From: a virus | Direction: 5' to 3' (one strand) | Virus record (IMG/VR): IMGVR_UViG_3300006931_000005 | Span: 1 to 64,000 of that record | DNA length: 64,000 nt | In this document: positions 1 to 64,000 of the stretch, in pieces | Layout of the letters: every line of letters begins with the position of its first letter | Position numbering within the stretch: position 1 is the stretch's first letter | Program-made: the position numbers and the translations under genes | Notes under the pieces: generated by a model | The model's database searches: none | What the model was told of the DNA's origin: nothing | What the model saw: the letters and a program-made list of their open reading frames with translations, nothing else

Positions 1-771
1 AACCTTGAACGTCTCGCCATTGCGATGCCAGCCGGTTTCGCGCTTGCTGGTGATGAACCGGAAGGCGAGCTTGGCTTCAGCCAGCGGAACGGAAGCCCCC
101 TTGCTGGTTTCGAGGATCGTTTTTTCGCTCGGCGAACACGCGCCGGTTTCATCCGGGATCAGACTCGCTTTTGCACGCAAGTAAACCTTGGTGATGTGAT
201 GCGGAATCGTCACCAGCTTGTCACCAGCCAGCCAAAGCCGGATCGCGTCAGCCGCTTCAGCTTCCTGCCGGGCTTGCTTGGCCGCAGCCGCCTTGCGTTC
301 ACGGGCCGCAGATGCCGCCGCCTTCGCCTTCAACGCGACCAGATCGGTCTCGCCCGGCACCGCGAAGCGCGTGACGAAACCGAAGTGCTGCGCGAATTCG
401 TTCGCCTCATCGACCAGCCGCGTCAGGCATTGCAGCGCAAAATCCGGGTTGCGGGCACGGGCCGCAGTCAGGGCCGCTTCCTTGATCCGTTCGCGGTACT
501 CGGCCAGATGATCCTTGCCCGGCCCCTTCAAAACGTCCGCGACGGTGAACACCTTGAGATGATGGCAGGCGCTCCGCGTGATGCTGATATGCCGCGCCGT
601 TGAACTGCTGTACCCCTTCGTGGTGAACAGCACCGCGCCAAGGTAATGCCGGGCAATCGGGAAGTGATGGCCGTAAGAGTAGATTGTGTCGCCGTTGAAA
701 TAGAAGCTGCTTCCTTTTGCTTCTGCCCGTGATTTGTTCGCCCAAAGATGGGCTACCTGTTCATTGTTCAT
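1..771 (-). CDS. Early phage hypothetical protein, runs off the left edge (MNNEQVAHLWANKSRAEAKGSSFYFNGDTIYSYGHHFPIARH...)
   Basis: Translated by hand; not in the ORF track because it has no stop in the window. ATG at 771 is preceded by AAAGGAAATCGA, the same leader as the next two genes. Confidence 0.8.
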   Translation of the reverse strand, partial: MNNEQVAHLWANKSRAEAKGSSFYFNGDTIYSYGHHFPIARHYLGAVLFTTKGYSSSTARHISITRSACHHLKVFTVADVLKGPGKDHLAEYRERIKEAALTAARARNPDFALQCLTRLVDEANEFAQHFGFVTRFAVPGETDLVALKAKAAASAARERKAAAAKQARQEAEAADAIRLWLAGDKLVTIPHHITKVYLRAKASLIPDETGACSPSEKTILETSKGASVPLAEAKLAFRFITSKRETGWHRNGETFKV

Positions 772-789
772 TCGATTTCCTTTGTTTTT

Positions 790-850
790 TGAAGCGTAAT
801 TGCTTCAGCCCGGCCACCGGTTTTTACCGGTGCCGGGATGAAACCATCAC
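790..850 (-). ncRNA. Long imperfect intergenic hairpin, possible RNase III-type processing site
   Basis: Minus strand GTGATGGTTTCA-T-CCCGGC-ACCGGT-AAAA-ACCGGT-G-GCCGGG-C-TGAAGCAATTAC; alternative hairpin TGAAGC-N6-GCTTCA. Confidence 0.55.
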
Positions 851-1404
851 GGGCAGGCCGCAGCAATCAGCGTTTCGGCCACGAGCTTTTTGTGCTCCTC
901 GATTGAATACCGCGCATGATCCTCCGCCTCCCCAGCCATGTATTTTTCGCCCTCGTCATCACCCTCAAATCCCCAGCATGAATCCCCTTCGATTGTCCCG
1001 CCGTCCGGGGTTTCAATCGTCGTGGTGTAGCCCAGCCAGTGCCAGTCATTGTTACACCAGCCCCGGCAGTATTCAAAATCGCGCTCGACCGCCTCCGCCG
1101 TGATTTCCTTCACCGTTGGCGTGCGGCCCAGCTTTGCGGCCAGCTTTGCCTTCGCTTCTTCGCCCAGCCCCCAGCCTTCCGCCTTGGCCTTCTTGATCGT
1201 GGCCGGGATGTCATAAAACCGGCTGCTGCTCCGGTCTGAAGTCAGAACACGTTCACCGGCCCGCTTGTCGCGCCGTTCCCAGCCCGTCACAATGCCGTGG
1301 CCATCGTGCTCCTCCCATGGGGCACCCATGAAAGGATCGTGATAGATTGAGATTCTGGCGGTGTAGCCGTCCAGCTCGAATGATTTTGTTTTAATTGCTT
1401 CCAT
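847..1404 (-). CDS. Early phage hypothetical protein (MEAIKTKSFELDG..., DSCWGF motif)
   Basis: ORF 847..1491; start moved to ATG 1404, which follows AAAAAGGAAATCT. Confidence 0.8.
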   Translation of the reverse strand: MEAIKTKSFELDGYTARISIYHDPFMGAPWEEHDGHGIVTGWERRDKRAGERVLTSDRSSSRFYDIPATIKKAKAEGWGLGEEAKAKLAAKLGRTPTVKEITAEAVERDFEYCRGWCNNDWHWLGYTTTIETPDGGTIEGDSCWGFEGDDEGEKYMAGEAEDHARYSIEEHKKLVAETLIAAACP

Positions 1405-1429
1405 AGATTTCCTTTTTGTTCTGGCGAGT

Positions 1430-1486
1430 TGAGTCTCATCAGCAGCCGCAAAACGGCTGGACGGGCTCGCGCCCGTTTCGACTTCA
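1430..1486 (-). ncRNA. Hammerhead ribozyme, type II
   Basis: Minus strand TGAAGTC-GAAA-CGGGC-GCGA-GCCCG-TC^-CAGCCG-TTTTG-CGGCTG-CTGATGA-GACTCA: intact CUGAUGA and GAAA core, GUC cleavage triplet, stems I and III closed, stem II formed by the two ends. Confidence 0.93.
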
Positions 1487-2062
1487 GCCATAAATCACTT
1501 CACCAAGGCAGGCCAGTTGCGCGAAGGCGTCAAAGCTGGTGGCGTCCGACTGGCCCAGCCAGTCGTCCCATCTTTCCCAGTCGGCGGACAGCGGGGGCGG
1601 GGTGCAGCCCTTCGGCCATTTGTCCGTGAACATCAGCGGGAATGCGGCCAGCAGCTTGGCCTTGTCCAGCTCGTAATCCTTGCCCTCCTCGTCGTCGGTG
1701 AACGAGAATTCAAACGCCTTGTAGCGCCAGCCGTGGCAACGGAGCGCGCAACCGTTGGAAGCTTCAGGAAAGTTTTCCATGATGCCGCCGATAATACGCT
1801 CCACCATTTCCAGCGGAATTTCGACGGCCAGCTTCAGCGCACCACTTTTAGCGGCTGGCGCATCATTCACGGGCTCCCATGTCACGCTGAAAACCCATTT
1901 TGCATTTGCCACGGTAGCGGCTTGATGGAAGCAATGCTCAACATGAAGATCACCCGCACCACCCTCGCTGAATTTCAAAAGGGCTTCATCCAATGTGGTA
2001 GCAAAGCAGGTACGAAGCACGCGGACTGAATCCGCCAGTTTGTAATGGTATTTTTCACTCAT
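1484..2062 (-). CDS. Early phage hypothetical protein (C-terminal DA..FDAFAQLACLGEVIYG motif)
   Basis: 192-aa ORF with AAAGGAAATCT-ATG leader. Confidence 0.85.
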   Translation of the reverse strand: MSEKYHYKLADSVRVLRTCFATTLDEALLKFSEGGAGDLHVEHCFHQAATVANAKWVFSVTWEPVNDAPAAKSGALKLAVEIPLEMVERIIGGIMENFPEASNGCALRCHGWRYKAFEFSFTDDEEGKDYELDKAKLLAAFPLMFTDKWPKGCTPPPLSADWERWDDWLGQSDATSFDAFAQLACLGEVIYG

Positions 2063-2074
2063 AGATTTCCTTTG

Positions 2075-2340
2075 TAGTTTTGACTCACCTTGTTGCCAGA
2101 CTTGTCACTGGACGGGTTGAGACATTCAACGCCGTGTAGGTTTAAAACTTGGCTTTTCAATCGGTTGCCGGGCAAGGCGTTTAATCCTCATCCATGTCCC
2201 CGTCGTTCTGACGGGTTGACCGCCCGGTTGCGTCACCTGACCTGATACCGGGATCAAACTGCTTACCAGTTGCACCGTTTCTACGCTCGGCAGCGGGCTG
2301 AATCTTTTTCGTCCCGGCCATCGGGACTAACCTTACGGTG
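2075..2340 (-). ncRNA. Structured 5' leader or ncRNA of the early operon
   Basis: No ORF in about 270 nt; many hairpins (GTCCCG/CGGGAC, CACCGT/ACGGTG, AACTG/CAGTT, CCCGGT/ACCGGG, CCCGTC/GACGGG, GTTGA/TCAAC). Confidence 0.5.
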
Positions 2341-2345
2341 ATACC

Positions 2346-2373
2346 AATTTAACAGATCGTGTTAAACTGTCAA
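2346..2373 (-). promoter_or_regulatory. Sigma70-type early promoter overlapped by an inverted repeat
   Basis: TTGACA-N16-TAAATT with TGn extension; TTTAACA-N5-TGTTAAA at 2348-2366. Confidence 0.7.
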
Positions 2374-2380
2374 CACCTAT

Positions 2381-2398
2381 TTTGACAAAGTTGTCAAA
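2381..2398. promoter_or_regulatory. Palindromic operator TTGACA-N4-TGTCAA, copy 1
   Basis: TTTGACAAAGTTGTCAAA; same core at 4600-4615. Confidence 0.6.
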
Positions 2399-2587
2399 GC
2401 TGTTTGAGGCAATAGGGACGGGCTGGAAGCGTGCCCGCAGTCATCCCGGTGAAATTATCGGCGCGATTTTTTGAGGTAGGCGTCAGGCCATTCGCCCCAC
2501 TTTTTGAAAAACGCCCGTTCGTCCGCTTTGGTAGTCGGATCATTGGCCACCTTCAGGCGGATGCGTTGTTTGCAAGTAAGGCCGGAT

Positions 2588-3139
2588 TTATTGGTCGAGA
2601 GCGGTGTTTTCATTCGAGGCTGGCGAAGGGGTTGCGGGTTGCGAAATGCCGTCAACGATTTGAGCGGCGGTCACGTTGTTACCCTTGTTGAGCTGATCGC
2701 AGAAAGCTTTTTCGGTGGCTGATCCGGCTGACCATGTGAGTGATTCTTTGGGCGGTTTTGGCGCTGCTTTTTTCTTGGCTTTCCGCACCTTGGCCTGCGA
2801 TGCCCGCCAGCTTTCGCGGAGGGCTTCACGATCCTGCACACCCCGGTAATACGAGTAGCTGACGATCATCCAGCCCCAGTCGCGGCCAGCGTCCAGCGGG
2901 ATCAGCCGCCGCCCGTCGTGCTCTTTGTTCTGGGATCGCGGATCAGGCTTGCACAGTTGCTCGATGCCGAAACGGATTTTTTCCAGCGGTACATTTGCAC
3001 GCCGGGCGATGGCCTCCTGCGTCATGTTCACGGCTCCGGTTCTGTCTGCCATTTTGAGCAAGTCCTCGAACACATGGCGCACCTCGTAATTTTCAGCCAG
3101 TGAGGAGTCGAAAATCGCCGTGAAGATTTTTGCGTACAT
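2588..3139 (-). CDS. Replication-initiator-like protein, N-terminal domain only (paralog 1)
   Basis: YAKIF..IFDSSL...RHVFEDLLK...PDPRS...GRRL...RDWGW aligns with 5432..6193; C-terminal domain absent. Confidence 0.8.
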   Translation of the reverse strand: MYAKIFTAIFDSSLAENYEVRHVFEDLLKMADRTGAVNMTQEAIARRANVPLEKIRFGIEQLCKPDPRSQNKEHDGRRLIPLDAGRDWGWMIVSYSYYRGVQDREALRESWRASQAKVRKAKKKAAPKPPKESLTWSAGSATEKAFCDQLNKGNNVTAAQIVDGISQPATPSPASNENTALDQ

Positions 3140-3159
3140 AAGGCCGACATTACAGGCGA

Positions 3160-3345
3160 TTGTCGTGGGTGTCCATGACAATTTATGATGTCAAAAATGT
3201 CTGTCAAAAGTCCACAGAAGCAGATGCAGAGGCATTGCGTAGCATGACACGGTTTGACGGTGGCAGGATCGTCAGCCGGATCAGTGGTGAAGTCCATGAA
3301 TGGGACAGTGAAGATTTGAGTGGACGGATCGGACGTGTCAGCGCA
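3160..3345. repeat. Iteron-like array of TGTCA/TGACA/GTCCA/TGGAC pentamers with CAGAAGCAGATGCAGAGGCA
   Basis: Dense short direct and inverted repeats immediately upstream of paralog 1. Confidence 0.5.
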
Positions 3346-3358
3346 CATTTCTCGTTAA

Positions 3359-3697
3359 ATGGACGCTGAATTGGCCTACACTCGCGCTCGGTCATCCGAT
3401 GCCCGGCCTTTGATCGACGATTTACTGCTTGTCCATGATCCTCGGCGACTTGCGATGATGCTGGGGATCAAGCGGGCGGCACTTTCATGGAAGAAACACC
3501 CCGTCCCAGTGGCTCGTGCTGCGTTAATGCTTCACCTTATGACGTTTGCACCGGGTCAGAAGGTCTCGCTGTTCGACATTCTTACGGGGTGCCGGTATAA
3601 GATCGGATCATCTTGTGGCATGGCCAAGCCCCAGATCGGCAGGCCGGACGTTACATTTAATGCCACAGATGTTGCAACCCCTTGCAAATCAGGGTAA
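3359..3697 (+). CDS. Hypothetical protein, possibly HTH-like
   Basis: 112-aa ORF; RRLAMMLGIKRAALSW is weakly HTH-like. Confidence 0.4.
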   Translation: MDAELAYTRARSSDARPLIDDLLLVHDPRRLAMMLGIKRAALSWKKHPVPVARAALMLHLMTFAPGQKVSLFDILTGCRYKIGSSCGMAKPQIGRPDVTFNATDVATPCKSG

Positions 3698-3779
3698 ACG
3701 CCTTGTGGTCGGCAGTGAATATATGAACGATTGTGCATCTTTAATTCAAATCGGGACACTGGCTGGACGGCAGGCCGGG

Positions 3780-3980
3780 AGGGGGATTTTGGGGGTGCCG
3801 GGGGTCGTCAGATTTCAACGTATAGGGTGCTGCGGTCTATGTCGTCCCTTCAAAAAAAACGCAACGATCCCACCAGCCAGCGCGATTCACCTTGCACCCT
3901 CTGCGTCGTCAGGGTGTGCAACGTGCAGAAAAACGGAAAAGGGCTGGGCCGTCGAATTTCCGAAAAACTGAAAATTTTTC
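3780..3980. other. Possible packaging or genome-terminus region
   Basis: No convincing gene; G-runs (GGGGGTGCCGGGGGT) followed by A/T tracts, near the strand switch. Confidence 0.3.
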
Positions 3981-4131
3981 TCGCGCCTGCGGCGATGATC
4001 GCGGAGAGTGCGGTCATGCTTCAGCGCGTACCACGAAACCGGGTGCCTTACCACCAGCTCGATACGCACGTCCACATGAAGCCCCTGCTCAACTCGAAGG
4101 CCACCATCCGAAAAACGTCGGTCAAGAAACC

Positions 4132-4599
4132 ATGAGTCAGGATGTCATCGGCGGAATCTCTGTCATCCAGCGCAGCCGCTTCTGGTCGCAAGCGCCGATC
4201 TACCGTGTCTCCCACATCCTGCACCACGCGGACGGTCGCCGGGGCACGATCTGCCTGTGCATGACCGAGGGGCCGACGGAGCCGCCCGGTGTGGCGGAGA
4301 TCGCGGGCGAACCGGTCTGGCAGTTCATCAAGGGCTTGCCCGGCCATGGCTGGATCGCGTGCCATCCGAGCGTCCGGCAGTTCGTGACCGTCGAGGGCGT
4401 GCAGCGTGATCTGTTTCACAATGCCTACGACTGGCAGGTTCAGTACGTCGAGATGCGGTGGCAGGAGCCGGACATCGGCCAGCAGCCATGCCAGATCGAG
4501 CGGTACGATGTGCTGCTGACGCTGAACAACCCGGAGTTGTCGGACGCGGAGCGGGCCGCGAAGTTCGCCGAATTCAGGCAGCACGGCGTCATTTACTGA
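4132..4599 (+). CDS. Hypothetical protein
   Basis: ATG 4132 (MSQDVIGG...) within ORF 3892..4599; genome-typical codon usage. Confidence 0.7.
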   Translation: MSQDVIGGISVIQRSRFWSQAPIYRVSHILHHADGRRGTICLCMTEGPTEPPGVAEIAGEPVWQFIKGLPGHGWIACHPSVRQFVTVEGVQRDLFHNAYDWQVQYVEMRWQEPDIGQQPCQIERYDVLLTLNNPELSDAERAAKFAEFRQHGVIY

Positions 4600-4627
4600 T
4601 TGACAAATCTGTCAAACATGGCAGGGT
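4600..4627 (+). promoter_or_regulatory. Palindromic operator copy 2, overlapping a -35 box
   Basis: TTGACAAATCTGTCAA; weak -10 CAGGGT; ATG 6 nt downstream. Confidence 0.55.
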
Positions 4628-4633
4628 CGGTGA

Positions 4634-4885
4634 ATGATACGAACCGTATTTGAATCCGTCCTTGGCGTGGTCATTTTAATTCTGGCCCTGAACATCTACC
4701 TTGAAAAGCGGCATCATGTGCAGCCCGGCCCGCATTGGCACGTCGAATTGGACTGCCGGTATCATACCCATTCTTGGGTGGCGGACGCGGAGCCGACGTA
4801 TGACCAGCAGGCGCATCTCCTGCGGTTCAGCGTTGATGGCGTGCCCACGCTCGTCCAAGGCGATGTCGTGATTACCTACAAATAA
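4634..4885 (+). CDS. Small membrane-anchored protein
   Basis: N-terminal hydrophobic helix. Confidence 0.65.
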   Translation: MIRTVFESVLGVVILILALNIYLEKRHHVQPGPHWHVELDCRYHTHSWVADAEPTYDQQAHLLRFSVDGVPTLVQGDVVITYK

Positions 4886-4886
4886 C

Positions 4887-5132
4887 ATGAAACTTTTCCT
4901 CACCCCCGGCTGGAACGGGACATACGAGCCGACGACCCTGCTGATGATTCTCATCCTGCTAGTCCCGGCCTGCACCCTCCTGTTTATTGTGCTCCTGTGG
5001 CTCGACCAGAACAACAAGGTGCCATGGCTCTGCTGCCCGCTGTTTCACCGCAGGCACCGTGTCCTCTGGCACTCGTCCGACGGCGACTTCATCAAGTGCT
5101 CGCGCTGCGGGCGCGTGGAAAACTGCCTGTGA
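4887..5132 (+). CDS. Small membrane protein with Cys/His zinc motif
   Basis: TM helix followed by CPLFH...CSRCG. Confidence 0.65.
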   Translation: MKLFLTPGWNGTYEPTTLLMILILLVPACTLLFIVLLWLDQNNKVPWLCCPLFHRRHRVLWHSSDGDFIKCSRCGRVENCL

Positions 5133-5133
5133 T

Positions 5134-5307
5134 ATGGCCAAGCGCAAGCCCTGCCGAAAATCCGGGAAAATCAAATTCCCGTCGCACGAGGCGGCGGCGA
5201 TCCGGGCGGGCGAAATCCTCGCCAAGCAGCCCGGTGGCGCGAGCTTCCTGCGGACGTACCTCTGCGGCTTCTGCGGCAAATGGCACCTGACTTCCCAGCC
5301 CGCGTAA
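5134..5307 (+). CDS. Small zinc-finger protein
   Basis: PC..SGKIKF...RTYLCGFCGKWHLTS motif. Confidence 0.75.
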   Translation: MAKRKPCRKSGKIKFPSHEAAAIRAGEILAKQPGGASFLRTYLCGFCGKWHLTSQPA

Positions 5308-5310
5308 TAC

Positions 5311-5390
5311 CAGAATCAGATACAACTTCAGAATCAGATACAGACTCAAGGTGCTAACGCACCATGTTACGGTGTGTTACAAGGTAACAT
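5311..5390. repeat. Origin/iteron-like repeats
   Basis: CAGAATCAGATACA x2 (5311, 5329); GTTAC x2 and GTAAC (5366-5388). Confidence 0.6.
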
Positions 5391-5431
5391 TTTAATTGAC
5401 AACCCGGACAACCAGCCCCATTATCAAAACC

Positions 5432-6193
5432 ATGAGCCAGCTATACGCCCGCGTCTTTCTCCAGATTCTTGATTCATCCATCTCCGAGGATTACACCATG
5501 CGCCACATCTTCGAGGACTTGCTGAAGCTGTGCGATCACCGTACCGGCGTGGTGGACATGACGCGGCAGGCGTTGAGCCGACGGCTGAACATCCCGCCCG
5601 ACGTGCTGGACGCCCAGCTTCAAAAGCTGGAGTCGCCCGATCCGAACAGCCGGGACGACGAGTTCGAGGGCCGTCGCATCGAGCGCCTTGACGAGCACCG
5701 CGACTGGGGCTGGCGGATTCTGAACTGGGCCAAGTACGATTCGATCCGGGTGAAGGCCGACCTGTCCATCCGGGTCGCCCGGCACCGCGAGAAAAAGGCG
5801 GCGGAGAATCCGTCGGAGAAATTCAAGAAGCCGACCGTCGAGGAGGTCAAGCTCTACGCTTCCGAGAAGGGGATGCCGATGTCGGAGGCGGAAAAGTTTT
5901 TCCATTACTACGAGGCGAACGGGTGGCGCGTCGGCAAGAACCCGATGAAGAACTGGCACTCGGCGGTCGCCAACTGGAAAAAGAATTTCGAGGAGCGCAA
6001 GTACGGCGGCGGATTGCCGCCCGCCGACAAGCCGGTGCGCGATCTGGATGTCTGGCATCTCGGCAGCGGCAAGTACAATCTCACCAACGGGCCGAAGCGC
6101 GAGCATTTTCCAAATCAGGCGGCGTTCGATTCGCATCTGCGGATGTGGCAATCGTGGCAGGCCAACCGGCTCCGCCAGAAGGAGGCGAAATAA
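5432..6193 (+). CDS. Phage replication initiator / replisome organiser (paralog 2, full length)
   Basis: N-domain as paralog 1, plus C-terminal FKKPTVEEV...AEKFFHYYEANGWRVGKNPMKNWHSAVANW; lies upstream of dnaB; TTGACA-N17-CATTAT promoter at 5396-5424. Confidence 0.85.
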   Translation: MSQLYARVFLQILDSSISEDYTMRHIFEDLLKLCDHRTGVVDMTRQALSRRLNIPPDVLDAQLQKLESPDPNSRDDEFEGRRIERLDEHRDWGWRILNWAKYDSIRVKADLSIRVARHREKKAAENPSEKFKKPTVEEVKLYASEKGMPMSEAEKFFHYYEANGWRVGKNPMKNWHSAVANWKKNFEERKYGGGLPPADKPVRDLDVWHLGSGKYNLTNGPKREHFPNQAAFDSHLRMWQSWQANRLRQKEAK

Positions 6194-6194
6194 A

Positions 6195-6404
6195 ATGCCC
6201 GAAGAAACGACCAAGGAAAAAATGTTGAGCTGGGCTGACAAGCTTTACTGCGATGCGAAATTTGTCCGGTCGCAGCTCGTGCAACTCGCTCCGCAGTACC
6301 GGCAGAAGGACGAATACAACCAAGAAGGTTTGTATCTCGAAAATATCAAGGTAACGCTACGCCTGCGCCGTGTGGTTTTACAACTGGCGGAACGATTAAA
6401 ATGA
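6195..6404 (+). CDS. Hypothetical protein
   Basis: Fills the gap between rep and dnaB, with ATGA overlap. Confidence 0.6.
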   Translation: MPEETTKEKMLSWADKLYCDAKFVRSQLVQLAPQYRQKDEYNQEGLYLENIKVTLRLRRVVLQLAERLK

Positions 6405-7882
6405 TCGACTCCGTATCAGAGCACGCGGGAGAGCCAGACTTCCGTGGATCACGTCGGCCAAAGACGTTGCAGGAGCGCGGTGCGGCCACGCTCGACCGGG
6501 TGCCGCCGCATGAGCTTCAGATGGAGATGGGCGTGCTGGGCTGCATCATGCTGTCCCCGCATGAATGCCTCAACGAGTGCATCACCAAGTTCAAAGAATT
6601 CGGCAAGGAGGTTTTTTACGACCTGCGCCATCAGGCGATCTACGAAACGATCCTGATCTTGTACGAGGCCCGGTTGCCCGTCGAACTGATCTCGGTGCAG
6701 CAGAATTTGAAAGACCGCCAGTTGCTCGAACAGGTCGGCGGCATCGCTTACATCTCGCAGATTCAGGACAGCGTTCCGAGCGCGGCCAACCTTGGCTACT
6801 ACATGGAGGTCATGCTGGAGAAGTTCATGCTGCGCCGGATGATCGAGACCTGCACGGGCGTCGTTGGCCGCATCTACCAGTACGAGGGCGAAGTGGATCA
6901 ACTGCTCGACGAGGTGGAAAAGGAAGTCCTGAAGGTCGGTGATATGCGGCGAAACACGGACGAGATGCCGACGGACAAACAGCTCGTCAACGAGGCGATC
7001 ACGCAGATCGAAACTTATTTCAACAAGAAGGGCGAGCTCACCGGGCTGGCCACCGGCTTCCCAGACCTTGACCGGATGACCGACGGGCTCGTTGAGGGCT
7101 TCTACGTCATCGCCGGTCGCCCGTCCACTGGGAAAACTTCGCTGGCGATGAACATCGCCGAGCACGTCGTCATTGAATTGAAGCAGCACGTCGGCGTGTT
7201 CAGCCTTGAGATGTCGGCGCAATCGCTGATGCTCCGCATGATGTGCAGCGTCAGCCGCGTGAACCTGCGGATGATCCGGGATGGCTTCATGTCCGAGGCG
7301 GATTTCCCGAAGCTGATGAACGCGGCGGGCAAGCTGGCGAAAGAGCTGCTGCACATCGACGCCACAGCCGGGCTCTCGATCATGCAGCTCCGCTCCCGCG
7401 CCCGCCGCATGAAGATGCGCTTTGGTATCAAGCTGCTCATCGTCGATTACCTTCAGCTCTTGAATTCCAGCAACCGCAAGGTCAAGAGCCGTCAGGAGGA
7501 GATCGCGGACATCAGCGCCGGGCTGAAGGCGCTCTCGAAGGAATTGCACATCCCGATCATCGCGCTGGCCCAGATGTCCCGCGATTTCGAGAAGAACAAC
7601 ACGGGCAAGAAAAAGCGGAAGCCGCGCATGAGCGATCTGCGCGAGTCCGGTGCCATCGAGCAGGACGCCGATCTAGTGGCGTTCCTTTTCAATCCGAACG
7701 CGACGGACGACGAGGATGAGATGGAAGCGCAGCAGGAAGCCGACGGCCTCGCCATCGACCTGCTGATCGCCAAGCAGCGTAACGGCCCGACTGGGACGGT
7801 GCATCTCACCTTCCTGAAACCGTACACGCGCTTCGAGAGCGCGGCAAAATTTAGCAACGACGATATTCCCGACGGTAAATAA
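6401..7882 (+). CDS. dnaB: Replicative DNA helicase
   Basis: PPH N-terminus, Walker A GRPSTGKT, FSLEM, VDYLQL, SDLRESGAIEQDAD, KQRNGPTG. Confidence 0.97.
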   Translation: MIDSVSEHAGEPDFRGSRRPKTLQERGAATLDRVPPHELQMEMGVLGCIMLSPHECLNECITKFKEFGKEVFYDLRHQAIYETILILYEARLPVELISVQQNLKDRQLLEQVGGIAYISQIQDSVPSAANLGYYMEVMLEKFMLRRMIETCTGVVGRIYQYEGEVDQLLDEVEKEVLKVGDMRRNTDEMPTDKQLVNEAITQIETYFNKKGELTGLATGFPDLDRMTDGLVEGFYVIAGRPSTGKTSLAMNIAEHVVIELKQHVGVFSLEMSAQSLMLRMMCSVSRVNLRMIRDGFMSEADFPKLMNAAGKLAKELLHIDATAGLSIMQLRSRARRMKMRFGIKLLIVDYLQLLNSSNRKVKSRQEEIADISAGLKALSKELHIPIIALAQMSRDFEKNNTGKKKRKPRMSDLRESGAIEQDADLVAFLFNPNATDDEDEMEAQQEADGLAIDLLIAKQRNGPTGTVHLTFLKPYTRFESAAKFSNDDIPDGK

Positions 7883-7908
7883 CAAACAACCAAGAAAGAA
7901 AAAATACT

Positions 7909-8385
7909 ATGGCCTCGTTTAACAAAGTAATCCTGATGGGCAACCTGACCCGCGACCCAGAGCTTCGGTACACGCCGAAGGGCATGGCCATCGCCAAGAT
8001 CGGCCTTGCCGTAAACCGTGTGTGGACGAATGAAGCAGGCGAAAAGAAAGAGGAGGTGACGTTCGTGGACGTGGATATGTTCGGACGCACGGCGGAGAAC
8101 GTCGCGCAGTACATGAAGAAAGGTCGGCCCATCATGGTCGAGGGCCGTCTCAAGCTCGATCAGTGGGATGACAAGACGACCGGCGCGAAACGCAGCAAGC
8201 TTGGCGTGGTCGCGGAGACTGTGCAATTTCTCGGCACCGCTCCCGGAGCCGGTGAAGGTGGCGGAGCGCCCGCACCATCGCAGCGCACCCAGCGTCCATC
8301 CGCGCCCCCTGCCGCGCAGGGCGAACTGCCAGTCGAAGGCGACGGCCCGCCTGAAGATGATGACGGTACGAATGTTCCTTTTTAA
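7909..8385 (+). CDS. ssb: Single-stranded DNA-binding protein
   Basis: FNKVILMGNLTRDPELRYT; acidic tail ending VPF. Confidence 0.97.
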   Translation: MASFNKVILMGNLTRDPELRYTPKGMAIAKIGLAVNRVWTNEAGEKKEEVTFVDVDMFGRTAENVAQYMKKGRPIMVEGRLKLDQWDDKTTGAKRSKLGVVAETVQFLGTAPGAGEGGGAPAPSQRTQRPSAPPAAQGELPVEGDGPPEDDDGTNVPF

Positions 8386-8423
8386 TGTTTGACATACTTG
8401 GCAAGTTCCATTTTAATACCCAC

Positions 8424-8870
8424 ATGAAGCGTTGCTTCAAATGCAAAAAAGTAAAGCCGCTGGGTGAGTTTTATGCTCACCCTAAAATGCTCGACGGCCA
8501 CTTGAACAAGTGCATCGACTGTGCCAAAAGTGATGTGGCTGCGAGAGTGATCGAAAAATCACAAGACCCGAAATGGTTGGCCGCAGAGCGTGAGCGTCAC
8601 CGGCTGAAGCAGGCAAATTACCGAAGGCTTGGTATTGCAACGCCGGTATCAAAAGAAGCGCGTAAGCAGTGGGCAAAAAGAAACCCGCACAAAATAAAGG
8701 CGCAACGTAAGGCTAATTGGGCCGTCCGGTCTGGCAAAATCAAACGTAAGAAAAAATGCGAAGGCTGCGGAAAGCGAAAGCGATTACAGATGCACCATGA
8801 TGATTATTCAAAGCCGTTGGCGGTTAAATTCCTGTGTTCGGGATGCCATGGTGAAGCCCATCAGAAATGA
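8424..8870 (+). CDS. HNH-type endonuclease
   Basis: CFKC...CIDC...CEGC...MHHDDYSKPLAVKFLCSGCH; own promoter TTGACA-N17-TTTAAT at 8389-8417. Confidence 0.8.
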   Translation: MKRCFKCKKVKPLGEFYAHPKMLDGHLNKCIDCAKSDVAARVIEKSQDPKWLAAERERHRLKQANYRRLGIATPVSKEARKQWAKRNPHKIKAQRKANWAVRSGKIKRKKKCEGCGKRKRLQMHHDDYSKPLAVKFLCSGCHGEAHQK

Positions 8871-9403
8871 AAACGCCATCACGCAAACCCTGTTGCATCC
8901 GCAACTGCCGGAAGTCGGTCGGGCCGTCGGAGAAAAGCAATAAGTGCCATTTCCACCGCCGCATGGCTTTCAAGAATAAGTTTCCGCTGAAGTATTCATT
9001 CGGTTACTTGCGGCGGCGGGCCAAGGTGCGCGGTGTGGTTTTTAAACTGACCTACGCGGAGTATGAGGCGTTCGCCATCAAAACCGATTATGCGCGGATG
9101 AAGGGCCGGAGCTCGCTGTCGCTGTCGGTGGATCGGATTGAAAACTCGCTGGGGTATTACCCTTGGAACATTCAGGCGATGACGATCCGGGAAAATGCGC
9201 GGAAGCAGTACGTCCCGTATTTCAATGGCGGCAAGATGCCGCAGCGGATGGCGGAGCAGCAGCATCACTTTGACAAAGAGTACCGCGCAAGGTGCGAGGG
9301 GTTGGCCCGGTCTGTGGGCGCGGTGTTCGAGCCGGGCACAAAAGAATTTTGGCGGCTGTTCCGCCATCGAAAGATAAAAATGTTTGAACAAGTAACAGCA
9401 TAA
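8867..9403 (+). CDS. HNH-like endonuclease
   Basis: LSVDRIENSLGYYPWNIQAMTIRENARK. Confidence 0.7.
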   Translation: MKTPSRKPCCIRNCRKSVGPSEKSNKCHFHRRMAFKNKFPLKYSFGYLRRRAKVRGVVFKLTYAEYEAFAIKTDYARMKGRSSLSLSVDRIENSLGYYPWNIQAMTIRENARKQYVPYFNGGKMPQRMAEQQHHFDKEYRARCEGLARSVGAVFEPGTKEFWRLFRHRKIKMFEQVTA

Positions 9404-9407
9404 AATT

Positions 9408-9800
9408 ATGAGCACAACATTCACTGAATTCGTAACCCTTGAACGCTGCACCTGTGGAAAGTGCGGCGGCGTCTTTGCTTTGAATCAAGACGTGCTGACC
9501 TATGCGCGTGCAAACGCTGGTCATTATCATTGTCCATATTGCGAAACCGAATGGGGTTGGTCTAAATCCGAAGCGCAGAAATTGCGCGAGCAGCTTGAGC
9601 AGACGCAGCGCGAATTGCGCGAGGCGAATTGCCGGGCGATCAATGAGCGGGCAGCGCGTGAATCCGTTGAGAGCGAAAACATAAAGCTTGGTAGAAAACT
9701 TGTCCGTGTTCGCAAGGGTGTATGCCCATGCTGTACCCGCTCGTTTTCAAACCTCAAGCGCCACATGGAAACGAAGCATCCTGAAGTTAGCAAGGCATGA
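9408..9800 (+). CDS. Zinc-finger / coiled-coil protein
   Basis: CGKC, CPYC, C2H2 CPCC...HMETKH. Confidence 0.8.
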   Translation: MSTTFTEFVTLERCTCGKCGGVFALNQDVLTYARANAGHYHCPYCETEWGWSKSEAQKLREQLEQTQRELREANCRAINERAARESVESENIKLGRKLVRVRKGVCPCCTRSFSNLKRHMETKHPEVSKA

Positions 9801-10726
9801 AGCTCCTGATCGTAGATGGCAGCAACATCGTGATGCGTGCCTCGTTCGGTGGAAAGATTGATCCCGCGCAATCCACACCGACAGCCATGGGCATGATCGA
9901 CCGCGCTTACCGCGATCTTGAAGCCACGCATCTCGTGATCGTGTTCGACTGCCCGGATTTTCCGACGTGGCGCAAAAAGCTTTACCCGGAATACAAGGCT
10001 CACCGCGAGACCGACACGCGGCCATGGATCGACGCCGCGCTCCGAGACTGGGATCGCTCGAAGCAATGGATTGAAGTAGCCGCAGGCTTCGAGGCGGACG
10101 ACATCATCGCCACCATCGCCGAACACGCGAAGCAAATGTGCGAAGTCTTGGTGCTCTCCAGCGATTCCGATCTGTTCCAAATTTCCTGCCCGGAAGTTTG
10201 CGTGTGCCGTCCGGTGAATGGTGGCGGAGTATCGGCAATGACGGAGGACATGATCTGCGAGCGGTACGGCATCGGCTACCCGGAGCTCATCGTGGACTTC
10301 AAGGCTCTGACTGGCGAGGACGGCGACAATGTGCCGGGCGTCGAAGGCATCGGAGCGGTCAAAGCCGCGCAGCTTTTGAAAGCCTACGGCACGCTGGAGG
10401 ATGTCATCAAGGCCGGGCAATCGAAGTCATGCAAGGGATCAACCAAGGTGGCGGAGGCCGCTGAAACGGCCCGGCTCGCCCATCGGTTGATCTCTTTGGA
10501 CAAAGCAGCGCCAGTCGTGAACTTGCTGTTGAAGCTTTTTTGTTTGAGCGAAAATTTCAAGCTCGCGCAGGATCAGTATCCAATGACGCTGCCGGAGCAG
10601 CGTGAGTACATTTACACTTTTCAGGAGCGGCTTGGAATTCTTGGCGCGGATCGCAACCCGACGGACGATCAGATTATTATTGCGAAGCTCGACGCCCAAG
10701 CGGTGATTGAGAAAATGAGATTATGA
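9797..10726 (+). CDS. 5'-3' exonuclease / flap endonuclease (Pol I N-domain type)
   Basis: LLIVDGSN, WRKKLYPEYKAHR, FEADDIIAT, SSDSDL, GEDGDNVPGVEGIG. Confidence 0.93.
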   Translation: MKLLIVDGSNIVMRASFGGKIDPAQSTPTAMGMIDRAYRDLEATHLVIVFDCPDFPTWRKKLYPEYKAHRETDTRPWIDAALRDWDRSKQWIEVAAGFEADDIIATIAEHAKQMCEVLVLSSDSDLFQISCPEVCVCRPVNGGGVSAMTEDMICERYGIGYPELIVDFKALTGEDGDNVPGVEGIGAVKAAQLLKAYGTLEDVIKAGQSKSCKGSTKVAEAAETARLAHRLISLDKAAPVVNLLLKLFCLSENFKLAQDQYPMTLPEQREYIYTFQERLGILGADRNPTDDQIIIAKLDAQAVIEKMRL

Positions 10727-10941
10727 GCCTGACCCGCGACCTCATTGCAAAAAAGCCTTGGGACTTTGCCGCCGAAGAAAAAAAGCACGCCGGGTGGATC
10801 ACCATCGCGCAGCGTGTCGTCAATGGTGATTACAGCAAGGCGGACGGCTCAACCCGGACAAGCCTCACCATCGGTCTCCGTGGATACCCTGATGACATTT
10901 GCCAACGTGCCGTGGAAATTCTGAAAAAATATGAACGCTAA
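10723..10941 (+). CDS. Hypothetical protein
   Basis: Translationally coupled ORF. Confidence 0.65.
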   Translation: MSLTRDLIAKKPWDFAAEEKKHAGWITIAQRVVNGDYSKADGSTRTSLTIGLRGYPDDICQRAVEILKKYER

Positions 10942-11233
10942 CGATTACATAAAGCAGGCCGAAAAAATCGAACCTGAAAAAGCGGTGCGGATGGGCCAGC
11001 AGTACACGCAGCTCTGGTCAACGTCCGAAGTGACTTGCCACTGCGGAACAAAGATTCATTTCATGGACGCATTTCGCTGCCTCTACTGTGGCGAGTTTTT
11101 TTGCCAGCGGTGTGCCGAGGTTCACTTCGGCCAGACGCACCGCGACTGGATGAAGCAAAAGCACCCTGAAGTATTGAAGCAACTAGATGGCGAAGCGATG
11201 GTCGAGTATTACAAACACCCGTCAAGGCCATGA
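10931..11233 (+). CDS. Zinc-binding hypothetical protein
   Basis: CHC...CLYC...CQRC...H. Confidence 0.7.
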   Translation: MNANDYIKQAEKIEPEKAVRMGQQYTQLWSTSEVTCHCGTKIHFMDAFRCLYCGEFFCQRCAEVHFGQTHRDWMKQKHPEVLKQLDGEAMVEYYKHPSRP

Positions 11234-11298
11234 TTAGCTTGTTGCAAACCATCCAGAATTATGTTGCAACGAAACTGAACTTGTATAATCTGGATGTC

Positions 11299-11763
11299 AT
11301 GCACTCAACTGTTAAAAAAGATAAAAGGTGGAAGCATGGATTTGCTGTTAAAAAGCAGATCGCTCCAGAGTATAGTTGCTGGGCTACAATGGTTCAGCGT
11401 TGCACAAATAAAAAATCAAAGGATTATAAATACTACGGAGGGCGCGGCATCAGGGTTTGCAATCGCTGGCGAAATTCATTCGTAAACTTTTTAAAAGACA
11501 TCGGCAAAAGACCGTCCAAAAAACACTCTCTGGAGCGGAAAGATAATGACGGTCACTATACGCCATCAAACTGCCGCTGGGCAACAAAAGCAGAGCAATC
11601 AAGCAATCGTCGAGATAACAGGATTTTAACTTACAAAGGCCAGTCAAAAACGATTACGGAATGGGCGCGGTTGACTGGCTCAAAATTTATGATTATTTCA
11701 AGGCGCATAGCAAGGGGGTGGAGCGTTGAAGATGCCCTGACCGAACCAATACAACAGCGATGA
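11299..11763 (+). CDS. Free-standing HNH homing endonuclease
   Basis: [20 protein letters not shown]...ERKDNDGHYTPSNCRWAT; AT-rich; TATAAT just upstream; alternative start 11230. Confidence 0.88.
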   Translation: MHSTVKKDKRWKHGFAVKKQIAPEYSCWATMVQRCTNKKSKDYKYYGGRGIRVCNRWRNSFVNFLKDIGKRPSKKHSLERKDNDGHYTPSNCRWATKAEQSSNRRDNRILTYKGQSKTITEWARLTGSKFMIISRRIARGWSVEDALTEPIQQR

Positions 11764-12422
11764 GCGTCGAGAATCTAAAAAAAGTTTTCGTGCAGGCGAA
11801 CGCCAGCGACATGGCTGACGGCAAGCGGTCGTACCAGCGGTACAACCAGTTGATGCGCCTGATGGGTGAGCAGAACGGATACGATCACACGATTGCCGCC
11901 GCAGTGTTCTGCGCCCTGTCTCCGAACAATGATTTCAACGGCAACCTGCGGGATGCCCGCAACCTCCTGAAAAATCACCGGGCCGGGCGCGGCATTGACG
12001 ATTTCAAGGTCTCGACTTACGGCAACAACAAGCGCAAGGCGTGGGCCATCGTAAACGGCGCTGATCCGCTGGAGTTAATCAAGGCTCCGAAAACGCGCAG
12101 CTTTTTTCTGAACGTCTGCGATCCGACCGACCACAAGCCGGTCACGGTGGACGGCCACATTTACAACTGCTGGAACGGAAAGCGGATGAATCTGATCGGA
12201 CTCCGCACGCTTGGAAATTACGACGAGGTGGCCGAGGGCGTGCGCGAGCTGGCGCGGGAGGAGAACATGGTGCCGTGCGAAATGCAGGGCATCCTCTGGT
12301 TCACATGGAAGCGCATCCACGGAATTTTGAGCACGCCGCAGATGTCGTTCTGGCACGACGACATGATCCTCGCCGGAATCGGATTTCACCGCACTGAACA
12401 ATTAACCGCCGCTGTCGCATGA
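11760..12422 (+). CDS. DUF7178-like, HhH-glycosylase-fold protein
   Basis: AAVFCALSPN...PKT.SFF.N...VTVDGH...MQGILW. Confidence 0.7.
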   Translation: MSVENLKKVFVQANASDMADGKRSYQRYNQLMRLMGEQNGYDHTIAAAVFCALSPNNDFNGNLRDARNLLKNHRAGRGIDDFKVSTYGNNKRKAWAIVNGADPLELIKAPKTRSFFLNVCDPTDHKPVTVDGHIYNCWNGKRMNLIGLRTLGNYDEVAEGVRELAREENMVPCEMQGILWFTWKRIHGILSTPQMSFWHDDMILAGIGFHRTEQLTAAVA

Positions 12423-12970
12423 GAAAAATTTTTGAAACCAGAATGTACTGGCCGCGCATCCCGCTCGCGCCGGTTGCCCACAAGATTTGCATTTACGAAA
12501 ACCTTGTGGCGTTCAGGACTGAAAAAGAGATGGGAACGTACCACGAGAAAAAGTGCTCATCCTGCCCCATCTACCGGAAGTGGAAATGCCCGGTCTGCAA
12601 CGGCTATCATTTTCTGGCCAAGGAGATGCCGGGTGCCGGTGGATCATCGGGCACGCAGCGGGAAAATACCATCAAGCTTCCGCGTGCCGAATGGGAGTTT
12701 AAAATCAAGCCGCAGGAGCCCGGTACGCAGTTCAATGTGATGGTGTTCACCGAGCAGGATCGGGCTAGATTTGGCAAAGATGCCTCCGAAGAAGTTGTGC
12801 GCCGACTTGAAGGATACGGCGTAAAGATTGAGTGGAACAAAGGTCTGCCGATCACGGACGAGCGCGCCACACTGATGTTCGCCACAACTCCGATTCATTA
12901 CCGGCGCAACGAGGCCGGTGACATGATGTACGGCTGGCACGAAAAAGTGGCCGATTTGCAGCCGGTGTGA
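12419..12970 (+). CDS. Hypothetical zinc-ribbon protein
   Basis: KCPVCNGYHF. Confidence 0.65.
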   Translation: MRKIFETRMYWPRIPLAPVAHKICIYENLVAFRTEKEMGTYHEKKCSSCPIYRKWKCPVCNGYHFLAKEMPGAGGSSGTQRENTIKLPRAEWEFKIKPQEPGTQFNVMVFTEQDRARFGKDASEEVVRRLEGYGVKIEWNKGLPITDERATLMFATTPIHYRRNEAGDMMYGWHEKVADLQPV

Positions 12971-13019
12971 AATCTTGAAATCAGTTGACCTCACGGGTTT
13001 TGGGTGCTAAGACAGCACT

Positions 13020-13238
13020 ATGGCAGCAACGGATAAAGATCGTTTGGCCCGGCGTTCGGACATCAGCGGCGTCCAGCCAGTGCCGGAGATCAAGTTTCCG
13101 AAGCTTCCGGCGAGGATAGTTCAGATTGATCCAGAGGGTTGCAAGCAGTACCAGCAGCAGCTCGATCAGGTTTTTAACGACTGGATTCAAAAGCTGAACA
13201 ATGTAACAGCCGGGCTTGCAGGCCAAATAAAACCGTGA
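13020..13238 (+). CDS. Small protein heading the ejection-protein operon
   Basis: TTGACC-N17-TAAGAC promoter; GTGA overlap with the next gene. Confidence 0.65.
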   Translation: MAATDKDRLARRSDISGVQPVPEIKFPKLPARIVQIDPEGCKQYQQQLDQVFNDWIQKLNNVTAGLAGQIKP

Positions 13239-15376
13239 AACTTTACTCTGCACTCGATACCCCGGCGCTCAATGGGACTACCCAGACACCGATCCGGGAT
13301 TTGACCGGGAGGATCACCGGATATTCAACCAATGGCACCGGCATCTCGACGCCGCTCTATGGCGCATCTCCAGTTAAACCGACCCGCGCCAAGCCACAGC
13401 AAAATTCCGAGGGCAAGTGGATCGACACGAGCACGGGTATGCCGTATCACGGAACGTACACCGACGAGTCGGGCCGCACGCAGTATTACTCGAACGGCCA
13501 ACAGGTGAGCAACGCGGCGGATGTCGGCATCCAGCAGCAGCCTTTCAGCGTTGAGCGCACGCCGAAAAATCCAACGATCAGCGGTGCCATCGACCAGCTC
13601 CAGTCGGAAATCCCGAACACCGGCCTGATGTCGAAGTCGTTCCAGAATTATTTGTCCGAGGCCAGCCGCGTGAACGCCGATGCGAAAGGCCAGCTCGCCA
13701 AAGATCAGGCCGCATACGACACGACCAGCACCGAGAACCGGCTGAACAACGACGTGGCATCGCAGTCGGATGCGCTGCTCGCCAACAACCGGAATTACGA
13801 GCTTGGACAAAATCAGGTTTTGAACGATGTCGGCGCGGCCACCCGGAATTACACGGGCGACCTTACCACCTCGCTCGCCGGGCTGGAAAAAGGCACGGCG
13901 CTCACCGCAGACCAGTTGCGGAAGAACAACGCCGATTATGCAGCGAATCAAAATAATGTTCAGGCGGATGTCGCCAATCAGACCCGTGATTACACGGCTG
14001 GCGAACAGTCGCGCATCAACGATCTCAATCAGCGGGCGGCGACAACCGATGCCAATATGCGTGCGAACAACGCGCAGTATTCCACGCAGCAGCACAATGT
14101 TCAGGGTGAGATCGCCGGACAGAACCAGACCTATTCGACCACGGTGGCTGATCGGCTGAACAAGCTGAAGTCCGATCTCGATACGCAGAACGCGCAGTAC
14201 GAGAAGGCTTCGCAGGCCGTCGCGGATCAGGCGTATGGCGCGGCCCAGAAGCGGAATGATCTTTACCAGTTGACGAGCGGCACGCCGACCTCCGGCAGCG
14301 GCAACCTCGACAACCGGTACATCAAGGCTTATCAGGACATCAACATCCCGCTGCAACAGCAGCTCGCGGATCGCCGCTATCAGCAGGTCAACCAGCTCGA
14401 TGCCGCGCACGCCGGGGCGGACGCGCAGAATTATCAAAACCTGATGTCGCAGTACGCGGGTGAATCCGCGCTCAACTCCGACCTATCCAATCGCGGTATG
14501 TCGCTGGAGCAATACCTTTCCAGTTTGTACGGCCAGAACTACAACGCGAACGAGAACGCGGGCCACAACATTTACGGCGCGAATCTTTCCGTGGACGCCG
14601 GGGCCAGCGCGTTGAATTCCGATCTGGCAAACCGCTCTACGAGCCTCGACCAGTATCTCCAGAGCCTTGGCACGCAGAACTACGGTGCCGAGACTTCCAC
14701 TGCCGGTGCTGTGAACAACGCCCGGCTCGGCCTTGCCAGCACGACGGCTGGAATGAATACGGATTTTGCGAACCGCAACGCGGACACTACGAAGTATCTG
14801 GCCACGACCGACGCGCAAACTGCATCGCAGATTCAGGCGCTCCGGGTGCAGACCGCAGGAATGTCCCGCGCTGCCGCCGCCAGCTATCTCCAGCAGCTCG
14901 CCGTGCCGACGCAGATGGCGCAGCAGGTCTTGGGCAACGACATCGCCAACCAGAGCGCAGTGCAAGGTCTCGACGAGCGGGCGAACGCCTACACGTTCAA
15001 CACGCCCTACGACGCTTCCCGCGTTCCGGCTTCGCCCGGATTTTCTGCGGTCGCACCGCGCAGCTACACGGCCACCTCCGGCGTGAACAACGGCCCGGTG
15101 TCCGGGAATTTGAACAGCCTGCCTTCGGGCTACACCGATACCGCAAGCAGCGGTCAGGTTGGAGCCGCTGGCGCAAATGGCTGGGTGCAGGGATCGGATG
15201 GAAATTATTATGTGCCCGATGCCACGCAGAAAACCGGCTACCGGCTGGTTTGGCAGAAGCCCGCGACTTTGGGTGGCCCTTACAATGGTAACACCTACAA
15301 CGTCGGTGGCCGCACCTACAACTACGGTGAACCTGACAGCGGCAGCGGTGTCATTGATTACGGAGTACGCGCATGA
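13235..15376 (+). CDS. Internal virion / DNA ejection protein, Q/N/A-rich with internal repeats
   Basis: Helical low-complexity composition, SALNSDL.NR..SL.QYL repeats, position before the giant protein. Confidence 0.7.
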   Translation: MKLYSALDTPALNGTTQTPIRDLTGRITGYSTNGTGISTPLYGASPVKPTRAKPQQNSEGKWIDTSTGMPYHGTYTDESGRTQYYSNGQQVSNAADVGIQQQPFSVERTPKNPTISGAIDQLQSEIPNTGLMSKSFQNYLSEASRVNADAKGQLAKDQAAYDTTSTENRLNNDVASQSDALLANNRNYELGQNQVLNDVGAATRNYTGDLTTSLAGLEKGTALTADQLRKNNADYAANQNNVQADVANQTRDYTAGEQSRINDLNQRAATTDANMRANNAQYSTQQHNVQGEIAGQNQTYSTTVADRLNKLKSDLDTQNAQYEKASQAVADQAYGAAQKRNDLYQLTSGTPTSGSGNLDNRYIKAYQDINIPLQQQLADRRYQQVNQLDAAHAGADAQNYQNLMSQYAGESALNSDLSNRGMSLEQYLSSLYGQNYNANENAGHNIYGANLSVDAGASALNSDLANRSTSLDQYLQSLGTQNYGAETSTAGAVNNARLGLASTTAGMNTDFANRNADTTKYLATTDAQTASQIQALRVQTAGMSRAAAASYLQQLAVPTQMAQQVLGNDIANQSAVQGLDERANAYTFNTPYDASRVPASPGFSAVAPRSYTATSGVNNGPVSGNLNSLPSGYTDTASSGQVGAAGANGWVQGSDGNYYVPDATQKTGYRLVWQKPATLGGPYNGNTYNVGGRTYNYGEPDSGSGVIDYGVRA

Positions 15377-16464
15377 TTCTCTACGCATCATCTCCTGATG
15401 GGGTCGCCCAGCAGCAGAATTACTACGACCAGCTCCGAATGAACGCGGAGCAGAACAATGCCGCACGCTTCGACGCGGCACAGGCCCGTGCGCTTCAGGC
15501 CACCCTTCAGCAACGTGAATCCGACCGGCGCTCGCAGGATGCCGCCGATACCTCCGCAGAGCAAGCTGACCAGTTCAACCAGCGTCTTGCCTTCGAGGGT
15601 CAGCAAGGTGATCTGAACCGCGCTTCACACGAGAAGGACGTGAACACGCAGTACAGCTCGACGCACGCCGACCGGCAGGATGCGATCAATCAGCGCGATT
15701 TCGAGCAGGCTCAAAAGCTGGCCATGGCTGGTCAGATTCCGCAGACCGAGGAGAAGGTTGCCTCGCTGTATCCGAATTTCAGCAAAGACCAGATCAAAGT
15801 TTTGGCGGCGGCAAGCTCGCAGCACGCCTTCGACCGTTTCGGCACCGCTCTCGATATGTCGATCCGCGCCGGTAATCCGTTGCCGCTTGAAGCCGTCTCC
15901 AAGATCGTCAACCCGGACTCTCCGATGTACAAGGACGCGATTGATTTTCGCACCGAAAAACTCGCGCCGTTCGTCCAGCAGTTCAAGACCGGTGAGGACA
16001 AGGCCCGCAAGGGAAATTTAGCAGCAAAGATTCAGGCTGATACCGAGGCTGCACCGCTTCCGACTTCATTGAGCGCCAATACCCCTATGTGGGCTGGCGG
16101 TTATGCAAATCCTATCAACTGGGGTATTCGGCTCGGCGAGCATTTGTTCCCGGATATTACCCCAGATAATACAATCCAGCCTCGTGGCGACTGGCAGACG
16201 CGGGCTCCGTCGATTGTTTCATCGCTCCGCGCTGGGAATGATCCGGCTGTAACCACAGACGTTACAACTGGAAAATTTGTGAACACGATGCTCAATCCGA
16301 ACGGTGGCCCGCAAGCACCGGAGCCGATTGTTCCGCCGATCCAGCCCGGCCCGGTCGCTCCTGTCCCCGGCGTTCCGACGGTCACAACTCAAGCCCAATT
16401 TGATGCGCTGCCCAGCGGTGCCATTTACATTGGAAAAAACGGTAAGCAATTTCGCAAGCCATGA
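15373..16464 (+). CDS. Internal virion / DNA ejection protein
   Basis: Q-rich N-terminus; C-terminal QFDALPSGAIYIGKNGKQFRKP motif typical of ejection proteins. Confidence 0.7.
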   Translation: MILYASSPDGVAQQQNYYDQLRMNAEQNNAARFDAAQARALQATLQQRESDRRSQDAADTSAEQADQFNQRLAFEGQQGDLNRASHEKDVNTQYSSTHADRQDAINQRDFEQAQKLAMAGQIPQTEEKVASLYPNFSKDQIKVLAAASSQHAFDRFGTALDMSIRAGNPLPLEAVSKIVNPDSPMYKDAIDFRTEKLAPFVQQFKTGEDKARKGNLAAKIQADTEAAPLPTSLSANTPMWAGGYANPINWGIRLGEHLFPDITPDNTIQPRGDWQTRAPSIVSSLRAGNDPAVTTDVTTGKFVNTMLNPNGGPQAPEPIVPPIQPGPVAPVPGVPTVTTQAQFDALPSGAIYIGKNGKQFRKP

Positions 16465-19400
16465 AGCAAGATGATTTTGGCGGCATCGCATTGGACGATC
16501 CACAATCATCTGACGAATTTGGTGGTGTACCGTTGGCACCTTCCACATCGACAGATGAATTCGGTGGGGCACCTTTAACTTCACCGGCTCCGATTCAAGT
16601 CCCGGCGCAGAGCCAGCCGATGCCGGAGCCGATTCCATTCAAAAACCCGGACATCATCGCGCCCGCGCCGGAAGCGCCGTCGATCCCCGGCGTCTTGGCC
16701 CGCAGCGCGGCCAGAAATGTTCTGCCGACCGCAGGATTTATTGCGGCTGCGCCAGTCGGTCGCTTGGCCGGTGCTGCTGCTGGTGCCCGCACTGGCGCTC
16801 TGCTTGGAGCTCTGGTGCCCGGTCTTGGTGAAACTGGCGTCAGTGAGGGCGTTGGCGCAGTGATTGGTGGCCTTATCGGTATGTTCGCCACTGGAACAGC
16901 GGCGGCAACTGCAACGAAAGCACTTCAGACTGGCGCTGCCGATTACGTCGCACCAGATTCTTTCCTTGGAACGAAGTCGGAGCAGGCGGATATGGCGGCA
17001 CATCCCATCGCCAGTGAGCTGGGAAGCCTTGCCGTCATCGGAAAACCGAATCCGTTCAACATCATCCGGGCTGCACGCACCATCGGGTCGGATACCGGAC
17101 GCGCAGCACTCGCCGATCTGTTGAAAACTGGCGCGACCAAGGGCGGCTATCAGGAATGGGCCAAGACTTACTCGCCAGAGGTGCAAAAATCTGCTGTCAA
17201 CGTGCTCAACGTCGCGCAGGCGGGCGGCATCAACGCGGCTTTCAATGTGTACGACCAGATCAAATCTGGAAATTACAGCGCGGGCGACCTTTTACGGTCG
17301 GCGGCGGAGGGCGCTTTGTTCAATGAGCCTTGGATTCACGCAAAAAATCCTGCGACCGACTCGTTTGATTCCGCACTGACACCCGAACAGGCCACGGAAG
17401 CGAATAAAAACCTCCGGGCGTTGAGCCCGTACCCGGAAACCGGGACGCCGACGAACATCTCGAAGGGGATCGTGGCCGTTCCGGTCGGTCAGCGGACGCA
17501 TATCATCCAAGTGAACGGTCAGGACGCCGCCGTTTTGAAGCACGTCGATGGCGCGGACTTTCAGAAGGCGCAGGACGATGCTGGCGCGTCCGGGTGGGAC
17601 GGATATTTTCTTAAAAAAGACCCGGAGAGCGGCAATCCGACGATCTACATCAACATGGATCACCTGAACCGTCAGGATTCCCTGTTCACGCACGAGTCAA
17701 CGCATTTGCTGGAGGCCATGGGGCTCATCAACCAGCAGCAGATGGACGCCGTGAACACGACCTACGGCCAGATCAAGGTCAAGGACGCCGACGGAAATGA
17801 ATTGCCCATCGCTCAAGAGGTGGCGAACCGTTACGCGAAATTTAATCAGGACAACAGCCGACCGGATCAGACGCCGGAAGATTTTCAGCGCGAACTTTTC
17901 GCCAACATCCTGCAACACTGGCATGAAACCGGGACTGCGCCGAAAGACACCTTCATCAAGCGGGCGATTGATTTCATTTCCGGCATTGCCGGGCTCGATA
18001 AATCGGGCGAACAGCACGCGAGAGACTATATCGCTGGCCGTTTTGAGAAGGCACCTGAAGAAGCCGGAGCTCCGGCGACCGCCGATCTTGTTCCGGCTGG
18101 CGCAGCGAGCGCGGCTCCTTTGCCAAATTTGGCATTTGACAAAAATCCTGTTCCGTCGCAGGCTACGGGTGATGTCAGACAAGCCGAAGAACGAGCAGGA
18201 GCCGGAGTACCACCGCCCGCCGAAGGGGTGGAAGCCGGGAGGCCCGCCGTTGGTGCTCCGCCCGCCCGCCCCGGTGCCGAGCCCAACGCCGCCGTCCAGC
18301 AAGCCGCCAATGCCTACAACGAAGCCGTAGGTCTCGGCCCAACGCAGCCGCATTACGTCCCGGTGGACGAGGCCCGTGCCCGCCAGATCGCCGCCGAGTA
18401 CGAGAAGCTTCCGAAAACCGACCAGTCTCCGCAGACCCTTGCGTCCTACGAACAGCTTGGCAAGGAAATCCAGCAGCAGTGGGATTATGCCCGGAACAAA
18501 ATGGGCATCACGTTCGAGGCTTGGACGAAAGAGGGCCAGCCCTACGCGAATTCCCGCGAGATGGTGAAGGATGTCCGGGACAATCATCACCTTTATTTTT
18601 TCACAGGCGGCGATGAGCATCCGCTGCTCAACGTCAAGGACGCTGACGGGCTCACGCTCAATGACAAGCTCCGGGCTGTCCATGACCTGTTCGGTCATGC
18701 GGCGGAAGATTTTCAATTCGGCGCACGCGGCGAGGAAAATGCGTGGATCAAGCACAGCCAGATGTTCACTCCCCTCGCGCAGAAGGCGCTGACGACCGAG
18801 ACCCGTGGCCAAAACTCGTGGGTGAATTACGGGCCGCACAATTACGAGGCGACCGGTGCCCGGAGAAACATCAAGCCGCAGGATCGTCCGTTTGCGGATC
18901 AAAAAGTTGCCCTGCTCCCTGACTGGGTGCATGATTGGAAAGGCCCGTTAAATGAAAACCAAAAAGCACAGTTCAGCGTCCCGAAACAAGCGCCCGATTT
19001 CACCGACCTCCAGTGGTGGAAGCGTGACAAATCCGAACCGGATGCAGGCGCTCGTGAATCTGGCGCTCCAAGAACTATCGCAGGTAATCCCCGCGAGCTC
19101 GCCCCCGGCGAACGCGACGGCAAAGTAACACTCACGCACTGGTCGAACTTCGACCTTCACGGAAAGGCGATTGATCCGAATTTTTACGGCTCCGGTTATG
19201 CCGGTGAGGAAAAAGGCCGTCGGGTTTTCAAAAAGTCTTGGCTGAACCGCAGCTATTTTGGAATGAAGGGCTACGTCAAAGAAGGTGGCCTTGGCCGATT
19301 CAAGCACAGCGTCACGGTGGACGTGAACAAGCTCTACGACCTGAAGAATGATCCCGACCGGCTGGGTGAAAAAGTCGGCGCGATCTCCGACCGGCTGTAT

Positions 19401-22400
19401 CCGAAGGGTGGCACGCAAGCCGATCTCACCGTTTACGAAAATCTCATCAAGAAGGCCGGGTACATCGGATACTACAACACCGATTATGCGGTGGCCGCGC
19501 TGTTCGACAAGGTGCGCGTCCCGGCCCGCGTTTCAATCATTCACTCGGTTGAAAATTTCAAGCCCGCCACACACAAGGACATGACGCCGGAGGAGCTGCT
19601 GACATCGGCGCAACAGGTGCGGATCAAGGCTCCTTCCGGGACTACCGCATTGCGTGTGATCGACTCGAACGGCAACACCGTGATTCATAACCTGTCGAAA
19701 TTCTCGACCAGAAATCCGCTGTTCAACAAGGATGTGGTGCGTGTCAGCCCGGTATCGGTGAAAACCAGTGGCGTGTACAAGAACCATCCGATCCCAGTGA
19801 AAGGGCCAGTGCGCGTCGAGCCGACGGCGATGTTTTCGGTGCCGAAGAAAAAAGAATTTTTAGATGCGGGCGAGGAATCTCGCAATCCAAGACCTAATGC
19901 TACGACATTGCCGACTCCACCGACAGGGGGGCTTAAAGAAATCGGAGATCGTACCGCATCTAAGTTTAATTACGATAAAAACGTGCTGGATGAAAATGGC
20001 GCGATGAAGCGATTTTATCACGGAACAGGAAAATCGGATCAATTAGTAAAATCTGGAGGATTTAGCTATGAAAAAGCCAGCGACGAATCACTGTATGGAA
20101 AAGGATTATATTTCACTGAAAATCCTGAAATTGCTGGAGGAACAGTCGTAGGCGCTGATTTGGTAAAACGCGGATATGCTGGCAGCTCTGGTGCTGTCAT
20201 TCCGGTCAACATCAATGCCAAAAATCTTTTTGATGATTCGGTCGGTATTCCGAAGCAGCAAGCCGAAAAGCTGGTGCTAAAATATATTGATAAAAACGGT
20301 GAAAACGATGTCCAGCTTAACGGCAAGTATGGATCATTCGCCGCCGCAAAACCGGTAATTAAAGCGCGTGAATCAATAGATAATTCGTTTCGAGAATTGA
20401 TTGATGATTTGGCGCAAGAAAAATCAATTCGGGATTTAGTTAAAAAATATGTTCCAGCCGGAAGTTTATCTGGAAGCCAGACCATAAAAGATCGTTTGAG
20501 CTGGGCTTTTGGTCGGCGCAGTATCCATAACTCAATCGCGTCTGAACAGGATAAGTCGGCTGGTGGAATACGGGCTGAATCAACAGGTGATATTAAGCAA
20601 AAAATTTACCAACTCGATGATCTTGAAAAGCAAAGCAATGCTCTTGATCGTCAAATTTCAGAGGCGATGGGGCAGGTTGGTAAGTATTCTGACTTTGTAA
20701 AAAAAGTAATTGAAAATGTTGATGGCCCTGTGAAATACGGCGATCTTACAGATATTTTTTTACAGGACAAAAACGAGGTCAATAATTTTTTAAGAAATTC
20801 TGGATACGATGGGATTACTCATATTGGAGGAACTATCACAGGTAGCGATCCACATCGCGTTGTAATTGTTTTCGATCCGAAGCAGATTCGCTTTGCGATT
20901 GGCGCAGATCAGCCTTTCTTTTCAGTTCCAAAAAATTCATCTCAAGAGCTGAAAAAATTTCCGCGCACAGCCATCGACATTCTGATGGACGAATCGGTAA
21001 TCAATCCGGTGCGTCCGAAGCAGGTTGCCGAATTCGATCTCATGGGCGATGACGAGGCCGCAGGATCGACCAGCTTCTCCCGCGTGTTCGCGGTTGCCGA
21101 CCACCTTTCCCGCCGATCCGCGCAGCTTGGCGGTGGAGCCCTGCACGAGCTCAACGACACAAACGCCGAGACGCTGGCAAACACTGTGGCGAACGAGGCG
21201 GAGTACGCGATCAACCGCGATCCGAAGGCGATTGGCTGGTACGACCGCGAAATGAAGGCGGCGATGGGCCAGATTTTTAACCGGCACCCGGAGCTGAAGA
21301 AAGATCGCGGCCTGCAATCCGTTTTCAAATCCATTCTGGCGATCACCAACAACGGCCAGAATGTTTTTGCGAATTTCGCGCAGGCGGACAAGCTTTACAC
21401 GGATTGGCGCACGGCGGGCAAGGTGCCGGACGAGGAGAACTGGGGCGGCAAGAGTAAGGGCGCGATCAACGACGGCCTGAAGATGCTCAACCTGCTCATC
21501 GAGAAGCTGGGCACCGCGAATCTGGAAAAGTTTTTGGCCAAGGAATTCAAGGTTGGCGATCTCAAGAGGGCTGGATTCGACATCAGTTCTGAAAACACCG
21601 AGCACATGGCGCACGGCTCGCTGATCTACGGCCCGAAGGTCGGCGGCGGATTCTATCAAAACCTGATCGGCAACCTGAATCCGATCACGATGGATATGTG
21701 GCTCATGCGGACGATCAACCGTATGCGCGGCACGCTCACCGAGCCCAGCCTCACGGCGCTCCCGGATCAGATCGACCGGTTCATCAAGTCGATGAAGAAG
21801 CAGCCGGACAGCGAGGCGATTATCGCGGATGCCAAGCGCGTGAAGCAGCAGATTTTGGACGGCACGCTCGACGTGAACAAGGAGAAGGATGCTCCGGGTG
21901 TGATGCTGACCGCCGCCAAGAATTTGTACGACGATTACCGCAACAGCGGGTTCGTAAAGCGGACGGAGCTCAACCGCAGCTCGAAGCTGATCGCCGAGGA
22001 ATTTTTCGGCATCAACGAAGCGCCGACTTCGGCGTCCGAGCGTGATTTCATCCGCAATGTTTTCGTCCGGGCGCAGGAGAAGTTGAAAGCGAAAAAAATC
22101 GACATCACGAACGCCGACCTGCAAGCCGTTCTGTGGTATCTTGAGAAGGATATTTATGGAAAACTTGGAGCAACCGACCGCCGATCCGCGCCCGCCAGCT
22201 ACTCGGACGCCGCCGCAGCCCTCAACCGAAAACAGCTCGGACTTTTCGATGAAGAACAAGGACGATCAGGCGATCTTCGAGGAGCTGAATCCGCTGGCCC
22301 GGAGATCAATCGCTTCGGTGAAGCTGGCAAGCAGCTTACTGGCGCACAGGCGCTCAAGCGGGTCTCCGTCCAAGAAGCGGAGCCTGTACCGCAGTTCTCG

Positions 22401-25400
22401 GTGACGAAGAAGCTGAAGTTTTACGAAGGCAAACGCTTCGGTGACGTGAAGGACGAGGTGGTGCCGGAAGTTCCGCCGTTTCATCCGCTCGGCGTCGAAC
22501 AATTCAAGCAGGCCCGCGACAGCATCGTGAACCTCGCGCACACGACCGGCGCGATCCAAGCGCGTGGTATGCGGATCAACTTCGCCAACCCTGATCCGGT
22601 CACGGCCAAGCGCCTTGGCGTTGACCAGAACAGCATGGTGGCCCGCGCCATCCACGCGATCTCAAATTCCGACCGGCGCACGGCGAACGAAAACAAGGTG
22701 CTGCTCGCCGACAACATTTTGAACACGGTGAAGCAGGCTGATTTCGTCACCAAGATTCAACGTGATTCAACGGACGGTGATAATGTCGGCCAGTACGGTA
22801 CGGCATTCATCAAGGCTTACGATATTGACGGCAAGAAGGTCTGGCACCTTGTCCAAGTGGACGGCAATGGTGATTTTATCACGCAATTTTCTTGGCCGGA
22901 TACGGAAGCTGAAAATGGACGGGTGATGCGGTCGCAGATTGTGCAGGTTGGTCAGCGGGTTGGTGGTTTGCTAGAGTCGAAGGTTAATCCGCAGGCCGAA
23001 GCCCCGACGCCTTCTAATTTCGCTCCGCCAACCGCTGACCAAGGTGAGATTGCCACATCTGGCAAAGAGGCGCAACCTCAATTTTCAGTAGCCAAGGAGG
23101 AGAAGCGGGCGCAGGTCGGCGGCATCCCTGAAGTCGGTCAGGTGCGCGATACCGAATCCATTTCCGACAACCAAGCGCACATCCGCGAGCGCCTGTTCGA
23201 CGGCACGCAGCCTGTTTCTGACGAGAACACATCCGCCGCGTGGCAGGTATTCGACGAGATGACGGGCAACAACCGCTCCCAGATCGCCGGGCAGTTGAAA
23301 GACGCCTTTGGCGGATCGCGGCTGCTCCTTGGCCTATATAAAGGCGAGGTCTGGAAGTACGCCCGCAAGCTGGCGGTCAACGGTGACGATTCGCTGCTGC
23401 GGGCGATGTACGATCACAGCGAACAGTTTGAGACCCTTGCCGGTGGTGGCGCATCAACCGCTGGCTCCGCGCTCCGGGCCGAGGCCGAGAATGCAAACGA
23501 TCCGGTCAACCGGGCACTCCAGTCCGCCTACGAGACCGAGCGCGAAAATGCGGCCCAGTCCGCCTCCGGCATCGACCGCGAGACCTTCACCGGACTGCTC
23601 AAGCGCCTGCGTAGCCTGAAGCTGACGCCGGACGAGGTTGAGAAGGTGGTCAAGGAGGGCAAGCTGCCGGACGGCAAAACCCTCGAAGAAGCTTTGGACG
23701 AGCTTACGCCGGAATCGAAGGAGGCCATGGCGTTGCTCGACAAGTATCAGCGTTCGCAGACGGAATGGCTGAAGCCGGACGTGAAGAAGTCGATCATCCG
23801 CGTGATCGTGGACGCCGCCATCGGCGAGAACAAGCTGGCGCGTTACGACGAGAAGGATTTTCAGGATCGGTTGTCCACCCGGCTGCAAGAAGCCACGGTG
23901 CCGAAGGAAGTCGCCGACCAGCTCGCGTTCGAGGTGTGGAAAGACAAGGCTGCACGCGAGGCCACCAAGACCGACAAGGCTGTCAAGGCGGATGCCGCGT
24001 TCGAGCAGAACCGGGCGCAGGCCATTCTCGACAAATTGCAATCTGACCAGACCGAAGTGTTCAGTCAGGCCCGGCGCTCGAAGGTTGCTGACATCGTTAA
24101 GGCGTTTTACAAAAACCCTGCGGCGTCCGAAGAAGTGCGAGCCCAGCAGATCGCGCAGCTCGAAAAAGATTTGGTTAATGAGACCGTGAAACCCGCAACG
24201 GCCAAGGAGCTGGCGCGGGAAGCTGGCCAGCGCAAGCTGGTGCTCGAAGCAAACGACCGGCTGGCGCAGGAGAAGGTCACGGCCAACGAAGCGCAGCAGA
24301 CCGCTGAACGCGAGCTCGCAAAATTCGAGGAGAAAAACTCCGGTGTCGAATGGCTGAAGGAAAAAGGCAAACGCGATCAGGTGCTTCAGGCGATTGCCGA
24401 TGCGCTGAAGTCGAAGTCGCCGATCCTCGATGATCCGACACCGCTGGTGAACGAGACCAAGGCGAAGCTCACTGCGCTCGGCGTAGATGAGGCCACGGCG
24501 GGCAAGCTGGCTTTCGAGATCGAGACCGTCCGGCGCACGCAGTTCGCCAACAGCCGCGTGAAGGCGATGGAAAATGCCGCCAAATCTAAAAGCCTGCGGT
24601 CGCTCATCGAATCTATCCTCGAAACCCCGTACCGCGCCCAGTCCGACCCGAAATGGCTGCATGAAACTGCTGTCCGCTGGTTCGAGTCGAACGGTCTCGG
24701 CAAGGATCAGGCTGAAGCCGCCGCCCGGCTGTTCGACAAGGAGTTTAAAGAGGCGTTGGCGCAGGCCAGCACCAAGGTTGCCGAGGCTGAACTGAAGAAA
24801 AAAGTATCGCCCCGCACTTACGATGATCTGGAGCGGTTGATCCGGGCCGGAATTTTCGACCCGGACAAAAACTGGATCGACCAGCTCGCGGCGAAGAACG
24901 GCTGGAAGAAGCCATCGCGTGACCAGATGCTCAAATTGCAGGAATTGGAGCACAAGCTTTCCGATCCTGAATTGTCACCCGAAGAAGTGCGCGACATCCA
25001 AGAGCAGCAGATGCACGTCCTGCGTCACGTCGGCAAAAAAAGGGGCCAGACCCTCCGGGCGCTCGGCGAATCGTTCACTGCCTCGCTGCTGTCCGGCATC
25101 CGCACGCTTACCGTGCAGACCTCGCCGACGGTCATGGCCCTCCGCGATCTGCCGATCATGGCGCTGTCCGATCCGAAGAACGCGATGAATTTTGCGAAGG
25201 CGATGTACAACTCCTTCAAGGCAAATGCGGTCGCGGCGTTCAAATTCGCGTGGATGAAGGACGCCTACGGTTTTCACTTGAGCGAGCTGGAGCACGGCTT
25301 CAACGAGATGAAGCGCATCTCCGAGGAGACGGATCAGGTGGTCAACTCAAAGACCTCGACGCCGGTTGCCAAGGCGCTCGCGTACACCAAGAAGCTCTAC

Positions 25401-27239
25401 GCGCTCCAGCGTTTTGTTTTCCGCAACCTGAATTCCATCGACCAAGCTTCGATGGCTGTCACCCGCGAATGGAAGCTGGCGTATTATTCCGCTTCTGCGT
25501 TCAAAGAAGCCGGGCTGACGAACACGGACATTTCGCAGTTGATCGACCACATCGAGATGCTGCGTAAAAACGAATTCGAGAAAGCCATCGACGCCGGGCT
25601 GGATGCGAACACGGCCAAGGTGCGGGCCAACAGCCGGGTCGCGGATTCCGTCTGGGATTTCGTGAATAACAAGACCGGTCGCAGCGATCTTGCGGATCAG
25701 GTTATCAAGGCTACCGAGAACGACGTGTACTCCACCGTCGGTCGTGTGCCGCACGGCTTGAATTCAACGGATGAAGGCTTCCTGACCCGGTTCTCCGGCT
25801 TTAATCATTTCCTGCAATTCGTGTCCAAGGTTCGCGGCGAAGGCGGGCTCCAGAACATCGGCACCACGGCGCTGATCGGCATGATTAACATTCCATTCCG
25901 CACGACCCGTTATTTTTCTGACTTCTCGCCCTACGGCCTGCTGCGCTACGGTATCTACAAGTACCGGCTGAATCGCGGCAAGGAAAACTTCTGGAAACAG
26001 ACGTATGGCAACGCGCTTCAGGCTCGCGCCCGGCTGTACTCCGCGCTCGCGGGCACCGTTGCCATGGCCGCAGCGACCGCATGGGCGCTCAAGAGCAACA
26101 CGGCGGACGACAAGGCTGGTGACGAGGACTTCGGCCTGTACATCACCGGCAAGGGGCCGAACAACAAGGTGCTGGCCGATGCGTGGGTCAAGCGTGGATT
26201 CAAGCAGTATTCGGCAAACTTTGTTTTCGGTGGCCACATCGTTGCGATTCCGCTGACCCGTGCGGGCGAAGCCCTGATGATGCCCTTCATCCTGCCCGCC
26301 GCGCTCGATGACTATGCGTGGAAATCGAAAGAGGCGGAAGCGGGCGGTCATCCGATCAAGACTCCGATTTCATCCGCCACTGCATCACTGATCGGCGAGG
26401 CAATGTACATGACCGGCCAGTCAGGTATCCTCCAGACTTTTGGCCAGCTCCAGCAGGCGACTGAAAACGGCGGCAGCTTGGGCAAGGCGGCGGTCAAGGT
26501 CGGTGTGAGCGCGGCATCATCGACGGTGTTACCCTTCCGCCAGCTCCTCGCGTCCGTGAGCGAAATGCTTTTCGGAAGCATGGATAATTCAAGCATCAGC
26601 TCGCTGATCGCAAACCAGTTTCCAATCGTGGGCCTGCCGTTTCAGAATCCGGCTGTCAACCGCTTTGGTGATCCGATGTACGACCGTAGCTGGTACGGTC
26701 TGATCGCCCGCACTGGCGTTCCCATCGCTTTTCAGATTTCGCGTTCGCCGGAAAATGAGCGGTTGTACACGACGCTCGTGGAAAAAGGAATTTCGCCACC
26801 GCCGCTGAATCGCTCCGATCTTGAATCGAAGTACGGCGACATGACCGATCAGCAGTTCAAGCAGTTTGCTACCGTTTCAGGTCAGGCGTTGAAGCAGGCA
26901 ATCACAAAGAATCTTCCCGACCTTCAGGGCATGAGCTCGGTGGACGCGAAGAACCTGATGTTCAAGCTGGCGATGCAGGCGAACGCTCAAGCGGCCATGG
27001 CCATTGGCGTGGCTCCGCAGCCCGCAGCCGGTCAGACTGCCGCCGCAGGGTCGGCTGGTGCCGCGCCGTCGAAACAGAAAAAGGCGAAGCTTTCCAAGGC
27101 GTCTAAATCAGTCCGGTCGCTTTACAAGCTGCCGAAGATGAGCCTGTCTCCGGTCGGTAAGAAATCTCACAAATCGACCACGGCCCGGCGCGGTGGATCG
27201 CTCTACGGCGTGCAGCCACGCCACCTCTACGGCACCTGA
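16461..27239 (+). CDS. Giant polyvalent ejection protein (metallopeptidase, two ADP-ribosyltransferase-like domains, glycosylase-fold domain, nuclease-like domain, helical C-terminus)
   Basis: 3592 aa; D(D/E)FGG repeats; HESTH; HDLFGH..RGEENAW; LTHWS...RSYFG; FYHGT...GLYFT...GYDGI...VFDPKQIR; GWYD...GPKVG.FY.NL...TMDMW...LQAVLWY. Confidence 0.88.
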   Translation: MKQDDFGGIALDDPQSSDEFGGVPLAPSTSTDEFGGAPLTSPAPIQVPAQSQPMPEPIPFKNPDIIAPAPEAPSIPGVLARSAARNVLPTAGFIAAAPVGRLAGAAAGARTGALLGALVPGLGETGVSEGVGAVIGGLIGMFATGTAAATATKALQTGAADYVAPDSFLGTKSEQADMAAHPIASELGSLAVIGKPNPFNIIRAARTIGSDTGRAALADLLKTGATKGGYQEWAKTYSPEVQKSAVNVLNVAQAGGINAAFNVYDQIKSGNYSAGDLLRSAAEGALFNEPWIHAKNPATDSFDSALTPEQATEANKNLRALSPYPETGTPTNISKGIVAVPVGQRTHIIQVNGQDAAVLKHVDGADFQKAQDDAGASGWDGYFLKKDPESGNPTIYINMDHLNRQDSLFTHESTHLLEAMGLINQQQMDAVNTTYGQIKVKDADGNELPIAQEVANRYAKFNQDNSRPDQTPEDFQRELFANILQHWHETGTAPKDTFIKRAIDFISGIAGLDKSGEQHARDYIAGRFEKAPEEAGAPATADLVPAGAASAAPLPNLAFDKNPVPSQATGDVRQAEERAGAGVPPPAEGVEAGRPAVGAPPARPGAEPNAAVQQAANAYNEAVGLGPTQPHYVPVDEARARQIAAEYEKLPKTDQSPQTLASYEQLGKEIQQQWDYARNKMGITFEAWTKEGQPYANSREMVKDVRDNHHLYFFTGGDEHPLLNVKDADGLTLNDKLRAVHDLFGHAAEDFQFGARGEENAWIKHSQMFTPLAQKALTTETRGQNSWVNYGPHNYEATGARRNIKPQDRPFADQKVALLPDWVHDWKGPLNENQKAQFSVPKQAPDFTDLQWWKRDKSEPDAGARESGAPRTIAGNPRELAPGERDGKVTLTHWSNFDLHGKAIDPNFYGSGYAGEEKGRRVFKKSWLNRSYFGMKGYVKEGGLGRFKHSVTVDVNKLYDLKNDPDRLGEKVGAISDRLYPKGGTQADLTVYENLIKKAGYIGYYNTDYAVAALFDKVRVPARVSIIHSVENFKPATHKDMTPEELLTSAQQVRIKAPSGTTALRVIDSNGNTVIHNLSKFSTRNPLFNKDVVRVSPVSVKTSGVYKNHPIPVKGPVRVEPTAMFSVPKKKEFLDAGEESRNPRPNATTLPTPPTGGLKEIGDRTASKFNYDKNVLDENGAMKRFYHGTGKSDQLVKSGGFSYEKASDESLYGKGLYFTENPEIAGGTVVGADLVKRGYAGSSGAVIPVNINAKNLFDDSVGIPKQQAEKLVLKYIDKNGENDVQLNGKYGSFAAAKPVIKARESIDNSFRELIDDLAQEKSIRDLVKKYVPAGSLSGSQTIKDRLSWAFGRRSIHNSIASEQDKSAGGIRAESTGDIKQKIYQLDDLEKQSNALDRQISEAMGQVGKYSDFVKKVIENVDGPVKYGDLTDIFLQDKNEVNNFLRNSGYDGITHIGGTITGSDPHRVVIVFDPKQIRFAIGADQPFFSVPKNSSQELKKFPRTAIDILMDESVINPVRPKQVAEFDLMGDDEAAGSTSFSRVFAVADHLSRRSAQLGGGALHELNDTNAETLANTVANEAEYAINRDPKAIGWYDREMKAAMGQIFNRHPELKKDRGLQSVFKSILAITNNGQNVFANFAQADKLYTDWRTAGKVPDEENWGGKSKGAINDGLKMLNLLIEKLGTANLEKFLAKEFKVGDLKRAGFDISSENTEHMAHGSLIYGPKVGGGFYQNLIGNLNPITMDMWLMRTINRMRGTLTEPSLTALPDQIDRFIKSMKKQPDSEAIIADAKRVKQQILDGTLDVNKEKDAPGVMLTAAKNLYDDYRNSGFVKRTELNRSSKLIAEEFFGINEAPTSASERDFIRNVFVRAQEKLKAKKIDITNADLQAVLWYLEKDIYGKLGATDRRSAPASYSDAAAALNRKQLGLFDEEQGRSGDLRGAESAGPEINRFGEAGKQLTGAQALKRVSVQEAEPVPQFSVTKKLKFYEGKRFGDVKDEVVPEVPPFHPLGVEQFKQARDSIVNLAHTTGAIQARGMRINFANPDPVTAKRLGVDQNSMVARAIHAISNSDRRTANENKVLLADNILNTVKQADFVTKIQRDSTDGDNVGQYGTAFIKAYDIDGKKVWHLVQVDGNGDFITQFSWPDTEAENGRVMRSQIVQVGQRVGGLLESKVNPQAEAPTPSNFAPPTADQGEIATSGKEAQPQFSVAKEEKRAQVGGIPEVGQVRDTESISDNQAHIRERLFDGTQPVSDENTSAAWQVFDEMTGNNRSQIAGQLKDAFGGSRLLLGLYKGEVWKYARKLAVNGDDSLLRAMYDHSEQFETLAGGGASTAGSALRAEAENANDPVNRALQSAYETERENAAQSASGIDRETFTGLLKRLRSLKLTPDEVEKVVKEGKLPDGKTLEEALDELTPESKEAMALLDKYQRSQTEWLKPDVKKSIIRVIVDAAIGENKLARYDEKDFQDRLSTRLQEATVPKEVADQLAFEVWKDKAAREATKTDKAVKADAAFEQNRAQAILDKLQSDQTEVFSQARRSKVADIVKAFYKNPAASEEVRAQQIAQLEKDLVNETVKPATAKELAREAGQRKLVLEANDRLAQEKVTANEAQQTAERELAKFEEKNSGVEWLKEKGKRDQVLQAIADALKSKSPILDDPTPLVNETKAKLTALGVDEATAGKLAFEIETVRRTQFANSRVKAMENAAKSKSLRSLIESILETPYRAQSDPKWLHETAVRWFESNGLGKDQAEAAARLFDKEFKEALAQASTKVAEAELKKKVSPRTYDDLERLIRAGIFDPDKNWIDQLAAKNGWKKPSRDQMLKLQELEHKLSDPELSPEEVRDIQEQQMHVLRHVGKKRGQTLRALGESFTASLLSGIRTLTVQTSPTVMALRDLPIMALSDPKNAMNFAKAMYNSFKANAVAAFKFAWMKDAYGFHLSELEHGFNEMKRISEETDQVVNSKTSTPVAKALAYTKKLYALQRFVFRNLNSIDQASMAVTREWKLAYYSASAFKEAGLTNTDISQLIDHIEMLRKNEFEKAIDAGLDANTAKVRANSRVADSVWDFVNNKTGRSDLADQVIKATENDVYSTVGRVPHGLNSTDEGFLTRFSGFNHFLQFVSKVRGEGGLQNIGTTALIGMINIPFRTTRYFSDFSPYGLLRYGIYKYRLNRGKENFWKQTYGNALQARARLYSALAGTVAMAAATAWALKSNTADDKAGDEDFGLYITGKGPNNKVLADAWVKRGFKQYSANFVFGGHIVAIPLTRAGEALMMPFILPAALDDYAWKSKEAEAGGHPIKTPISSATASLIGEAMYMTGQSGILQTFGQLQQATENGGSLGKAAVKVGVSAASSTVLPFRQLLASVSEMLFGSMDNSSISSLIANQFPIVGLPFQNPAVNRFGDPMYDRSWYGLIARTGVPIAFQISRSPENERLYTTLVEKGISPPPLNRSDLESKYGDMTDQQFKQFATVSGQALKQAITKNLPDLQGMSSVDAKNLMFKLAMQANAQAAMAIGVAPQPAAGQTAAAGSAGAAPSKQKKAKLSKASKSVRSLYKLPKMSLSPVGKKSHKSTTARRGGSLYGVQPRHLYGT

Positions 27240-27281
27240 AAATTCCCTGTTGACTTCTTTGCCAGATTTGGCATTGTTACT

Positions 27282-27356
27282 TCGTGGCCCGAATAACGGA
27301 GCGTTACCGTAACGGCGAAGTCCTCTGGATGGAGCGTGCAAGAGCAGAGGCCACGA
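27282..27356 (+). ncRNA. tRNA-sized structured RNA 1
   Basis: Closing stem TCGTGGCC/GGCCACGA with internal hairpins; directly after TTGACT-N16-CATTGT. Confidence 0.45.
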
Positions 27357-27357
27357 C

Positions 27358-27431
27358 GCGGAAGTAGCTCAATGGTAGAGCCGCCGTTTTCCAAACGGCA
27401 CACGAGAGTTCGATTCTCTCTTTCCGCTCCA
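27358..27431 (+). tRNA. tRNA-Gly (anticodon TCC)
   Basis: GCGGAAG/TTTCCGC acceptor, GCTC/GAGC D-arm, GCCGT-TTTCCAA-ACGGC anticodon arm, GAGAG-TTCGATT-CTCTC T-arm, encoded TCCA. Confidence 0.96.
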
Positions 27432-27439
27432 ATTACCGA

Positions 27440-27516
27440 GTGCCGGAATCAGATTCCGTCAGCCTAGTTGCATGGGCGCATTGCATCCGCAGCGGTGGGC
27501 GAATTCCACCGCACGA
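27440..27516 (+). ncRNA. tRNA-like structured RNA 2
   Basis: Hairpins CGGAAT/ATTCCG, GCCTA/TGGGC and T-arm-like GGTGG-GCGAATT-CCACC. Confidence 0.4.
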
Positions 27517-27526
27517 TTTGCAGAGC

Positions 27527-27612
27527 GGTGGGTGCGGAGTACGGCTCGTAGCTGGATACTACGGATGCGGCCAACCAGTCCGAGTGGAAAAGCCAGCACG
27601 CACCTGCCACCA
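27527..27612 (+). ncRNA. Degenerate class II tRNA-like RNA (GGA anticodon, Ser-like)
   Basis: GGTGGGT/ACCTGCC acceptor plus ACCA; GAG-TACGG-CTC; CGTAG-CTGGATA-CTACG; non-canonical T-arm; 86 nt. Confidence 0.55.
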
Positions 27613-27619
27613 ATTTGAA

Positions 27620-28033
27620 ATGGAAAAAAAACGACTAATTTTTAACTCGCCGACGAATGACGAGCTTAAAGTGCTGAAGCACTTTTTGCCGAAGATCAAG
27701 GCGCAAGCCGAGTCCGAGGCGTCAACTGATGTCAAAGCCAAGCGCGGTGCTCTAGTTCAAAAATTCTGCGGCATCTGCGGCGAGAGCCTGATCGACAAGC
27801 AGAAGCGAAGTCCGAATCCAAAATTGTGCAAAGAGTGCGATGAATTTTTAACCGCTGGCCAGACCGCTCTTGTCACGATGGATGGGCGCTATGCGTTTGT
27901 ACAATCTGACGGCTCCGAGGAGGCAAAGGCGATAGCTGGAAAAATCATTCCGGTTGAATCCAAGCTGCTGGATGAAATGGCGCAGAAACAAGGCATCGAA
28001 ATCAAAGAGAATCCCAATGTCAAAAACAACTGA
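27620..28033 (+). CDS. Zinc-binding hypothetical protein
   Basis: CGIC...CKEC; start moved to ATG 27620. Confidence 0.75.
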   Translation: MEKKRLIFNSPTNDELKVLKHFLPKIKAQAESEASTDVKAKRGALVQKFCGICGESLIDKQKRSPNPKLCKECDEFLTAGQTALVTMDGRYAFVQSDGSEEAKAIAGKIIPVESKLLDEMAQKQGIEIKENPNVKNN

Positions 28034-28376
28034 TAAAACCCTTCTGGAATTTATGAATCGCATCCCCCCGGCGCTCTGCCGGGCGATGGCCGTGAATTGC
28101 GGCAAGGGCAAGACGCCGGTTCTCAAGCCGAACGAGGAGATCGTCGAGCGGAGCGGTCTCAATCTGCGAACGATCTGCCGGTTGAACTACGCGCCGTCGT
28201 GGAAGGGAATCCGCATCGAGGTCGCGTCCGCGTTCATCTACGGCTGCGGTTTCAACATCCTGAAAAACAGCGACGTGAACCGGTTTTTGAAATTGAAAAC
28301 GGCGACGGACTTTTCACACCTGATGCCGTTCCAGAAGAAGCTGCTTTGGCAGGCGATGAACTGGTCTGAAAAATAA
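28017..28376 (+). CDS. Putative HTH DNA-binding protein
   Basis: EEIVERSGLNLRTICRL. Confidence 0.6.
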   Translation: MSKTTDKTLLEFMNRIPPALCRAMAVNCGKGKTPVLKPNEEIVERSGLNLRTICRLNYAPSWKGIRIEVASAFIYGCGFNILKNSDVNRFLKLKTATDFSHLMPFQKKLLWQAMNWSEK

Positions 28377-28378
28377 TT

Positions 28379-28828
28379 ATGAAATTGCAATTTGGCTGCG
28401 GTGAAAACAGGCTCCCGGACTTCGAGAACCATGACAATGACCTCGATGTGTGTGTCTGGCCACTTCCGTTCCCTGACGGAAGCGCCGACATCATATTCGC
28501 CGAACATCTGGGGGAGCACCTGAATTCGCCGCAGCTTCTTGGCTTTCTGACCGAGTGCTACCGCATCCTGAAGCCCGGTGGTGTCATGCGCCTTTGCTGC
28601 CCGGTGATCGGGCCGCACCTGAAGCGTGAGCACGCCCGCGATCTGGCGATCAACCATGGCCATCAGCAGACGTTGAACCGTGAGTCGATGTTCACATTCC
28701 TGTGGATGGCTGGATTCGATTGGGGCTCGATCAATGCCACCGAGCGCCGTGATATAGATGGTCACTGGAAGATTATCGGCAAAGAGAAGGATGATCTGGA
28801 GACCTGTCGCATGGAGGCTAGGAAGTGA
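28379..28828 (+). CDS. Class I SAM-dependent methyltransferase
   Basis: LQFGCG...LPFPDGSADIIFAEHLGEHL...ECYRILKPGG. Confidence 0.9.
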   Translation: MKLQFGCGENRLPDFENHDNDLDVCVWPLPFPDGSADIIFAEHLGEHLNSPQLLGFLTECYRILKPGGVMRLCCPVIGPHLKREHARDLAINHGHQQTLNRESMFTFLWMAGFDWGSINATERRDIDGHWKIIGKEKDDLETCRMEARK

Positions 28829-29178
28829 AGTGGGCCACGCTCATCCTGCTGCTCGCGCTCCAGCTCCGGGCCGCTGACAACCAGCCAGTGATCTACACGA
28901 CGTTCGTGTATAACGATTTTTACACGGGTCGTCAGTATTGCTCGTGCTATGCGAGCAACGTCCAATACGGCACGCTTTGGGAGTTTCAAGTTAATACAAA
29001 CCTCGCCACGACCAACTGGGTTCATTTTGGCAGCGATTACTACACCGGATGGGGGACAAATTATTACTGGGTGCCGTATGCGATGGCAGACTGGCCGACG
29101 GATCGTGGCCCGCAGGCTTTTTTTCGGATGCGCCAGATTGGTACAAATTTTATGTTCTACCCGTTTTATCAGCTATGA
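28825..29178 (+). CDS. Secreted protein with TNL..W..FFR tail
   Basis: Signal peptide MKWATLILLLALQLRA; QVNTNLATTNW...QAFFRM. Confidence 0.7.
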   Translation: MKWATLILLLALQLRAADNQPVIYTTFVYNDFYTGRQYCSCYASNVQYGTLWEFQVNTNLATTNWVHFGSDYYTGWGTNYYWVPYAMADWPTDRGPQAFFRMRQIGTNFMFYPFYQL

Positions 29179-29744
29179 ACGAAATCATCCATCTGCCGAA
29201 ACGCATCGACCTGATCGCCATGCTACCGCAGGGCTCGGTGATCGCCGAGATTGGCGTCTGGCGCGGTTACTTCTCTTGCGAGATGCTGAACTTGCCGAAT
29301 CTTGGCCATCTCTACCTGATCGACGCATGGAAGTCCCAGCCCGGTTACAACGATCCGCTGTCCGATGCCGACCACGAGGCGAATCTGGCGGAGACCAAGC
29401 GCAACATTAGCGGCCACATTCCCGGTGGCCGGGTCACGATCATCCGTGCCGATTCGGACAAGGCTGTCACGCACGAGCATTTCAAAGAGCAGCCACGGCT
29501 CGATGCGATCTTTCTCGACGCCGATCATTCGTATGACGCAGTTCTCCGCGATCTCCGGTACTGGGTGAAATTCGTCAAGCCTAACGGCTGGATCATGGGC
29601 CATGATTACACGAACAACGCCATGTCCCAGCAGCACAAGTGGGGCGTGATCCCGGCTGTCGCTGATTTCTGTGACGAATTTGGCTGGAAACTCACACACC
29701 TGACCGACGAGGATTTTGCGTCCTTCGGCCTGCGAAAAGCATGA
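29175..29744 (+). CDS. SAM-dependent methyltransferase (Methyltransf_24-like)
   Basis: AEIGVWRG...IDAW...IFLDADHSY...GHDY. Confidence 0.9.
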   Translation: MNEIIHLPKRIDLIAMLPQGSVIAEIGVWRGYFSCEMLNLPNLGHLYLIDAWKSQPGYNDPLSDADHEANLAETKRNISGHIPGGRVTIIRADSDKAVTHEHFKEQPRLDAIFLDADHSYDAVLRDLRYWVKFVKPNGWIMGHDYTNNAMSQQHKWGVIPAVADFCDEFGWKLTHLTDEDFASFGLRKA

Positions 29745-30325
29745 TCCCGAAAATCATTCATCAAGTCTGGTTCGGCGACCGGCCTGAAGAAATCCGGCAG
29801 TTGATGCTCACCGTCCGGGCGATCCATCCGGGCTGGGAGATCAGGATGTGGCACGAGGACAACATCGAAAAGCTTGGCCTGAACTGGGCTGATCTGATCG
29901 ACAAATGCCAGAACGCCGCCAGCGTCTCGAATATCGTCCGGCTTTTTGCTGTGCTGCAATTTGGCGGATTTTATTTGGACTGCGATGTGCGCTGTCAGAA
30001 TCCGTTGACGCCATTGCTGATTCACCGGGCTGTGGCTGCTTTTCAGGGCCAGACAGATGAGCGTATTTGCAATGCGATTTTTGGTGCCGAGCCGAAGCAT
30101 CCGTGGATCGCGTGGCAGCTAAATGGAGATAATCTTGAGAAGCTGAAAAATGCCGATGCCGCTCGCGGTGTTTACATTATGACCGAAGCACCGCGCCAAG
30201 GTCTTTCGCTAATCTGGAGCCACAAATTTTATCCAATCGGCTGGGAGAATCCGCCCAAAGAACGCAAGCTGCCGACTGACAGCTTCACCGATCACTATTG
30301 GAACGGGAGCTGGAAGGAGAAATGA
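29741..30325 (+). CDS. Glycosyltransferase, GT32/OCH1-like
   Basis: IPKIIHQVW...SNIVRL...GGFYLDCD...HYWNGSW. Confidence 0.92.
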   Translation: MIPKIIHQVWFGDRPEEIRQLMLTVRAIHPGWEIRMWHEDNIEKLGLNWADLIDKCQNAASVSNIVRLFAVLQFGGFYLDCDVRCQNPLTPLLIHRAVAAFQGQTDERICNAIFGAEPKHPWIAWQLNGDNLEKLKNADAARGVYIMTEAPRQGLSLIWSHKFYPIGWENPPKERKLPTDSFTDHYWNGSWKEK

Positions 30326-30579
30326 AAATTAAACAGATAGATTGGCAAGAAAGGCCAAGCGAGCGTTACCCAAATTCAAAACTTTGGGTTGGTAGCGTAG
30401 GTGGTAAATTTATTTTTGGCGCTACAAATTCAATGCAAGACGGAAGCGGTCAGTGGGGACTCCAGTTTTTCATCGGCCTACATCCAGATGAAAACGTGAA
30501 GTGGTTTCCAACTGTTGAAAAAATGAAAGAGGCGGCAACATTGCTTCTTGAAAACCACGTCAAAGGATTGATCGAATGA
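30322..30579 (+). CDS. Hypothetical protein
   Basis: Coupled ORF, AT-richer than its neighbours. Confidence 0.6.
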   Translation: MKIKQIDWQERPSERYPNSKLWVGSVGGKFIFGATNSMQDGSGQWGLQFFIGLHPDENVKWFPTVEKMKEAATLLLENHVKGLIE

Positions 30580-31574
30580 AATATCTTGTAACAGGCGGAG
30601 CCGGTTTTATCGGCAGTCATCTGGTGGACGCGCTGCTCGCGGACATCAATACCACCGAGGTCAGGATCATCGACGATTTCTCGTCCGGCAAGATCGAGCA
30701 CCTGTACCAGCACGGCGCGAACGTGGCCGATGGTCGTCTGAAGATTCACAAATTTGATCTGGTTCAACCCAACCCGGCAACCCATGTATGCTTCAAAGAC
30801 ATTGATTGTGTTTTCCATCTGTCTGCTAATCCCGATGCCCGTCTCGGAATCGAGAATACTCATTTGGATTTGGAGCAGGAGGTACTGGCTACCTACAACG
30901 TGCTTGATGCCATGCGTCGGGCTGGTTGTAAGAAGATCATTTTTTCTTCCTCCGGCACGGTCTATGGAGACATCGGCACAACTCCGGCGAAAGAAGGTAT
31001 GGGAGAACGTCACCCGATTAGTCTCTACGGGGCAGGTAAAGTTTCCAGCGAAGCCTTCATCGCAGCTTATTGCGGAACTTTCGGCTTTTCGTCGGTGATC
31101 TTCCGTTTCGGCAACGTCGTCGGTGAGCGCACCACTCACGGCTGCATTTTTGATTTCATGGCCAAGATCAAAAAGCACCCGGACAAGTTGGTGGTGCTCG
31201 GCAATGGCAAGCAATCGAAGCCTTATATCTACGTCCGCGACATTGCTGCTGGGTTGATCCACGGCCTTACCATGCTTACAGGCGGAGGCATGGGGCCGGG
31301 AAGCTGTTTTCCGTTCAATCTAGCACCGTCTGGTGCTACAACTGTTCAGTTTATCGCCGAGGAGCTGGTTCGTCAGATGGGGCTCGAAGGAAAAATCGAG
31401 ATCGTTTACGGCGAATCAGAATCAGGCTGGGCTGGCGACGTGCCACACTCACGCATGGACGCATCGAATCTTGAATTGTACGGATTCAAGCCCAGCCTGA
31501 CCTCCGACGGCGCGGTGATGCGGGCGATCTACGAAATCTTGAACTACAAGCAACCCGAACCTCCGAAAGAATGA
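30576..31574 (+). CDS. NAD-dependent nucleotide-sugar epimerase/dehydratase (GalE-like)
   Basis: TGGAGFIG, FSSS, YGAGK catalytic motif, RFGNVVG. Confidence 0.93.
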   Translation: MKYLVTGGAGFIGSHLVDALLADINTTEVRIIDDFSSGKIEHLYQHGANVADGRLKIHKFDLVQPNPATHVCFKDIDCVFHLSANPDARLGIENTHLDLEQEVLATYNVLDAMRRAGCKKIIFSSSGTVYGDIGTTPAKEGMGERHPISLYGAGKVSSEAFIAAYCGTFGFSSVIFRFGNVVGERTTHGCIFDFMAKIKKHPDKLVVLGNGKQSKPYIYVRDIAAGLIHGLTMLTGGGMGPGSCFPFNLAPSGATTVQFIAEELVRQMGLEGKIEIVYGESESGWAGDVPHSRMDASNLELYGFKPSLTSDGAVMRAIYEILNYKQPEPPKE

Positions 31575-32269
31575 AGCCTCAACCCTATATGCTCGGCTCT
31601 GGCTACCACTGGGAATTTCACCGTGGCCCGGACACGTTTTTCAAAACGTGGATGGACAACATCTGCCGCCTCGATGTAAAGCCGGATAAGATCGTCATCA
31701 TCGCCGATACCGGAGCCCGGCCACCGATTGACGGCCTGTTCATTCCGGCGACGATCCCAGTGATCCCAATCCACTTGAGCGGCGATCTGGGTAACTGCCA
31801 TGTGTTGCTAAACGGGATCAAGCAGCACAAGTTCTCCGGTTGGACTGGCGCAGTTTGCCAGTTGGCCTTGACCGCTTACTGCGATGAGAAGGATTTTATT
31901 TTCTTCGAGCAGGACGTGCTCGCCTTCGGCCCGATCATCCACAAGATGTACGAGGAGATCAAAGACGCCGGGATAATCTTCGGCAAATGCAACTGGATGC
32001 CCTGCGAGCAAAGCCTGTTTCTTGTTCGCCACCATTACATCCCGGAATTCGTTCGACTTTTCTTGAGCCAAGGCCCGCAGAATTGCGAGGAGAATCTTGG
32101 CGAGCACATTTTCATGCGTCTCGCCCGCGAGCACACGAAGGACTGGTTTCAATTTGAAATCCAGTACGGTCGTAACCGGCCCATCAATTTTGATGATCCG
32201 GTTTTCTACGCCCAAAAATGGGAGCCCTGCGAGCTCGCGGAGCTTCTGAAACGCACAATGATAATTTGA
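31571..32269 (+). CDS. Putative GT-A fold glycosyltransferase
   Basis: DFIFFEQDVL (DxD-like) and cluster context. Confidence 0.55.
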   Translation: MKPQPYMLGSGYHWEFHRGPDTFFKTWMDNICRLDVKPDKIVIIADTGARPPIDGLFIPATIPVIPIHLSGDLGNCHVLLNGIKQHKFSGWTGAVCQLALTAYCDEKDFIFFEQDVLAFGPIIHKMYEEIKDAGIIFGKCNWMPCEQSLFLVRHHYIPEFVRLFLSQGPQNCEENLGEHIFMRLAREHTKDWFQFEIQYGRNRPINFDDPVFYAQKWEPCELAELLKRTMII

Positions 32270-32298
32270 CCGCAGTAAACCAATAAACAAAAACTGAT

Positions 32299-32658
32299 AT
32301 GCACGACCACGACCCATCACTAACCGCATTTAACAACTTGGCCAATTCTGAATTGACCAGAAAAATGAACGAGCTGAACGCCGCTGGCGTCCAGATGGAG
32401 ATGCCGAAATACAAATGCCACAAGCAGGTCTGGGCATTGAAGATCGGCGTGCTCCGTGATCCAACCGAGCCCGGAAACGAATCAGACGGAAGCCGCATCA
32501 TCATTCCGGTCGAGCCCGGCTACGCGCCGTTTAAGGTCGATGCTGATTTCGTCAGGAAGCATAAGCCTGAAGCTGGCGGCTACTACGTCGTTTACGCTGA
32601 TGGCTATAAATCCTATTCGCCAGCGAAAGCTTTCGAGGATGGTTACACCAAAATCTGA
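32299..32658 (+). CDS. Conserved phage protein (GYYVVY.DGY.SYSP...FE.GY family)
   Basis: YKCHKQVWALKI...GGYYVVYADGYKSYSPAKAFEDGY. Confidence 0.75.
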   Translation: MHDHDPSLTAFNNLANSELTRKMNELNAAGVQMEMPKYKCHKQVWALKIGVLRDPTEPGNESDGSRIIIPVEPGYAPFKVDADFVRKHKPEAGGYYVVYADGYKSYSPAKAFEDGYTKI

Positions 32659-32660
32659 TT

Positions 32661-33515
32661 ATGCACGATCCAATGACACAGATATGCTCATGGCCCAGCT
32701 ACGATTTCCAGCAGCGGTATAAAAACCGCTGGTGGTTTCCGAAGTGGCTGGGAAATTTTACGCTGTTCACGCTCTGGCACGTCGATCCATGCAAGCGCAA
32801 GGGCCGGTCGGTGCGCGGCGATGATTCCTGCGGCTGGTTTATGCGGTCGGGCCACGGCGACCCGGAGGTGCTGGCCAAGATCGTCAGCCGGTTCAAATTC
32901 GACTGGGATCGCACGTTCACGTCGGACGACAAGCGCGTTTATTTCTGCGGCCTGTTCTGCCCGAACGGTGATCCACACCATTCCGTTCAAGCCATCGTGT
33001 TGAATCTTTTCTTCGATGCCGCGAATGTTTATTTCACGGTCGATGGTCGGTCGAACTGGAAAAAGACCCGGAAATGGATGCAGAAAAATTTGTTCGACAT
33101 CCTGATGTTTGCGGAAAATCCGACCGACAGCCTGTTCGACGGCATCACCCGTAAGTTCAGCGATGGAGCCGCCGAGTCGCCGCGTGACCGCGAGGAGCGG
33201 ATCGAGCGCATGGCATCGTGCATCTACGGCTGGATTCTGCGCGAGCAGCGGCCTTGGTATCGCCATCCCCGCTGGCATATCAATCACTGGAGCATCCAGA
33301 TTCATCCGTGGCAAAAGATTCACCGCTGGCTGTTCGCCCGGTGCGCGATCTGTAAGCGCGGATTCAAATATGGCGAGACGCCCATGGGCAACTGGGGTGG
33401 TGATAAAATCTGGCATCAGAAATGTGATGCGGCACAATGCCCCGATCCATGTAGCGGATCGCAGCTTGCACAGCAGGCGGGAGTCACGCCGGATAAACCT
33501 TGGCCGAGAAAATAA
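32661..33515 (+). CDS. Hypothetical Trp-rich phage protein
   Basis: TLWHVDP...DDSCGWF...RPWYRHPRWH. Confidence 0.75.
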   Translation: MHDPMTQICSWPSYDFQQRYKNRWWFPKWLGNFTLFTLWHVDPCKRKGRSVRGDDSCGWFMRSGHGDPEVLAKIVSRFKFDWDRTFTSDDKRVYFCGLFCPNGDPHHSVQAIVLNLFFDAANVYFTVDGRSNWKKTRKWMQKNLFDILMFAENPTDSLFDGITRKFSDGAAESPRDREERIERMASCIYGWILREQRPWYRHPRWHINHWSIQIHPWQKIHRWLFARCAICKRGFKYGETPMGNWGGDKIWHQKCDAAQCPDPCSGSQLAQQAGVTPDKPWPRK

Positions 33516-33517
33516 TT

Positions 33518-35788
33518 ATGGGAGTAACAGCAATCTTGGTGGCAACTGGTCGGATCGAACGCTTGAACGAGGCGATAGCCAGCTTTCTGGATCAGGATTT
33601 GGAGGACAAGCAACTCATCGTTTTTAACTCTTGCTTCCGGCAGACGTTGAGCGGCGACTTTCCGAATGTCATTTTCATCAATGCGAAGGAAATGACGATG
33701 CCAATGCGGTGCAAAAACATCTCCATCGAAAACGCGAAGCACCCGATCATCGTTTTATGGAGCGAGATTGATTACTACCTGCCCGGCCACCTTTCGCGTG
33801 TGGTAAAAAACATGGAAGGCCGTGATTGGTGCTGGTTCGAGCGTGAATTCCAGTCGGATCATCGCCGCCACCTCCGGGTTGAGCAGGGCTCTGAATCTGT
33901 GTTCTCATTTTCCCGCACAGCATGGCGCAAGGTCGGCGGCTTTCATCCCGGCATCAACGGCGCGGACGACCGTAACTTCATCGCCCGTGTCACGGGTGAA
34001 TGCGAGGGCCAGAAGATTCCCACCTCGCCCGCCGAGATCACCTTCATTCGCGTTGGAAACGAAGAAGCGCGGGCCGCGTGCAAGCCTACAATCAAGAGCG
34101 GGCCGATCAAGGTTGAGCCGCTTTTATCCCGCGACTATCGCAGCCAGATTCTCCAGTTTCTTTCCGGCAAGATTGAGAACAAAGTCTGCGTCGTTGAGCT
34201 GGGCCGGTTCGGTGATCTCATCAACATTCTGCCCTATCTGCGGATGATCCACGAGCTGTACGATACGCCCGCCGTCTGCGTCAGTCAGGAATTTGTTTCG
34301 CTGTTCGACGGGATTTCCTACGTCAAGCCGTGGCCGCTGCCGATCAAGAACGAGGAGCTGGGCCAAGCCCTGTCGCTGGCCAAGGAGGAATTCTCCATTG
34401 TCATCAACGCGCAAATCTGGGGCCGTGGCTGGTCGCAGCGCCGGACTACCGAAAGCTACAACAAGGAGAGCTGGGCCAACTGTGGCATCCTGAATCTTTT
34501 TGAGGACAAGGAGATCAGACCCGCGTTCGACCGGCGTGATCCGGCGCGTGAAGCGCAGCTCATCAAAACGGTTCTTACTTCTGACGTTGACTCGCTCGTA
34601 TCTCCGGGCATCACCGAACCCTTGCTGGTCGCCAGCAGGCCGGTGATCTTGGTGAACACCAGCAAGGCCATCAGCTCGCCGTGTCCAACGTGTGATGTCG
34701 TGCTCGACGAGATCAGGAAGCTCTGGGGTGTTGATAACATTGTCGTTGATCTGGCCAAGGTCACGGCGGAAAGAATTTACGATCTGCTCGGACTGTTTGA
34801 AATCTCATCGTGCCTCGTGTGCATCGACAGCGCGTTCCTTCATCTCGCGCAGGCAGTGGACATCGGGATCGTGGCGATCACTAACCCAAAGCCGTGGGCA
34901 GGTACAATCGTCCGCCGAAATTTGGTGGCGCAGACCGACTACGAGAAGCTGGACATGGCCAAGATTCACGAGGGCATTGCAGCCTGCCTAAACATTGGGC
35001 CTTTGAGGATCAAAACGCCGGAGATTCTGAAGCCGTTGCTGTACCGGGCCTTCAACTTGATCGACAAGTTTGAGGATTCGGACGAGATGGCGATCCGCCG
35101 CAAATCGCACGCCGTAAAATCACAGGATGATCTTTACGAGAACGGCAGGCTGACCCCGATCCATGTCTGGGATTACCCGCGCACGGCGGACAAGGAGCTT
35201 GGCGATCCGCGCAGGCTTCCGTACCTGAAAGACCTGTTCCAGAAATTCTTGGACGTGTCTGAAAACGCCAATGATGTCTGCATCTGGTCGAACGACGACA
35301 CGATCCTGCATCCAAACATCGTGGAGTACGCAAAATTTCATTGCGCGGTGTACGGCGCTTGCTCGTTCTTCCGCAGCGAGTTTGGGCCGAACCCTCCGTC
35401 ACTTGAATCAAGGCCGGAAGATTACGCCCGGCAATCGCGTGGCCGTCACATTGGGCGTGATGCGTTCGCCTTCAGCCGTAGTTGGCTGCATGAGAATTGG
35501 GACGACATACCGGACTTCGTGCTTGGTGCGTCTGGCTGGGATTTGTGCATGGCGGCGATCATCCGGCTGACCTTCGGCATCAAGACGACCGGCGCAAACC
35601 TTGGCGAGCAGATTTTCCCGGCAGAGCCGCCGAACGGGTATGTCGGCCACATCGCGCACAAGTCGCTCTGGAATCTGGAGCACACGGTTAATTCGCCGTC
35701 GAACGTCTGGAACGGAAAGCTGTTTCGCAAGTGGTCGGAGAAAAACGACATGGCGCTTCAGTTTACGCCGGAAAATAATCTCGCATGA
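33518..35788 (+). CDS. Multidomain glycosyltransferase (GT2-like, GT9-like, GT-A-like)
   Basis: LNEAIASFLDQD; LGRFGDLINILP...CIDSAFLHLA; LPYLKDL...WSNDD. Confidence 0.82.
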   Translation: MGVTAILVATGRIERLNEAIASFLDQDLEDKQLIVFNSCFRQTLSGDFPNVIFINAKEMTMPMRCKNISIENAKHPIIVLWSEIDYYLPGHLSRVVKNMEGRDWCWFEREFQSDHRRHLRVEQGSESVFSFSRTAWRKVGGFHPGINGADDRNFIARVTGECEGQKIPTSPAEITFIRVGNEEARAACKPTIKSGPIKVEPLLSRDYRSQILQFLSGKIENKVCVVELGRFGDLINILPYLRMIHELYDTPAVCVSQEFVSLFDGISYVKPWPLPIKNEELGQALSLAKEEFSIVINAQIWGRGWSQRRTTESYNKESWANCGILNLFEDKEIRPAFDRRDPAREAQLIKTVLTSDVDSLVSPGITEPLLVASRPVILVNTSKAISSPCPTCDVVLDEIRKLWGVDNIVVDLAKVTAERIYDLLGLFEISSCLVCIDSAFLHLAQAVDIGIVAITNPKPWAGTIVRRNLVAQTDYEKLDMAKIHEGIAACLNIGPLRIKTPEILKPLLYRAFNLIDKFEDSDEMAIRRKSHAVKSQDDLYENGRLTPIHVWDYPRTADKELGDPRRLPYLKDLFQKFLDVSENANDVCIWSNDDTILHPNIVEYAKFHCAVYGACSFFRSEFGPNPPSLESRPEDYARQSRGRHIGRDAFAFSRSWLHENWDDIPDFVLGASGWDLCMAAIIRLTFGIKTTGANLGEQIFPAEPPNGYVGHIAHKSLWNLEHTVNSPSNVWNGKLFRKWSEKNDMALQFTPENNLA

Positions 35789-36555
35789 CACCCCTGCACA
35801 TTTTCACGCTGGCGCTGGACGCCATCGACTTCCTGCCGTGGCAGCTTGAGACCTTCGAGGCGCTGAATCGCCCGTGGACGTGGCATATCATCACCGGAGT
35901 CGCCGACAATGTGGCGGATACAAAATGGTGCTCCAAGATCGCGCCACGGTTAAGCCGTGACGGTACGGAAGAATGGCTGGCGAAGCACGCGAAGCATCCG
36001 AACATCCGCGTTTATAGACGCCAGCTCTGGCCGGGCAAGACCGCCATGTGCAATGCGGCCACCTCTAAGATCAACGAGGACTGCGTGCTCATGCAGATCG
36101 ACGCGGACGAAATTTGGACTGCCGGGCAGCTCGAAAAAATCTGCAAACTATACGAGTCCGGTAGCTACGACCGCATCAGATTTCTGTGTCGGTACTTTGT
36201 AGGCGAGAGCTTGGTCGTGTCATCCAACTGCGGCTGGGGGAACAAGCCCGGCGAGTGGAGCCGGTCGTGGCTGTTCCGGCCCGGTATGTTTTTCACCTGT
36301 CACGAGCCGCCCGTGCTGGAGGGCTGTGGACGGCGTGAGATGTCACGCGAAGAATCGAGCGGTCATGGTCTCGTTTTCGATCATCTGGCGTATGTGATGG
36401 AGCGTCAGGTGGCGTTCAAGGAAAAGTATTACAAGTACGCCGGGGCGGTTGATGGCTGGCGTCGTTTACAGGCGCAGACAGAATTCCCGTGCAGGCTGAA
36501 GCCGTTTATGCCGTGGGTGGACGACGGTACGATGGTGGACAAGATCAAAGCCTGA
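35785..36555 (+). CDS. Glycosyltransferase, GT2-like
   Basis: SRDGT.EWL...LMQIDADEIW...HEPP. Confidence 0.8.
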   Translation: MTPLHIFTLALDAIDFLPWQLETFEALNRPWTWHIITGVADNVADTKWCSKIAPRLSRDGTEEWLAKHAKHPNIRVYRRQLWPGKTAMCNAATSKINEDCVLMQIDADEIWTAGQLEKICKLYESGSYDRIRFLCRYFVGESLVVSSNCGWGNKPGEWSRSWLFRPGMFFTCHEPPVLEGCGRREMSREESSGHGLVFDHLAYVMERQVAFKEKYYKYAGAVDGWRRLQAQTEFPCRLKPFMPWVDDGTMVDKIKA

Positions 36556-38155
36556 CCCGGATCGGCTCGGTCTGATGCTGACGCCGGGTGCTCGCCCGGA
36601 TGCTTCGCACATCTTCCTGAAGCTCATCCCAAAGCTCTCGAGCCAGCGCGTAAGTGAGCGCGTCGAACGGATGTTTGTGCCGTGAGTGCGCGGCAATGGT
36701 GCCCTCCACCTTGCCCTTGCCGATGCACTGAAGCATCTCGATCAGCTTGGGGCATTTCGATGACGAAATAATCAGCCGGTTCTGGATCAGCAATTTCTTC
36801 AGCAGCCGGATGCGGTTGCCGACAGAGCCACGGCCCTTGTCCACACCGATCAGGCGCAGCCGTCCGTCGCTGATGGTGTACATCTCGTCCGCGACCGTCC
36901 GGTTCGCAATCGACTCCTTGAAATTCACGGCGCTCGAATCCGCCCAGCAGGATGACCAGTCAAAATCCCAGCCGCAATTCTTAACCCAGCCAGTCTCGCG
37001 CTCCCACTCATCCATCTTCTCCATTAACAGGATGGTGAATTCGCTCACTTGAATTTCTTCGCCAATGTACGCAAGCTCGTCGAGCACCTTAAATACGCTC
37101 ACCGGCTTCAGGGTGTGAACCCCTTTTATAATCACCGGTCTTTGGTCGGTGACTTTTTCGATGATGTATGAGACCGGGTTTACGCCACCGGCATCGTGGC
37201 CGGTAATCAGCCCGGTGCATCCGGGCTCCGGGATCAGATCGTCGAGCGGGTCTGGATTTTTAAGCGCCCCGGAAAGATGGATCAGCGGAAGAAATGCGTC
37301 AGCAAACAGAGCGCCCTTGACCGCCGCCGTCCACTTGCCAAGGATATAGCGGTCGTATTGCGCCGGATTTTTTTCGTACACCTTCCGGGTGAGCGCCTTT
37401 CGCTCGTCGGATACGAACGGGTTGTCCTCCATCGTCCACTCGGTCAGGTGCAGGCAGCGGCGGATCAGCAGCTCGTCGGCATCACATTCAGATTCCGGCG
37501 CGATCCGCAGCTCGTAGAAAAGTTTGTAGAGAAAATGTTCCGTGCCGGTATCAGGTGGATTCGCGTCGATCAGCATGACGTGCTCCTCATCGTGGAGACC
37601 CATGATGCGGAGCGCCATGAACAGCGTCATAAATGTGGTCTCATCCCGGAATTCACCCGCTTCCGACCAGTAGATCATCGAGTAATAGCGTGACTTGTAT
37701 TTGTCCTCGACCTCGCGCTCGTCATCGAGCGAGTCCAGCTCCAGCTTGGAAATTCCGCCGTGCTTGTTCCTAACGGAAGCGACCATCTTTTTCGTGGCAC
37801 CATGAATCTTTGGCTCCATCTCCCACTCGAAGAAAACCTGCTGCTTCTGGCCATCAACCTCGATCTCGACGCCGATGTTCTGGTTGATCCAGTCGGGCAA
37901 AACTTTTTCCGTGAGCTCCGTCCAGATGCCGGAGGTTGCTGCTGCGCCAGCGGTGTGGCAGAGAACGAGGACTGATCCATCCTTGGTTTCCCATAGATGC
38001 TCGGCGATGGCATCAAGACAGCCAACACTTTTGCCGGAGATACGGGTGCCGAAAACAGCGATTACCTTCATTACCCCGGTGCGCTTCCGGCACAAGGCCC
38101 GCAATGCTTTCTGCTTGGGGGACTGGATCAGCGTTCCGTTTTTGTCGAATGGCAT
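36545..38155 (-). CDS. terL: Terminase large subunit
   Basis: PKQ, Walker A GTRISGKS, Walker B-like IYWSEAGE, DANPP, DNPF, RNase H GHDAGG and HPFDALTYA. Confidence 0.88.
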   Translation of the reverse strand: MPFDKNGTLIQSPKQKALRALCRKRTGVMKVIAVFGTRISGKSVGCLDAIAEHLWETKDGSVLVLCHTAGAAATSGIWTELTEKVLPDWINQNIGVEIEVDGQKQQVFFEWEMEPKIHGATKKMVASVRNKHGGISKLELDSLDDEREVEDKYKSRYYSMIYWSEAGEFRDETTFMTLFMALRIMGLHDEEHVMLIDANPPDTGTEHFLYKLFYELRIAPESECDADELLIRRCLHLTEWTMEDNPFVSDERKALTRKVYEKNPAQYDRYILGKWTAAVKGALFADAFLPLIHLSGALKNPDPLDDLIPEPGCTGLITGHDAGGVNPVSYIIEKVTDQRPVIIKGVHTLKPVSVFKVLDELAYIGEEIQVSEFTILLMEKMDEWERETGWVKNCGWDFDWSSCWADSSAVNFKESIANRTVADEMYTISDGRLRLIGVDKGRGSVGNRIRLLKKLLIQNRLIISSSKCPKLIEMLQCIGKGKVEGTIAAHSRHKHPFDALTYALARELWDELQEDVRSIRASTRRQHQTEPIRVRL

Positions 38156-38252
38156 GGCGAATAAACTTGTTGCAAGTATCGCCCGATTGAATTACAAATC
38201 AATAGGAAACGCCAAATATGGCAATATCAAATCCTTAACCCGCAAAACTTTT

Positions 38253-38486
38253 ATGGACTCTCTTACCATCGCCGTACCACCCGAACAACAGGATGCCGTT
38301 TCAAGCTGGCAGGATGGCGAATCCTACACCGTCACCATCAAGCAGACCGGCCCCGGCCAGTTTGATCTTGTTTCCGTCGAGCCCGAAAGCCCGGCAGAGG
38401 ACAAGACCGAGACCACCGAGGAAGGCCCGGCCATGGATGCGAATCCTTCCATGGATGTGGTGATGAAGCAGAAAAAGGGTGCATGA
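38253..38486 (+). CDS. Small acidic protein
   Basis: ATG after an A/T-rich leader; ATGA overlap with the portal. Confidence 0.65.
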   Translation: MDSLTIAVPPEQQDAVSSWQDGESYTVTIKQTGPGQFDLVSVEPESPAEDKTETTEEGPAMDANPSMDVVMKQKKGA

Positions 38487-40834
38487 TCTCGAAGGCGACC
38501 ATAAAGAAGTACAAGCTCGACACGGAATCGCTTAAAACGCTGTTCACGGCGGACAAGCCGAGCAAGCCGATCAAGAGTCTGACAAACTTGATCGGCAACC
38601 GCATAAAAGAATGGCGGGAGCGAAATTTCTCCGACTACAAAATCTGGGCGGCGGTCGATTATGCTTACGACACGCCGTTCTCACAGACCACGGCCACGGT
38701 GCTCCGGCACATCATGTCGGAATGCACCAAGCCGGAAGAAATTCTGACCGCGCTCCGGGGCTGGGGGCTTTCGGATGAAACGCTTTTCACAACCGAGGTG
38801 GACGGCGACAAGAAAAAGCACCACCTGAATATGTCGGTGTTCACCGAGGTATTCATCCCGCTCGTCCGGGCCTACCTGACGATCCGGCTTTCAAAGATTT
38901 ACAACGACCGGAACATCTCGCCACTTTTCACCTATTCGCCGGTTTTCGCCACGGCTGAAAATCGCTTCCTCTGCGAAGTTCTTCAAGAGCTGGTCGAGAC
39001 CATGGCGACCAACTTCGGTTATCCGGCAGTGCTCCGCGATTTCATCTTCAACGCTCTGATGTACTCCGTCTCGCTCAAGTTCCCGGTCGAGCCGTGGACT
39101 GAATACAAGCAGGAGGATGCGGATGGCAAAGAGATCGTCGAAAAAGAGGGTGTGCGCTACGTCATTCCGCACGTCAGCCGCATTGGTTATGATCTGAATT
39201 TTCCGCTGCACACCCTGAACACCGGCACCGGCTGCTCCTACGCGCTTTACTGGGAGGTCACGCGCTGGGGTGATATTGACGAGGATGTTTTTTGGAATTT
39301 GGACAAGGTGCCGCACGGCACCAACTGGCTTGATCCGTCGCAGGGCTGGCATAATTATTTTACGGAGGTCTATCCGTGCTCGCTCCAGTTCCCGACCACC
39401 ACCGCTGCAATCAAGGGCAAGAAAACAAACCGTGAGGACATGGCGGCAGGCTTCTACAACAAGGATGACTACGACAGCGCGTTTTTTCAGACCTATATTT
39501 TCATGGAGCTGGTGCCCTCTGAATGGGGGCTTGGCGATTACGATAACAAGGTGTGGATGAAGTTCACGGTCGGCTCCGACCGGACGATCATATACGCCGA
39601 GGTCTGGCAATACCGACCAGTTGATTACATTGGTTATGACGCAGACAGCGGACGTGGCCGTAATGCGAGCTTGGCACTGGAGATCATTCCGTTCCAAGAT
39701 TTGACGGGCAATGCGCTGAACCAATTCCTGCTGACGATCAAGCGCAACCTGACGAACGTGGTTTTTTACAACAACGAGGCTGTTGATGAAAACCAGATCA
39801 AGTCCTTGAACCGCGAAAGCAATTCGCAGTATCAGCAGTTGAATTTTGTCGGCTTCGACGGGTTGAAGATGGAACGCGCTGGCGTGGACATGGGCAACGT
39901 GTTCAAGGCCGTGACCTTTCCATACGCTGATCCAAGCCCGGTGCTGCTTTCGCTCAACACGATCATCGCCGTGCTCGAACGGGTGCTCGTCATTTCCGCG
40001 CAGGAAAGCGGATCGTCCGCCAGCCATCAGCAGTCGAAGAAGGAAGTCGAGATCACCAACGCGAACACGAGCAATCGCGTTTCATACACGGCTGGATTCG
40101 TTGACGAGGGATCGGACGCATGGAAGCGGCAGCTCGTGGAAGCGGCCCTGTGTAACATGACTGGCAACGAGGTCATGGCCAACGTCTCGACCGACATTCC
40201 GGGCCTTGCCGATCTGGTTAAAAAACTTGGATTTGAATTTGTGAACGGGTTGCCGGTTGCGGGCGAGAAAAAAGTTCTGGTCAAGGGCAAGATTCCGGCG
40301 ACCAAGCTGGTGCAGTTGATCGCACGCCGGGCCGAGACCGACCGCGAAACCGATGCGGCCACGGCGCAGGCCATGTTCAACGCGATCTCCTCGATCTCAA
40401 ACAGCCAGTTCTTGTCCTCCGTCGTCGATCCAGCATCGCTCGTCGAAGCTCTGGAGCTCGCGTCGAAGCTCGCTGGTGCCGACAACGATTTCAAAATCCG
40501 GCTGAATCAGGACGGGGCCATGGCCGGTCAGGTTCAAAAGCTCATCGGCCAAATCCAGCAGCAGATCATGCAGGCCGTCGAGAAGGAAGTCGCGCAGCCC
40601 GCCGCCGACGCCATCGCGCAGCAAGGCCAGAAGAATAACGAGAATACCGCCAACATTGAGGCGCTGACAGCCGCGCTCGAAAAGATTCAGCAGATGATTT
40701 CCGCCAGCGCACCGTTGCCGACACCGACGGTCACTGCAAAATTGGCCACCGCACCAGCCCCGTCGGCTGCGCCCGCGCCAGCACTAGCACCAGACCTTAA
40801 TGCACCTCCAATCCAACCCCCTATCAGCGGCTAA
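38483..40834 (+). CDS. Portal protein
   Basis: 783 aa; position between terL and scaffold/capsid; IIPFQD...NQ...; Q-rich helical C-terminus. Confidence 0.72.
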   Translation: MISKATIKKYKLDTESLKTLFTADKPSKPIKSLTNLIGNRIKEWRERNFSDYKIWAAVDYAYDTPFSQTTATVLRHIMSECTKPEEILTALRGWGLSDETLFTTEVDGDKKKHHLNMSVFTEVFIPLVRAYLTIRLSKIYNDRNISPLFTYSPVFATAENRFLCEVLQELVETMATNFGYPAVLRDFIFNALMYSVSLKFPVEPWTEYKQEDADGKEIVEKEGVRYVIPHVSRIGYDLNFPLHTLNTGTGCSYALYWEVTRWGDIDEDVFWNLDKVPHGTNWLDPSQGWHNYFTEVYPCSLQFPTTTAAIKGKKTNREDMAAGFYNKDDYDSAFFQTYIFMELVPSEWGLGDYDNKVWMKFTVGSDRTIIYAEVWQYRPVDYIGYDADSGRGRNASLALEIIPFQDLTGNALNQFLLTIKRNLTNVVFYNNEAVDENQIKSLNRESNSQYQQLNFVGFDGLKMERAGVDMGNVFKAVTFPYADPSPVLLSLNTIIAVLERVLVISAQESGSSASHQQSKKEVEITNANTSNRVSYTAGFVDEGSDAWKRQLVEAALCNMTGNEVMANVSTDIPGLADLVKKLGFEFVNGLPVAGEKKVLVKGKIPATKLVQLIARRAETDRETDAATAQAMFNAISSISNSQFLSSVVDPASLVEALELASKLAGADNDFKIRLNQDGAMAGQVQKLIGQIQQQIMQAVEKEVAQPAADAIAQQGQKNNENTANIEALTAALEKIQQMISASAPLPTPTVTAKLATAPAPSAAPAPALAPDLNAPPIQPPISG

Positions 40835-40841
40835 ACAGGCG

Positions 40842-41111
40842 ATGGTACGCCGCACGCTCGATTCGGACGGCTTTCCCGTTCTGATCGAGGTTCTGCGTTC
40901 AAAGGCTTTTGAATTCGAGGTCGAAGTCGCCAACGCTTCGCTCACTTCAACCACCGGCTACGAGAACAAGGCGAAGGATTTCGCGCAGAAGGCCATCGCC
41001 GCGCACGCCGCCATCAAGCTGCTTACGGAAATGTACGAGCACGACAGCAAAAACAATTTTAAAGTTTCGACGGCGACACCATCGGAAAACACCAACACCA
41101 TAACCAAGTAA
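40842..41111 (+). CDS. Small protein following the portal
   Basis: ORF 40800..41111; either ATG possible. Confidence 0.6.
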   Translation: MVRRTLDSDGFPVLIEVLRSKAFEFEVEVANASLTSTTGYENKAKDFAQKAIAAHAAIKLLTEMYEHDSKNNFKVSTATPSENTNTITK

Positions 41112-41115
41112 AAAT

Positions 41116-42555
41116 ATGCCAGAAGCACCCAAGACCGATCTTCCGAAACCCAACGCAACCACCGACGCTGAAAAGCAGGAGAATCGCACAGCGTTCATCC
41201 GCAACATCGTCGGCATCAGAAAGCCGAAGGAGAGCACCGAGAAGCCAGCAGAAAAGCCGGGTGACAAACCGGCTGAAGCCAAGCCCGGAGAAAAGCCTGC
41301 GGACAAACCCATCGCTGCCGCGAAGAAAAAAGTCACGGCTCCGAAGGCGGCTCCCGTTGCGCTTTCCACGGAAGATTTGGCGACCGCCGTTTCGACCGGC
41401 GTGCGCGAGGCTCTGAAGCCTGCGGACAAGCCGAAGGTCGAGGAGCCGAAGCCGACCGACAAACTCTCGGACAAGGACAAGAAGCGTTACGCCGTGTTCG
41501 AGCAGATGGAGAAAAACAATCCGACGGCGAACACCGGGCTGGCCAAGAAGTTTTTGGAAAACCGCACCAAGCACGAGGAGTATCAGAAGGCTTGGGAGGC
41601 AAAAAATCCGGGCAAGAAATTTGACATCGGCGAGGATGAGCACGCTGATTTCATCGCGGCCAACGATTTGACGTGGGACGAGGATGAATACGTCGAGGCG
41701 CTGACCGATCTGAAATCCAGCAAGGCGCTCAACAACGTGGAGGAAAAATTCAAGGGCCAGCTCACGGAGCAGCAGCGCCAGCGCGAGCAGGAAGAACGCG
41801 CCCGCGAAGAAGCCCCGCTCGTGATCCGGCATCAAGTGGACACGGCCCGGACGCTGTTCAAAAATCTTGGTGATGAATTCGCCAAGGTGCTGAACGAGGA
41901 CGGCAACATCAACATCGAGGAGGTGAAGCGCCTGTCGGAAGAAAATCCGATCTACAAGAAAACCGTTTTTCCGATGGCGCAAAAGGTCGAGGCATTCGCG
42001 GGCGAGCTGCTTCGCATTGCGCGTGGCCATACTTCGATCCGCGAGACCGAGCCGACCGCCGCTGAATGGGCGAAGATGAATCCGGCAGCGCGGGCGCAGC
42101 ATCTTTTGCACGCCGAGATCGTGAACTACGTCACGCAGCAGGAGCAAATTTTCGACCAGCTCCCGGATGAGAAGAAGATGAACCAGCGCGATCAAATGTT
42201 CACCACGTCCGAGAAATACTCGAAGATGACCAAGGCGCAACAGGCGAAGCACTGGGTTTTGCGCGACTCGGAATTGTCCGCGCTTTACGCCATGGACGCC
42301 TCCGTCGCCATCAAAAAATCCATCGAAGCCGAGGAGGGAAACTTCCGCCAGATCGCCGAGAAGCGCGGTCTCAAGCTTCCTGAAGCGCCCAAGCCCGGCG
42401 AGAAACCAGCCGAAAAACCTGTTGATGACAAGGCTGCGGATGTTACTGGCCGTCGTCCGCCGCCGTCCACTGTTTCGCCAAGAATGGCAACGAAGCCCGG
42501 TGAGCAGAAAGATGAAAAAACTGCTACCTATAAAGGACTTCTTGGACGAAGATAA
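41116..42555 (+). CDS. Capsid scaffolding protein
   Basis: K/E/P-rich (KP.EKP repeats), helical, directly before the capsid gene. Confidence 0.7.
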   Translation: MPEAPKTDLPKPNATTDAEKQENRTAFIRNIVGIRKPKESTEKPAEKPGDKPAEAKPGEKPADKPIAAAKKKVTAPKAAPVALSTEDLATAVSTGVREALKPADKPKVEEPKPTDKLSDKDKKRYAVFEQMEKNNPTANTGLAKKFLENRTKHEEYQKAWEAKNPGKKFDIGEDEHADFIAANDLTWDEDEYVEALTDLKSSKALNNVEEKFKGQLTEQQRQREQEERAREEAPLVIRHQVDTARTLFKNLGDEFAKVLNEDGNINIEEVKRLSEENPIYKKTVFPMAQKVEAFAGELLRIARGHTSIRETEPTAAEWAKMNPAARAQHLLHAEIVNYVTQQEQIFDQLPDEKKMNQRDQMFTTSEKYSKMTKAQQAKHWVLRDSELSALYAMDASVAIKKSIEAEEGNFRQIAEKRGLKLPEAPKPGEKPAEKPVDDKAADVTGRRPPPSTVSPRMATKPGEQKDEKTATYKGLLGRR

Positions 42556-42595
42556 TTCCAACAGCGGAATATAACCCTCCGCTAAAAATAAAATT

Positions 42596-44320
42596 ATGGG
42601 AAAAGCACCCGCATCAATCGCCAACGTATTCCAACGCTGCTCGCCAGCGATCCGCTCCAACATCGCCGAATGCGGATCGGTAACTTTGTGCGCCAACACG
42701 AAGCCTGAAACGCTGGATGATCTGCTGAACATCTACACGTCGGACGGCGAATACCGCCTGCTGAATCATTTGCTGATGACGCACTTCACCATCAAGGCGT
42801 GCGGCACGGTCAAGCGGGGGATGCGTGATTTCTTCATGGCGAACCTGAAAACGACCCAGAAGTCGCAGATCAAGTTCGACCAGAACGAACGGGCGCTGAC
42901 CAAGGTTGCGCCGTTCATCATGGCGGATCAGAAGATTCCGCGTAACAACATTTCATGGCAGGCCACGGCTGGCGCTTCCGCTGACGGCGGCAACTGGTCG
43001 ATGCGTATGGCTTCCGCCGACGGCATCCCGGCCCACGCCCGCTATTTCCCGGCTGGCATGGTCTTGTTCGTTGTCGGCATCGGTGCCGGTGGCGTGAAGG
43101 TGAAGTGGCAGGGCGACGTGGTTTCATCCACGCTCTCCGCCGACGGCACATACGTCACCGTCGTAATGACTCCGCAGAACGCGGGGTCGTTGATGCCCGC
43201 TGCGAGCACGGCGAATCCCACGACCGGCGTGGCTTATCGCGGTGTCGCCAACGTCGGCAAGACCGAAAGCTACTGCGACGATACGCCCGCCTTGGTTGAC
43301 ACCAAGCGCGTGCCGTTCTGGATGCAGGATATGCGCTGGACGATGTGTACCTCCGAGCTGTTCAACGAATGGCAGGATTTGGTCATGGCGAACAACCCGC
43401 TGTACAAGGCGTACCAGTACATCCCCGAAGTCGAACGGATGCGCCAGATGGGTGAGGACTTTGAGGCCCGGCTGTTCAACGCCGCGTGGTTTCAGGCTCC
43501 GATCAGCGAGAAGCAAAACCTGTCGGAATACAACCAGCTTCCCGAACTGACGAACTACCTTTCCGCCACCGGGCTCGGTGTCGAAGGTGGCCGTTGCGTC
43601 GGTCGCCGGGCGAACATGGTCGGCTGGCTCGAACAGCTCCGCGAGTGCGACCGCTGGTTCGACGCGGCTGGTGCCCAGCTCAACCTGTACAGCATCTTTG
43701 ATGCGATCTACGCGATGTCCCGCGTCCGGGCCGGTATCGGCTCCATGGCGGCGAAACGCTTCGACGTGTTCACCGACGGCATCACTGCCGCCGCGATTGA
43801 GCAGGCGTTCATCGGCTACTACGGCGTGAAGTTTGGCGACAAGGATCGTTATCAGATGTACGCCAAGAGCGGCGAGAACGAGGAGCTGGGCATGGTGTTC
43901 ACCAGCTACGTCCTCGACGGTCGCAACACGGGCGTCACCCTGAACGTCATCACCGACTGGGCGTTCGACGACACGCTCGCGGATTTCGCGGCGATGAACC
44001 TGACGAACGCCGGTCGCACGCTGATGTTCTTGGACATGACGGGCATCTACTTGCAGGTCATCGAATCCGGCAAGCAGACGAATCACACGGGCGACATCAA
44101 GGCGCTGGCCGCTGTGGACGCGAGCTACCGCTGCGTGATCGAGACGTACACGATGGATACGGAGATCAACTATGTGAAGATGGCGGCGGTGGTCGAATGC
44201 CCGCAGGCATCGCTCATCATCGACAACTTCTCCAGTGACGTGCCGAAGTTCGCCAAGGCGGACGCCACGGGCCGTCCGAGCTACATCCCCGGCCACGTCA
44301 TCACGCCCTACGCGCTGTAA
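42596..44320 (+). CDS. Major capsid protein
   Basis: 574 aa, strong codon bias, follows the scaffold, followed by a terminator. Confidence 0.75.
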   Translation: MGKAPASIANVFQRCSPAIRSNIAECGSVTLCANTKPETLDDLLNIYTSDGEYRLLNHLLMTHFTIKACGTVKRGMRDFFMANLKTTQKSQIKFDQNERALTKVAPFIMADQKIPRNNISWQATAGASADGGNWSMRMASADGIPAHARYFPAGMVLFVVGIGAGGVKVKWQGDVVSSTLSADGTYVTVVMTPQNAGSLMPAASTANPTTGVAYRGVANVGKTESYCDDTPALVDTKRVPFWMQDMRWTMCTSELFNEWQDLVMANNPLYKAYQYIPEVERMRQMGEDFEARLFNAAWFQAPISEKQNLSEYNQLPELTNYLSATGLGVEGGRCVGRRANMVGWLEQLRECDRWFDAAGAQLNLYSIFDAIYAMSRVRAGIGSMAAKRFDVFTDGITAAAIEQAFIGYYGVKFGDKDRYQMYAKSGENEELGMVFTSYVLDGRNTGVTLNVITDWAFDDTLADFAAMNLTNAGRTLMFLDMTGIYLQVIESGKQTNHTGDIKALAAVDASYRCVIETYTMDTEINYVKMAAVVECPQASLIIDNFSSDVPKFAKADATGRPSYIPGHVITPYAL

Positions 44321-44341
44321 TTTGGTCATGGTCTGGTGTCA

Positions 44342-44380
44342 AGCGAGCGGTGGCCAAAAGCCGCCGCTCGTTTTTTGTTT
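44342..44380 (+). terminator. Rho-independent terminator
   Basis: AGCGAGCGGTGGC-CAAAA-GCCGCCGCTCGTT followed by a T-run. Confidence 0.88.
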
Positions 44381-44412
44381 GATAAACGACGGGCAGGCAT
44401 TAGGATAAAAAC

Positions 44413-44844
44413 ATGGCTAAGATGTATTTCAAAAAGTTGAACACGGCCAATGTCATCGCTGACCGGGCCGGATCACCAATCGAGTGGGAATCCCTTGGCG
44501 ACCGTGACCGCACTGGCGTCCGGGCGCTGGACACCGAAATCGACGCGAACCTCATCGCCGACCTCGACAAATACGCCGACGACCGGGTGGGCGGCGTCAT
44601 CAGGATCAGCCCGGAGATTTACGAGGAGCTTAAAAAAAAAGAGGAGCCACCGAGAAAATCATCGGCGCAATTATCCGGGCTCCGTCTGGCGGCACAGCCA
44701 GAGCCGTACAGCCGCCCGTCGGTCGAGGCTGCTCCGTCTGCGGCGGCGGTCGAGTCCGCTAGTTTTCAAGAGCCTCCCCCTCCGAGTGCGTCAACATTTT
44801 TCGCCCGCACGCGCCGGGCTCAAGCCCAGAAACCAACTGAATGA
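44413..44844 (+). CDS. Virion-associated protein with A9 slippery site; alternative -1 product ends at 44762
   Basis: CTT AAA AAA AAA GAG at 44629-44643; -1 frame ends GCSVCGGGRVR*. Confidence 0.75.
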   Translation: MAKMYFKKLNTANVIADRAGSPIEWESLGDRDRTGVRALDTEIDANLIADLDKYADDRVGGVIRISPEIYEELKKKEEPPRKSSAQLSGLRLAAQPEPYSRPSVEAAPSAAAVESASFQEPPPPSASTFFARTRRAQAQKPTE

Positions 44845-47030
44845 ATCTTGGAGAATTAAAGGCGGAGGTTCGTGCAACACTTTGGCCGGATGGCGAGGCT
44901 GAAAATCTCATCGGGCCGCACGATAAAAAGTTCATTGAAGCCCTCGTCGATCTTCAAGAAGCGGTGCCCTGTCTGAAGATCGGCAACACCGACATCTACG
45001 CGCATTGCGCCACTTACTTCGATTGCGGCATGACCGTGTTCCCGGCCCCCCGTGGACAGATCAACGCCGTTTACACCATCGGCAAGCAGCAGGATGCGAG
45101 CGGTGTAGCCAATGGCACCTCGATTGGATCGGTTGATCTGCCCGCGTCACAAAACCAGTTATTGATCGACGATGGCGGCGGCAACCTCATCGCCCCGCCC
45201 GCAACGCAGGCTGACGTGGCCGTAATCCCGGCTGACGGCCTGTACACGATCCAAGTCCAGCAGAGCAATGCCGCGAGCTCGCTGTATCCCGCGAATGCCG
45301 CGCAGTATTTTCGGACGGAAGTGATTTACACGGACACGGGCGGCGTCGTGCAGACGATCCAGCCAGCGCCCTTGATCCACATGAACGTGTCGTCGAACAA
45401 CGGCTCCATGGTCATCAGCGCCAAGGCGGGCACCACGGTCTCCTGCCGGGTCAGCTCGTTCAATTCACCGCAGGTTGATGGCGGCATCGAGGTCATCGTC
45501 AACGTGCTGAAGGGATCGACAGTGAACAATGATGATTGGTGCTCAAAGGTTTTTTATGATCGTGTTGATTACTCACACCTCGAACGGTATGGCCGCATCT
45601 GCTCTCGCCAGACTTCTGGCATCCGGGCCATTGCTACCGCGCTGTTTGCCAGTCTGTTTGGTTGCGGACGATTCCGCCCAAAGTATTCCTATCCCGCCCC
45701 TGACGATGCCGGATACCAGCTCCTCCCTTCGCTCCCGTATGGCATCCATTACCCGCAACGCTCGACGGATGCTGGAGGTCGATCCCCCCGTGGCGTGTAC
45801 GCAATCCACCATGGCCGCGTTTATATCGCGCCGTGGATCGAGAGCACGGAATCAGTGGTCATCGAATGGAATGGTCACAAGACCGAATGGAGTGATACCG
45901 ACTCGGTTAATAGCCATCCGAAGTTCAAGAAAGCGGTGACGGAATTCGTGGGCCGCGAGCATTACACTTACTACGAATCAGATGACACTCGCAAAAACGA
46001 TTTCATCAAAAATTATGCGCTGTCCGTGCGCGAGCTCATCAACGACTGCCGGAACAACACTCGCAAATTCAGCCTGAATGAAGCCGGTGTTTCGCCATCG
46101 GCGGCGACCGGCAACGGCACGATCTCCGGTGGATCAGGCGGCGTCAGCGGCGGCGGATCGGGCAGCTCCGGTGGTGGTGGATCGGGCACGTTCTACAACG
46201 ATGAGCAGTCTTACACGGCGACGTGCCCTGCCGGTCAGACCGGCCAGTCGGTCACGTCCACAGTTTCAGCCGGTCAGGTGGGTAGCACGCTTTCCGTGGC
46301 GGACGCAAACGCACGGGCCTTGGCGCAGGCGCAGGCTGACGCGCAATCAAAGCTTTCATGCTCTCCGGCGTCCAGCGTGTTTCTGAACGTCGAGCAGACG
46401 TACACTGCCAACTGCCCCGGTGCCAACGGATCAACGCCCGCCTCGGTCGGCACTCCGGTCACGGTCACGATCCCGGCAGGCGCTTACCAGTCCGCCGTTT
46501 CGCAAGAGCTGGCTGACACGGCGGCTTTGCAAGCGGCCATGGAGCAGGCTAACGCCCAGCTCGTTTGCACGTTCTACAACGCCCCGCAGACAGCCACCGC
46601 CACCTGTCCGACGGGCACCACCGGCACGCAGCAGCAGGCCACGGTCGCAGCCGGTCAGTTCAACGATGTCACGCAGCAGGGTGCGGATGCCAAGGCGCTC
46701 GCCGCCGCCCAGACGCAGGCCACCGCCGCGCTTACCTGCTCCGGCACCACGTTTCAGGTCGGCAATACGCCGCAGACCGCCACCCGCGCCGGATCGGTTG
46801 TGCCACCGGGCTGTACGCGGGTTTTCACCTACAATCTGTCGGCGACCGTTTTGCAAAACACCTATGTCGCGCTGACAACGGCTGCAAATCAAATGGCAAC
46901 GCAGGCTTCTTTGAACGCACAAGCGCAGGCGGCGGCACAGAACGCCGTAGGATTGCTATACTCGCAGCAGCTAAACAAATTCATGGCCTCGAACTGCGGT
47001 AGAACTGGGCCGGGAACGATCCTGCAATAA
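44841..47030 (+). CDS. Head-tail adaptor-like protein with DUF5977-like repeats
   Basis: MNLGELKAEVR adaptor-like start; Gly-rich linker; FYN..Q.YTATCP...SQ..AD..AL repeats. Confidence 0.68.
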   Translation: MNLGELKAEVRATLWPDGEAENLIGPHDKKFIEALVDLQEAVPCLKIGNTDIYAHCATYFDCGMTVFPAPRGQINAVYTIGKQQDASGVANGTSIGSVDLPASQNQLLIDDGGGNLIAPPATQADVAVIPADGLYTIQVQQSNAASSLYPANAAQYFRTEVIYTDTGGVVQTIQPAPLIHMNVSSNNGSMVISAKAGTTVSCRVSSFNSPQVDGGIEVIVNVLKGSTVNNDDWCSKVFYDRVDYSHLERYGRICSRQTSGIRAIATALFASLFGCGRFRPKYSYPAPDDAGYQLLPSLPYGIHYPQRSTDAGGRSPRGVYAIHHGRVYIAPWIESTESVVIEWNGHKTEWSDTDSVNSHPKFKKAVTEFVGREHYTYYESDDTRKNDFIKNYALSVRELINDCRNNTRKFSLNEAGVSPSAATGNGTISGGSGGVSGGGSGSSGGGGSGTFYNDEQSYTATCPAGQTGQSVTSTVSAGQVGSTLSVADANARALAQAQADAQSKLSCSPASSVFLNVEQTYTANCPGANGSTPASVGTPVTVTIPAGAYQSAVSQELADTAALQAAMEQANAQLVCTFYNAPQTATATCPTGTTGTQQQATVAAGQFNDVTQQGADAKALAAAQTQATAALTCSGTTFQVGNTPQTATRAGSVVPPGCTRVFTYNLSATVLQNTYVALTTAANQMATQASLNAQAQAAAQNAVGLLYSQQLNKFMASNCGRTGPGTILQ

Positions 47031-47032
47031 CT

Positions 47033-50000
47033 ATGAACTTTGATCCACTCAACCGGGCTGACTGCGTGATCCCGCAATCGCTGATCGACGGCGGCTCTGG
47101 CGGTCAGCAGCCGGACGCCCGGTGCAGCGATGCGGCTTTCGCGGCGGCAAATCCCGGCATCTGCGGGTCGCGCCCCTACTTGGTCATCAAGCCCTCATCC
47201 GCTCTCATTATGCGGCTTTCGTCCATCGGCTTCACGGTGTTCGAGTATTCCAATGGCGTGGAGTCACAGGTCGTTGACGGGCTTTCTTTTTCGAGCTCCA
47301 ACCCGGATATTTTTCTGATTGGCGCGTCCTCCGGCTCCGGCACCGGTATGCTCAAGGGCACCTCGATCATCACTGTGACCCGCAACGGGCTTTCCGCCAG
47401 CGCAAGCGTGACTGTTCTTGACTCGACGATTGGCTGCTTGGGCACGGCTGTTAAAAGCTTGCTCCTGATTGACAACTCGCGCTCGATGAGTCTCGCGTTC
47501 GGCGGCGTTTACCAGTCGCGGCTTGATTTCGCAAAGGCGGCGGCAAAGCGGTGGACGGACAAGCTGATTATGGTGAGCGGTGTGGCCAAGGACGGATTCA
47601 AGCTCGCGTCATTTTCAAACGCGATTGCCAACGTCACGACCGATTACATCGGCGACCAGACCGCGCTCGATTCCGCCATTGACGGCATCGAGCAGACGTT
47701 GGACAAGACTGACGTTTTTGATTCACTGACCGCCGCGATCATGGACATCACGCTGGAGACGGCGGACGAAAAAGTGATCGTGCTGATTTCCGACGGCGAG
47801 CAAAATTCATCGGCCAACTATCAGCCGATCTACGACGCGGCGGCTGCATTCAAGGCGGCAGGCGGCATCATTGTCGTGATCGGCGTCCGCGCCTCTGGAT
47901 CGGCGTTCGATATGCTTGAACGTGTGGCGACCGGTGGATTCTTCCTGAACGGCACGCCATCCACCTCCAATGCCGTGCTCGACGGTCTCGCATTTTTGAA
48001 ATCTTCCGTCTGCGTCGGATCGTGCGTGGATGCCGGTGATGTTTATGTGAATCAGGGCGAGCTGAATTACTCCTCGTTCCAAAACTGGGAGGTACTTTCT
48101 GGCACGGTCGATCTTTGCGGCAACGGCTTCGCTGATTTCCTGCCGAACAACGGGCTGTATCTGGACATGGTTGGCACCGCTTCGTTTACGAACGATAATT
48201 CAGGCAACACAATTCCGCTTGGCGCGATGATCCGCAGCATCGACTCGTTCGCTCTGGTTGGCGGCTCTGATTACACCATCTCTTTCAAGTGCGCCGGGAA
48301 CAACCGGGTCAAGCCCATCGGCGGCATCCAGTCGATCAAGGTTTATCTGCGCGATCCGTCAGCCCCGGCCACGAATCCGAACCTGTTTGAACACTTGGTC
48401 GCACCGAGCTGGGATGCCGGATTCCAGCGTTACACTTTCACGTTCACCGCGCCCTACTCGGCGAACGCCAAGATTTATTTCCAGCAAATTCTGGCCGTGG
48501 GCCGGAACGGAAACGCCATCGACGAGATCACGTTCGCGGATTCAAATCTGAACATCCTGCTCTCCGATAATTTTGACTCGGAGAATCCGGTCTATCTTCC
48601 GCCCGCGTGCGGCAAGGGCACTACGCCGATTCCTTATGTCGGCGGATCGGTCGTGTACAATGCGCTGATTCCAGCTATGACCGGGGCGTCAACCCCGTCA
48701 GGCACCGCATCCGCATCTGCCAACAGCGGCGGCTTTTTGCCTTGGATGGCTTTCGCACAAGCCGGATACAGCGAAGCGGGTTTGCCAAACAAGTGGCAGT
48801 CAGTCGGAAGTTTTTCAGGCGACATTCCTGATTGGCTTGCGTATCAGTTTGGAAGTCCGCAGGTAGTTACACGGTATGAATTCGGCGGCAATAACAGCTT
48901 TGGCGCATCGCCTGTTGACTGGACGTTTGAAGGATCGAATGATGGCGCGAGCTGGACTGTGCTTCACACTATGGTTGGCTATCATTGGCCGAAACCGTAC
49001 ACCGTTCCTGCGAGCGATAATTTTTACGTCTCCAGCTTCAACATCACGAATACGACGGCCTATTCCCGCTATCGCATTCGCTGCACGAAATCTGTCGGCG
49101 GCTTATTCGAGGTGTTCTTGTACCGGATATATCAGTTTCAGATGTACTCCAGCACGCTCGTCACCACCTACACCTATGCTTTTGGTTACGGCGGATGCTA
49201 CGGCGACAACTGCTCGCAACAGGCCGCAGTCGGCCCGCAATTCCAAGATTCAAATCCGCTGCCGGATATTGAATCAGGTGTGGCACCGACGAAGTACACA
49301 GGCAATAAAAGTTTTTGCGCCCAGTGTCTTGCCGGGACGGTGAACATTCAGGCGGATGATTCCGACATCGGCAACCGGACGGTGATCGACGCGGCGGACG
49401 GCACGGTGTTCAACTTCGACACACCACCGACGCTGAATATCATCTGCTGGACGTTTGCGGTATCCGGCTCCTTCGTGCTTTCAATCTACGGGTCGAATGA
49501 CGGTACGACGTGGTTTAAGATTTTCATCACCACAGGCCATGGCTACGCGGCCACGCCCACGGGTGACGCGAACATCGGTTTTGTCAGCGGCAGTTGCAGC
49601 TCGTTCGATCCGGTGCAGTACAAATACTTCAAGCTTGCCTACGACAAGACCAAAGGCACGCTCTCGAAATACAGTTTCGGCGGGATCAAGATCGCCGATT
49701 CGCCGCAGGTCTGCAAAAGCGCCACGGCCACCAGCTACATCAGCCAGAGCGATGCCGACTCGAAGGCATTGGCGGCGGCAACGCTCGCGGCCCAGTCCGC
49801 GCTCCAATGCGTGCAGGTTTACAATTCGACGCAGACGTACACGGCCACCTGTCCGCTCGGCAACGGATCGTCCGTGACCAAGACCGCCACGGCCACCAGC
49901 TTCACCTCGCAGGCGGCGGCTGATGCCGAGGCGCTGGCGGACGCGAAGGCACAGGCGCTCGCGGCCATTGATTGCAGCCAGTCGAATAATACGCAGCCGG

Positions 50001-50464
50001 TCACGATCAATGACAATGCCGTGGCCACACCCTATCCGAGCGTCAAGGTGGTCTCCGGGATGACCGGCCATATCACCAAGGTCACGGTCGCCATCAAGGG
50101 ATTCAAGCACACCTACCCGAACGACGTTGACATCCTGCTTGTCAGCCCAAGCGGAGCCATGGTGAATCTGATGCGGCTTTGCGGCGGTCAGGTTCTCGTA
50201 ACCGGCGTCAACCTCGTGTTCGACGACGCGGCCAGCGGATCGTTGAACAACACAACTCTGGTCAGTGGCACATTTAAGCCGACCGTACTCGGCCCGTTAA
50301 TTTCATTTCCAGCGCCGTGCCCATCTGGAACACCAAGCACGACGCTCGCGGCGTTCATCGGCGGAATTCCGAACGGCGGCTGGGCGCTCTATGTGCAGGA
50401 TGTCAAGCAGCAGGATGTGGGATTGATTGCACAAGGCTGGGATTTGACTATAACCTCTGCGTAA
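47033..50464 (+). CDS. Multidomain virion protein (Ig-like, vWA, carbohydrate-binding, discoidin-like, DUF5977-like, proprotein-convertase P-domain)
   Basis: FSSSNPDI..GT; MIDAS DNSRS...T...LISDG; DWLAYQF...WTFEGSNDG.SW; HTYPNDVDILLVSP...PNGGWALYVQD. Confidence 0.8.
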   Translation: MNFDPLNRADCVIPQSLIDGGSGGQQPDARCSDAAFAAANPGICGSRPYLVIKPSSALIMRLSSIGFTVFEYSNGVESQVVDGLSFSSSNPDIFLIGASSGSGTGMLKGTSIITVTRNGLSASASVTVLDSTIGCLGTAVKSLLLIDNSRSMSLAFGGVYQSRLDFAKAAAKRWTDKLIMVSGVAKDGFKLASFSNAIANVTTDYIGDQTALDSAIDGIEQTLDKTDVFDSLTAAIMDITLETADEKVIVLISDGEQNSSANYQPIYDAAAAFKAAGGIIVVIGVRASGSAFDMLERVATGGFFLNGTPSTSNAVLDGLAFLKSSVCVGSCVDAGDVYVNQGELNYSSFQNWEVLSGTVDLCGNGFADFLPNNGLYLDMVGTASFTNDNSGNTIPLGAMIRSIDSFALVGGSDYTISFKCAGNNRVKPIGGIQSIKVYLRDPSAPATNPNLFEHLVAPSWDAGFQRYTFTFTAPYSANAKIYFQQILAVGRNGNAIDEITFADSNLNILLSDNFDSENPVYLPPACGKGTTPIPYVGGSVVYNALIPAMTGASTPSGTASASANSGGFLPWMAFAQAGYSEAGLPNKWQSVGSFSGDIPDWLAYQFGSPQVVTRYEFGGNNSFGASPVDWTFEGSNDGASWTVLHTMVGYHWPKPYTVPASDNFYVSSFNITNTTAYSRYRIRCTKSVGGLFEVFLYRIYQFQMYSSTLVTTYTYAFGYGGCYGDNCSQQAAVGPQFQDSNPLPDIESGVAPTKYTGNKSFCAQCLAGTVNIQADDSDIGNRTVIDAADGTVFNFDTPPTLNIICWTFAVSGSFVLSIYGSNDGTTWFKIFITTGHGYAATPTGDANIGFVSGSCSSFDPVQYKYFKLAYDKTKGTLSKYSFGGIKIADSPQVCKSATATSYISQSDADSKALAAATLAAQSALQCVQVYNSTQTYTATCPLGNGSSVTKTATATSFTSQAAADAEALADAKAQALAAIDCSQSNNTQPVTINDNAVATPYPSVKVVSGMTGHITKVTVAIKGFKHTYPNDVDILLVSPSGAMVNLMRLCGGQVLVTGVNLVFDDAASGSLNNTTLVSGTFKPTVLGPLISFPAPCPSGTPSTTLAAFIGGIPNGGWALYVQDVKQQDVGLIAQGWDLTITSA

Positions 50465-50465
50465 G

Positions 50466-52277
50466 ATGGCTGATAAATACAAGACAGTCCCGATGACGCC
50501 GCTCACCGGCATCTTCGATGCGCGTACCTCCGTCGATCAGGAGCCAACGGGTGCGTTTGCGTGGAAGCAGAACTTCGAGATCACGCCGGATGGAAAGCTG
50601 CGTCAGGCCACCGGCTTCATCAAACCGTTCGCGCAGTTCAAGACTGTGAATCTCCAGCCGTGCCCCTACGCCAATGCCGACTGGCATAACCAAGGCGGCA
50701 TCGCCAGCAACCGCGAGCCAATCACACTGATCTTTCCGTCCACATCGAACACTCAAGTCCGAAAACTTTACGCCGGAACCAAGACGAAATTCATCCGCTT
50801 GGACGAGGGCAGCGGCCAGTGGACTGTGATCGGCAGCGGATTTGGAAATGACGGCAGCACGCTCCACACCTCGGCCCGATGGAAGGCGGCGGCATTGCAG
50901 AACAAGATTTTCCTGACCAACGGAATTGACAAGATTCAGTACCACGACATCTCGACGGACGTGATGCAGGAAGTGACCAGCCTGAACACGGCTGGAGTTG
51001 GCGGAGCGGCTGTGAGCAAGGCTATGATCGTGATCGAATATCAGGGCGCGATCCTGCTGATGAATATGTACGAGGGGGCGACCCGGTTTGGTAGCCGAAT
51101 CCGCTGGTCTGGCCTGAACAACGGCACGGACTTTACGATCTCCGGCAGCAGCATCACGGATTACCAAGACCTCGATTACGGTGAGGAGATTCTGAACGCG
51201 ATCATCATGTCCGGGCTGCTCTACATCTTCACCGACCGGGCGATCTGGAAGTGCAATTTCACGGTGGACGCCGTGAATAATCAGGCGGCTCTGACGTGCA
51301 ACCGTTTTTACAGCGAGCCCCGCAACAAGGCGAAGTGCTTGGCGTTCCCGAACACGCTGGTCAGCACCGGGCTTGACCTGTATTACGCGGGCACCGACGC
51401 GATCTACCATTACAATCCGTATCTCGCGGAGCCGGAGCGCGTCGAGTGGATTTACCGCTCGACCTCCATCATCTTTGACGACGGCAACATCCAGATTGAC
51501 CGCGAGGCGTGCCAAGCTCCGGTCGCTGATTTCTGGCCGGATAAAAACGAGATTCATTTTTCGTGGCCCATCGTGGATGCGAGCCCGACATCGGCTGACG
51601 TGCCCAACTGCAACTCACCGGCCAACAAGTCGGTGAGCTCCGGCATCAACCGGTACACGATGGTCATCAACACGAAATATATGACGTGCGATTTCCGGGA
51701 TTACGGGATGTCCGCGTACTCGAATTTCCGCTCCGACCTCCATGCAGTCGGCGACTGCAACCAGTCCGTGCTTTTTCTTGGTGCCCATGGCACGGACTTC
51801 TGCCTGAAGCAGCTCGGCACCGGTTATTACCGGGAGATTTACGATCCGGTTTTTGACTCCTACAAAAACACCGGTTACACGCCGATGCTGCGCGGAATTT
51901 TCCCCTTCGGTCGCTTCGACGCCGACAAGATCATCAGCAAGTTCGTGATCGACGGGATCGCCGACGGCGACAACGGCACCGTGTTCGCGCTGCGGATCGG
52001 CACGTCATTTACGCTGATGAATCCGAATGAGACCGTGGCCGGATGCAGCGTGCTCTGGAAGAAGCTTTCCAACAAGCCGATCAAATGCCTGATGAACAAG
52101 TCGGCGGAAGCATACTCCGCCGCCAATGTCAGGCCGAACACAAACACCAACTGGGATTTTTACTACCGTGGACGGTATTTGTATTTCGAGATTTCTATCC
52201 AGAACAAGGATGGCACCCCGGCGAACGCTGGCGGCGTCATGCTATCACGGCTTGAGGTAAAGGCGATTGCCGCATGA
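50466..52277 (+). CDS. Tail nozzle / stabilisation protein (beta-propeller)
   Basis: LTNGID, RIRWSGLN, LYIFTDRAIW; podovirus tail context. Confidence 0.72.
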   Translation: MADKYKTVPMTPLTGIFDARTSVDQEPTGAFAWKQNFEITPDGKLRQATGFIKPFAQFKTVNLQPCPYANADWHNQGGIASNREPITLIFPSTSNTQVRKLYAGTKTKFIRLDEGSGQWTVIGSGFGNDGSTLHTSARWKAAALQNKIFLTNGIDKIQYHDISTDVMQEVTSLNTAGVGGAAVSKAMIVIEYQGAILLMNMYEGATRFGSRIRWSGLNNGTDFTISGSSITDYQDLDYGEEILNAIIMSGLLYIFTDRAIWKCNFTVDAVNNQAALTCNRFYSEPRNKAKCLAFPNTLVSTGLDLYYAGTDAIYHYNPYLAEPERVEWIYRSTSIIFDDGNIQIDREACQAPVADFWPDKNEIHFSWPIVDASPTSADVPNCNSPANKSVSSGINRYTMVINTKYMTCDFRDYGMSAYSNFRSDLHAVGDCNQSVLFLGAHGTDFCLKQLGTGYYREIYDPVFDSYKNTGYTPMLRGIFPFGRFDADKIISKFVIDGIADGDNGTVFALRIGTSFTLMNPNETVAGCSVLWKKLSNKPIKCLMNKSAEAYSAANVRPNTNTNWDFYYRGRYLYFEISIQNKDGTPANAGGVMLSRLEVKAIAA

Positions 52278-52648
52278 TCCACAGAAACAAAACCTTCGTG
52301 CGCGTAGTGCTGACAGCCGCCTTCTATTCGATCAATCATCCTTCAAAAATTCCGCCCGCGCTGATGTCGGTCTGGCGGGCATTTTTCTTCAACCGTGGCC
52401 AGCAGGCCAGCCGGACGATGTACATCCGGCGCTGCCTGCGCTGCCGGTCATGCCCAGTGTTCCACAAGCCGACGCGATCCTGCGGGGCTCCGACTTCCGA
52501 CAACCCGGAGCTGGGCTGCTGGTGCTTCGCATGGTATAAGAACAAGCTGAAGTCAGCCCGGTGCTGGATGCGCGACAACTGTGAATACAAAGCAACCAAG
52601 GAATTCTCATGGCCAACGAAACTGATGCGCCAAAAGTGGTCGCGGTGA
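52274..52648 (+). CDS. Cys-rich hypothetical protein
   Basis: CRSC...C...GCWC...CW. Confidence 0.6.
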   Translation: MIHRNKTFVRVVLTAAFYSINHPSKIPPALMSVWRAFFFNRGQQASRTMYIRRCLRCRSCPVFHKPTRSCGAPTSDNPELGCWCFAWYKNKLKSARCWMRDNCEYKATKEFSWPTKLMRQKWSR

Positions 52649-53202
52649 TCGACATCCCGCCCCCCGTCTCGGCAGAGCCAAAGCGCGACTGGCGCGAGCC
52701 GCCGCCAAATCTGCCATTCGGCCACCGGCTGCTCAACGAGATAGACCCGGAGCGCACCATGCTCTACCCGGATCAGCAACGCAAGGTTCTGGCCATCGAA
52801 AACGAGGAGGCGCTGAAGGCGATGCTCTACGCCGACCTTGGCGACACGCTGAATCCCGACATAATGACCGCCCAGAAGGTTTTCGGAGACCTTGTAAAGC
52901 GCGAATTTGAGATTCCCAGCATCCTGATGACATGGCAGTTTTACACCCTTGCCCAGTGTATGCTGGCCATCGACGATGGGCGCAAGCTGGCGGCTGATAA
53001 AACGCTGTCCGGGGCCGAGCGGGTGAAGGGATTTCAAATCCAGATGGAGGGAGTACGCGCCCTGATCCAGATCAACGGTAGGCTGTCAAAACTGGCGTCG
53101 AAGATGGGCGCGATCAAATATCAGAGCAAGAAAAAGAAGGTGGCCAAGGTTGCCCGCGCCATCCGTGCCGCGCCAACTTTGTCACCGGAGCCACAGGCAT
53201 AG
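52609..53202 (+). CDS. Hypothetical protein
   Basis: 197-aa ORF with basic C-terminus. Confidence 0.65.
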   Translation: MANETDAPKVVAVIDIPPPVSAEPKRDWREPPPNLPFGHRLLNEIDPERTMLYPDQQRKVLAIENEEALKAMLYADLGDTLNPDIMTAQKVFGDLVKREFEIPSILMTWQFYTLAQCMLAIDDGRKLAADKTLSGAERVKGFQIQMEGVRALIQINGRLSKLASKMGAIKYQSKKKKVAKVARAIRAAPTLSPEPQA

Positions 53203-53245
53203 GATTACCCTTGTTTAAGCGGCTGTTTGAACTTAATGTTTTCTC

Positions 53246-53590
53246 ATGGCTCTTGATCCACAAGGCAATTATTACGCGGCACTCCCGGACGAAGTTCGCG
53301 GGAATGGAACCGGCTCAATCAGCGCCATTGGCTCCGGTTCTGGAGCGCCTGATGCCAGCACCAAGGTCACTACCATTTATGTGGATGTCGCCACCGGTAA
53401 TATTTATGCCTACGTTTCAGGGGCTTGGGTGGCCAGTGGTGGTGCGGGCAGCAACGGCCAGATCGTGATCTACACCAGCGGCACCCCGTCCAACCCGTCG
53501 GACATCACCAAGCCAGCCCTTGCTTACGATCCGAACGGCATCCAGCCGATTGTCGGATGGAACACAACCACCCACCTCTGGAGCCTCTAA
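53246..53590 (+). CDS. Small fibre/decoration-type protein
   Basis: GSGAP...IYVD..TGNIY...GAW repeat. Confidence 0.62.
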   Translation: MALDPQGNYYAALPDEVRGNGTGSISAIGSGSGAPDASTKVTTIYVDVATGNIYAYVSGAWVASGGAGSNGQIVIYTSGTPSNPSDITKPALAYDPNGIQPIVGWNTTTHLWSL

Positions 53591-53595
53591 TTTTT

Positions 53596-55224
53596 ATGAA
53601 GAAAATCACCTCACTAGCCATACTGTTTTTCACCCTGAACCTGATGGCGCAGACCGCGCAGTTGAAGGGCACCAACAATTTTACAGGCAACAATGCGTTC
53701 AACAATTTTGTCGGATTTACGAACGGAGCGAACGTCTATGCGATGGATGGCGTCGGCAGGTTTACGATGACCAATTTGGCGAATGGCGCGTACTGGATCA
53801 TGGGCACCAATGGTCATTACAGGGGCGTTGACCAGTTTGGAAATCTGCGCGAGTGGACGACCAACCGATTTACGGTTCAAACCACTGTTGGCGGAGTATC
53901 GAAAACGCTGCTGTTTTCAAACGATGTTTTGTCCGTAGATGGCACAGCAGTTTTACTTACCGGCGCAAGCGTAACATTGCCGCCGGACATTTACGGGAAC
54001 AATATCAACGCATCAAACAAACTGACCTTTACCAATCGCGTTCCGCTGATTGATGCTTCTGCCACAACACCGGGTCAATTCGGGTTGTACGATGCGTGGT
54101 CAACGAATTACAACGGCGTTCCAAACACGACTCCGGTTTATGGTGTTGCGGTTCAGAACGGGCAATCGAGCGCCGGAAATTGGTACACCGAGGCCTTTCC
54201 AAGTTCTTATCTAATCCCGCAAAATGGATATGTTTCACCGCCTGCGGTGCCGGGAGGGGGAAGTTGTGTTCAGAACTATATCTGGAACGCTCACTGGCAA
54301 CCCATTGGAGGGGATGACCGGTTCAATGTGGGATTGGCTGAAATGTGGGGGCCTAACGGGATTGGTGGTGGAGTAACTGAATTTCTTGTTAAAAAATCAA
54401 CCAACGCACCATCGAGCGTTGGTGCATTGTTTTGCACTCCGCTCGTAATAGATGGCTATAACCGTGTCACCATAGCGCGGAATTTTTCACAACACACAAT
54501 CTATAATGTTGCGGCTGGTGTGCTTGATATTTGGGATGGCGTTGACATAGTACCGGCAATCAAATTCCACAATGGGGGGCTAATCGCCACGCCTTCACCG
54601 AGGGGGCTTGAGGCTGACAGCAGCGGCAATCTTTTTTGGACGGATAATACATCCACCCGTTCGCAGGTATTTGTAGGGTCGAACGCATCTTCGCTCACTA
54701 ACATGAGCGTCAGCACGGCGACCGGAAGCCTGCCATCAGCCTCATCGTGGAAGCAGAGGCTTATGTACTCCGGTGTTACCAATGCACTGACTTCCGGCAA
54801 TGGCACGAACTATGTTGGTATTCCAGCCAATAAAATTGTGAACATTGGAGACAAGATTACTTTTGATGCAATGGTTTACTCTGGCAGCGCACCAGCCCTG
54901 CGCAGCGTGATGTTTCAGGTAAACAATACGAATGTATTTTCGGCGGGTCGTAAACTTGGCTCCAGCGGCGTAAACTGGACTACATTTCAGGGGACTTTGA
55001 AGTATGTCGGCTTGACGAATGCCATTATTGAGGGTCTTAAAATGACATCGGCGGGCGGGGCGAACATGAATGATGAAACTCAAACTGGAAATCCAGACCG
55101 CCAAGGCGTTCCTTTCTATTTCGACCCCACAGTTACGAATAACCTGATGATTTACGACACCGGCAAGGATGGTAAAACGATAGTCGAATGGTTTGACGGC
55201 GAATACAGCTCGGCCACGCAATGA
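53596..55224 (+). CDS. Fibre-like T/N/G-rich protein with signal peptide
   Basis: MKKITSLAILFFTLNLMAQ, then GTNNFTGNNAF; AT-richer distal part. Confidence 0.7.
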   Translation: MKKITSLAILFFTLNLMAQTAQLKGTNNFTGNNAFNNFVGFTNGANVYAMDGVGRFTMTNLANGAYWIMGTNGHYRGVDQFGNLREWTTNRFTVQTTVGGVSKTLLFSNDVLSVDGTAVLLTGASVTLPPDIYGNNINASNKLTFTNRVPLIDASATTPGQFGLYDAWSTNYNGVPNTTPVYGVAVQNGQSSAGNWYTEAFPSSYLIPQNGYVSPPAVPGGGSCVQNYIWNAHWQPIGGDDRFNVGLAEMWGPNGIGGGVTEFLVKKSTNAPSSVGALFCTPLVIDGYNRVTIARNFSQHTIYNVAAGVLDIWDGVDIVPAIKFHNGGLIATPSPRGLEADSSGNLFWTDNTSTRSQVFVGSNASSLTNMSVSTATGSLPSASSWKQRLMYSGVTNALTSGNGTNYVGIPANKIVNIGDKITFDAMVYSGSAPALRSVMFQVNNTNVFSAGRKLGSSGVNWTTFQGTLKYVGLTNAIIEGLKMTSAGGANMNDETQTGNPDRQGVPFYFDPTVTNNLMIYDTGKDGKTIVEWFDGEYSSATQ

Positions 55225-55694
55225 AATTCTCGGCAATCATCTTGGTGGTCGCAATCTGCTCGCTGGCGCGGGCAGACATTGTTTTTTCGTGGACTGATTG
55301 CACGAATCATTTGAAGGGGTCGACCACGCTCATCTGGGCTGGCACCAAAGCGCCGTTGAATTATTCGACATCGTATCCGACGCTAGGAACAAACTTTCTG
55401 TTTCCTGCATCGGCGCTGCCAGTTGGCTTGAGCTATTTCGCCTGTCAGCAGATTGCAACCAATAAAGATGGGTCGGTCTGCGCCACGCCCATGTCCGGCG
55501 AAATCCAAGTTCAGGTAAACCCGGCGGTCGAGGTAGATGTTCAGACCATGGCCAGCACCAATCTAGGATCAGGCTGGACGGTCGTAAGCCAGCAGTCGCT
55601 TGTATTTCCAACCGCAGACGCGCAGCAGCAATTTTTCAGAACCCAACAGCGGATGATCCGCACAAACCTAATCGTACTACCCCCATCACCATGA
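55221..55694 (+). CDS. Secreted beta-sandwich protein with STNL..W..FFR tail
   Basis: Signal peptide ending ARA-D; ASTNLGSGW...QQFFR. Confidence 0.7.
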   Translation: MKFSAIILVVAICSLARADIVFSWTDCTNHLKGSTTLIWAGTKAPLNYSTSYPTLGTNFLFPASALPVGLSYFACQQIATNKDGSVCATPMSGEIQVQVNPAVEVDVQTMASTNLGSGWTVVSQQSLVFPTADAQQQFFRTQQRMIRTNLIVLPPSP

Positions 55695-56092
55695 GCGAAA
55701 ATTGGCAAATTGCATTGTTCACAATCGTCGGCGGCTGGCTGTTTGTCGGATCATCGGCGGTTACTGGAATGTTTTTTTCCATGCGTGACCGGCTTACCCG
55801 TGTCGAAACATCGGTCGAATTTATGATTGATGCGACTGGCAGGTTGGCGGCGAAAAAGCTTCACAGCCCGGACAATCATCTTGGCATTGATGGTATGCTC
55901 GACAAGTATATCGAGAGCCACCAAATGACTACTGAAGAATGGTTGGAACTTAAAAACCTGTGCATTCTTACGCGCTCAAATCCAGCCGCCAGCAAGACTG
56001 AAAAGGTGTACGCAGAATTCTTGGTTGAAATCTGTGAGCACAAACTTTCCCCAAAAAGTCTTTCACACTCAAAAGGAATCCTTAAAATCTAA
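55691..56092 (+). CDS. Single-TM membrane protein (lysis-associated?)
   Basis: N-terminal TM followed by RLTRVET. Confidence 0.65.
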   Translation: MSENWQIALFTIVGGWLFVGSSAVTGMFFSMRDRLTRVETSVEFMIDATGRLAAKKLHSPDNHLGIDGMLDKYIESHQMTTEEWLELKNLCILTRSNPAASKTEKVYAEFLVEICEHKLSPKSLSHSKGILKI

Positions 56093-56097
56093 ACGCT

Positions 56098-56412
56098 ATG
56101 AAATCTAAAACCAATCTTGGCGGGGCTCTGATGGTTCTCGGCTCCGCGCTTACCGGCGTCGGCGTGCTAACGCAGTTTGCGCCCAGCGTCGGCATGGAGA
56201 TACCCCACCCTGTTATGATCGCCATGTGGTTTGTCGCCTTGGCTGGATTCATCATTGGCGCGGTCGGTAAATTCGTGACCGCTTATTTTGCCGCAGACAA
56301 CGCGGACGTGCAGAGTGTGGCAAAGACGGTAGATACCATAAACCAAAGCGGCCCGGCTATGATCGCAGCCCCGGCCATCAACGCAAACCAAGACACCAAC
56401 AAAACACCATGA
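56098..56412 (+). CDS. Holin-like two-TM protein
   Basis: KSKTNLGG start, two TM helices, FAAD. Confidence 0.6.
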   Translation: MKSKTNLGGALMVLGSALTGVGVLTQFAPSVGMEIPHPVMIAMWFVALAGFIIGAVGKFVTAYFAADNADVQSVAKTVDTINQSGPAMIAAPAINANQDTNKTP

Positions 56413-56831
56413 AAAATAACAAATGGCTTATCGCCATCACCTCCCTGATCGCCCTGACTTCCGTGCTTTACGGAATCGCCATGACCACGGGCTGCAAGTC
56501 GCCTCCCGAAGCAGGAGTCTATCGCACCGAGAAGCTGATCGCTGATGCGGCGACCAGCGCCGTTCACACGTTCAACGTGTACTATAAGCAGCAGACCGCA
56601 ACCGCCCCTGCGAGCGCCGATCTTGAGGCAACCCGCACTCAAATCTACGACGCTTCGCGCAAGCTGTCGGCAATGCTCAATGTCGTCGATCAAGCCCGGC
56701 TGAACTACACGCAGAACCCGGCGCAGACCAACCAGTCCTCGATGTTCATCGCGCTGCAAGCCGCGTCCGACCAGTCATCGAACATCGTGGCCGTCGTTAA
56801 TCTTTTCCGTGCAGCTCATCCCGCGAAGTAA
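56409..56831 (+). CDS. Lipoprotein
   Basis: Signal peptide with TTGC lipobox. Confidence 0.7.
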   Translation: MKNNKWLIAITSLIALTSVLYGIAMTTGCKSPPEAGVYRTEKLIADAATSAVHTFNVYYKQQTATAPASADLEATRTQIYDASRKLSAMLNVVDQARLNYTQNPAQTNQSSMFIALQAASDQSSNIVAVVNLFRAAHPAK

Positions 56832-56864
56832 ACACCAACCAATCGAAACCTGACCAAATAAATT

Positions 56865-57203
56865 ATGAAAACCCTTCTCATCTCTGACGCCCAGCTCGGT
56901 CAACCCGGCGCTGGTGATTTCACCGGCCAGTCTCCGGCCCCGGCTCCTGCGATCTCGACCGCCGACAAGATCAAGGCCATTGAAGCCGAGCTTGGTGCTG
57001 GCCTTACGCTGGCTGCGAACATTTCCGGTGCCATCGACCCGGCACTGATCCCGTTCATCGTCATTGGCAAGGCCGCAGCCGCCGCCGTCCCCGGCATCGT
57101 GGATGACGTGACTGCGATGATCGAAGGCGGAGCCCCGTCCCCGGAGGACAATGTGGCTCTCGCCCAAAAGATCGCCGGTCTCAACAGCCCGGAGAATCTG
57201 TAA
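56865..57203 (+). CDS. Ala-rich hypothetical protein
   Basis: ATG after an A-rich leader; ends before the terminator. Confidence 0.7.
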   Translation: MKTLLISDAQLGQPGAGDFTGQSPAPAPAISTADKIKAIEAELGAGLTLAANISGAIDPALIPFIVIGKAAAAAVPGIVDDVTAMIEGGAPSPEDNVALAQKIAGLNSPENL

Positions 57204-57217
57204 CAAATCTTCAAAAC

Positions 57218-57250
57218 AAAAAGGCGCGACCCGTGAGGGCCGCGCCTTTT
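57218..57250. terminator. Bidirectional rho-independent terminator
   Basis: AAAAAGGCGCGACCC-GTGA-GGGCCGCGCCTTTT between convergent operons. Confidence 0.9.
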
Positions 57251-57299
57251 GTCTGTTAGCTATGGATCGGGCTTTCACCGTCAGCGGCTAAACCGCACT

Positions 57300-57488
57300 T
57301 TAACCAGATTTTTTCCGACCTTGCTGATACTTGTACTTCGCCAGTTTCGCTCTGGCCCAGTCGGGTGTCTTGTGAAAAGCGTACCCGATGGCTTTGATCG
57401 TGTAACCCCTCGACGCGAGGAACGCCACAGCCTCAAGCCGGGCCGGGATCGCGGATTGATGATCTTCCTTGTTGTATTGCTTACTCAT
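57300..57488 (-). CDS. Small HTH protein
   Basis: LASRGYTIKAIGYAFHKTPDW. Confidence 0.6.
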   Translation of the reverse strand: MSKQYNKEDHQSAIPARLEAVAFLASRGYTIKAIGYAFHKTPDWARAKLAKYKYQQGRKKSG

Positions 57489-57691
57489 GGTGGGGGTGTG
57501 GGTTGTGGGGAGGTGCGGGTGTTCCATCTCTTAACAGCATCCTCTTTCTTTGTCATTCCGCTTGGTGGAACTAGAGATTCAATACTTCCGCCGCATACAA
57601 TGCACCAAACAGAGTTTGCATGTATGCGTGCTTTATCTGCTCCACAAAACGGACAAGGCAACAACCTCACTTCTTTTTCAGGGGATGGCAT
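57485..57691 (-). CDS. Lar-family restriction alleviation protein
   Basis: LLPCPFCG...CIVCG...AVKRWNTR. Confidence 0.8.
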   Translation of the reverse strand: MPSPEKEVRLLPCPFCGADKARIHANSVWCIVCGGSIESLVPPSGMTKKEDAVKRWNTRTSPQPTPPP

Positions 57692-57695
57692 AGGG

Positions 57696-57944
57696 TTATT
57701 TCTTTCTAAATTGAACTATTGTCCAGTTGCCGTTGGTAATGATAACAGGATAGTAGTTGGTTGAGAGTTCGACTTGGAAATTTGTTATTGAATCACGGCC
57801 ACCGTCATTTGTGCCGTTGAATACATATTGGCGTTTTATCCAAAGACGTGTATCAACATTGCGGTCTATGTAAACATAAGCGGGCATTCTGCTTAGTGAT
57901 ATTGAGTCCCTCGGTTCTATGAGTAATGGTAAATCGTTTGTCAT
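57696..57944 (-). CDS. Hypothetical protein
   Basis: 82-aa ORF in the operon. Confidence 0.5.
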   Translation of the reverse strand: MTNDLPLLIEPRDSISLSRMPAYVYIDRNVDTRLWIKRQYVFNGTNDGGRDSITNFQVELSTNYYPVIITNGNWTIVQFRKK

Positions 57945-57945
57945 C

Positions 57946-58101
57946 TCATTTCTTCTTTCTATTTGGTCTTGGTGTTTGGCAGATGGGGCAGCATTGCCAG
58001 CGTTCAGTCACAAATATCTTTAGCCTATCAGCCTTCCATGTGCCTGTTCGCAACTCGTATCCAAGCGGCGTTATTACAAGATGCCTGCACCATTTCTTCA
58101 T
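57946..58101 (-). CDS. Small zinc-binding protein (MKKWCRH...CPICQTPRP)
   Basis: 51 aa, translated by hand; ATGA overlap. Confidence 0.55.
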   Translation of the reverse strand: MKKWCRHLVITPLGYELRTGTWKADRLKIFVTERWQCCPICQTPRPNRKKK

Positions 58102-59012
58102 ACTGATTTTTTGGTTGTGGGTTGGAGGGCTTTAGAACACTTCTGCACAATGAAGTGAACACCTTCACCGGGATTGTGTGCCATCCACTGAATAGCTTCA
58201 TGCAAAGCACTATTCATCCGCTTCTCCCGCTCCAACAGGTCTAGCGCGGCTTGGGGAGTGGTGGGGAGGGCAACGTCAATTGCTTCGCCAGCTTCTTCAA
58301 TCCACTGGGCTGATTGGTCAAAAGTCACTTCGCCAGCACAACTATTTCCACCATAAGGATGTGACCAAGCGATAGCCTGCTTTGACTTTTTCAACGCCTC
58401 ACTCATCACCGCCATTTGAGCGGTGGCGAGGGTGAGTTGGTTTCTTAAATCTTCCACGACTGACAAAGCAATCATGTCTTTGCAAGCATCAGTTACAGTC
58501 TGGCCGATTGCTTTGTCAGACATCTGTTGCTCCAACTCCTTCACGCTGGATTGGAGGGTGACAAGCTTTTGTGCAGCTTGTTTATCTATTGTTTTCCAAA
58601 CATTGATACTGGCCAAAGCCTCCGTCAGTTCGCGTTCAAGGGTGCGATACTTCATGTCAAAGAAAATCCTTATGGTATCAGGACAATCTCCAAACTGTTG
58701 CCAGAACTCTTTCCATAAAGCATCCGTCCTCGGCGTTGGTGGGGTGGTGGGTGTTGACATAGGTTTTTTAGTTTGTCGTTTCAGGGCCAGCTCACGCTGG
58801 GTTATCAGGATCGCGCCGGACTTGATCGCCAGCTCGCGCTTGGTCAGGCAGACATCGAAGTGTTCCTTCCAAGTGCCGGGCGATTGAATCCATTTTCGCT
58901 GCACGCCGATCTTGTCCACCATCGCCAGAAGCTCGTCGCTGGTGTCCGCGATCATGTGGCACATTCGCATCCGCTTGAAGGCCATCCGCGCATCGTCGAT
59001 GTAAACGCTCAT
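58098..59012 (-). CDS. DUF4031-like domain fused to a TPRTD coiled-coil protein
   Basis: VYIDD...MCHMIADTSDELLAM...KWIQ...HFDV; internal ATG at 58760. Confidence 0.72.
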   Translation of the reverse strand: MSVYIDDARMAFKRMRMCHMIADTSDELLAMVDKIGVQRKWIQSPGTWKEHFDVCLTKRELAIKSGAILITQRELALKRQTKKPMSTPTTPPTPRTDALWKEFWQQFGDCPDTIRIFFDMKYRTLERELTEALASINVWKTIDKQAAQKLVTLQSSVKELEQQMSDKAIGQTVTDACKDMIALSVVEDLRNQLTLATAQMAVMSEALKKSKQAIAWSHPYGGNSCAGEVTFDQSAQWIEEAGEAIDVALPTTPQAALDLLEREKRMNSALHEAIQWMAHNPGEGVHFIVQKCSKALQPTTKKSV

Positions 59013-59365
59013 AGTGATTCGATTTTTACGACGACGCCTTTTCGCCCTCTGGTTTCGACCTGCCCATATTGATAACGTATTCGTTTATCGCCATCGTCGA
59101 TGCCGAGGGTGGCTGACACTGCATCACGGAGGGGCTTGCAAGCCGCTGCGAGATTGTCTGTATCGAGCTCTCGATGGACGTAGGCGATGAAAGTAACGAC
59201 GACTGCCAAGCGGCCTTTGCGTCTTTTGAATGTTGGCTGACGAGCCGCCAGTGCTTTCGCAGCAGCCGGTTTGGGCTGATGGGTTTCCACGCCACCCAGA
59301 GGAGGATACAGGTGTGGGTTTCTTTTCCTGACGGATTCGCTGACATTTTTTGGTATCTCGTTCAC
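59009..59365 (-). CDS. RusA-like Holliday junction resolvase
   Basis: [17 protein letters not shown]...IDDGD; GTG start overlapping the upstream TGA. Confidence 0.78.
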
Positions 59366-59829
59366 TTCGAGTTTCGGCGGTTGTTTGCTTGCTGCTTTCG
59401 CGTTGCCCAATAGCAATTCTTTGGCGTGTAATTGCCGTTATTATTTCTGCGTTCCACGGTCAAGCCCGGTGGCCGCTTGCCCATGTCGGCCAAAAAGTTT
59501 TTGAACTTCAACCACCGTTTACAAACGCGGATGCCGCGACCGCCATAATATCGGTAGATGCGACAGGTTGGAGATAAGCATCGGCTTTTAATTCCAGCCC
59601 ATATTCGATATTCGGCAGTTTTCGATTTGCCATGAGTGGTACTGTCTTTGATGGCTTGCGCGGATCGTAAGCAGCCACAGCTTTTGGTGTGACCGTTTTG
59701 TAGGTTGTAGGCAAATGCGACCGCAGATTTACCGCAGTCGCATTTGCACCGATACTTCTTTTTGCCAGCCTTCGATACGAGCCTTAAAACTACAAGGCTA
59801 CCGAATCGAAGGCCGATGATTGATGTCAT
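59362..59829 (-). CDS. HNH homing endonuclease
   Basis: CKCDCG...KSCGC...YGGRGIRVC...[18 protein letters not shown]. Confidence 0.9.
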
Positions 59830-61160
59830 GTCTTAGGTACGATCTCGCCGTCCTGAATGAGTAGCGCCATCGGATCAGTGGATCGTGCATCTTCAATCCA
59901 GATTTGTACATCTTTTTCTGCCGCCATTTTTGCCACAATTTCTAGGCCGTTCTGGTCGAGCAGCGATCCGTCTCGGATGAACATCACCCGCAGGTTGGGA
60001 TTGAGCGCGATCCCGATGCTCACGCTCACCAGCAGCTTCTTCGCCGTAGATGCCTGCGAGAACGGAATCCGGTTGAACAGGATTTCGTCGCCGTCGATGG
60101 ACAGCCCTTCGAGCGGGAACTTGCAATCGGCGAGAAGCTTTGCCTTCTGCCCGTCGATCTGTTCGAGCTTGGCCGTGAGCTCGGCGGACTTCGTGGCCTT
60201 CGCGGTCACGATCTCCTTCTGGTCGTTGTGCGACTTATTGGCCTGCACCTTGGCGTTGACTGCCGCCGCGCTGTTGATCGCGTCAGTGATCGCCTGCGTG
60301 TCCACATCAACGACCTCCGCAAGTGCGGCATCCGCGATCTTGATTTTCTCCTCGCCTGCGGTGATGGCCAGCCGCTTCGCAGCCAGAACACCTTCGGCAC
60401 TCGTGACCGCAGCCTTGGCCGCTTGCAGCTCTTGTTCGAGGCGCGTGACTTCCGCCTTTGCGCTCTCAACGCCCTGCTGGGCCGTCTGCTCCTCGGTCTT
60501 AGCCGTACCCAGCAACTCCCGGAGCCGATCTACGGCCCGGCGCTGCTCGGCGTTGGACTCGTTCTGTTGCTGGGCGAGTGTCAATTTTTGAATCAATTCG
60601 CTGACATCCACGGCCTGTGCAGGAGCCGCAGGATCGTGCGGGAACAGCGCCAGACGCGCCTTGGCGCTGTCATGCTCCCGGTTGACGATGGTTCGTTCGC
60701 CAAACACAGCCGCACGCTCTGCGTCGAGCTTGGAGGTGTCCAGCCCTACGAGCCTGCGAAGGGTCACGAGCTGCACTTCAGGCTTCTGGCGGGAGAATTC
60801 CAGCGGATCGAATGACAGCTTGCCGACCAAGCTGTCGAGGATGCCTTGTGGCGATTTTTGTACAGCGCCCTCCCGGTTCGTGACCTTGATCGCGGTGCCC
60901 GTCGGCCCGAACGTCCGGGTGGCCACGAGGTCGCCAAGGTCGAGGACGATGCTGGCCTTGCTGGTGCCGTCCCGGATGGGCCGGGGCGGGATCGCGTCGG
61001 CCCCACCCATGACCATCTGGATGCAGTCGAGGATCGAGCTCTTGCCCGCTTCGTTGGCCCCGGTCAGGACGACAGTGTTGCCCTGCGGGGTGATGCTGAT
61101 GGCCTTCAAGACCTTCACGTTGGAAGCTTGAAGGGATACGATTTTGTGTGTCGGTGTCAT
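59826..61160 (-). CDS. SMC/Rad50-like ATPase
   Basis: [12 protein letters not shown], coiled coil, FSQAST signature, IRDGSLLD. Confidence 0.88.
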
Positions 61161-61190
61161 TTTGTTTTCGGTGTCTGGTGTTGCGGATGG

Positions 61191-62033
61191 TTAAAAAATA
61201 CGGTCGATGATTTCAGAGATGTACGCGGCGTTGAGCTTGGCCGGGTCGGTGCCTTCGAGGGCTTCAAGGAGTTGTGCGAAGTACGCCGAATCGACGCCAA
61301 CCAACTGCTCCTGAAGAACGGCGATGTTAAACAGGTCAAGCTCGTTGAGCTGAAGAATGACCTTCAACATCTGACCGGCGTTGATCGTCCAGCCACGGGC
61401 GATGAACTTGCGGAGCCGGATCAGCGAACAGAGCGGATACTTGCTGCCGACGTAGTTCAGCTCCTTCGTCATAATCGACTGGAGCGCGGCCAGCGGCGTG
61501 ACCAGTTCCTCGTCCCACGATTTCCAGTACGATGTGCAGTGAACGAAATCGTAGTTCGCGTGAATCTCCTCCGGCTGGCCGAAGAAGCGCACCACGATTT
61601 GAATCTGGCCGGAGAGCGTGATCGCGTTCGAGGACATGAACACGGGCTCAAACTTCTCGTCCTCCTTCAGCTCTGGAGATTCATCGGAAGCTTCCTCGTC
61701 GCCCATGTAAACGATGTCCGGCGTCGTGCGGATTGAGATGCGCTGCGGGTCTGCGGGAATTCCGCGATCAGGATCGGCAGGAAGTCCGTCCCAGATCGTG
61801 ACCTTGCCCGGAAAAAACTTGGCGTAGTATTCCGCCACGGCCAGACAGGTCGAGCGGTCGCGGAAATACAGGTCAAAGTCATTCGGCTTTTCGTTCTGCA
61901 ACAGGCTGACGATGGAGCCGCCCGTGATGATGGTGCCGTCGATGACTTTCTTGCGAAGGTTTTCGTCGGTGATCGAGTTGGCCCAGAGGTTGAATCTCGC
62001 GGCCAGCAGTTTCTTTATTGATTTTAACTTCAT
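61191..62033 (-). CDS. Pol-beta-superfamily nucleotidyltransferase
   Basis: ITGGSIVSLL...PNDFDLYF...NYDFVHC...RLRKFIARGW. Confidence 0.8.
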   Translation of the reverse strand: MKLKSIKKLLAARFNLWANSITDENLRKKVIDGTIITGGSIVSLLQNEKPNDFDLYFRDRSTCLAVAEYYAKFFPGKVTIWDGLPADPDRGIPADPQRISIRTTPDIVYMGDEEASDESPELKEDEKFEPVFMSSNAITLSGQIQIVVRFFGQPEEIHANYDFVHCTSYWKSWDEELVTPLAALQSIMTKELNYVGSKYPLCSLIRLRKFIARGWTINAGQMLKVILQLNELDLFNIAVLQEQLVGVDSAYFAQLLEALEGTDPAKLNAAYISEIIDRIF

Positions 62034-63097
62034 GGCATTACGTCGGGGTTTTGTGTTTTGGCTTCTTGTTGCGTTATCGGAAAGTCGATCATCCGCTCGT
62101 CGTCAAGCGAGGCGTTGATGTCCCACTGGCTCGGCTCGGTGATCGTCCAGCCGTTCATCACCATCTTGCCAGTTTCGTAGTCCGGCCAGAATTTATGCTT
62201 CAGGCATTGGCAGTAAAACTTGAGTGCTGCCATGTATTTGGCTCGGCCCACCTCGATGAATTCGTGCGACAGAATACGTCGGCCAGTTTGATATGGCGCA
62301 CTGCTCTCTTGGATCAGGTGCCGGAATTCTTGGCGCTCAATTTCGGGTGTTGCCGCCGTGTGTAGGTCAAGATTCAGCGCAGCCTGCACATGGTAGGCAT
62401 AAGCCCCCACGGTCTTTGGCCATTTGTTCGGGTGGCCGTCCTCTGAAGTTTTGAAGTCACCCAGCGACTTGCCATACAGCTTGTGCAGCGGATCTGGCAC
62501 GAGGTCGGTGAGCACCCGGATCGGCACAATCAGCCCGGTGGCCGCATCAACATACTCGGCTGTGACCATGACCTGCACTTTCGAGCAGTTGATGAATTCC
62601 CGGATACGGTCATCGGCGAACAGCCGCTCGACCGCAGCGCCAGCTTCATCGGCATCACCCTTTTTAATCAGGATTTTGTCCGACCGCTTCGCCGCCCAAT
62701 CCTTGCAAAAATTCGCGTTGTTATTCCAAGGTTTCTCCTCGCCCCTTTCTGACACATAGGTCTCCGGGTATTGCTCGTAAATCTGATCTACCTTGTCCGG
62801 CGTCAACACAAGCATATCGAGATAGCTGCCATACTTCAGGCTGGGCGTTATCTCTTTCTCTGGCGAAGCCAACCACTTCATAGGACACTTCACAAACTCC
62901 ATGAGCTCGCCGCGTGACATGACGTAACGCGGGTCGCCACGCTTCACTAATTTCACATCCAGCGGGTCTTGAGTGACCGGCTTTGTTTCATCAGGCAGCG
63001 CCAAGGCAGTTGCTTCTAGGTCAACCGGCTGCTTGGCATAGGTTTCGTAGTCGATATTATCGCCGACGACCTTGGCGTTTTGGAATGGTAATTTCAT
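62030..63097 (-). CDS. RecE/ExoVIII-like PD-(D/E)XK exonuclease
   Basis: MSRGEL...GSYLD...DLVP...GDFKTS...YHVQAAL. Confidence 0.82.
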   Translation of the reverse strand: MKLPFQNAKVVGDNIDYETYAKQPVDLEATALALPDETKPVTQDPLDVKLVKRGDPRYVMSRGELMEFVKCPMKWLASPEKEITPSLKYGSYLDMLVLTPDKVDQIYEQYPETYVSERGEEKPWNNNANFCKDWAAKRSDKILIKKGDADEAGAAVERLFADDRIREFINCSKVQVMVTAEYVDAATGLIVPIRVLTDLVPDPLHKLYGKSLGDFKTSEDGHPNKWPKTVGAYAYHVQAALNLDLHTAATPEIERQEFRHLIQESSAPYQTGRRILSHEFIEVGRAKYMAALKFYCQCLKHKFWPDYETGKMVMNGWTITEPSQWDINASLDDERMIDFPITQQEAKTQNPDVMP

Positions 63098-64000
63098 GGC
63101 ATGACGACCGGCTTGGTGATTTCGGGTTTGGCTTTGACTTGGTTGATGAGGGCTTCGAGCCCGGCGAGGGACAGTTTTTCGACGGCATGATCGACGTTAC
63201 CGCCATCCAGAATCTCGGCCCGGTACAAGATTGCGTTGATGATCTTCCAGTCAGCCGGAGCCTTCTTGGTGGCCGGGTCGATGTTGACTTCCTTGAACAG
63301 ATTCCACAGCTCGGCCTTGGCCTTGACCATGGGATCATTCGGATCGCGCTTCGGCTTGGCCGGGCTGGACTGCGTGGTGGTTGCATTGGGCGTGCCACCG
63401 CAGAGCTTCAGGATCGCTTCAGCATGATCGAACGTGAGTCGCTGGCCATTCTCCGGCAGGCAGGACAGAATTGACGGATGCGTGAACTTCGTGCCCTGTC
63501 CAAGCGGGAGCTCGAACGAGCACAGACCGCCGACGCCCTGCTCGTCCGCAGTCACCAGACCGACGGCGAGCGCCGTGCGGGTCAGCCCGGACTCTTGGAT
63601 CGGGCTCTGGAATTCGTTCGGCTTGGATGCCGCCGCGTTGAATTTCTGCTTCGCTTGGAACAGGAGCACAAGGTTGGTCTTGGGCGTGGTCAGCTTGTTG
63701 ACCAGCCGTTGATGTGTCCACGGCTTCACGGCGGCGGCAGCAGCGGCGGCACTGCGCTTCTTCTTCGCCTCGTCCTCGCCCGCCATCTTGTTCAGCACCT
63801 CATCCTTCAGGTCGAGATAGCCGCCTTCAGAATCCCATGCCTGCGACATGACATCTTCGATGATCGTGACACAGCCCAGTTCTTCCAGAGCTTCAGTCGC
63901 GGCGATCACCTTCAGCGGATTGAACGGCGGATCGACGTGGATCACGCGGAAGCGGTCGATCCAACTGGCCTTGGTGCCACCGTATTTCTTTGCCGCCATG
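63094..64000 (-). CDS. AAA_24/Sak4-like recombination ATPase, N-terminus outside the window
   Basis: PPFNP...IIEDVMSQAWDSEGG.LD; adjacent to the RecE-like nuclease. Confidence 0.65.
   Translation of the reverse strand, partial: MAAKKYGGTKASWIDRFRVIHVDPPFNPLKVIAATEALEELGCVTIIEDVMSQAWDSEGGYLDLKDEVLNKMAGEDEAKKKRSAAAAAAAVKPWTHQRLVNKLTTPKTNLVLLFQAKQKFNAAASKPNEFQSPIQESGLTRTALAVGLVTADEQGVGGLCSFELPLGQGTKFTHPSILSCLPENGQRLTFDHAEAILKLCGGTPNATTTQSSPAKPKRDPNDPMVKAKAELWNLFKEVNIDPATKKAPADWKIINAILYRAEILDGGNVDHAVEKLSLAGLEALINQVKAKPEITKPVVMP

Follow-up and report, generated by a model that had tools for sequence, protein, structure and literature searches.

The window analysed here comprises the first 64 kb (positions 1 to 64,000) of the 73,724-bp virus record IMGVR_UViG_3300006931_000005, which carries a 90-bp terminal repeat, and it contains a complete type II hammerhead ribozyme (HH1) on the minus strand at 1483-1432. 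We propose, with a probability of about 0.7, that HH1 is a working ribozyme, one of four diverged paralogues found in consecutive gaps of a leftward-running operon of small genes, and that it cuts the operon mRNA. Taken alone HH1 adds little, being one more case of a phage with hammerheads between small early genes. The four copies together provide a clean test case for the purpose of prokaryotic and phage hammerheads: they have diverged, keep all of their stem pairs, lie 0, 0, 6 and 10 nt from a stop codon, and all have a tail able to mask the catalytic core.

Results and discussion

A complete type II hammerhead directly follows the stop codon of g_a

HH1, read directly from the sequence, begins straight after the UGA stop codon (1486-1484) of the 192-aa gene g_a, and its parts are listed in Table 1. 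The initial annotation had described an intact type II hammerhead with every catalytic core nucleotide and well-formed stems. Direct reading located each of these elements, and the assignment is borne out by covariation among the paralogues and across the wider family. The core nucleotides listed by Perreault et al. (C3 U4 G5 A6 N7 G8 A9, G12 A13 A14, the pair A15.1-U16.1 and H17; PMC3088659) are all present in HH1 and in its three sister copies; position 7, which is free to vary, is C in one of the sisters. The standard core-adjacent pairs of HH1 are G1435-C1480 (10.1-11.1), C1459-G1443 (1.1-2.1) and A1476-U1461 (15.1-16.1). The order of the parts along the RNA gives the type II topology, with stems I and III closed by loops and stem II open. 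When the 53-nt core of HH1 is folded in isolation, its minimum-energy structure is the three-way junction, and the isolated cores of the other three copies also adopt the hammerhead junction as their minimum-energy fold.

The predicted cut between 1460 and 1459, 55 nt before the ATG of g_b at 1404, agrees with the sequence, as does the proposal that the 3' product would carry a 5'-OH and start with a hairpin, since the stem I hairpin begins at C1459. A leader of 27 nt separates the stem II 3' strand from this ATG. The last base of the g_a stop codon, A1484, occupies the A(-1) position that is conserved in the family (see below). An alternative start of g_b at ATG 1491, which would place the ribozyme inside the coding region, was ruled out because a ribosome-binding site precedes ATG 1404 and because homologues of g_b align from residues 2-9 of the ATG-1404 start.

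It had also been suggested that stem II can extend into the UGA stop codon. This is true of HH1: in the fold with stem II enforced, the U and G of the stop codon pair with a C and an A past stem II, after a 1-nt bulge, and further out UGGC pairs with GCCA. As a general feature the extension was rejected, as reading of the flanks revealed it in HH1 alone and no consistent extension in the sister copies.

Table 1. Features of HH1 and of the surrounding operon. Coordinates above 64,000 refer to the whole record; HH denotes a hammerhead.
Feature	Position	Strand	Remarks
Type II hammerhead HH1	1432..1483	-	stem II 5' strand through stem II 3' strand
Stem II 5' strand AGUC	1483-1480	-	pairs with GACU 1435-1432; 4 bp, open stem
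GAAA	1479-1476	-	core; directly after stem II 5' strand
Stem III hairpin	1476-1471 with 1466-1461	-	A15.1-U16.1 pair plus CGGGC/GCCCG, loop GCGA; closed
GUC	1462-1460	-	C17 = 1460
Predicted cleavage site	1460/1459	-	from GUC position and established hammerhead mechanism; 3' product would start at C1459 with 5'-OH
Stem I hairpin	1459-1454 with 1448-1443	-	CAGCCG/CGGCUG, loop UUUUG; closed
Catalytic core strand CUGAUGA (C3-A9)	1442-1436	-	direct reading and Rfam alignment
Stem II 3' strand GACU	1435-1432	-	direct reading
3' tail	1421..1431	-	masking hairpin with core: C3-G5 with CAG 1423-1421, U7-G10.1 with CUCG 1428-1425
A-rich leader	1405..1420	-	AAGGA ribosome-binding site 1414-1410; predicted unpaired in 3' product
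g_a, 192 aa, function not assigned	1484..2062	-	AAGGA before ATG 2062; weak phrog_2355 match
g_b, 185 aa, phrog_11104 (function not assigned)	847..1404	-	downstream of HH1
g_c	771 across record end to 73527	-	directly before HH 73526-73475
g_d, 88 aa	between HH 73526-73475 and HH 73174-73125	-	from layout
g_e, 72 aa, then g_f, 95 aa	between HH 73174-73125 and HH 72577-72526	-	from layout
g_g, 63 aa	after HH 72577-72526	-	from layout
Promoter-like TTGACA-16-TAAATT	2346-2373	-	consensus match only; upstream of ribozyme operon
Promoter-like twin, identical hexamers TTGACA-16-TAAATT	3180-3207	-	upstream, same strand

The motif and its paired stems exceed chance expectation

The Rfam type II model that the initial annotation had proposed as a check, RF02276 (Hammerhead_II), aligns end to end with 1483-1428, but its score of 27.5 bits (E = 7e-4 in a 211-nt search) falls short of the gathering threshold of 37 bits. 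The three sister copies score 24.2-26.5 bits, and HH1 is not listed by an Rfam search over the whole window. The sub-threshold score reflects a model weighted towards pseudoknotted members and not the ribozyme class; only 6 of 18 relatives tested reach the cut-off.

A descriptor of our own, combining the core with the three stems, matches the minus strand of the 73.7-kb genome four times and the plus strand not at all, versus no match in 300 dinucleotide shuffles. Counted over the four copies, 64 of 64 stem positions are paired, and 10 of the 16 pairs contain compensatory changes; none of 500 shuffles and no slid register approaches this level of pairing and covariation. Mean column identity among the copies is 79%, with every stem pair kept. 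The occurrence of compensatory changes despite this drift indicates selection on the fold within this genome. Overall, the element at 1483-1432 looks like a genuine type II hammerhead, for which the sequence predicts cleavage.

A permissive Rfam scan of the operon loci, examined for other ribozyme classes, gave only the four hammerheads, and the scan of the whole window returned only a tRNA and one sub-threshold Thr_leader chance match. A covariance model of the four local copies has a weak match on the plus strand at 27081-27145 (13.4 bits, E 0.26), just upstream of a tRNA at 27358-27428, which is probably due to chance.

Four copies occupy successive gaps of one operon

Past the end of the window, the same strand carries the three sister hammerheads (genome 73526-73475, 73174-73125 and 72577-72526). 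With the 90-bp terminal repeat removed, the four copies span ~2.6 kb. Each is in mRNA sense, with a gene's stop codon on its upstream side and the AAAGGA ribosome-binding site of the following gene on its downstream side, and each is followed by a leader of the form YNGAAC..AAAGGA..AUG. The common leader of the four ribozyme units, GAAC..AAAGGAAAUCGU, is not family-wide. As a candidate family feature, the UGAAC leader motif was rejected; it occurs in 6 of 93 tails and is local to this phage.

Two promoter-like elements with identical hexamers lie upstream on the same strand (Table 1). Between the nearer one and g_a is a leader of ~270 nt with a possible 46-aa open reading frame at 2321-2181. 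The label "early or replication-side operon" is reasonable because genes for a DnaB-like helicase and an exonuclease lie nearby on the opposite strand. GenBank phages gave no DNA match to 800-2100. A search of sequencing runs with this DNA listed no RNA run, and its single real match was a rhizosphere metagenome DNA run, possibly the sample of origin.

Further structures were noted in the operon. Two hammerhead-less gaps on the minus strand, 772-846 and genome 71923-71993 (L003:894-964), share another layout consisting of a GC-rich hairpin directly after the stop codon, a 6-bp hairpin, an A-rich leader and AAAGGA. The 6-bp hairpin has the loop AAUUAC or AAUCAC, and its stem covaries between UGAAGC/GCUUCA and UGUAGC/GCUACA; a third hairpin, located behind a stop codon at genome 70183-70204, has the loop ACUUAC. 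The hairpins of the two gaps matched no Rfam family and could be protein-binding or RNase sites. Around the copy at 73526-73475 (genome 73445-73536 (-), L003:2416-2507), the upstream gene has UGGUU among its last codons, which is complementary to AACCA just before the next AUG. Such a pairing would enclose the entire ribozyme domain, and the start region would be released by cleavage; closure of this type was not seen in the other three copies.

Related hammerheads form a large viral family

We searched IMG/VR with a pattern of core bases and spacings only, in which the stems played no part, and obtained at least 120 stretches, where by a rough estimate few would be expected by chance. The covariance model, run on 80 viral loci, identified at least 101 hammerheads of the same build with 99.2% of stem positions paired; among these 101 relatives, 13 of the 16 pairs are changed on both sides. 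Family features were measured on 96 relatives re-found with our own descriptor and concern properties outside the search pattern. Stem II is 4 bp long in 89 of the 96. The base directly 5' of stem II is an A in 92 of the 96, and this also holds for 50 of the 52 cases where no stop codon covers that base. Loop I, 5 nt long with the consensus UAANG, begins with U in 91 of the 96.

The upstream stop codon lies -3 to +6 nt from stem II in 80 of 96 relatives (83%), compared with 3.5% at random positions, counting only stop codons of upstream frames that are open for at least 60 codons. In 21 cases the phasing is UAG with G as the first stem base, and in 10 a UAA or UGA ends on the conserved A. The initial annotation had inferred that terminating ribosomes could modulate folding, which an abutting stop codon would permit; tight packing of phage genes together with the conserved A 5' of stem II explains such a flush stop codon equally well.

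The genes flanking related hammerheads are small, with medians of 84 and 96 aa, and at least 62 of 76 downstream genes lack a Pfam family; 2 of the 76 are ArdA. By tblastn, the operon and the 80 hammerhead-bearing loci have no genes in common. Several of these loci contain two to four hammerheads between small genes. Three or four of the same build occur at L021:620-2630 (+), L016:8427-9239 (-) and L012:662-5758 (-), and in L021 the first three ribozymes are each followed by a single ~80-aa gene and the fourth by a 429-aa gene. An 81-nt near-perfect palindromic hairpin at L009:3526-3606, on a related viral contig, gave a spurious microRNA-family match on both strands.

No hammerhead was found within 5 kb in seven viral loci that carry a g_b homologue (31-62% identity over the best aligned segment), and in L005 the gap upstream of this homologue is short and plain. 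The ribozyme is thus not needed to express g_b, and the ribozymes are accessory to the genes.

Loop I does not pair with the 3' tail

A pseudoknot between loop I and the 3' tail is found in the majority of type II hammerheads, where it is typical and not obligatory (PMC3088659). Reading of loop and tail revealed at least four consistent pairs in none of the four copies. Complementarity between loop I and the tail in the 96 relatives equals that of a shuffled-partner control, which indicates that these relatives also lack the pseudoknot. The interaction absent here is of the kind that speeds most described type II hammerheads. A reverse-Hoogsteen loop-loop contact has been described for hammerhead types I and III (PMC6155905); by analogy, the conserved U of loop I and the A 5' of stem II resemble its partners and may form such a contact.

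The 3' tail can mask the catalytic core

When HH1 is folded in its context, the minimum-energy structure pairs the CUGAUGA strand with the tail, replacing stem II. All four local copies can form this core-tail helix, with 4+3, 6, 5 and 5 bp. The local copy with CUGACGA has the tail UCGUU, and a copy with CUGAUGA has UCAUC. Among 94 unique relatives, 42 have a core-tail helix of at least 5 bp starting at C3, versus 6.1 expected from shuffled tails. Relaxing the requirement to a 4-bp helix over C3-A6 gives 46 cases, in 42 of which the free core position 7 is paired with the adjacent tail base; counted per 85% cluster, the combinations are C-G in 14, U-A in 13, U.G in 3 and unpaired in 4. This covariation between position 7 and the tail is a testable hint of a second, selected fold in these ribozymes. 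We did not find the masking helix in the searchable literature on hammerheads.

The masked fold and the active core are mutually exclusive. In predictions that leave out tertiary contacts, the masked and active folds of uncleaved HH1 are equally stable (both -29.3 kcal/mol), and in the other three copies the masked fold is 1.4-3.4 kcal/mol more stable than the active one. With the masked fold equally or more stable, cutting may be slow or conditional. The tail of HH1 has an alternative partner in the end of g_a, with which it extends stem II. The predicted 3' products of all four copies consist of the stem I hairpin, the core-tail hairpin and an unpaired ribosome-binding site.

Proposed role of the four ribozymes and alternative explanations

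We propose that each transcribed copy would cut itself after GUC. The upstream message would then end ~25 nt past its stop codon with the stem III hairpin and a 2',3'-cyclic phosphate, and the downstream message would start at the stem I hairpin, carrying a 5'-OH. Once cut, the two halves would be joined by no more than the 4 bp of stem II. By refolding onto the CUGAUGA strand, the tail could set the upstream piece free; the remaining leader would comprise two hairpins and then an accessible ribosome-binding site. In this way a long transcript would be converted into single-gene or two-gene mRNAs with protected ends, which would make the stability and translation of each gene independent of its neighbours. 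There is precedent for the activity of such elements: in prophages, hammerheads clustered around single genes are cleaved both in vitro and in E. coli (PMC3088659), and in vivo cleavage has been shown for three type II hammerheads of Desulfovibrio vulgaris (PMC8782182). The biological role of prokaryotic and phage hammerheads has been stated to be open (PMC6155905).

The main rival to constitutive cutting is a conditional switch, in which the tail would mask the core and hold it off, ribosomes at the stop codon or at the downstream start would shift the folds, and cleavage would report translation of the neighbour. The data fit this reading and do not require it, and we regard it as unlikely. 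The presence of the masking helix in all four local copies and its maintenance by covariation over ~30 sequence clusters speak for it, yet refolding after the cut explains the helix equally well. The stop codons lie 0-10 nt from stem II in the four copies and near it in most relatives, which also speaks for a switch; tight phage gene packing predicts a flush stop as well, and the A before stem II is kept where no stop codon covers it. The competition of the HH1 tail bases between the last codons of g_a and the core, at equal predicted energy, is a further point in favour, but the other copies do not share an extension of stem II into coding sequence. In its broadest form, the tail and the CUGANGA strand would be a selected switch in a large pseudoknot-free phage subclass of type II hammerheads, and with a stop codon at the 5' edge cleavage would depend on ribosome traffic, a proposal we advance only tentatively. 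If it were true, the phage could set the ratio and timing of processed and unprocessed early messages.

We consider it improbable that the four units, each a ribozyme with its leader, are intergenic cassettes of a selfish or neutral kind that spread through duplication or recombination and give the flanking genes no expression benefit. Such cassettes would fit with the hammerhead-less loci around g_b homologues, with flanking genes that are small, mostly without a Pfam family and unrelated between loci, and with a leader common to the four units and not to the family. Conservation of every stem pair by compensatory changes at 79% mean column identity argues against them, as does the placement of all copies in mRNA sense exactly between stop codon and ribosome-binding site. 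It is far less probable still that the segments between ribozymes are joined into circular or spliced RNAs, whether through ligation by the ribozymes or through a host ligase of the RtcB type that would use the 5'-OH and cyclic-phosphate ends. Each segment would have the right end chemistry, and GACU in stem II of HH1 is complementary to GGUC in stem II of the 73526-73475 copy, but other pairs of copies lack matching stem II strands. Moreover, a type II cut falls between two closed hairpins with only 4 bp holding the ends, which would disfavour religation, and Perreault et al. sought such products in similar clusters and found none (PMC3088659). We retain processing of the operon mRNA by working hammerheads as our preferred reading.

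Comparison with known systems

HH1 resembles the RF02276 consensus in its catalytic core and permuted topology and aligns with it over the full length. It differs in having a loop I of 5 nt, compared with ~10 in the model, and a stem II of 4 bp, compared with 2; in place of a pseudoknot signal it has the conserved first U of loop I and the A 5' of stem II. RiboJ-type synthetic insulators consist of a hammerhead and a downstream hairpin placed before a ribosome-binding site. The layout proposed here is similar in that self-cleavage would remove the upstream context, a hairpin follows and the ribosome-binding site is open, whereas the phage element is natural, has type II topology and would form its second hairpin from the ribozyme's own core strand.

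Few papers treat type II hammerheads. Those of Desulfovibrio vulgaris lie near phage-like or hypothetical genes, two of them ~300 nt apart, and are active in cells as detected by cyPhyRNA-seq (PMC8782182). That cleavage was observed in another organism and in other sequences.

The closest parallel is provided by the prophage clusters of Perreault et al. (2011), in which hammerheads flank single genes or short blocks, for example in a triple arrangement around ardA in Agrobacterium tumefaciens (PMC3088659). A term search of that article gave no instance of "stop codon", and wherever "tail" or "alternative" appears in it, a core-masking fold is not the subject. As in those clusters, the hammerheads described here are in mRNA sense and occupy successive gaps of a phage operon of small, non-conserved genes; the proposed role, conversion of a long transcript into gene-length mRNAs, is the same, and ArdA is also encoded directly downstream of 2 of 76 related ribozymes. 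The present case differs in its genome and in that all four copies are of type II. Hammerheads between the genes of phage operons have been known since 2011 and are common, and the present genome is a new member of this group.

Follow-up and report, generated by a model that had tools for sequence, protein, structure and literature searches.

Two genes of a soil phage, each preceded by an array of short repeats and a purine-rich tract, probably make up two modules of a single phage origin-binding family, each pairing a protein with its cognate DNA, with the origin and initiator roles proposed below. The genes are called P0001 and P0002, and the window is the whole stretch of DNA analyzed, 64,000 nucleotides long. 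An earlier note on this DNA had read the region as a duplicated initiator/origin pair. Two initiator-type protein/array pairs with different repeat motifs are indeed what we find, but neither the duplication nor the proposed terminus is supported. P0002, its array and the nearby DnaB gene most likely form a replication-initiation cassette.

Two paralogs of one family

The source phage genome is complete, with a length of 73.7 kb; its host is uncultured. The genes concerned are as follows:

2588–3139, minus strand: short paralog P0001, 183 aa, with a winged helix, a long helix, a basic stretch and a short conserved C-terminal motif
5432–6193, plus strand: long paralog P0002, 253 aa, with a winged helix, a long helix and a C-terminal helical domain
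6195–6404, plus strand: 69-aa ORF between P0002 and dnaB, without a family match
6401–7882, plus strand: DnaB-type replicative helicase (Pfam DnaB_C 1.5e-88, DnaB N-terminal domain 1.7e-23; phrog_19)

P0002 precedes dnaB and sits in a helicase cassette, as had been claimed, with the 69-aa ORF in between. P0001 heads a leftward gene block, divergent from an ORF at 3359–3697 with a helix-turn-helix-like motif; a homolog 41% identical to this ORF holds the same divergent position in locus L167.

The N-terminal paralogy noticed earlier is clear from BLASTP, which aligns P0001 and P0002 at 39% identity over 147 aa (E 3e-35), with the winged-helix domain and the long helix in common. Because each is closer to its own nearest relatives in the protein collection (58–75% identical) than to the other (39%), the two appear to be old paralogs, and a recent in-genome duplication is not supported. 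The closest relatives of P0001 are 142–183 aa long and 54–70% identical. P0001 belongs to a conserved clade of short proteins that has an origin-like module of its own.

The earlier note had proposed predicting both structures. In the AF2 models, the winged helix and the long helix are alike in both paralogs (pLDDT 90.4 and 83.3), and the C-terminal domain is present in P0002 alone, in agreement with that note. This domain is folded, with helices at residues 136–192, a hairpin and a helix at 229–252; the P0001 model ends in a low-confidence tail. Foldseek against the PDB gave no match at E ≤1e-3, all E values being at least 0.019. VIA-align against a wide PDB set, in a comparison covering the region outside the C-terminal domain, returned generic winged-helix matches only; the best fold Z, 7.5–8.1, was tied across many unrelated winged-helix proteins, among which MarR/ArsR-type regulators did not stand out. 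Sequence and profile searches of the PDB gave nothing useful.

Pfam and NCBIfam hold no family for P0001 or P0002. PHROGs has nothing for P0001 and matches P0002 only in its C-terminal domain, at phrog_15768 (1e-21) and, weakly, at a DnaD-like loader PHROG. Further matches to this domain are phage proteins labeled DUF4373 or 'replication initiation protein'. PF09524, the C-terminal domain of the SPP1 gp38 family, is present in some family members, namely 1/56 of alignment A1 (1.2e-16) and two homologs by precomputed annotation; P0002 itself has neither PF09524 nor any other Pfam match. Near neighbors in the protein atlas are the PF09681 and DnaD clusters, which we take as a lead only. The paralogs appear to belong to one phage origin-binding family that is undescribed in Pfam, NCBIfam and, for its N-terminal domain, PHROGs.

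Repeat arrays and purine tracts

Upstream of the two genes lie the following elements, of which the promoter-like sites are pattern matches only:

3170–3214, no strand assigned: array of the TGACA/TGGACA class, reading TGGAC, TTGACA, TTGACA, TGTCA, TGGACA on the minus strand
3180–3207, minus strand: promoter-like site TTGACA-16-TAAATT inside this array, 10/12 consensus matches
3215–3232, plus strand: purine hexamer tract CAGAAGCAGATGCAGAGG, conserved upstream of short-clade genes
5311–5346, plus strand: purine hexamer tract (CAGAnn)n, with two CAGAATCAGATACA copies, then GACT
5350–5389, no strand assigned: iteron array, GGTGC-TAAC-GCACC with a degenerate CTAACGC copy, then TGTTAC (5365), TGTTAC (5375) and GTAACA (5384)
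5396–5424, plus strand: promoter-like site TTGACA-17-CATTAT, 10/12 consensus matches

Each module combines a winged-helix protein that has a long helix, three to five short repeats about 10–13 bp apart and a purine tract with hexamer periodicity, (CAGARN)n. Here, both modules lie outside and upstream of the genes, adjoining or overlapping a predicted promoter. The strict tract pattern occurs exactly twice in the 73.7-kb genome, at 3215–3232 and 5329–5346.

The GTTAC/GTAAC repeats and doubled CAGAATCAGATACA that the earlier note had placed at 5311–5390 are confirmed. The two CAGAATCAGATACA copies are exact and 18 bp apart, and TGTTAC/GTAACA is found three times in 5308–5431 versus 0.034 expected (Bonferroni 0.013). 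The array at 5350–5389 holds the sole cluster of at least three GTTAC in the 73.7 kb, at 5366–5388. The predicted P0002 promoter ends 7 nt 5' of the start codon, so the mRNA may be leaderless. The layout of tract, GTTAC repeats and TTGACA recurs in homologs 49–72% identical to P0002, within flanking DNA that is otherwise unrelated, and tracts homologous to 5311–5346 precede the arrays in L001, L002, L006, L014 and L016. In L023 (57% identical to P0002), a C-rich box, a CAGAnn tract and GTTAC repeats lie within the gene, in the order seen upstream of P0002.

The array at 3170–3214 lies 31–75 bp upstream of the P0001 start codon. TGTCA/GTCCA repeats had been reported more widely, at 3160–3345; TGTCA is enriched (TGTCA/TGACA, five in 3140–3358 versus 0.36 expected, Bonferroni 0.02), but the conserved array and tract cover only about 3170–3232, and the four GTCCA copies in 3140–3358 are not significantly enriched by themselves. 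Arrays of this kind precede short-clade genes in G001, L161, L164, L165, L167, L169, L192 and L226, and short-clade upstream regions keep the tract together with a TTGACA/GAGACA/GGACA array. More distant short-type members carry other repeats in the same place (five copies of GTCAGCAT; GTGAACA). TTGACA is the sigma-70 -35 consensus as well as the P0001 repeat core, so some of its copies may be plain promoters; 8/33 genomic TTGACA hexamers fall in 2368–5401.

Two other readings of this DNA were considered. A divergent 'STEAEAEA' ORF starts in the tract in G001 and possibly in G000 (3175–3369), but this ORF is missing from the other short-clade loci, and we therefore regard the tract as an element acting at the DNA level. 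The TGACAAAnnTGTCA palindromes found in this genome were weighed as general operators for P0001; since G001 has none, the short clade as a whole is unlikely to target them. Rfam, at the gathering threshold, found no family in 1–8000.

We compared 138 distinct related loci (1.01 Mb), taking at least three GTTAC/GTAAC as an array. Among 38 GTTAC arrays, 34 lie at -140 to -10 or +350 to +520 from the start of the family gene, versus 4.1% expected (binomial p 5e-43), and a tract lies within 90 bp of 16/42 GTTAC arrays in relatives, versus 2% expected. Internal GTTAC arrays are in the linker, encoding VTPCNA-type repeats, and are followed by (CAGAAG)n encoding QKQKQ or EAEAEA. TGTCAA/GGACA arrays also occur inside long-type genes, at +386 to +468, and 12/29 arrays of this class are in the upstream or internal window (p 1e-9); L076, for instance, has five GTCAAC repeats and then (CAGAGG/CAGAAG)n in the gene. 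P0001 and P0002 have no internal array, whereas many relatives do: in these, array and tract sit between the DNA-binding domain and the C-terminal domain and encode a low-complexity linker. The linker-like DNA that the earlier note saw outside both genes thus has its in-gene counterpart, and because relatives have the same composite inside the gene, the arrays appear to be relocated origin-type elements rather than chance repeats. After helix 3, the proteins carry the signature SR[ND]P with GTTAC arrays and SRS[KHR] with TGACA arrays; this link between motif class and protein follows phylogeny and is a correlation, not proof.

Short and long types coexist in G000 and G007, both complete, and in G003, which is 98% complete. 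In the complete genome G001, the short type is the sole family member, and the single tract adjoins its gene; a PHROG scan of ten large G001 ORFs recognized no replication protein. In many loci, dnaB lies about 0.3–1.5 kb downstream of the family gene; a helicase gene was never found beside a short-type gene in the loci examined.

Comparison with known initiators and origins

Like λ O at ori-λ, the long type has an N-terminal DNA-binding domain, a linker and a C-terminal domain that engages the helicase side in λ and is predicted to do so here, and the iterons and then the purine-rich tract that lie inside gene O lie in the gene linker in many family relatives as well. However, the λ iterons are 18-bp palindromes, whereas the cores here are 5–7 bp at about 10-bp spacing; moreover, the module here is upstream of the gene, and the phage encodes its own DnaB instead of a P-type loader. 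Sequence homology of λ O with this family was not detected: hhalign of λ O against the family alignments A1 and A2 gave probabilities of 0.1–0.3%, below 1%, and Pfam gave no match either. Because homology was not detected by hhalign, the likeness appears to be one of architecture only. By HHpred, PF09524 is the C-terminal domain of λ O too (PMC5509034).

In phage SPP1, genes 38, 39 and 40 encode an organizer, a small protein and a DnaB-type helicase, the same order as P0002, the 69-aa ORF and DnaB. The SPP1 origin is in or beside the organizer gene, and a second origin-like repeat site lies elsewhere in the SPP1 genome (oriL and oriR; PMC6316719). PF09524 is found in the gp38 family and in some members of the P0001/P0002 family. 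However, hhalign of the gp38 family (A4) with A1 and A2 gave probabilities of 0.7% and 9.6%, which are not significant, and only the first helices align. SPP1 also uses one protein for both sites, whereas here each site has its own paralog and a different repeat motif.

In iteron plasmids (P1 RepA, pPS10 RepA, R6K pi), the iterons are upstream of rep and adjoin its promoter, which implies autoregulation. The same layout is found here: the array at 5350–5389 is followed by a -35 element at 5396, and the array at 3170–3214 contains the promoter-like site 3207–3180. Unlike these Reps and TrfA, which have two tandem winged-helix domains, the paralogs have one, then a long helix, in the AF2 models. 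The two-form Rep system of pIGRK is an earlier example of a shorter Rep form that has a regulatory role (PMC6854812); there it is an in-frame product of the same gene, whereas here the short form is encoded separately, by a gene that diverged anciently and has an array of its own.

Proposed roles and competing readings

We propose that P0002 would bind the GTTAC array at 5350–5389 and open the neighboring DNA. The phage DnaB, encoded two genes downstream, would be brought in via the C-terminal domain of P0002. P0002 probably also regulates its own promoter. A structure prediction that combined DnaB with the 69-aa protein and residues 118–253 of P0002 gives weak support to an assembly of this kind: its score is 0.54 (best control, 0.00), where the score mark is reached by 51/78 solved complexes and 2/108 mismatched pairs, and where scores of 0.60 or less were seen in only 5/78 solved complexes but in each of the 4 passing mismatches. 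At least 61% of contacts are shared between runs, and the partner has a pLDDT of at least 70.

P0001, in turn, would bind the TGACA-class array at 3170–3214 and, since this array contains its own predicted -35 element, should repress itself. As P0001 has no helicase-side domain, its module would be a second, 'headless' origin-type site. It might fire with the help of host factors, which the conserved C-terminal motif would recruit, or it might be a control or barrier site for replication begun at the P0002 module.

P0001 could instead be a transcription factor only, that is, an initiator DNA-binding domain turned repressor at TGACA sites that overlap the -35 boxes of early promoters, including its own, with no replication role. 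This reading, which we regard as unlikely but deserving of serious consideration, would fit the missing C-terminal domain, the promoter-like -35 hexamers inside the array, the position at the head of a leftward block divergent from the helix-turn-helix-like ORF 3359–3697, the fact that short-type genes never adjoin a helicase gene in the loci examined, and the coexistence with a long paralog in G000, G003 and G007. A Rep variant acting as a negative regulator has a precedent in RepR' of pIGRK (PMC6854812). Against it, the same array-plus-tract composite lies inside long-type coding sequence, where an operator role is unlikely; complete G001 has the short type as its sole family member, along with its sole tract; and the TGACAAAnnTGTCA palindromes, missing from G001, are unlikely to be a general short-clade target.

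It is highly improbable that the repeats are ordinary promoter or regulatory elements for host factors or other phage proteins, with the paralogs not recognizing them. TTGACA does match the -35 consensus, promoter-like sites adjoin both arrays and the enrichment in the window alone is modest (Bonferroni 0.01–0.02), but the arrays track the family gene over 138 loci, in-ORF positions included (p 5e-43), and the motif class shifts with the protein clade. We give almost no credence to P0001 and its array as a centromere-like partition site of the TubR or AspA type, although both of these are winged-helix proteins that bind repeat arrays and gave weak Foldseek matches (TubR, 3m8f; AspA, 5k5q and 4rs8; E 0.06–0.13). 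Generic winged-helix regulators match at least as well, no TubZ or ParA-type NTPase turned up in the vicinity, and arrays homologous to this module lie within initiator-type genes.

If the reading as two origin-type modules is extended beyond this genome, we would tentatively suggest, with doubts outweighing confidence, a widespread phage system in which a (CAGARN)n-plus-iteron module moves in and out of the initiator gene, and in which a full-length initiator is repeatedly paired with a domain-less paralog and its own different-motif array. Such a two-protein, two-site origin system might consist of two independently fired origins, or one site might be a dedicated barrier or control site at which a protein of its own does what gp38 bound at SPP1 oriR is proposed to do.

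Taken together, protein clade, iteron motif and tract provide a sequence-level definition of candidate origins for a large group of uncultured phages from soil and freshwater. The origin-type module is seen in two states, in-gene and upstream, which is a natural experiment on why lambdoid origins are intragenic. The short paralog, which recurs along with an array of its own, can be tested as a candidate second origin or replication-control device.

The two origins had also been suggested to flank a possible terminus. Cumulative GC skew, which is weak here and confounded by the coding-strand switch at 3140–3358, has its minimum at 2.0–2.5 kb; the maximum, at about 36 kb, lies almost across the circle from it. 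The region thus coincides with the skew minimum and looks like an origin, not a terminus.

Two paralogs, each with a repeat array

The two proteins P0001 and P0002 are 39% identical across a 147-aa alignment (E 3e-35). Confident AF2 models (pLDDT 83 and 90), computed from family alignments, give both a winged helix-turn-helix domain of ~95 aa followed by a single long helix of ~30 aa. The C-terminal part of P0002 is a helical domain that includes a hairpin and ends in a helix; that of P0001 is a basic stretch and then a low-confidence tail. Neither protein received a family name from Pfam or NCBIfam, and Foldseek returned no match for either at E <= 1e-3. Structure searches yielded generic winged-helix matches alone (best Z 8.1), scattered among CRP, MarR, ORC2, MotA and a plasmid initiator. 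PHROG matches (phrog_15768 at 1e-21; a DnaD-like loader PHROG at 0.007) were confined to P0002 and its C-terminal part, a domain that cultured phages carry behind different DNA-binding domains under the annotations DUF4373 or "replication initiation protein". The absence of this putative initiator family from the libraries searched is itself of interest. Metagenomic relatives of P0002 number in the hundreds, the nearest 72-75% identical, and P0001 falls in its own clade of 142-183-aa proteins that are 54-70% identical. Each paralog is closer to its own relatives than to the other, so the duplication proposed in the earlier note is not a recent one. The features are as follows:

2588-3139, minus strand: P0001, 183 aa
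5432-6193, plus strand: P0002, 253 aa
3359-3697, plus strand: 112-aa ORF with a helix-turn-helix-like stretch, LGIKRAALSWKK, divergent from P0001
Upstream of P0001, in order toward the gene: CCTCTGCATCTGCTTCTG, then TGGAC, TTGACA, TTGACA, TGTCA and TGGACA
5311 and 5329, upstream of P0002: two copies of CAGAATCAGATACA
Upstream of P0002, between the CAGAATCAGATACA copies and the TGTTAC repeats: small inverted repeat with CTAACGC inside
5365, 5375 and 5384, upstream of P0002: TGTTAC, TGTTAC and GTAACA
Upstream of P0002, ending 7 nt from the start codon: promoter-like TTGACA-17-CATTAT

Three TGTTAC/GTAACA repeats precede P0002 against 0.034 expected, with no other such cluster in the genome, and five TGACA/TGTCA repeats precede P0001 against 0.36 expected. 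A strict hexamer-periodic purine tract pattern has exactly two matches in the 73.7 kb, 3215-3232 and 5329-5346, one adjoining each paralog. These counts, together with the placement of arrays by the family gene in relatives, show that the two paralog/array pairs described earlier are real and beyond chance. Before both genes (3139-3215, minus strand; 5396-5434, plus strand) the geometry is the same: a -35 hexamer, 17 nt, a TAAT-/CATTAT-like hexamer, 7 nt and ATG. It recurs at the short-type gene (one lacking the C-terminal domain) of the related complete genome G001 (L090 7969-8006). The 7-nt spacing, with no Shine-Dalgarno sequence before any of the three genes, suggests leaderless mRNAs.

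Equivalent modules in related loci

In five loci with P0002 homologs 49-72% identical (L001, L002, L006, L014 and L016), a CAGATACAGACTCA-type tract, three or four CGTTACA repeats ~10 bp apart, TTGACA and the gene follow one another in this order, though the flanking DNA is unrelated. Across 138 distinct loci (1.01 Mb), 38 arrays of three or more GTTAC/GTAAC were found, 34 of them at -140..-10 or +350..+520 of a family gene (4.1% expected, p 5e-43). The position of the internal arrays is exactly between the DNA-binding and C-terminal parts of the protein; they code for VTPCNA-type repeats, and the (CAGAAG)n after them codes for QKQKQ or EAEAEA. In L023 a P0002-type module (C-rich box, CAGAnn tract, GTTAC repeats) lies within the gene. 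The "linker-like DNA" outside the genes, as the earlier note had it, is thus homologous to linker-coding, origin-type DNA inside those of relatives. A C-rich box (e.g., CTCCCCCACACCCCTTATC) stands ahead of the purine tract in many modules, upstream and internal (L002, L006, L014, L016, L019, L023, L220), and could be a third conserved component.

The P0001 array has its own counterparts. Eight short-clade genes (G001, L161, L164, L165, L167, L169, L192 and L226) retain the pyrimidine-strand tract, with a TTGACA/GAGACA/GGACA array 30-75 bp ahead of the start codon; in more distant members of the short type, different repeats occupy the equivalent place (GTCAGCAT x5, and GTGAACA). Long-type genes, too, contain TGTCAA/GGACA-class arrays, at +386..+468; of 29 such arrays, 12 fall within the upstream or the internal window (p 1e-9). 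The L076 gene, for example, contains five GTCAAC repeats and then (CAGAGG/CAGAAG)n. The P0001 array is therefore an equivalent element, and not just -35 boxes in a row. Motif class correlates with the protein sequence after helix 3, SR[ND]P accompanying GTTAC arrays and SRS[KHR] accompanying TGACA arrays, a correlation in line with phylogeny. The family gene of L231 contains, at +330 to +520, first a GTCCA/TGGACA array, next a long purine tract and then a GTAAC array, and so both motif classes in one module.

The proposed replication cassette

The P0001 and P0002 modules are putative iteron-type initiators with their origins. P0002 is followed by a 69-aa ORF and the DnaB helicase gene; many other loci likewise have dnaB within ~0.3-1.5 kb 3' of a family gene. 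Together with its upstream array and tract, the 69-aa ORF and DnaB, P0002 most likely forms a replication-initiation cassette. A complex predicted for DnaB, P0002 residues 118-253 and the 69-aa protein lends weak support: it scored 0.54 (best control 0.00), with contact agreement between runs of at least 61% and partner pLDDT of at least 70. Of 78 solved complexes, 51 attained that mark, as did 2 of 108 mismatched pairs; scores <=0.60 included only 5 of the 78 and all four mismatches that passed.

Like the internal modules of the relatives, the phage λ ori, in gene O, has iterons and then a purine-rich tract, and by analogy the P0002 system would work as λ O with ori and SPP1 gp38 do. Tests for sequence membership of P0001 and P0002 in the λ O or gp38 families did not show it. 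PF09524, the C-terminal domain of the gp38 family and, by HHpred, of λ O (PMC5509034), is present in a few family members and not detectable in P0002. The origin module would have been relocated from the gene interior to a plasmid-like position beside the P0002 promoter; this mobility is one reason for interest.

The window covers the initial 64 kb of the virus record (73,724 bp, 90-bp terminal overlap, completeness rated 100%), which occurs in a single sequencing run, a rhizosphere metagenome. Genes run leftward left of 3139 and rightward from 3359, placing both modules at and just right of the divergent early region. Cumulative GC skew has its minimum at 2.0-2.5 kb and its maximum at ~36 kb, almost opposite on the circle. 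This signal, weak and confounded by the coding-strand switch at 3.2 kb, is consistent with an origin in the P0001/P0002 region and speaks against the terminus once suggested there.

Second origin or regulator

The evidence on P0001 is split between a real second origin and a regulatory role. Its module is a composite identical in kind to the internal arrays, and in G001 the short type is the sole family member, with the single tract of that genome alongside, both of which favor an origin. The clade also keeps a C-terminal motif, GE..Y......GD...A..I, which could recruit a partner. Its fuller form, GE(R)RY..A..NGD...AD.IAAEGLP (P0001 residues ~140-170; columns ~160-200 of the family alignment A2), can also be made out in the second, distant copy (160 aa; GETEYLEYLKRGDSDGAQKVLEKYLP) of the 98%-complete genome G003 and may be a partner-binding peptide. 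On the side of regulation, P0001 lacks the helicase-side domain, short-type genes were never found to adjoin a helicase gene, and the P0001 array includes its own predicted -35 element. P0001 is also divergent from the 112-aa ORF, which matched nothing in Pfam or PHROG; the arrangement is conserved in L167, where a 41% identical homolog is likewise divergent from the short gene. Moreover, a long paralog accompanies the short type in G000, G003 and G007. In G007, GTAAC repeats and a CAGAAG tract lie within the long gene, and the short one has a tract of its own and a TTGAAA/TTGACA array; that short paralogs with arrays of their own recur beside a long one is of interest in itself. Both readings have precedents: in SPP1, oriL lies inside gene 38 and oriR is intergenic, and gp38 bound at oriR has been proposed to stall forks (PMC6316719), and the two Rep forms of plasmid pIGRK have opposite effects on replication (PMC6854812).

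The palindrome TGACAAAnnTGTCA has three intergenic copies (window 2382-2397 and 4600-4615; genome 65070-65083, outside the window) against ~0.07 expected for TGACA-N4-TGTCA, and none in G001; the copies look like operators of a dimeric regulator. The only neighbor of the short paralog in common with G001 is a 214-aa gene at 847-1491 (minus strand; phrog_11104, function unknown; 62% identical), and the two genes seem to move together as one small module. Rfam at the gathering threshold matched no family in window 1-8000 (including 1430-1486 and 2075-2340), and the genome yielded no family A DNA polymerase. Elsewhere are a 5'-3' exonuclease gene (9797-10726, plus strand; phrog_107), a 3592-aa ORF (16461-27239, plus strand) and, in the leftward block, an exonuclease VIII (RecE)-like gene (62030-63097, minus strand; phrog_412, 1.8e-36).

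Follow-up and report, generated by a model that had tools for sequence, protein, structure and literature searches.

Phages and plasmids widely use polyvalent proteins as weapons. Whether these proteins are cut, at which positions and by which agent has been a matter of prediction since 2017, when autoprocessing by their MPTase domains was put forward (Iyer, Burroughs, Anand, de Souza, Aravind 2017, PMC5512222). That text names no junction or cleavage motif, and the words 'linker', 'boundary' and 'interdomain' occur 0 times each in it. According to the same work, phage P1 DdrB, which carries an MPTase, is processed, while N4 vRNAP, ArdC and TraC1 have MPTase domains, yet are delivered uncut (PMC5512222). 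The 2811-aa phi24B protein gp47, which contains LPD domains as well as a MuF-C peptidase, has been detected in virions (bioRxiv 10.64898/2026.04.10.717836). The protein described here, encoded in the 64-kb stretch of DNA that was analysed (the window), resembles the class of Iyer et al. 2017 in that it is a very large phage product of many domains, ART-PolyVal and other mobile cassettes among them, and includes an HExxH domain, and differs from it in having a mapped carrier-specific junction peptide, and a body and an HExxH domain that match no Pfam model. P1 DdrB/DarB, N4 gp50 and phi24B gp47 are likewise very large, travel inside the head and are ejected along with the DNA, packaging being presumed for the window protein; by contrast, body similarity was not detectable in cultured phages, and N4 gp50 is packaged uncut. 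We know of no repeated junction peptide reported for any of these proteins.

Short consensus cut sites are used by picornavirus 3C (Q|G), T4 gp21 (L/I-x-E) and phiKZ gp175 (S/A/G-x-E), and polymorphic toxins carry demarcation motifs, i.e. VENN in CdiA and PxxxxDPxGL in Rhs. With the proteases the present system shares a short recurring boundary peptide and a protease, here a candidate, from the same genome or chain, whereas its cleavage is predicted only, the candidate zincin lies inside the substrate chain and the site depends on the carrier. With the toxin motifs it shares a short peptide at the joint between carrier and exchangeable module, with recombination breakpoints on it, but it shows 5-6 copies per protein instead of one, its modules are N-terminal to the body and there is no conservation at the DNA level around the motif. 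The autoprocessing prediction for the polyvalent class is known already; what appears to be new is a carrier-specific junction peptide, which would give the exact candidate cut sites.

The giant protein and its modules

Positions 16461-27239 (+) of the window form one giant ORF of 3592 aa plus stop, located between the replication module and the structural module, whose start codon (ATG) overlaps the stop codon of the ORF before it, 15373-16464 (+). The long start is supported by the homologues, which carry N-terminal triplets of their own. The source record carries a virus flag, PHROGs matches in the window comprise a DnaB-like helicase, an exonuclease, a tail protein and a virion structural protein, and the contigs of relatives are ~70-78 kb long. 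The phage from which the 3,592-residue protein comes is uncultured and of ~74 kb. The features of the ORF, all on the plus strand, are:

16470..16580 (+), three short D[DE]FGG N-terminal repeats (aa 4-40)
17421..18047 (+), zincin-like (HExxH...E) domain (aa 321-529)
17691-17705 (+), HESTH (residue 411 onward)
17892-17894 (+), invariant Glu478, downstream of HESTH
18279..18971 (+), phrog_3170-type domain, a mobile cassette with function not assigned (aa 607-837; E 5e-24)
18972..18986 (+), junction motif 1, FSVPK (aa 838-842)
18972..19832 (+), cassette 1 (aa 838-1124; sub-domains 838-1021 and 1023-1124)
19833..19847 (+), junction motif 2, FSVPK (aa 1125-1129)
19833..20918 (+), cassette 2, ART-PolyVal ADP-ribosyltransferase (PF18760) with a ~170-aa insert, a low-GC island (aa 1125-1486)
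20919..20933 (+), junction motif 3, FSVPK (aa 1487-1491)
20919..22394 (+), cassette 3, putative DUF7178-like lead (aa 1487-1978)
22395..22409 (+), junction motif 4, FSVTK (aa 1979-1983)
22395..23081 (+), cassette 4, weak PBECR/MuF_C/LPD3 lead (aa 1979-2207)
23082..23096 (+), junction motif 5, FSVAK, directly before the conserved body (aa 2208-2212)
23082..27236 (+), conserved C-terminal body, the carrier part of 1,385 aa common to all relatives (aa 2208-3592)

Judged by its predicted domains the product is a polyvalent protein, with several unrelated effector or enzymatic domains in one polypeptide that recur in other architectures, i.e. ART-PolyVal together with the phrog_3170-type and cassette-1 domains, which are also found in unrelated ART-PolyVal proteins. 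As read from sequence, it is built of swappable enzyme modules in a row, each marked off by an FSVxK peptide. The C-terminal body has 240 relatives at E<=0.001, every one metagenomic; sequence similarity search found none among cultured phage records, and no Pfam model matched the family.

Concerning the payload, the labels of the original prediction held in part. Only that of the second ART-like segment is confirmed, as ART-PolyVal, since cassette 2 scanned alone against PF18760 yields 41.6 bits (gathering cut-off 31.2) over profile positions 1-136 of 140; because of the ~170-aa insert, the whole-protein scan recovered the first half of the profile only, at 29.4 bits. Three of the five payload labels were not confirmed: the first ART-like segment reached an hhalign probability of 0.8% (with a shallow alignment), for the supposed glycosylase fold Atlas features point to DUF7178 (0.95-0.96), and the supposed nuclease gives PBECR/MuF_C/LPD3 at 0.87, as a lead only. 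Cassette 3 has no homologue in Pfam, the PDB or the protein set compared, and cassette 4 is orthologous to residues 1216-1439 of P0007, the closest full-length relative. Cassette 1, with its two sub-domains, harbors a decayed junction near aa 1031, and in P0166 its mini-domain 1023-1124 stands as a cassette of its own, flanked by FS. P0203 and P0202, two unrelated carriers, also have the phrog_3170-type cassette, and the order differs in P0029. Cassette 2 stands apart in composition, with GC 0.418 and GC3 0.34 against GC 0.56-0.60 and GC3 0.58-0.76 in the other segments, and the GC change-points that flank it (19933 and 20961) are 42-100 nt from the motifs.

A carrier-specific peptide at the module junctions

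The five predicted junctions, QFSVPK (18969), MFSVPK (19830), FFSVPK (20916), QFSVTK (22392) and QFSVAK (23079), are correctly placed, all in frame within one ORF. Five FSVxK copies compare with 0.039 expected from the protein's own composition (Poisson p ~7e-10). The motif is absent from every other ORF of the window, and the single further FSVxK in its six frames lies on the minus strand, antisense to the ORF 15373-16464 (+). The copies stand where blocks of homology end: the phrog_3170-type domain stops at 820-837 and the ART-PolyVal match at 1482, the conserved body starts at ~2213, and the block common to the window protein and P0007 is exactly 1979-2207. The correspondence is not complete, as the MPTase/phrog_3170 boundary (~529-607) and the sub-boundary at ~1022 are motif-free. 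A site motif that recurs at module boundaries is what a self-processing polyprotein would carry. In the AF2 model of the P0007 ART cassette the upstream motif lies in disorder (pLDDT ~50) and the downstream one at an order-to-disorder transition, the residues just before this C-terminal copy packing on the ART domain (pLDDT ~83).

That FSVxK delimits exchangeable cassettes is borne out by the global alignment of the window protein (P0001) with P0007, which contains indels of 854 aa and 177 aa, both with their two ends on the motif F; in the DNA, similarity passes from the left to the right copy within the 15-nt motif. The alignment of homologues suggested as a check was carried out, and gain and loss breakpoints do fall at the motif: 60 of 201 HSP ends among 8 clade members are within 12 aa of a copy, against a null mean of 13.8 and a null maximum of 28 in 2000 trials. 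Module-exchange breakpoints hence coincide with the motif as they do for a VENN-like demarcation motif, whereas DNA conservation able to drive homologous recombination was not found. Codons differ among 11 motif copies from three genomes, with Ser encoded by AGC/AGT/TCG/TCA/TCT, i.e. from both serine boxes; there is no direct DNA repeat over the motifs and no DNA identity past what the amino acids force. The motif therefore marks the joints of viable recombinants and supplies no DNA homology, and the idea that the linker itself serves as the recombination joint finds no support in that form. The motif bounds the low-GC ART island but is not a DNA recombination site; selection on the junction acts on the peptide, not the DNA.

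The junction peptide is also specific to its carrier. FSVxK is found in P0001, P0003, P0007 and P0166, FSA six times in P0005, AS[VI]AK four times in P0013 and RFSTP six times in P0029, and distant relatives show the variant [RK]MAAEP. Motif identity is 0.77 within proteins and 0.52 between them, a difference reached by 0 of 5000 permutations. One ART tail, ...NPDIR, continues as -FSVPK, -FSASS or -ASVAK depending on the carrier, and the flanks of the phrog_3170-like cassette likewise vary between FSVxK, RFSTP and LQFRPE. Since the copies are homogeneous inside each protein and different between proteins, they point to one common reader, i.e. a single shared factor by which the junction peptide would be read. 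Such a peptide supplies exact residues to mutate and exact candidate neo-N-termini, provides a rule to parse thousands of unannotated giant proteins into modules, and explains clean payload exchange, including the two independent low-GC ART insertions.

The HExxH domain and proposed processing in the same chain

The HESTH sequence is located upstream in the same chain at 17691, as originally predicted, in a domain that is conserved and co-varies with the motif. H411, E412, the Thr and H415, as well as E478, are invariant in 7 homologues. The AF2 model, with a core pLDDT of 77-92, shows a beta-sheet followed by a helix that begins with the HExxH, with E478 in a later helix; this agrees with the gluzincin type, in which a helix bears HExxH and a Glu further downstream would supply the third ligand. 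Comparison with the HExxH domains of distant relatives by hhalign (Prob 95.9%, E 5.6e-9) indicates that the domain is homologous across the family. No Pfam family, peptidase models included, matched residues 301-600 at E<=5, so that the domain is not assigned to any named peptidase family. Foldseek against solved structures gave no match at E<=0.001; in VIA-align the best Z was 4.3, with YbeY-like 1oz9 at 3.9, and the best zincin match was anthrax lethal factor (Z 3.1, 127 aligned residues). The domain is hence a candidate peptidase, on the basis of HExxH, the conserved Glu and the modelled topology.

A THExTH-type HExxH domain is found in 7 proteins of the set, 6 of which have several FS-type junctions, the seventh (P0008) showing one FA variant, QFALPQK. 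The close relative P0004 has neither the domain nor any junction motif, and P0006 neither the domain nor an FS-type motif; P0014, with three FS motifs and no HExxH, is a counterexample. In 24 of 41 HExxH-bearing relatives HExxH lies 117-190 aa upstream of the junction between payload and body, and [FM][SA]-type junctions are associated with HExxH (odds ratio 3.8, p 0.003), a co-occurrence confounded by shared ancestry. P0104 has an ART cassette placed after its HExxH domain and before the body, and the flanks of this cassette read RKMAAQ and RRMAVE.

The reading that we favour, tentatively and as one nearly as likely to be right as wrong, is a cassette polyprotein with FSVxK junctions cut by its own-chain HExxH peptidase. 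The N-terminal region, the zincin-like HExxH...E domain, the exchangeable effector cassettes and the 1,385-aa carrier body would follow each other in this order, with x-F-S-V-x-K in or at the edge of flexible linkers, retained by selection at the protein level for one common reader, which is most probably the chain's own peptidase domain. Zincins typically prefer a hydrophobic P1', and the cut would fall N-terminal to the motif Phe, which would occupy that position. Cutting, in the capsid or in the host after ejection, would free the cassettes (the ADP-ribosyltransferase and others) and part payload from body. For the window protein we infer that it is packaged in virions and cleaved, as well as which protease cuts it and at which bond; delivery into the host with the DNA would follow the analogy of the polyvalent class and of phi24B gp47. 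Cassettes would move between carriers, and joining at the junction alone would keep both modules as well as a readable site, so that in this scheme only junction-joined recombinants stay workable and breakpoints accumulate on the motif. If cleavage is true, tailed phages would have a protease-site system comparable to RNA-virus polyproteins.

Other readings of the junction

A common reader need not be a protease, and FSVxK could be an uncleaved short linear motif or structured hinge by which a non-proteolytic partner (a capsid-interior, portal or chaperone site) threads or docks the modules of one intact chain. Several MPTase-bearing polyvalent proteins are delivered uncut (PMC5512222), and the packing of the residues before the C-terminal copy on the ART domain also agrees with this explanation, which we consider unlikely. 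A docking motif is not required at every module boundary, nor at a fixed distance after HExxH. Zincins favour a hydrophobic residue at P1' and a small one at P2', preferences that suit the hydrophobic-small-x pattern of the junction.

Distinctly unlikely, in our judgement, is cleavage of FSVxK by another protease, from the host or of the phage head-maturation type, with the HExxH domain as an effector or in some other role. T4 gp21 and phiKZ gp175 offer a precedent, as they cut packaged internal proteins at short consensus sites. The FS motifs of P0014 would fit, and the related ...NPDIR[FY][SA] tail, frequent among ART-PolyVal proteins, often occurs where HExxH is lacking (in 13 of the 30 proteins that have at least 2 copies), so the reader of the motif need not be this peptidase. 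However, no prohead protease was recognisable among the window ORFs scanned (Pfam or PHROGs), the motif variant follows the carrier protein that bears the HExxH domain, and head proteases usually cut capsid or scaffold proteins too, whereas no other ORF of the window contains FSVxK.

The same tail raises the prospect, to our mind a poor one, that FSVxK is a functionless remnant on cassette ends, spread by linker duplication or recombination. The C-terminal tail of ART-PolyVal (PF18760) reads S-A-T-G-N-x-G-x-F-D-x-x-N-P-D-I-R-[FY]-[SA], and a literature search found no paper mentioning it. The FS of ...NPDIRFS is the usual ART-PolyVal end in 120 unrelated proteins, and certain FS copies of the clade are exactly this tail, the F-S of FSVxK being the F-S that closes it in P0003, P0005, P0007 and P0166. 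In the window protein, however, none of the five copies keeps NPDIR, four of the five follow non-ART modules, and the conserved part is shifted downstream (S-V-x-K) with respect to the tail. Moreover, residues are kept while codons differ, and one cassette adopts the motif variant of its carrier, as would not be expected from hitch-hiking.

Protease-free self-cleavage of the Phe-Ser bond by an N-to-O acyl shift, like that at the Nup98/PIDD HFS sites, is scarcely credible: F-S is the invariant core in the window protein, but known F|S autoproteolysis depends on a folded domain dedicated to it and on a His that precedes the Phe, whereas here the upstream residues and domains vary, Ser is lost in FALPQK (P0008) and [RK]MAAEP, and Phe in ASVAK.

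Cutting by the own-chain peptidase admits a wider form, possible and on balance doubtful, namely a carrier-specific polyprotein grammar in dsDNA phages, in which each carrier's own zincin would co-evolve with its junction peptide (FSVxK, FSA, ASVAK, RFSTP, [RK]MAAEP or QFRPE), any inserted cassette would be packaged, ejected and freed as an effector, and payloads could be swapped without re-evolving delivery or processing.

The giant gene and its repeated motif

A single ORF of 3592 codons runs over 16461-27239 (+ strand) of the window and encodes the giant protein P0001, its ATG overlapping the stop of the preceding ORF. This start is favoured over the shorter one found in databases (P0002, 3539 aa) because the three short D[DE]FGG repeats at the N terminus (16470-16580) have counterparts in homologues, i.e. 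AFDDL in P0007, the closest full-length relative, PFDxAE in P0003, DDPLG in P0166 and PxDYT in P0028, each present three times. The triplets may constitute a packaging or anchoring signal. The neighbourhood is phage-like, with a DnaB-like helicase, an exonuclease, an HNH endonuclease, a tail protein and a virion structural protein; the record is classed as virus, and contigs bearing relatives of the giant ORF measure about 70-78 kb. The stretch from the giant gene to the structural genes also includes the following.

Window 30576-31574 and 35785-36555: NAD-dependent sugar epimerase/dehydratase and family-2 glycosyltransferase.

Both may take part in DNA or cell-surface modification.

The conserved C-terminal body (aa 2213 onward) is common to all 240 relatives found. 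Neither the giant gene nor the body found a match among 50,697 phage records by megablast and tblastn, GTDB genomes held no relatives of either, and phmmer of aa 601-2207 against PDB sequences was also negative. A protein-pattern scan of IMG/VR returned three loci when the alignment was the query and none when a single sequence was used. In the helical part of the body (Q)TEWLKP marks repeats of about 100 aa (relatives P0008, P0012 and P0041); some relatives have three of them, P0001 has fewer (QTEWLKPDVKK, window ~23760).

The original prediction described five FSVxK linkers downstream of an HExxH metallopeptidase in the same chain, and all of these are where it placed them: the linkers at 18969, 19830, 20916, 22392 and 23079 (residues 838, 1125, 1487, 1979 and 2208) and HESTH at 17691 (residue 411). 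Composition alone predicts 0.039 occurrences of FSVxK against the five observed (Poisson p ~7e-10), and none is found in the other ORFs of the window; for the plain FS dipeptide, enrichment is too low to be useful. The F-S of the motif corresponds to the last two residues of the tail SATGNxGxFDxxNPDIR[FY][SA], frequent in 120 unrelated ART-PolyVal proteins (66 distinct instances, ~10x chance). The NPDIR[FY][SA] tail mostly ends ART copies and sometimes follows other domains; no paper mentioning it was found. MPTase autoprocessing has been predicted, with no junction motif described (Iyer et al. 2017, PMC5512222).

Cassettes and breakpoints

The segments bounded by the motif copies, together with the one preceding them, are listed below.

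Segments of P0001 upstream of the body
aa 607-837: phrog_3170 match
aa 838-1124, cassette 1: two sub-domains, each also occurring separately in other proteins
aa 1125-1486, cassette 2: ART-PolyVal, above threshold when scanned alone (41.6 bits vs 31.2; profile positions 1-136 of 140), the match stopping five residues short of the next motif; insert of ~170 aa
aa 1487-1978, cassette 3 (glycosylase fold in the original prediction): DUF7178 as sole lead, at 0.95-0.96
aa 1979-2207, cassette 4: orthologous to P0007 1216-1439; weak PBECR/MuF_C/LPD3 lead at 0.87

Cassette 1 had been labelled as a first ART-like domain, which finds no support, since hhalign against ART gives Prob 0.8% with a shallow, trimmed alignment, the untrimmed version having hit nothing but the ART of a homologue included in it. 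A decayed junction is visible within it at window ~19545-19590 (aa 1029-1044), with ENFKPATHKDMTPEE in P0001 vs AQFSVSNHEDMTPEE in P0166; the mini-domain 1023-1124 is thus fused in P0001 but forms a separate FS-flanked cassette in P0166.

Alignment of homologues places the gain and loss breakpoints on the motif, as had been proposed. Cassettes 2 and 3 are missing from P0007, which is encoded on an IMG/VR contig (locus L001) and has a further ART cassette ahead of the body. A global alignment with P0001 shows these differences as indels of 854 and 177 aa, each running from the F of a motif copy to the residue preceding the F of the following copy. At the DNA level, where one genome has a single copy, this is similar to the left-hand copy of the other genome as far as F-S and, from V-x-K on, to the right-hand one, and this switch in similarity puts the recombinant joint inside the 15-nt motif. 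Across eight clade proteins, 60 of 201 internal BLAST HSP ends, which are mutually non-independent, fall within 12 residues of a motif, against a null mean of 13.8 and a null maximum of 28 in 2000 trials. Order differs as well, P0029 carrying the phrog_3170-type and cassette-1 domains reversed, each bounded by its own motif. The role of the motif as cassette delimiter is well supported.

The ART cassette of the window (19833-20918) is a compositional island, with GC 0.418 and GC3 0.34, where the other segments have 0.56-0.60 and 0.58-0.76, and the flanking GC change-points lie at 19933 (100 nt from a motif) and 20961 (42 nt). P0007 and P0003 have their ART cassettes at other junctions, again low in GC, a pattern suggestive of repeated uptake from low-GC donors. 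Island values in the related phages are 0.444 at L001 13907-14437 and 0.467 at L006 2211-2807 (the DNA locus of another relative), the rest of each of the three giant genes having GC 0.52-0.60.

The codons of the five window copies are TTCAGCGTCCCGAAA, TTTTCGGTGCCGAAG, TTTTCAGTTCCAAAA, TTCTCGGTGACGAAG and TTTTCAGTAGCCAAG; six copies in L001 and L006 use yet other codons, and both serine codon boxes are employed. Within this DNA of the window, L001 and L006, selection is on the peptide, not on the DNA. Because codons differ and no direct DNA repeat was found over the motifs, these are not DNA recombination sites, and for lack of nucleotide conservation a hotspot role is rejected. The proposal that the linker is the recombination joint is unsupported in that form: viable joints lie at the motif, and its DNA as driver of the exchange finds no support.

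Junction variants among carriers

Carriers differ in the form that the junction takes.

Junction motifs by carrier
P0001, P0003, P0007, P0166: FSVxK
P0005: FSA, six copies
P0013: AS[VI]AK, four copies
P0029: RFSTP, six copies
P0008: FALPQK

Motif copies share an identity of 0.77 within a protein vs 0.52 between proteins, a figure inflated by relatedness, and none of 5000 label permutations was as high. The same domain is found with different flanks: after NPDIR the orthologous ART tail continues, by carrier, as -FSVPK, -FSASS, -FSVSK, -ASVAK or -FSVAK, and the flanks of the phrog_3170-like cassette are FSVxK in P0001, RFSTP in P0029 and, on either side, LQFRPE in P0202. A distant clade has [RK]MAAEP as its junction, and in P0104 an inserted ART cassette separates the HExxH domain from the body, with RKMAAQ and RRMAVE as its flanks. 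FMPK, FKP and Q[FA]xP were looked for as well and do not recur as repeats in this family. Comparison of these variants points to one reader per carrier. Another pre-body junction, QPMDLFGDLAPSG, preceded by DMF[AS]xPP, occurs in P0006, P0009-P0011, P0014, P0024 and P0055; it resembles the QxxLF beta-clamp-binding pentapeptide.

The HExxH domain as candidate reader

The domain at aa 321-529 keeps H411, E412, T414, H415 and E478 invariant in seven homologues, and its AF2 model (core pLDDT 77-92) has a beta-sheet, next the HExxH helix and further on a helix containing E478. Searches with this model pointed to no clear fold, Foldseek returning nothing at E<=0.001 and VIA-align reaching a best Z of 4.3, with anthrax lethal factor at Z 3.1 over 127 residues; Pfam peptidase models did not match the domain. 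By hhalign it is homologous to the HExxH domains that distant members of the family carry (Prob 95.9%, E 5.6e-9, 117 columns).

The distance from HExxH to the payload/body junction downstream of it is 117-190 residues in 24 of the 41 relatives that carry HExxH, and [FM][SA]-type junctions are associated with HExxH (odds ratio 3.8, p 0.003, from a crude regex and uncorrected for phylogeny). All seven near relatives with a THExTH domain have at least one junction; P0004 has neither the domain nor any junction motif, and P0006 neither the domain nor an FS-type motif. The exception is P0014, with no HExxH yet three FS motifs. AF2 models the P0007 ART cassette with a mean pLDDT of 82.6; its upstream motif is disordered (~50), and at its downstream motif confidence drops from ~83 to ~52. 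Exposed in this way, the sites would be open to a protease.

We infer that the zincin-like domain of the same chain processes the protein at this motif, the best reading, though put at somewhat under even chances. That it is an uncut docking motif is rather unlikely, that it is the site of another protease is less probable again, and a non-functional remnant is improbable. Autoproteolysis between F and S is rejected, as variants lose F or S and neither an upstream His nor a dedicated domain is present.

GRFEKAP (aa 526-532, window 18036-18056) lies 117 residues past HExxH, where the peptidase-like domain ends in disorder; relatives have AGKF[QEK] there, and distant clades the junction [RK]MAAEP at equal distance. 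R-F-E-K-A-P may be a degenerate protease-proximal site.

A polyvalent protein of comparable size, phi24B gp47, is present in virions (bioRxiv 10.64898/2026.04.10.717836). Among cultured phages, Pseudomonas phage F116 gp60 (1650 aa, NC_006552 54250-59199, locus L004 4450-9399) shows no similarity to the body HMM; its two HExxH motifs are accompanied by an ART domain between QAFSR (521) and DILFSR (683), and it could serve as an experimental proxy for cleavage at such junctions.

Follow-up and report, generated by a model that had tools for sequence, protein, structure and literature searches.

Genomic Setting of the Non-coding Island

The DNA analyzed in this study, referred to below as the window, comprises the first 64 kb (64,000 nucleotides) of a 73,724-bp IMG/VR virus record. 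The source genome is that of a soil phage with direct terminal repeats and a G+C content of 56%, and its gene content includes a DnaB-like helicase, tail and virion proteins and an exonuclease VIII-like gene. A gap of 380 nt at positions 27240–27619, in which no credible open reading frame (ORF) was found, lies between a giant gene and a conserved CxxC gene. The giant ORF (16461–27239) upstream of the gap encodes a polypeptide of 3,592 amino acid residues. Given that its homologs possess ART-PolyVal and similar domains, it is called a polyvalent protein here. A protein search with its C-terminal 890 residues identified 16 homologs (P0002–P0017), whose total lengths ranged from 2,070 to 4,069 amino acid residues. 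Their C-terminal portions of about 900 residues were conserved, with identities of 33–67%, and the most distant match was 26% identical. Their N-terminal domains varied and included ART-PolyVal, ParB-like and helicase/methylase sets according to precomputed annotations.

The CxxC gene (27620–28033, + strand), taken from the ORF list, is the first gene after the island and encodes a zinc-ribbon-like protein of 137 amino acid residues. It is followed by methyltransferase and glycosyltransferase genes, and its syntenic homologs were found in the metagenome loci L003–L011. No Shine-Dalgarno motif is visible upstream of its start codon. The only Pfam match of the CxxC protein was to the zinc ribbon of Rpr2, a subunit of RNase P. 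This match was sub-threshold (18.5 bits, as compared to a cut-off of 29.3 bits) and probably reflects a generic zinc-ribbon similarity.

Elsewhere in the genome, two matches to the type II hammerhead ribozyme were found on the minus strand, at positions 1428–1483 of the window and at genome positions 73114–73174 (L033:9114–9174). They scored 27.5 and 26.5 bits, below the gathering score of 37 bits, and were thus missed at the gathering threshold. Both are located between genes of a minus-strand operon that spans the genome ends.

The Promoter-Like Leader

The island begins with a promoter-like leader (27240–27281, + strand) that is conserved in relatives. The leader contains TTGACT at 27250–27255, the palindrome GCCAGATTTGGC at 27261–27272 and a -10-like CATTGT/TGTTAC at 27272–27281. 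Its first 39 nt (27240–27278) are identical in L003, with the alignment continuing to about 27281, and it is still recognizable in L004, a relative with 67% amino acid identity. A first-pass annotation of this DNA had placed a single promoter before all structured units of the island. The conservation of the leader and the lack of any further promoter-like or terminator-like site inside the island agree with this proposal, but the -10 element is weak and a consensus promoter scan did not flag the leader. With so weak a -10 element, any position given for the transcription start is a guess. Scanning a viral collection with the leader pattern returned only chance sites in unrelated viruses.

The palindrome of the leader belongs to a type, GCCA-N4-TGGC, that occurs in 10 copies in the window, where 1.8 copies are expected. 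These copies include those at 18118–18136, 23051–23068, 27257–27275 and 38207–38226 as well as six further ones. Four copies have an extended form, TTGCCA..TGGCA(A/T), of which two are within the giant ORF. The same palindrome is also found directly upstream of the CxxC gene in six relatives (L004, L006, L007, L009, L010, and L011). It could represent an operator or belong to a promoter specific to the phage.

The tRNA Gene and the First Slot

ARAGORN identified a tRNA-Gly(UCC) gene with the anticodon TCC and an encoded CCA at 27358–27431 on the + strand, which also matched the Rfam family RF00005 with a score of 64.9 bits. It was the sole tRNA called in the whole 73.7-kb genome, by ARAGORN and by a genome search with RF00005 alike. 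Only 27358–27431 combines the cloverleaf, the conserved D-loop and T-loop nucleotides and a score of at least 29 bits that define membership of this family. Thus, the earlier statements that this tRNA is the only canonical one of the island, and that a tRNA finder would return one confident match, were both borne out. The folding z-score of the tRNA was -3.7.

Neither L003 nor the 47-kb relative G001 has the tRNA-Gly gene. However, a 77-nt stretch (27358–27434) that consists of the tRNA and the following ATT is 100% identical to a sequence of the wastewater run X8, where its flanks are entirely different. Hence, the tRNA gene seems to travel between genomes as a unit. No exact match was found in GTDB genomes. 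The nearest tRNAs of GTDB reference genomes found with a pattern anchored on the D and T arms were about 80% identical and scattered over phyla, and an exact-pattern scan of the viral collection with the anticodon arm returned no match.

Between the leader and the tRNA lies unit 1 (27282–27356, + strand), which is 75 nt long and ends 1 nt before the tRNA. It is closed by a perfect 8-bp helix (UCGUGGCC/GGCCACGA), and its folding z-score was -1.5. By the authors' estimate, such a closing helix is expected about 0.2 times in 380 nt, and on its own it is therefore within chance. In L003, the place of unit 1 is taken by a 130-nt element with a 12-bp closing helix. Homology between unit 1 and this element was considered and rejected (p 0.6). 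The two unrelated first-slot elements thus both have long closing helices, of 8 and 12 bp, respectively. The leader, unit 1 and the 5' half of the tRNA were also found, with two differences, in a read-length contig of run X2, which comes from another study (2023). Small leaderless ORFs that begin 6 nt after the -10-like hexamer (GTG at 27284 in the window and an ATG in L003) were rejected as genes, as they are dissimilar to each other and the ORF of the window runs into the tRNA.

Unit 3: Three Hairpins With Compensatory Changes

Unit 3 (27432–27517, + strand) begins directly after the CCA of the tRNA and folds into three hairpins (27441–27461, 27467–27487, and 27492–27512), which are joined by the conserved single-stranded stretches UUACCGAGUG and CGUCAGCCUAGUUG. 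Its folding z-score was -1.2. A homolog that is 75% identical was found in L003 at 2786–2872. The three hairpins comprise 21 base pairs, of which four are changed on both sides between the window and L003 and yet remain paired. The remaining changes of pairs are one from G-C to G-U and two in which the bases are unpaired in one of the copies. When both copies were considered, 95% of the cells were paired, as compared to 24–59% with slid partners, and the slid controls gave no compensatory change. In a simulation in which the 11 stem substitutions of unit 3 were placed at random, at least four compensatory pairs arose with P = 2.5e-4. This covariation is that between two sequences only, the window and L003. 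Moreover, hairpins 1 and 3 had been predicted from the window alone, whereas hairpin 2 was chosen after both copies had been seen and RNAalifold favored an invariant alternative for it.

The concentration of changes in compensatory pairs is unlike neutral decay and points to structural selection. Thus, as judged from the comparison of these two copies, unit 3 is under selection for structure. The first-pass annotation had argued that pairing retained by all units reflects selection rather than decay, and had named covariation in relatives as a check. For unit 3 the check supports the argument, as its hairpins are kept in the other copy; the argument holds for that unit only. The tRNA and unit 4 are inserted beside an undisturbed unit 3, which suggests that unit 3 is a self-contained module and does not depend on proximity to a start codon.

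Several other identities of unit 3 were considered and rejected. A 197-aa ORF that starts from GTG at 27440 could be a real N-terminal extension, but an indel of 1 nt and the compensatory changes of unit 3 speak against coding. Candidate pairings for an HDV-like ribozyme or an H-type pseudoknot were either unconserved or needed zero-length loops, and hairpin 3 has no U tract and was rejected as an intrinsic terminator. A covariance model of unit 3 found no further copy in the 274 kb of DNA searched, and an exact-pattern scan of the viral collection with its core found no match.

Unit 4: A Clamped Element Ending in ACCA

Unit 4 (27527–27612, + strand) is predicted to form a Y-shaped RNA with a 10-bp closing helix and a 3' ACCA, and ends 7 nt before the ATG of the CxxC gene. 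Its minimum free energy is -37.3 kcal/mol (z -2.7), and the pair probability of the closing helix is 0.95–1.0. Two G-U pairs make this helix specific to the + strand, where it is more stable. The arms proposed earlier for unit 4 thus fared differently: the closing helix followed by ACCA was confirmed as a prediction, whereas the GGA "anticodon arm" was not. A hairpin of CGUAG-CUGGAUA-CUACG can be drawn, but the pair probability of this arm in the folding ensemble is about 0, and a cloverleaf-like alternative fold is 5–8 kcal/mol worse than the Y shape. Unit 4 is also loosely colinear with E. coli tRNA-Ser(GGA), sharing a GGUG start, a CUGGA loop, a CGGC..AAC extra arm and a CCA end.

The predicted fold has the minihelix shape known for RNase P, i.e., a terminal helix of about 7–12 bp with a single-stranded RCCA. 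A helix of at least 10 bp that closes 60–100 nt and is followed by NCCA occurs once per strand in the genome, with 0.9 expected in shuffled sequences. For this 380-nt island the expectation is about 0.005, a value judged post hoc, and the architecture is notable only through its position in a tRNA island.

Relative to L003, unit 4 is contained in a 97-nt insertion (27521–27617, + strand), as shown by pairwise alignment, and this insertion is flanked by direct repeats of ATTTG at 27516–27520 and 27613–27617. From this alignment, unit 4 looks like a recent insertion. No second copy of unit 4 was found in the genome or in the viral collection, and an exact-pattern scan of the latter with the unit 4 interior found no match.

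Relatives and Modular Turnover

The relatives whose DNA was compared comprise one viral contig and ten metagenome contigs obtained by the search with the C-terminus of the giant protein. The order of giant gene, short leader and CxxC gene is kept in all of them. The viral-contig search returned one relative, with 49% identity and no tRNA. In fact, no tRNA was found at the locus in any of the relatives compared, nor anywhere in the 47 kb of G001. L003 is the only one of the 10 metagenome loci that carries any unit. Its giant gene is 97% identical to that of the window at the amino acid level and 90% at the nucleotide level, and its island consists of the leader, the 130-nt element, the unit 3 homolog and the ATG, without the tRNA or unit 4. 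The modules are gained and lost independently of one another, with unit 1, tRNA, unit 3 and unit 4 in the window, the alternative first-slot element and unit 3 in L003, and none in L004–L011. The form of L003, in which 218 nt replace 334 nt, was also found in run X3. The matches in runs X2, X3, and X8 are to contigs, and no RNA run containing the stretch was found. Given that the nucleotide identity is 90% upstream and only about 69% downstream, in the CxxC gene, a recombination joint lies at about 27281, at the end of the leader. No homolog of units 1 and 4 was found among the sequences compared.

In L004, L006, L007, L010, and L011, the ATG is located 5–17 nt after the GCCA-N4-TGGC palindrome, and a Shine-Dalgarno motif cannot be seen. 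This suggests that the ancestral mRNA had little or no leader. At the same slot between the giant and CxxC genes, L009 (2100–2200) and also L008, which are relatives with 38–39% identity, have a different non-coding insert, in which a 19-nt direct repeat, TAGTTTCCGGGTCTGAAAA, stands on either side of an inverted repeat.

Similarity of the Units to tRNAs

The first-pass annotation had described units 1, 3, and 4 as three tRNA mimics. None of them was called by ARAGORN at thresholds of 70–80% or in the mitochondrial mode, and none was matched by Rfam at E-values of up to 10 when the 651-nt surroundings were searched. A 121-nt slice around unit 4 also gave nothing in Rfam. For a more sensitive comparison, a covariance model of type II tRNAs was built from 10 real tRNAs with long variable arms (Ser and Leu of E. 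coli, and Leu, Ser, and Tyr of two phages). With filters off, the real tRNA-Gly scored 44.6 bits with this model. Unit 4 scored 9.4 bits, which came from its acceptor and the CGUAG-CUGGAUA-CUACG arm while the T arm was skipped, and unit 3 scored 6.7 bits, which came from hairpin 3 only, read as a bare acceptor helix. Across the whole window, unrelated sites scored 10.6, 9.1, and 8.6 bits. Unit 4 is thus at the noise level of this model.

Local alignment against 41 real tRNAs gave p-values of 0.07–0.15 for unit 4 and of about 0.5 for unit 1, unit 3 of the window and the first-slot element of L003. Different from the window copy, unit 3 of L003 shows similarity to the D-arm region of tRNA-Leu (GUGGCGGAUUUGGUA), with p-values of 0.017 for the best match and 0.003 for the mean of the top five against the same 41 tRNAs. 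An acceptor stem is found in neither copy. The likeness of the L003 copy to tRNA-Leu makes a remote tRNA origin of unit 3 possible. Taken together, tRNA likeness is absent from units 1 and 3 and marginal in unit 4, and the label of three tRNA mimics is for the most part unsupported. Of the closing stems and hairpins ascribed to the units, the 8-bp helix of unit 1 and the three hairpins of unit 3 were recovered, but unit 3 has no acceptor stem. A shared CACGA ending that had been pointed out is not kept in L003. Moreover, no observation suggests that the units act as decoys for anticodon nucleases, synthetases or processing enzymes.

The folding z-scores of units 1, 3, and 4 were modest beside that of the tRNA. 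The units are mutually unrelated and have no second copy in the genome, and the idea that they are repeats of one another was rejected, as was a derivation of the island from the 5' coding region of the CxxC gene. Blastn searches of the units against phage and plasmid collections returned tRNA matches only, plus one match at an E-value of 0.5. No match to ribozyme families (hammerhead, HDV-like, twister, and others) was found in 27100–27750 or in the L003 island at E-values of up to 10.

Interpretation and Alternative Explanations

The island is lineage-specific; it is preceded by a conserved promoter/operator-like leader and followed by the operon, starting with the CxxC gene, that comes after the giant gene. 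We tentatively favor its interpretation as a modular and rapidly changing island of structured RNAs that are transcribed together and act as modules for processing or stability, or as small stable RNAs, with a confidence that falls somewhat short of even. We infer co-transcription, the cleavage sites and any function. The island would be transcribed as one precursor. Host RNase P would cut it between 27357 and 27358, which would release unit 1 as a 5' fragment shielded by the clamp helix, and would probably also cut 5' of the acceptor-like helix of unit 4 with its ACCA. RNase E or exonucleases would then trim after each CCA, and a cut after the ACCA of unit 4 would shorten the leader of the downstream mRNA to a few nucleotides. 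In this way, units 1, 3, and 4 would act as processing or stability modules and may persist as small stable RNAs, similar to RNAC and RNAD of T4. These cleavage steps follow established behavior of RNase P and RNase E (PMC11143913; PMC12710915, PMC2190699). In addition, the sub-threshold type II hammerheads between genes elsewhere in this genome make RNA punctuation of its operons plausible.

The units may instead be the remains of a decaying tRNA cluster, in which units 1, 3, and 4 are functionless pseudo-tRNAs and units 3 and 4 descend from type II tRNAs of about 86 nt. The tRNA-like sizes of the units (75, 86, and 86 nt) would fit this origin, as would the weak similarity of the L003 copy of unit 3 to the tRNA-Leu D-arm region (p 0.017; 0.003) and a tRNA complement that varies between close relatives. 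Unit 4 can moreover be drawn with an acceptor, an ACCA, a CUGGAUA loop and a long extra arm, colinear with tRNA-Ser(GGA). However, it scores at the noise level, unit 1, unit 3 of the window and the L003 first-slot element show no tRNA similarity, no relative has an intact tRNA at the corresponding slots, and the changes of unit 3 are concentrated in compensatory pairs. Thus, we consider decay unlikely. The structural selection on unit 3 and its conserved single-stranded UUACCGAGUG and CGUCAGCCUAGUUG would also be expected of RNAs that act in trans, either as decoys for tRNA-targeting defense nucleases, RNase P, the CCA-adding enzyme or seryl-tRNA synthetase or as sRNAs that pair with host or phage transcripts. 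The acceptor-like helix and ACCA of unit 4 could serve such decoys, the neighboring giant polyvalent protein and methyltransferases look like counter-defense genes, and phage tRNAs have been proposed to counter tRNA-cleaving defenses (PMC10264068). Against a role in trans, folding does not predict the anticodon-like arm of unit 4, the phage and plasmid collections yielded neither an antisense nor a sequence match to the units, and the units are missing from all but the closest relatives, which makes decoys or sRNAs distinctly improbable in our assessment. A more elaborate reading, to which we assign still less probability, sees in the island a slot for exchangeable clamped RNA cassettes, placed where transcription of an ancestrally leaderless operon begins. 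Here tRNA-Ser would be the ancestor of unit 4, which would have lost the T arm and been kept as an RNase P/RNase E signal whose cleavage restores a near-leaderless mRNA 7 nt before the AUG, and unit 3, perhaps with unit 1, would be a trans-acting anti-defense RNA.

The position of the island between a promoter-like leader and a gene without a visible Shine-Dalgarno motif, together with the end of hairpin 3 only 13 nt before the ATG in L003, would suit a cis-regulatory 5' leader of the CxxC gene and its operon, such as an attenuator, a thermosensor or a protein-binding site. In the window, however, the 97-nt insertion separates unit 3 from the start codon and the tRNA separates it from the promoter. 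Moreover, the terminator scan did not flag hairpin 3, which has no U tract, Rfam returned no match to a riboswitch or leader family, and the relatives express the CxxC gene without any leader of this kind. A cis-regulatory leader is therefore very improbable. Equally improbable is that the folds beyond the tRNA and unit 3 are merely typical of a spacer with 56% G+C and that unit 4 is a MITE-like fragment, that is, a DNA element with imperfect terminal inverted repeats and a 5-bp target duplication but no RNA role. The modest z-scores, a tRNA-model score of unit 4 equal to that of chance matches elsewhere, the occurrence of a helix with NCCA about once per strand by chance and the ATTTG repeats at both sides of the insertion are what such a spacer would give. 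On the other hand, no second copy of unit 4 is found in the genome or the viral collection, the G-U pairs of its helix fit an RNA and not DNA repeats, and both alternative first-slot elements are clamped by long helices.

Comparison With Known Systems and Implications

By analogy, the closest known case is the tRNA region of phage T4, which yields RNAC and RNAD (species 1 and 2), whose function is unknown (PMC3014915, PMC9697503). Similar to RNAC and RNAD, the units would be structured non-tRNA RNAs encoded among phage tRNA genes, and they lie in a tRNA region and on its strand (+), with gaps of 1 and 0 nt to the tRNA. Different from T4 with its eight tRNAs, the island has only one, and its units are shorter (75–86 nt) and known from sequence alone. 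A sequence relation between RNAC or RNAD and the units is not expected.

Other non-tRNA phage RNAs, such as M3 RNA of phi80 and the C4 antisense RNAs of P1 and P7, are cleaved by RNase P, which depends on a 3' RCCA (PMC11143913; PMC12710915), and RNase E is described as cutting 1–3 nt after CCA (PMC2190699). Similar to the C4 precursor, M3 RNA and pre-4.5S RNA, unit 4 combines a long terminal helix with a 3' RCCA-type motif (10 bp and ACCA). Different from them, it has neither sequence homology nor a known antisense target, and it is a candidate substrate by its predicted shape only. The units also share with the tRNA pseudogenes of plastic phage clusters their tRNA size and their location beside a real tRNA, and weak traces of long-variable-arm tRNAs, in colinear order, are seen in unit 4 and in the L003 copy of unit 3. 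Unlike such relics, however, unit 3 evolves by compensatory change, and the tRNA-model scores are at the noise level.

Processing hairpins punctuate polycistronic phage transcripts, for instance at the RNase III sites of T7, and tRNAs punctuate mitochondrial transcripts by a similar principle. By analogy, the structured modules between promoter, stable RNA and mRNA would probably be separated by endonucleolytic cleavage, although the island does not contain a long duplex of the RNase III type as the sites of T7 do.

Our results replace the more exciting reading of three tRNA decoys with a modest one, that of structured spacer modules in a plastic tRNA island. This island is a compact natural experiment: entire RNA modules distinguish two haplotypes of one phage, one of these modules is under structural selection, and relatives that lack the island display the ancestral state, in which the promoter directly adjoins the start codon. 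Ever since RNAC and RNAD of T4, phage tRNA regions have been known to contain structured RNAs other than tRNAs, whose roles are still unexplained. If the units described here are processing signals or counter-defense RNAs, they would help to explain why such RNAs accompany phage tRNAs.
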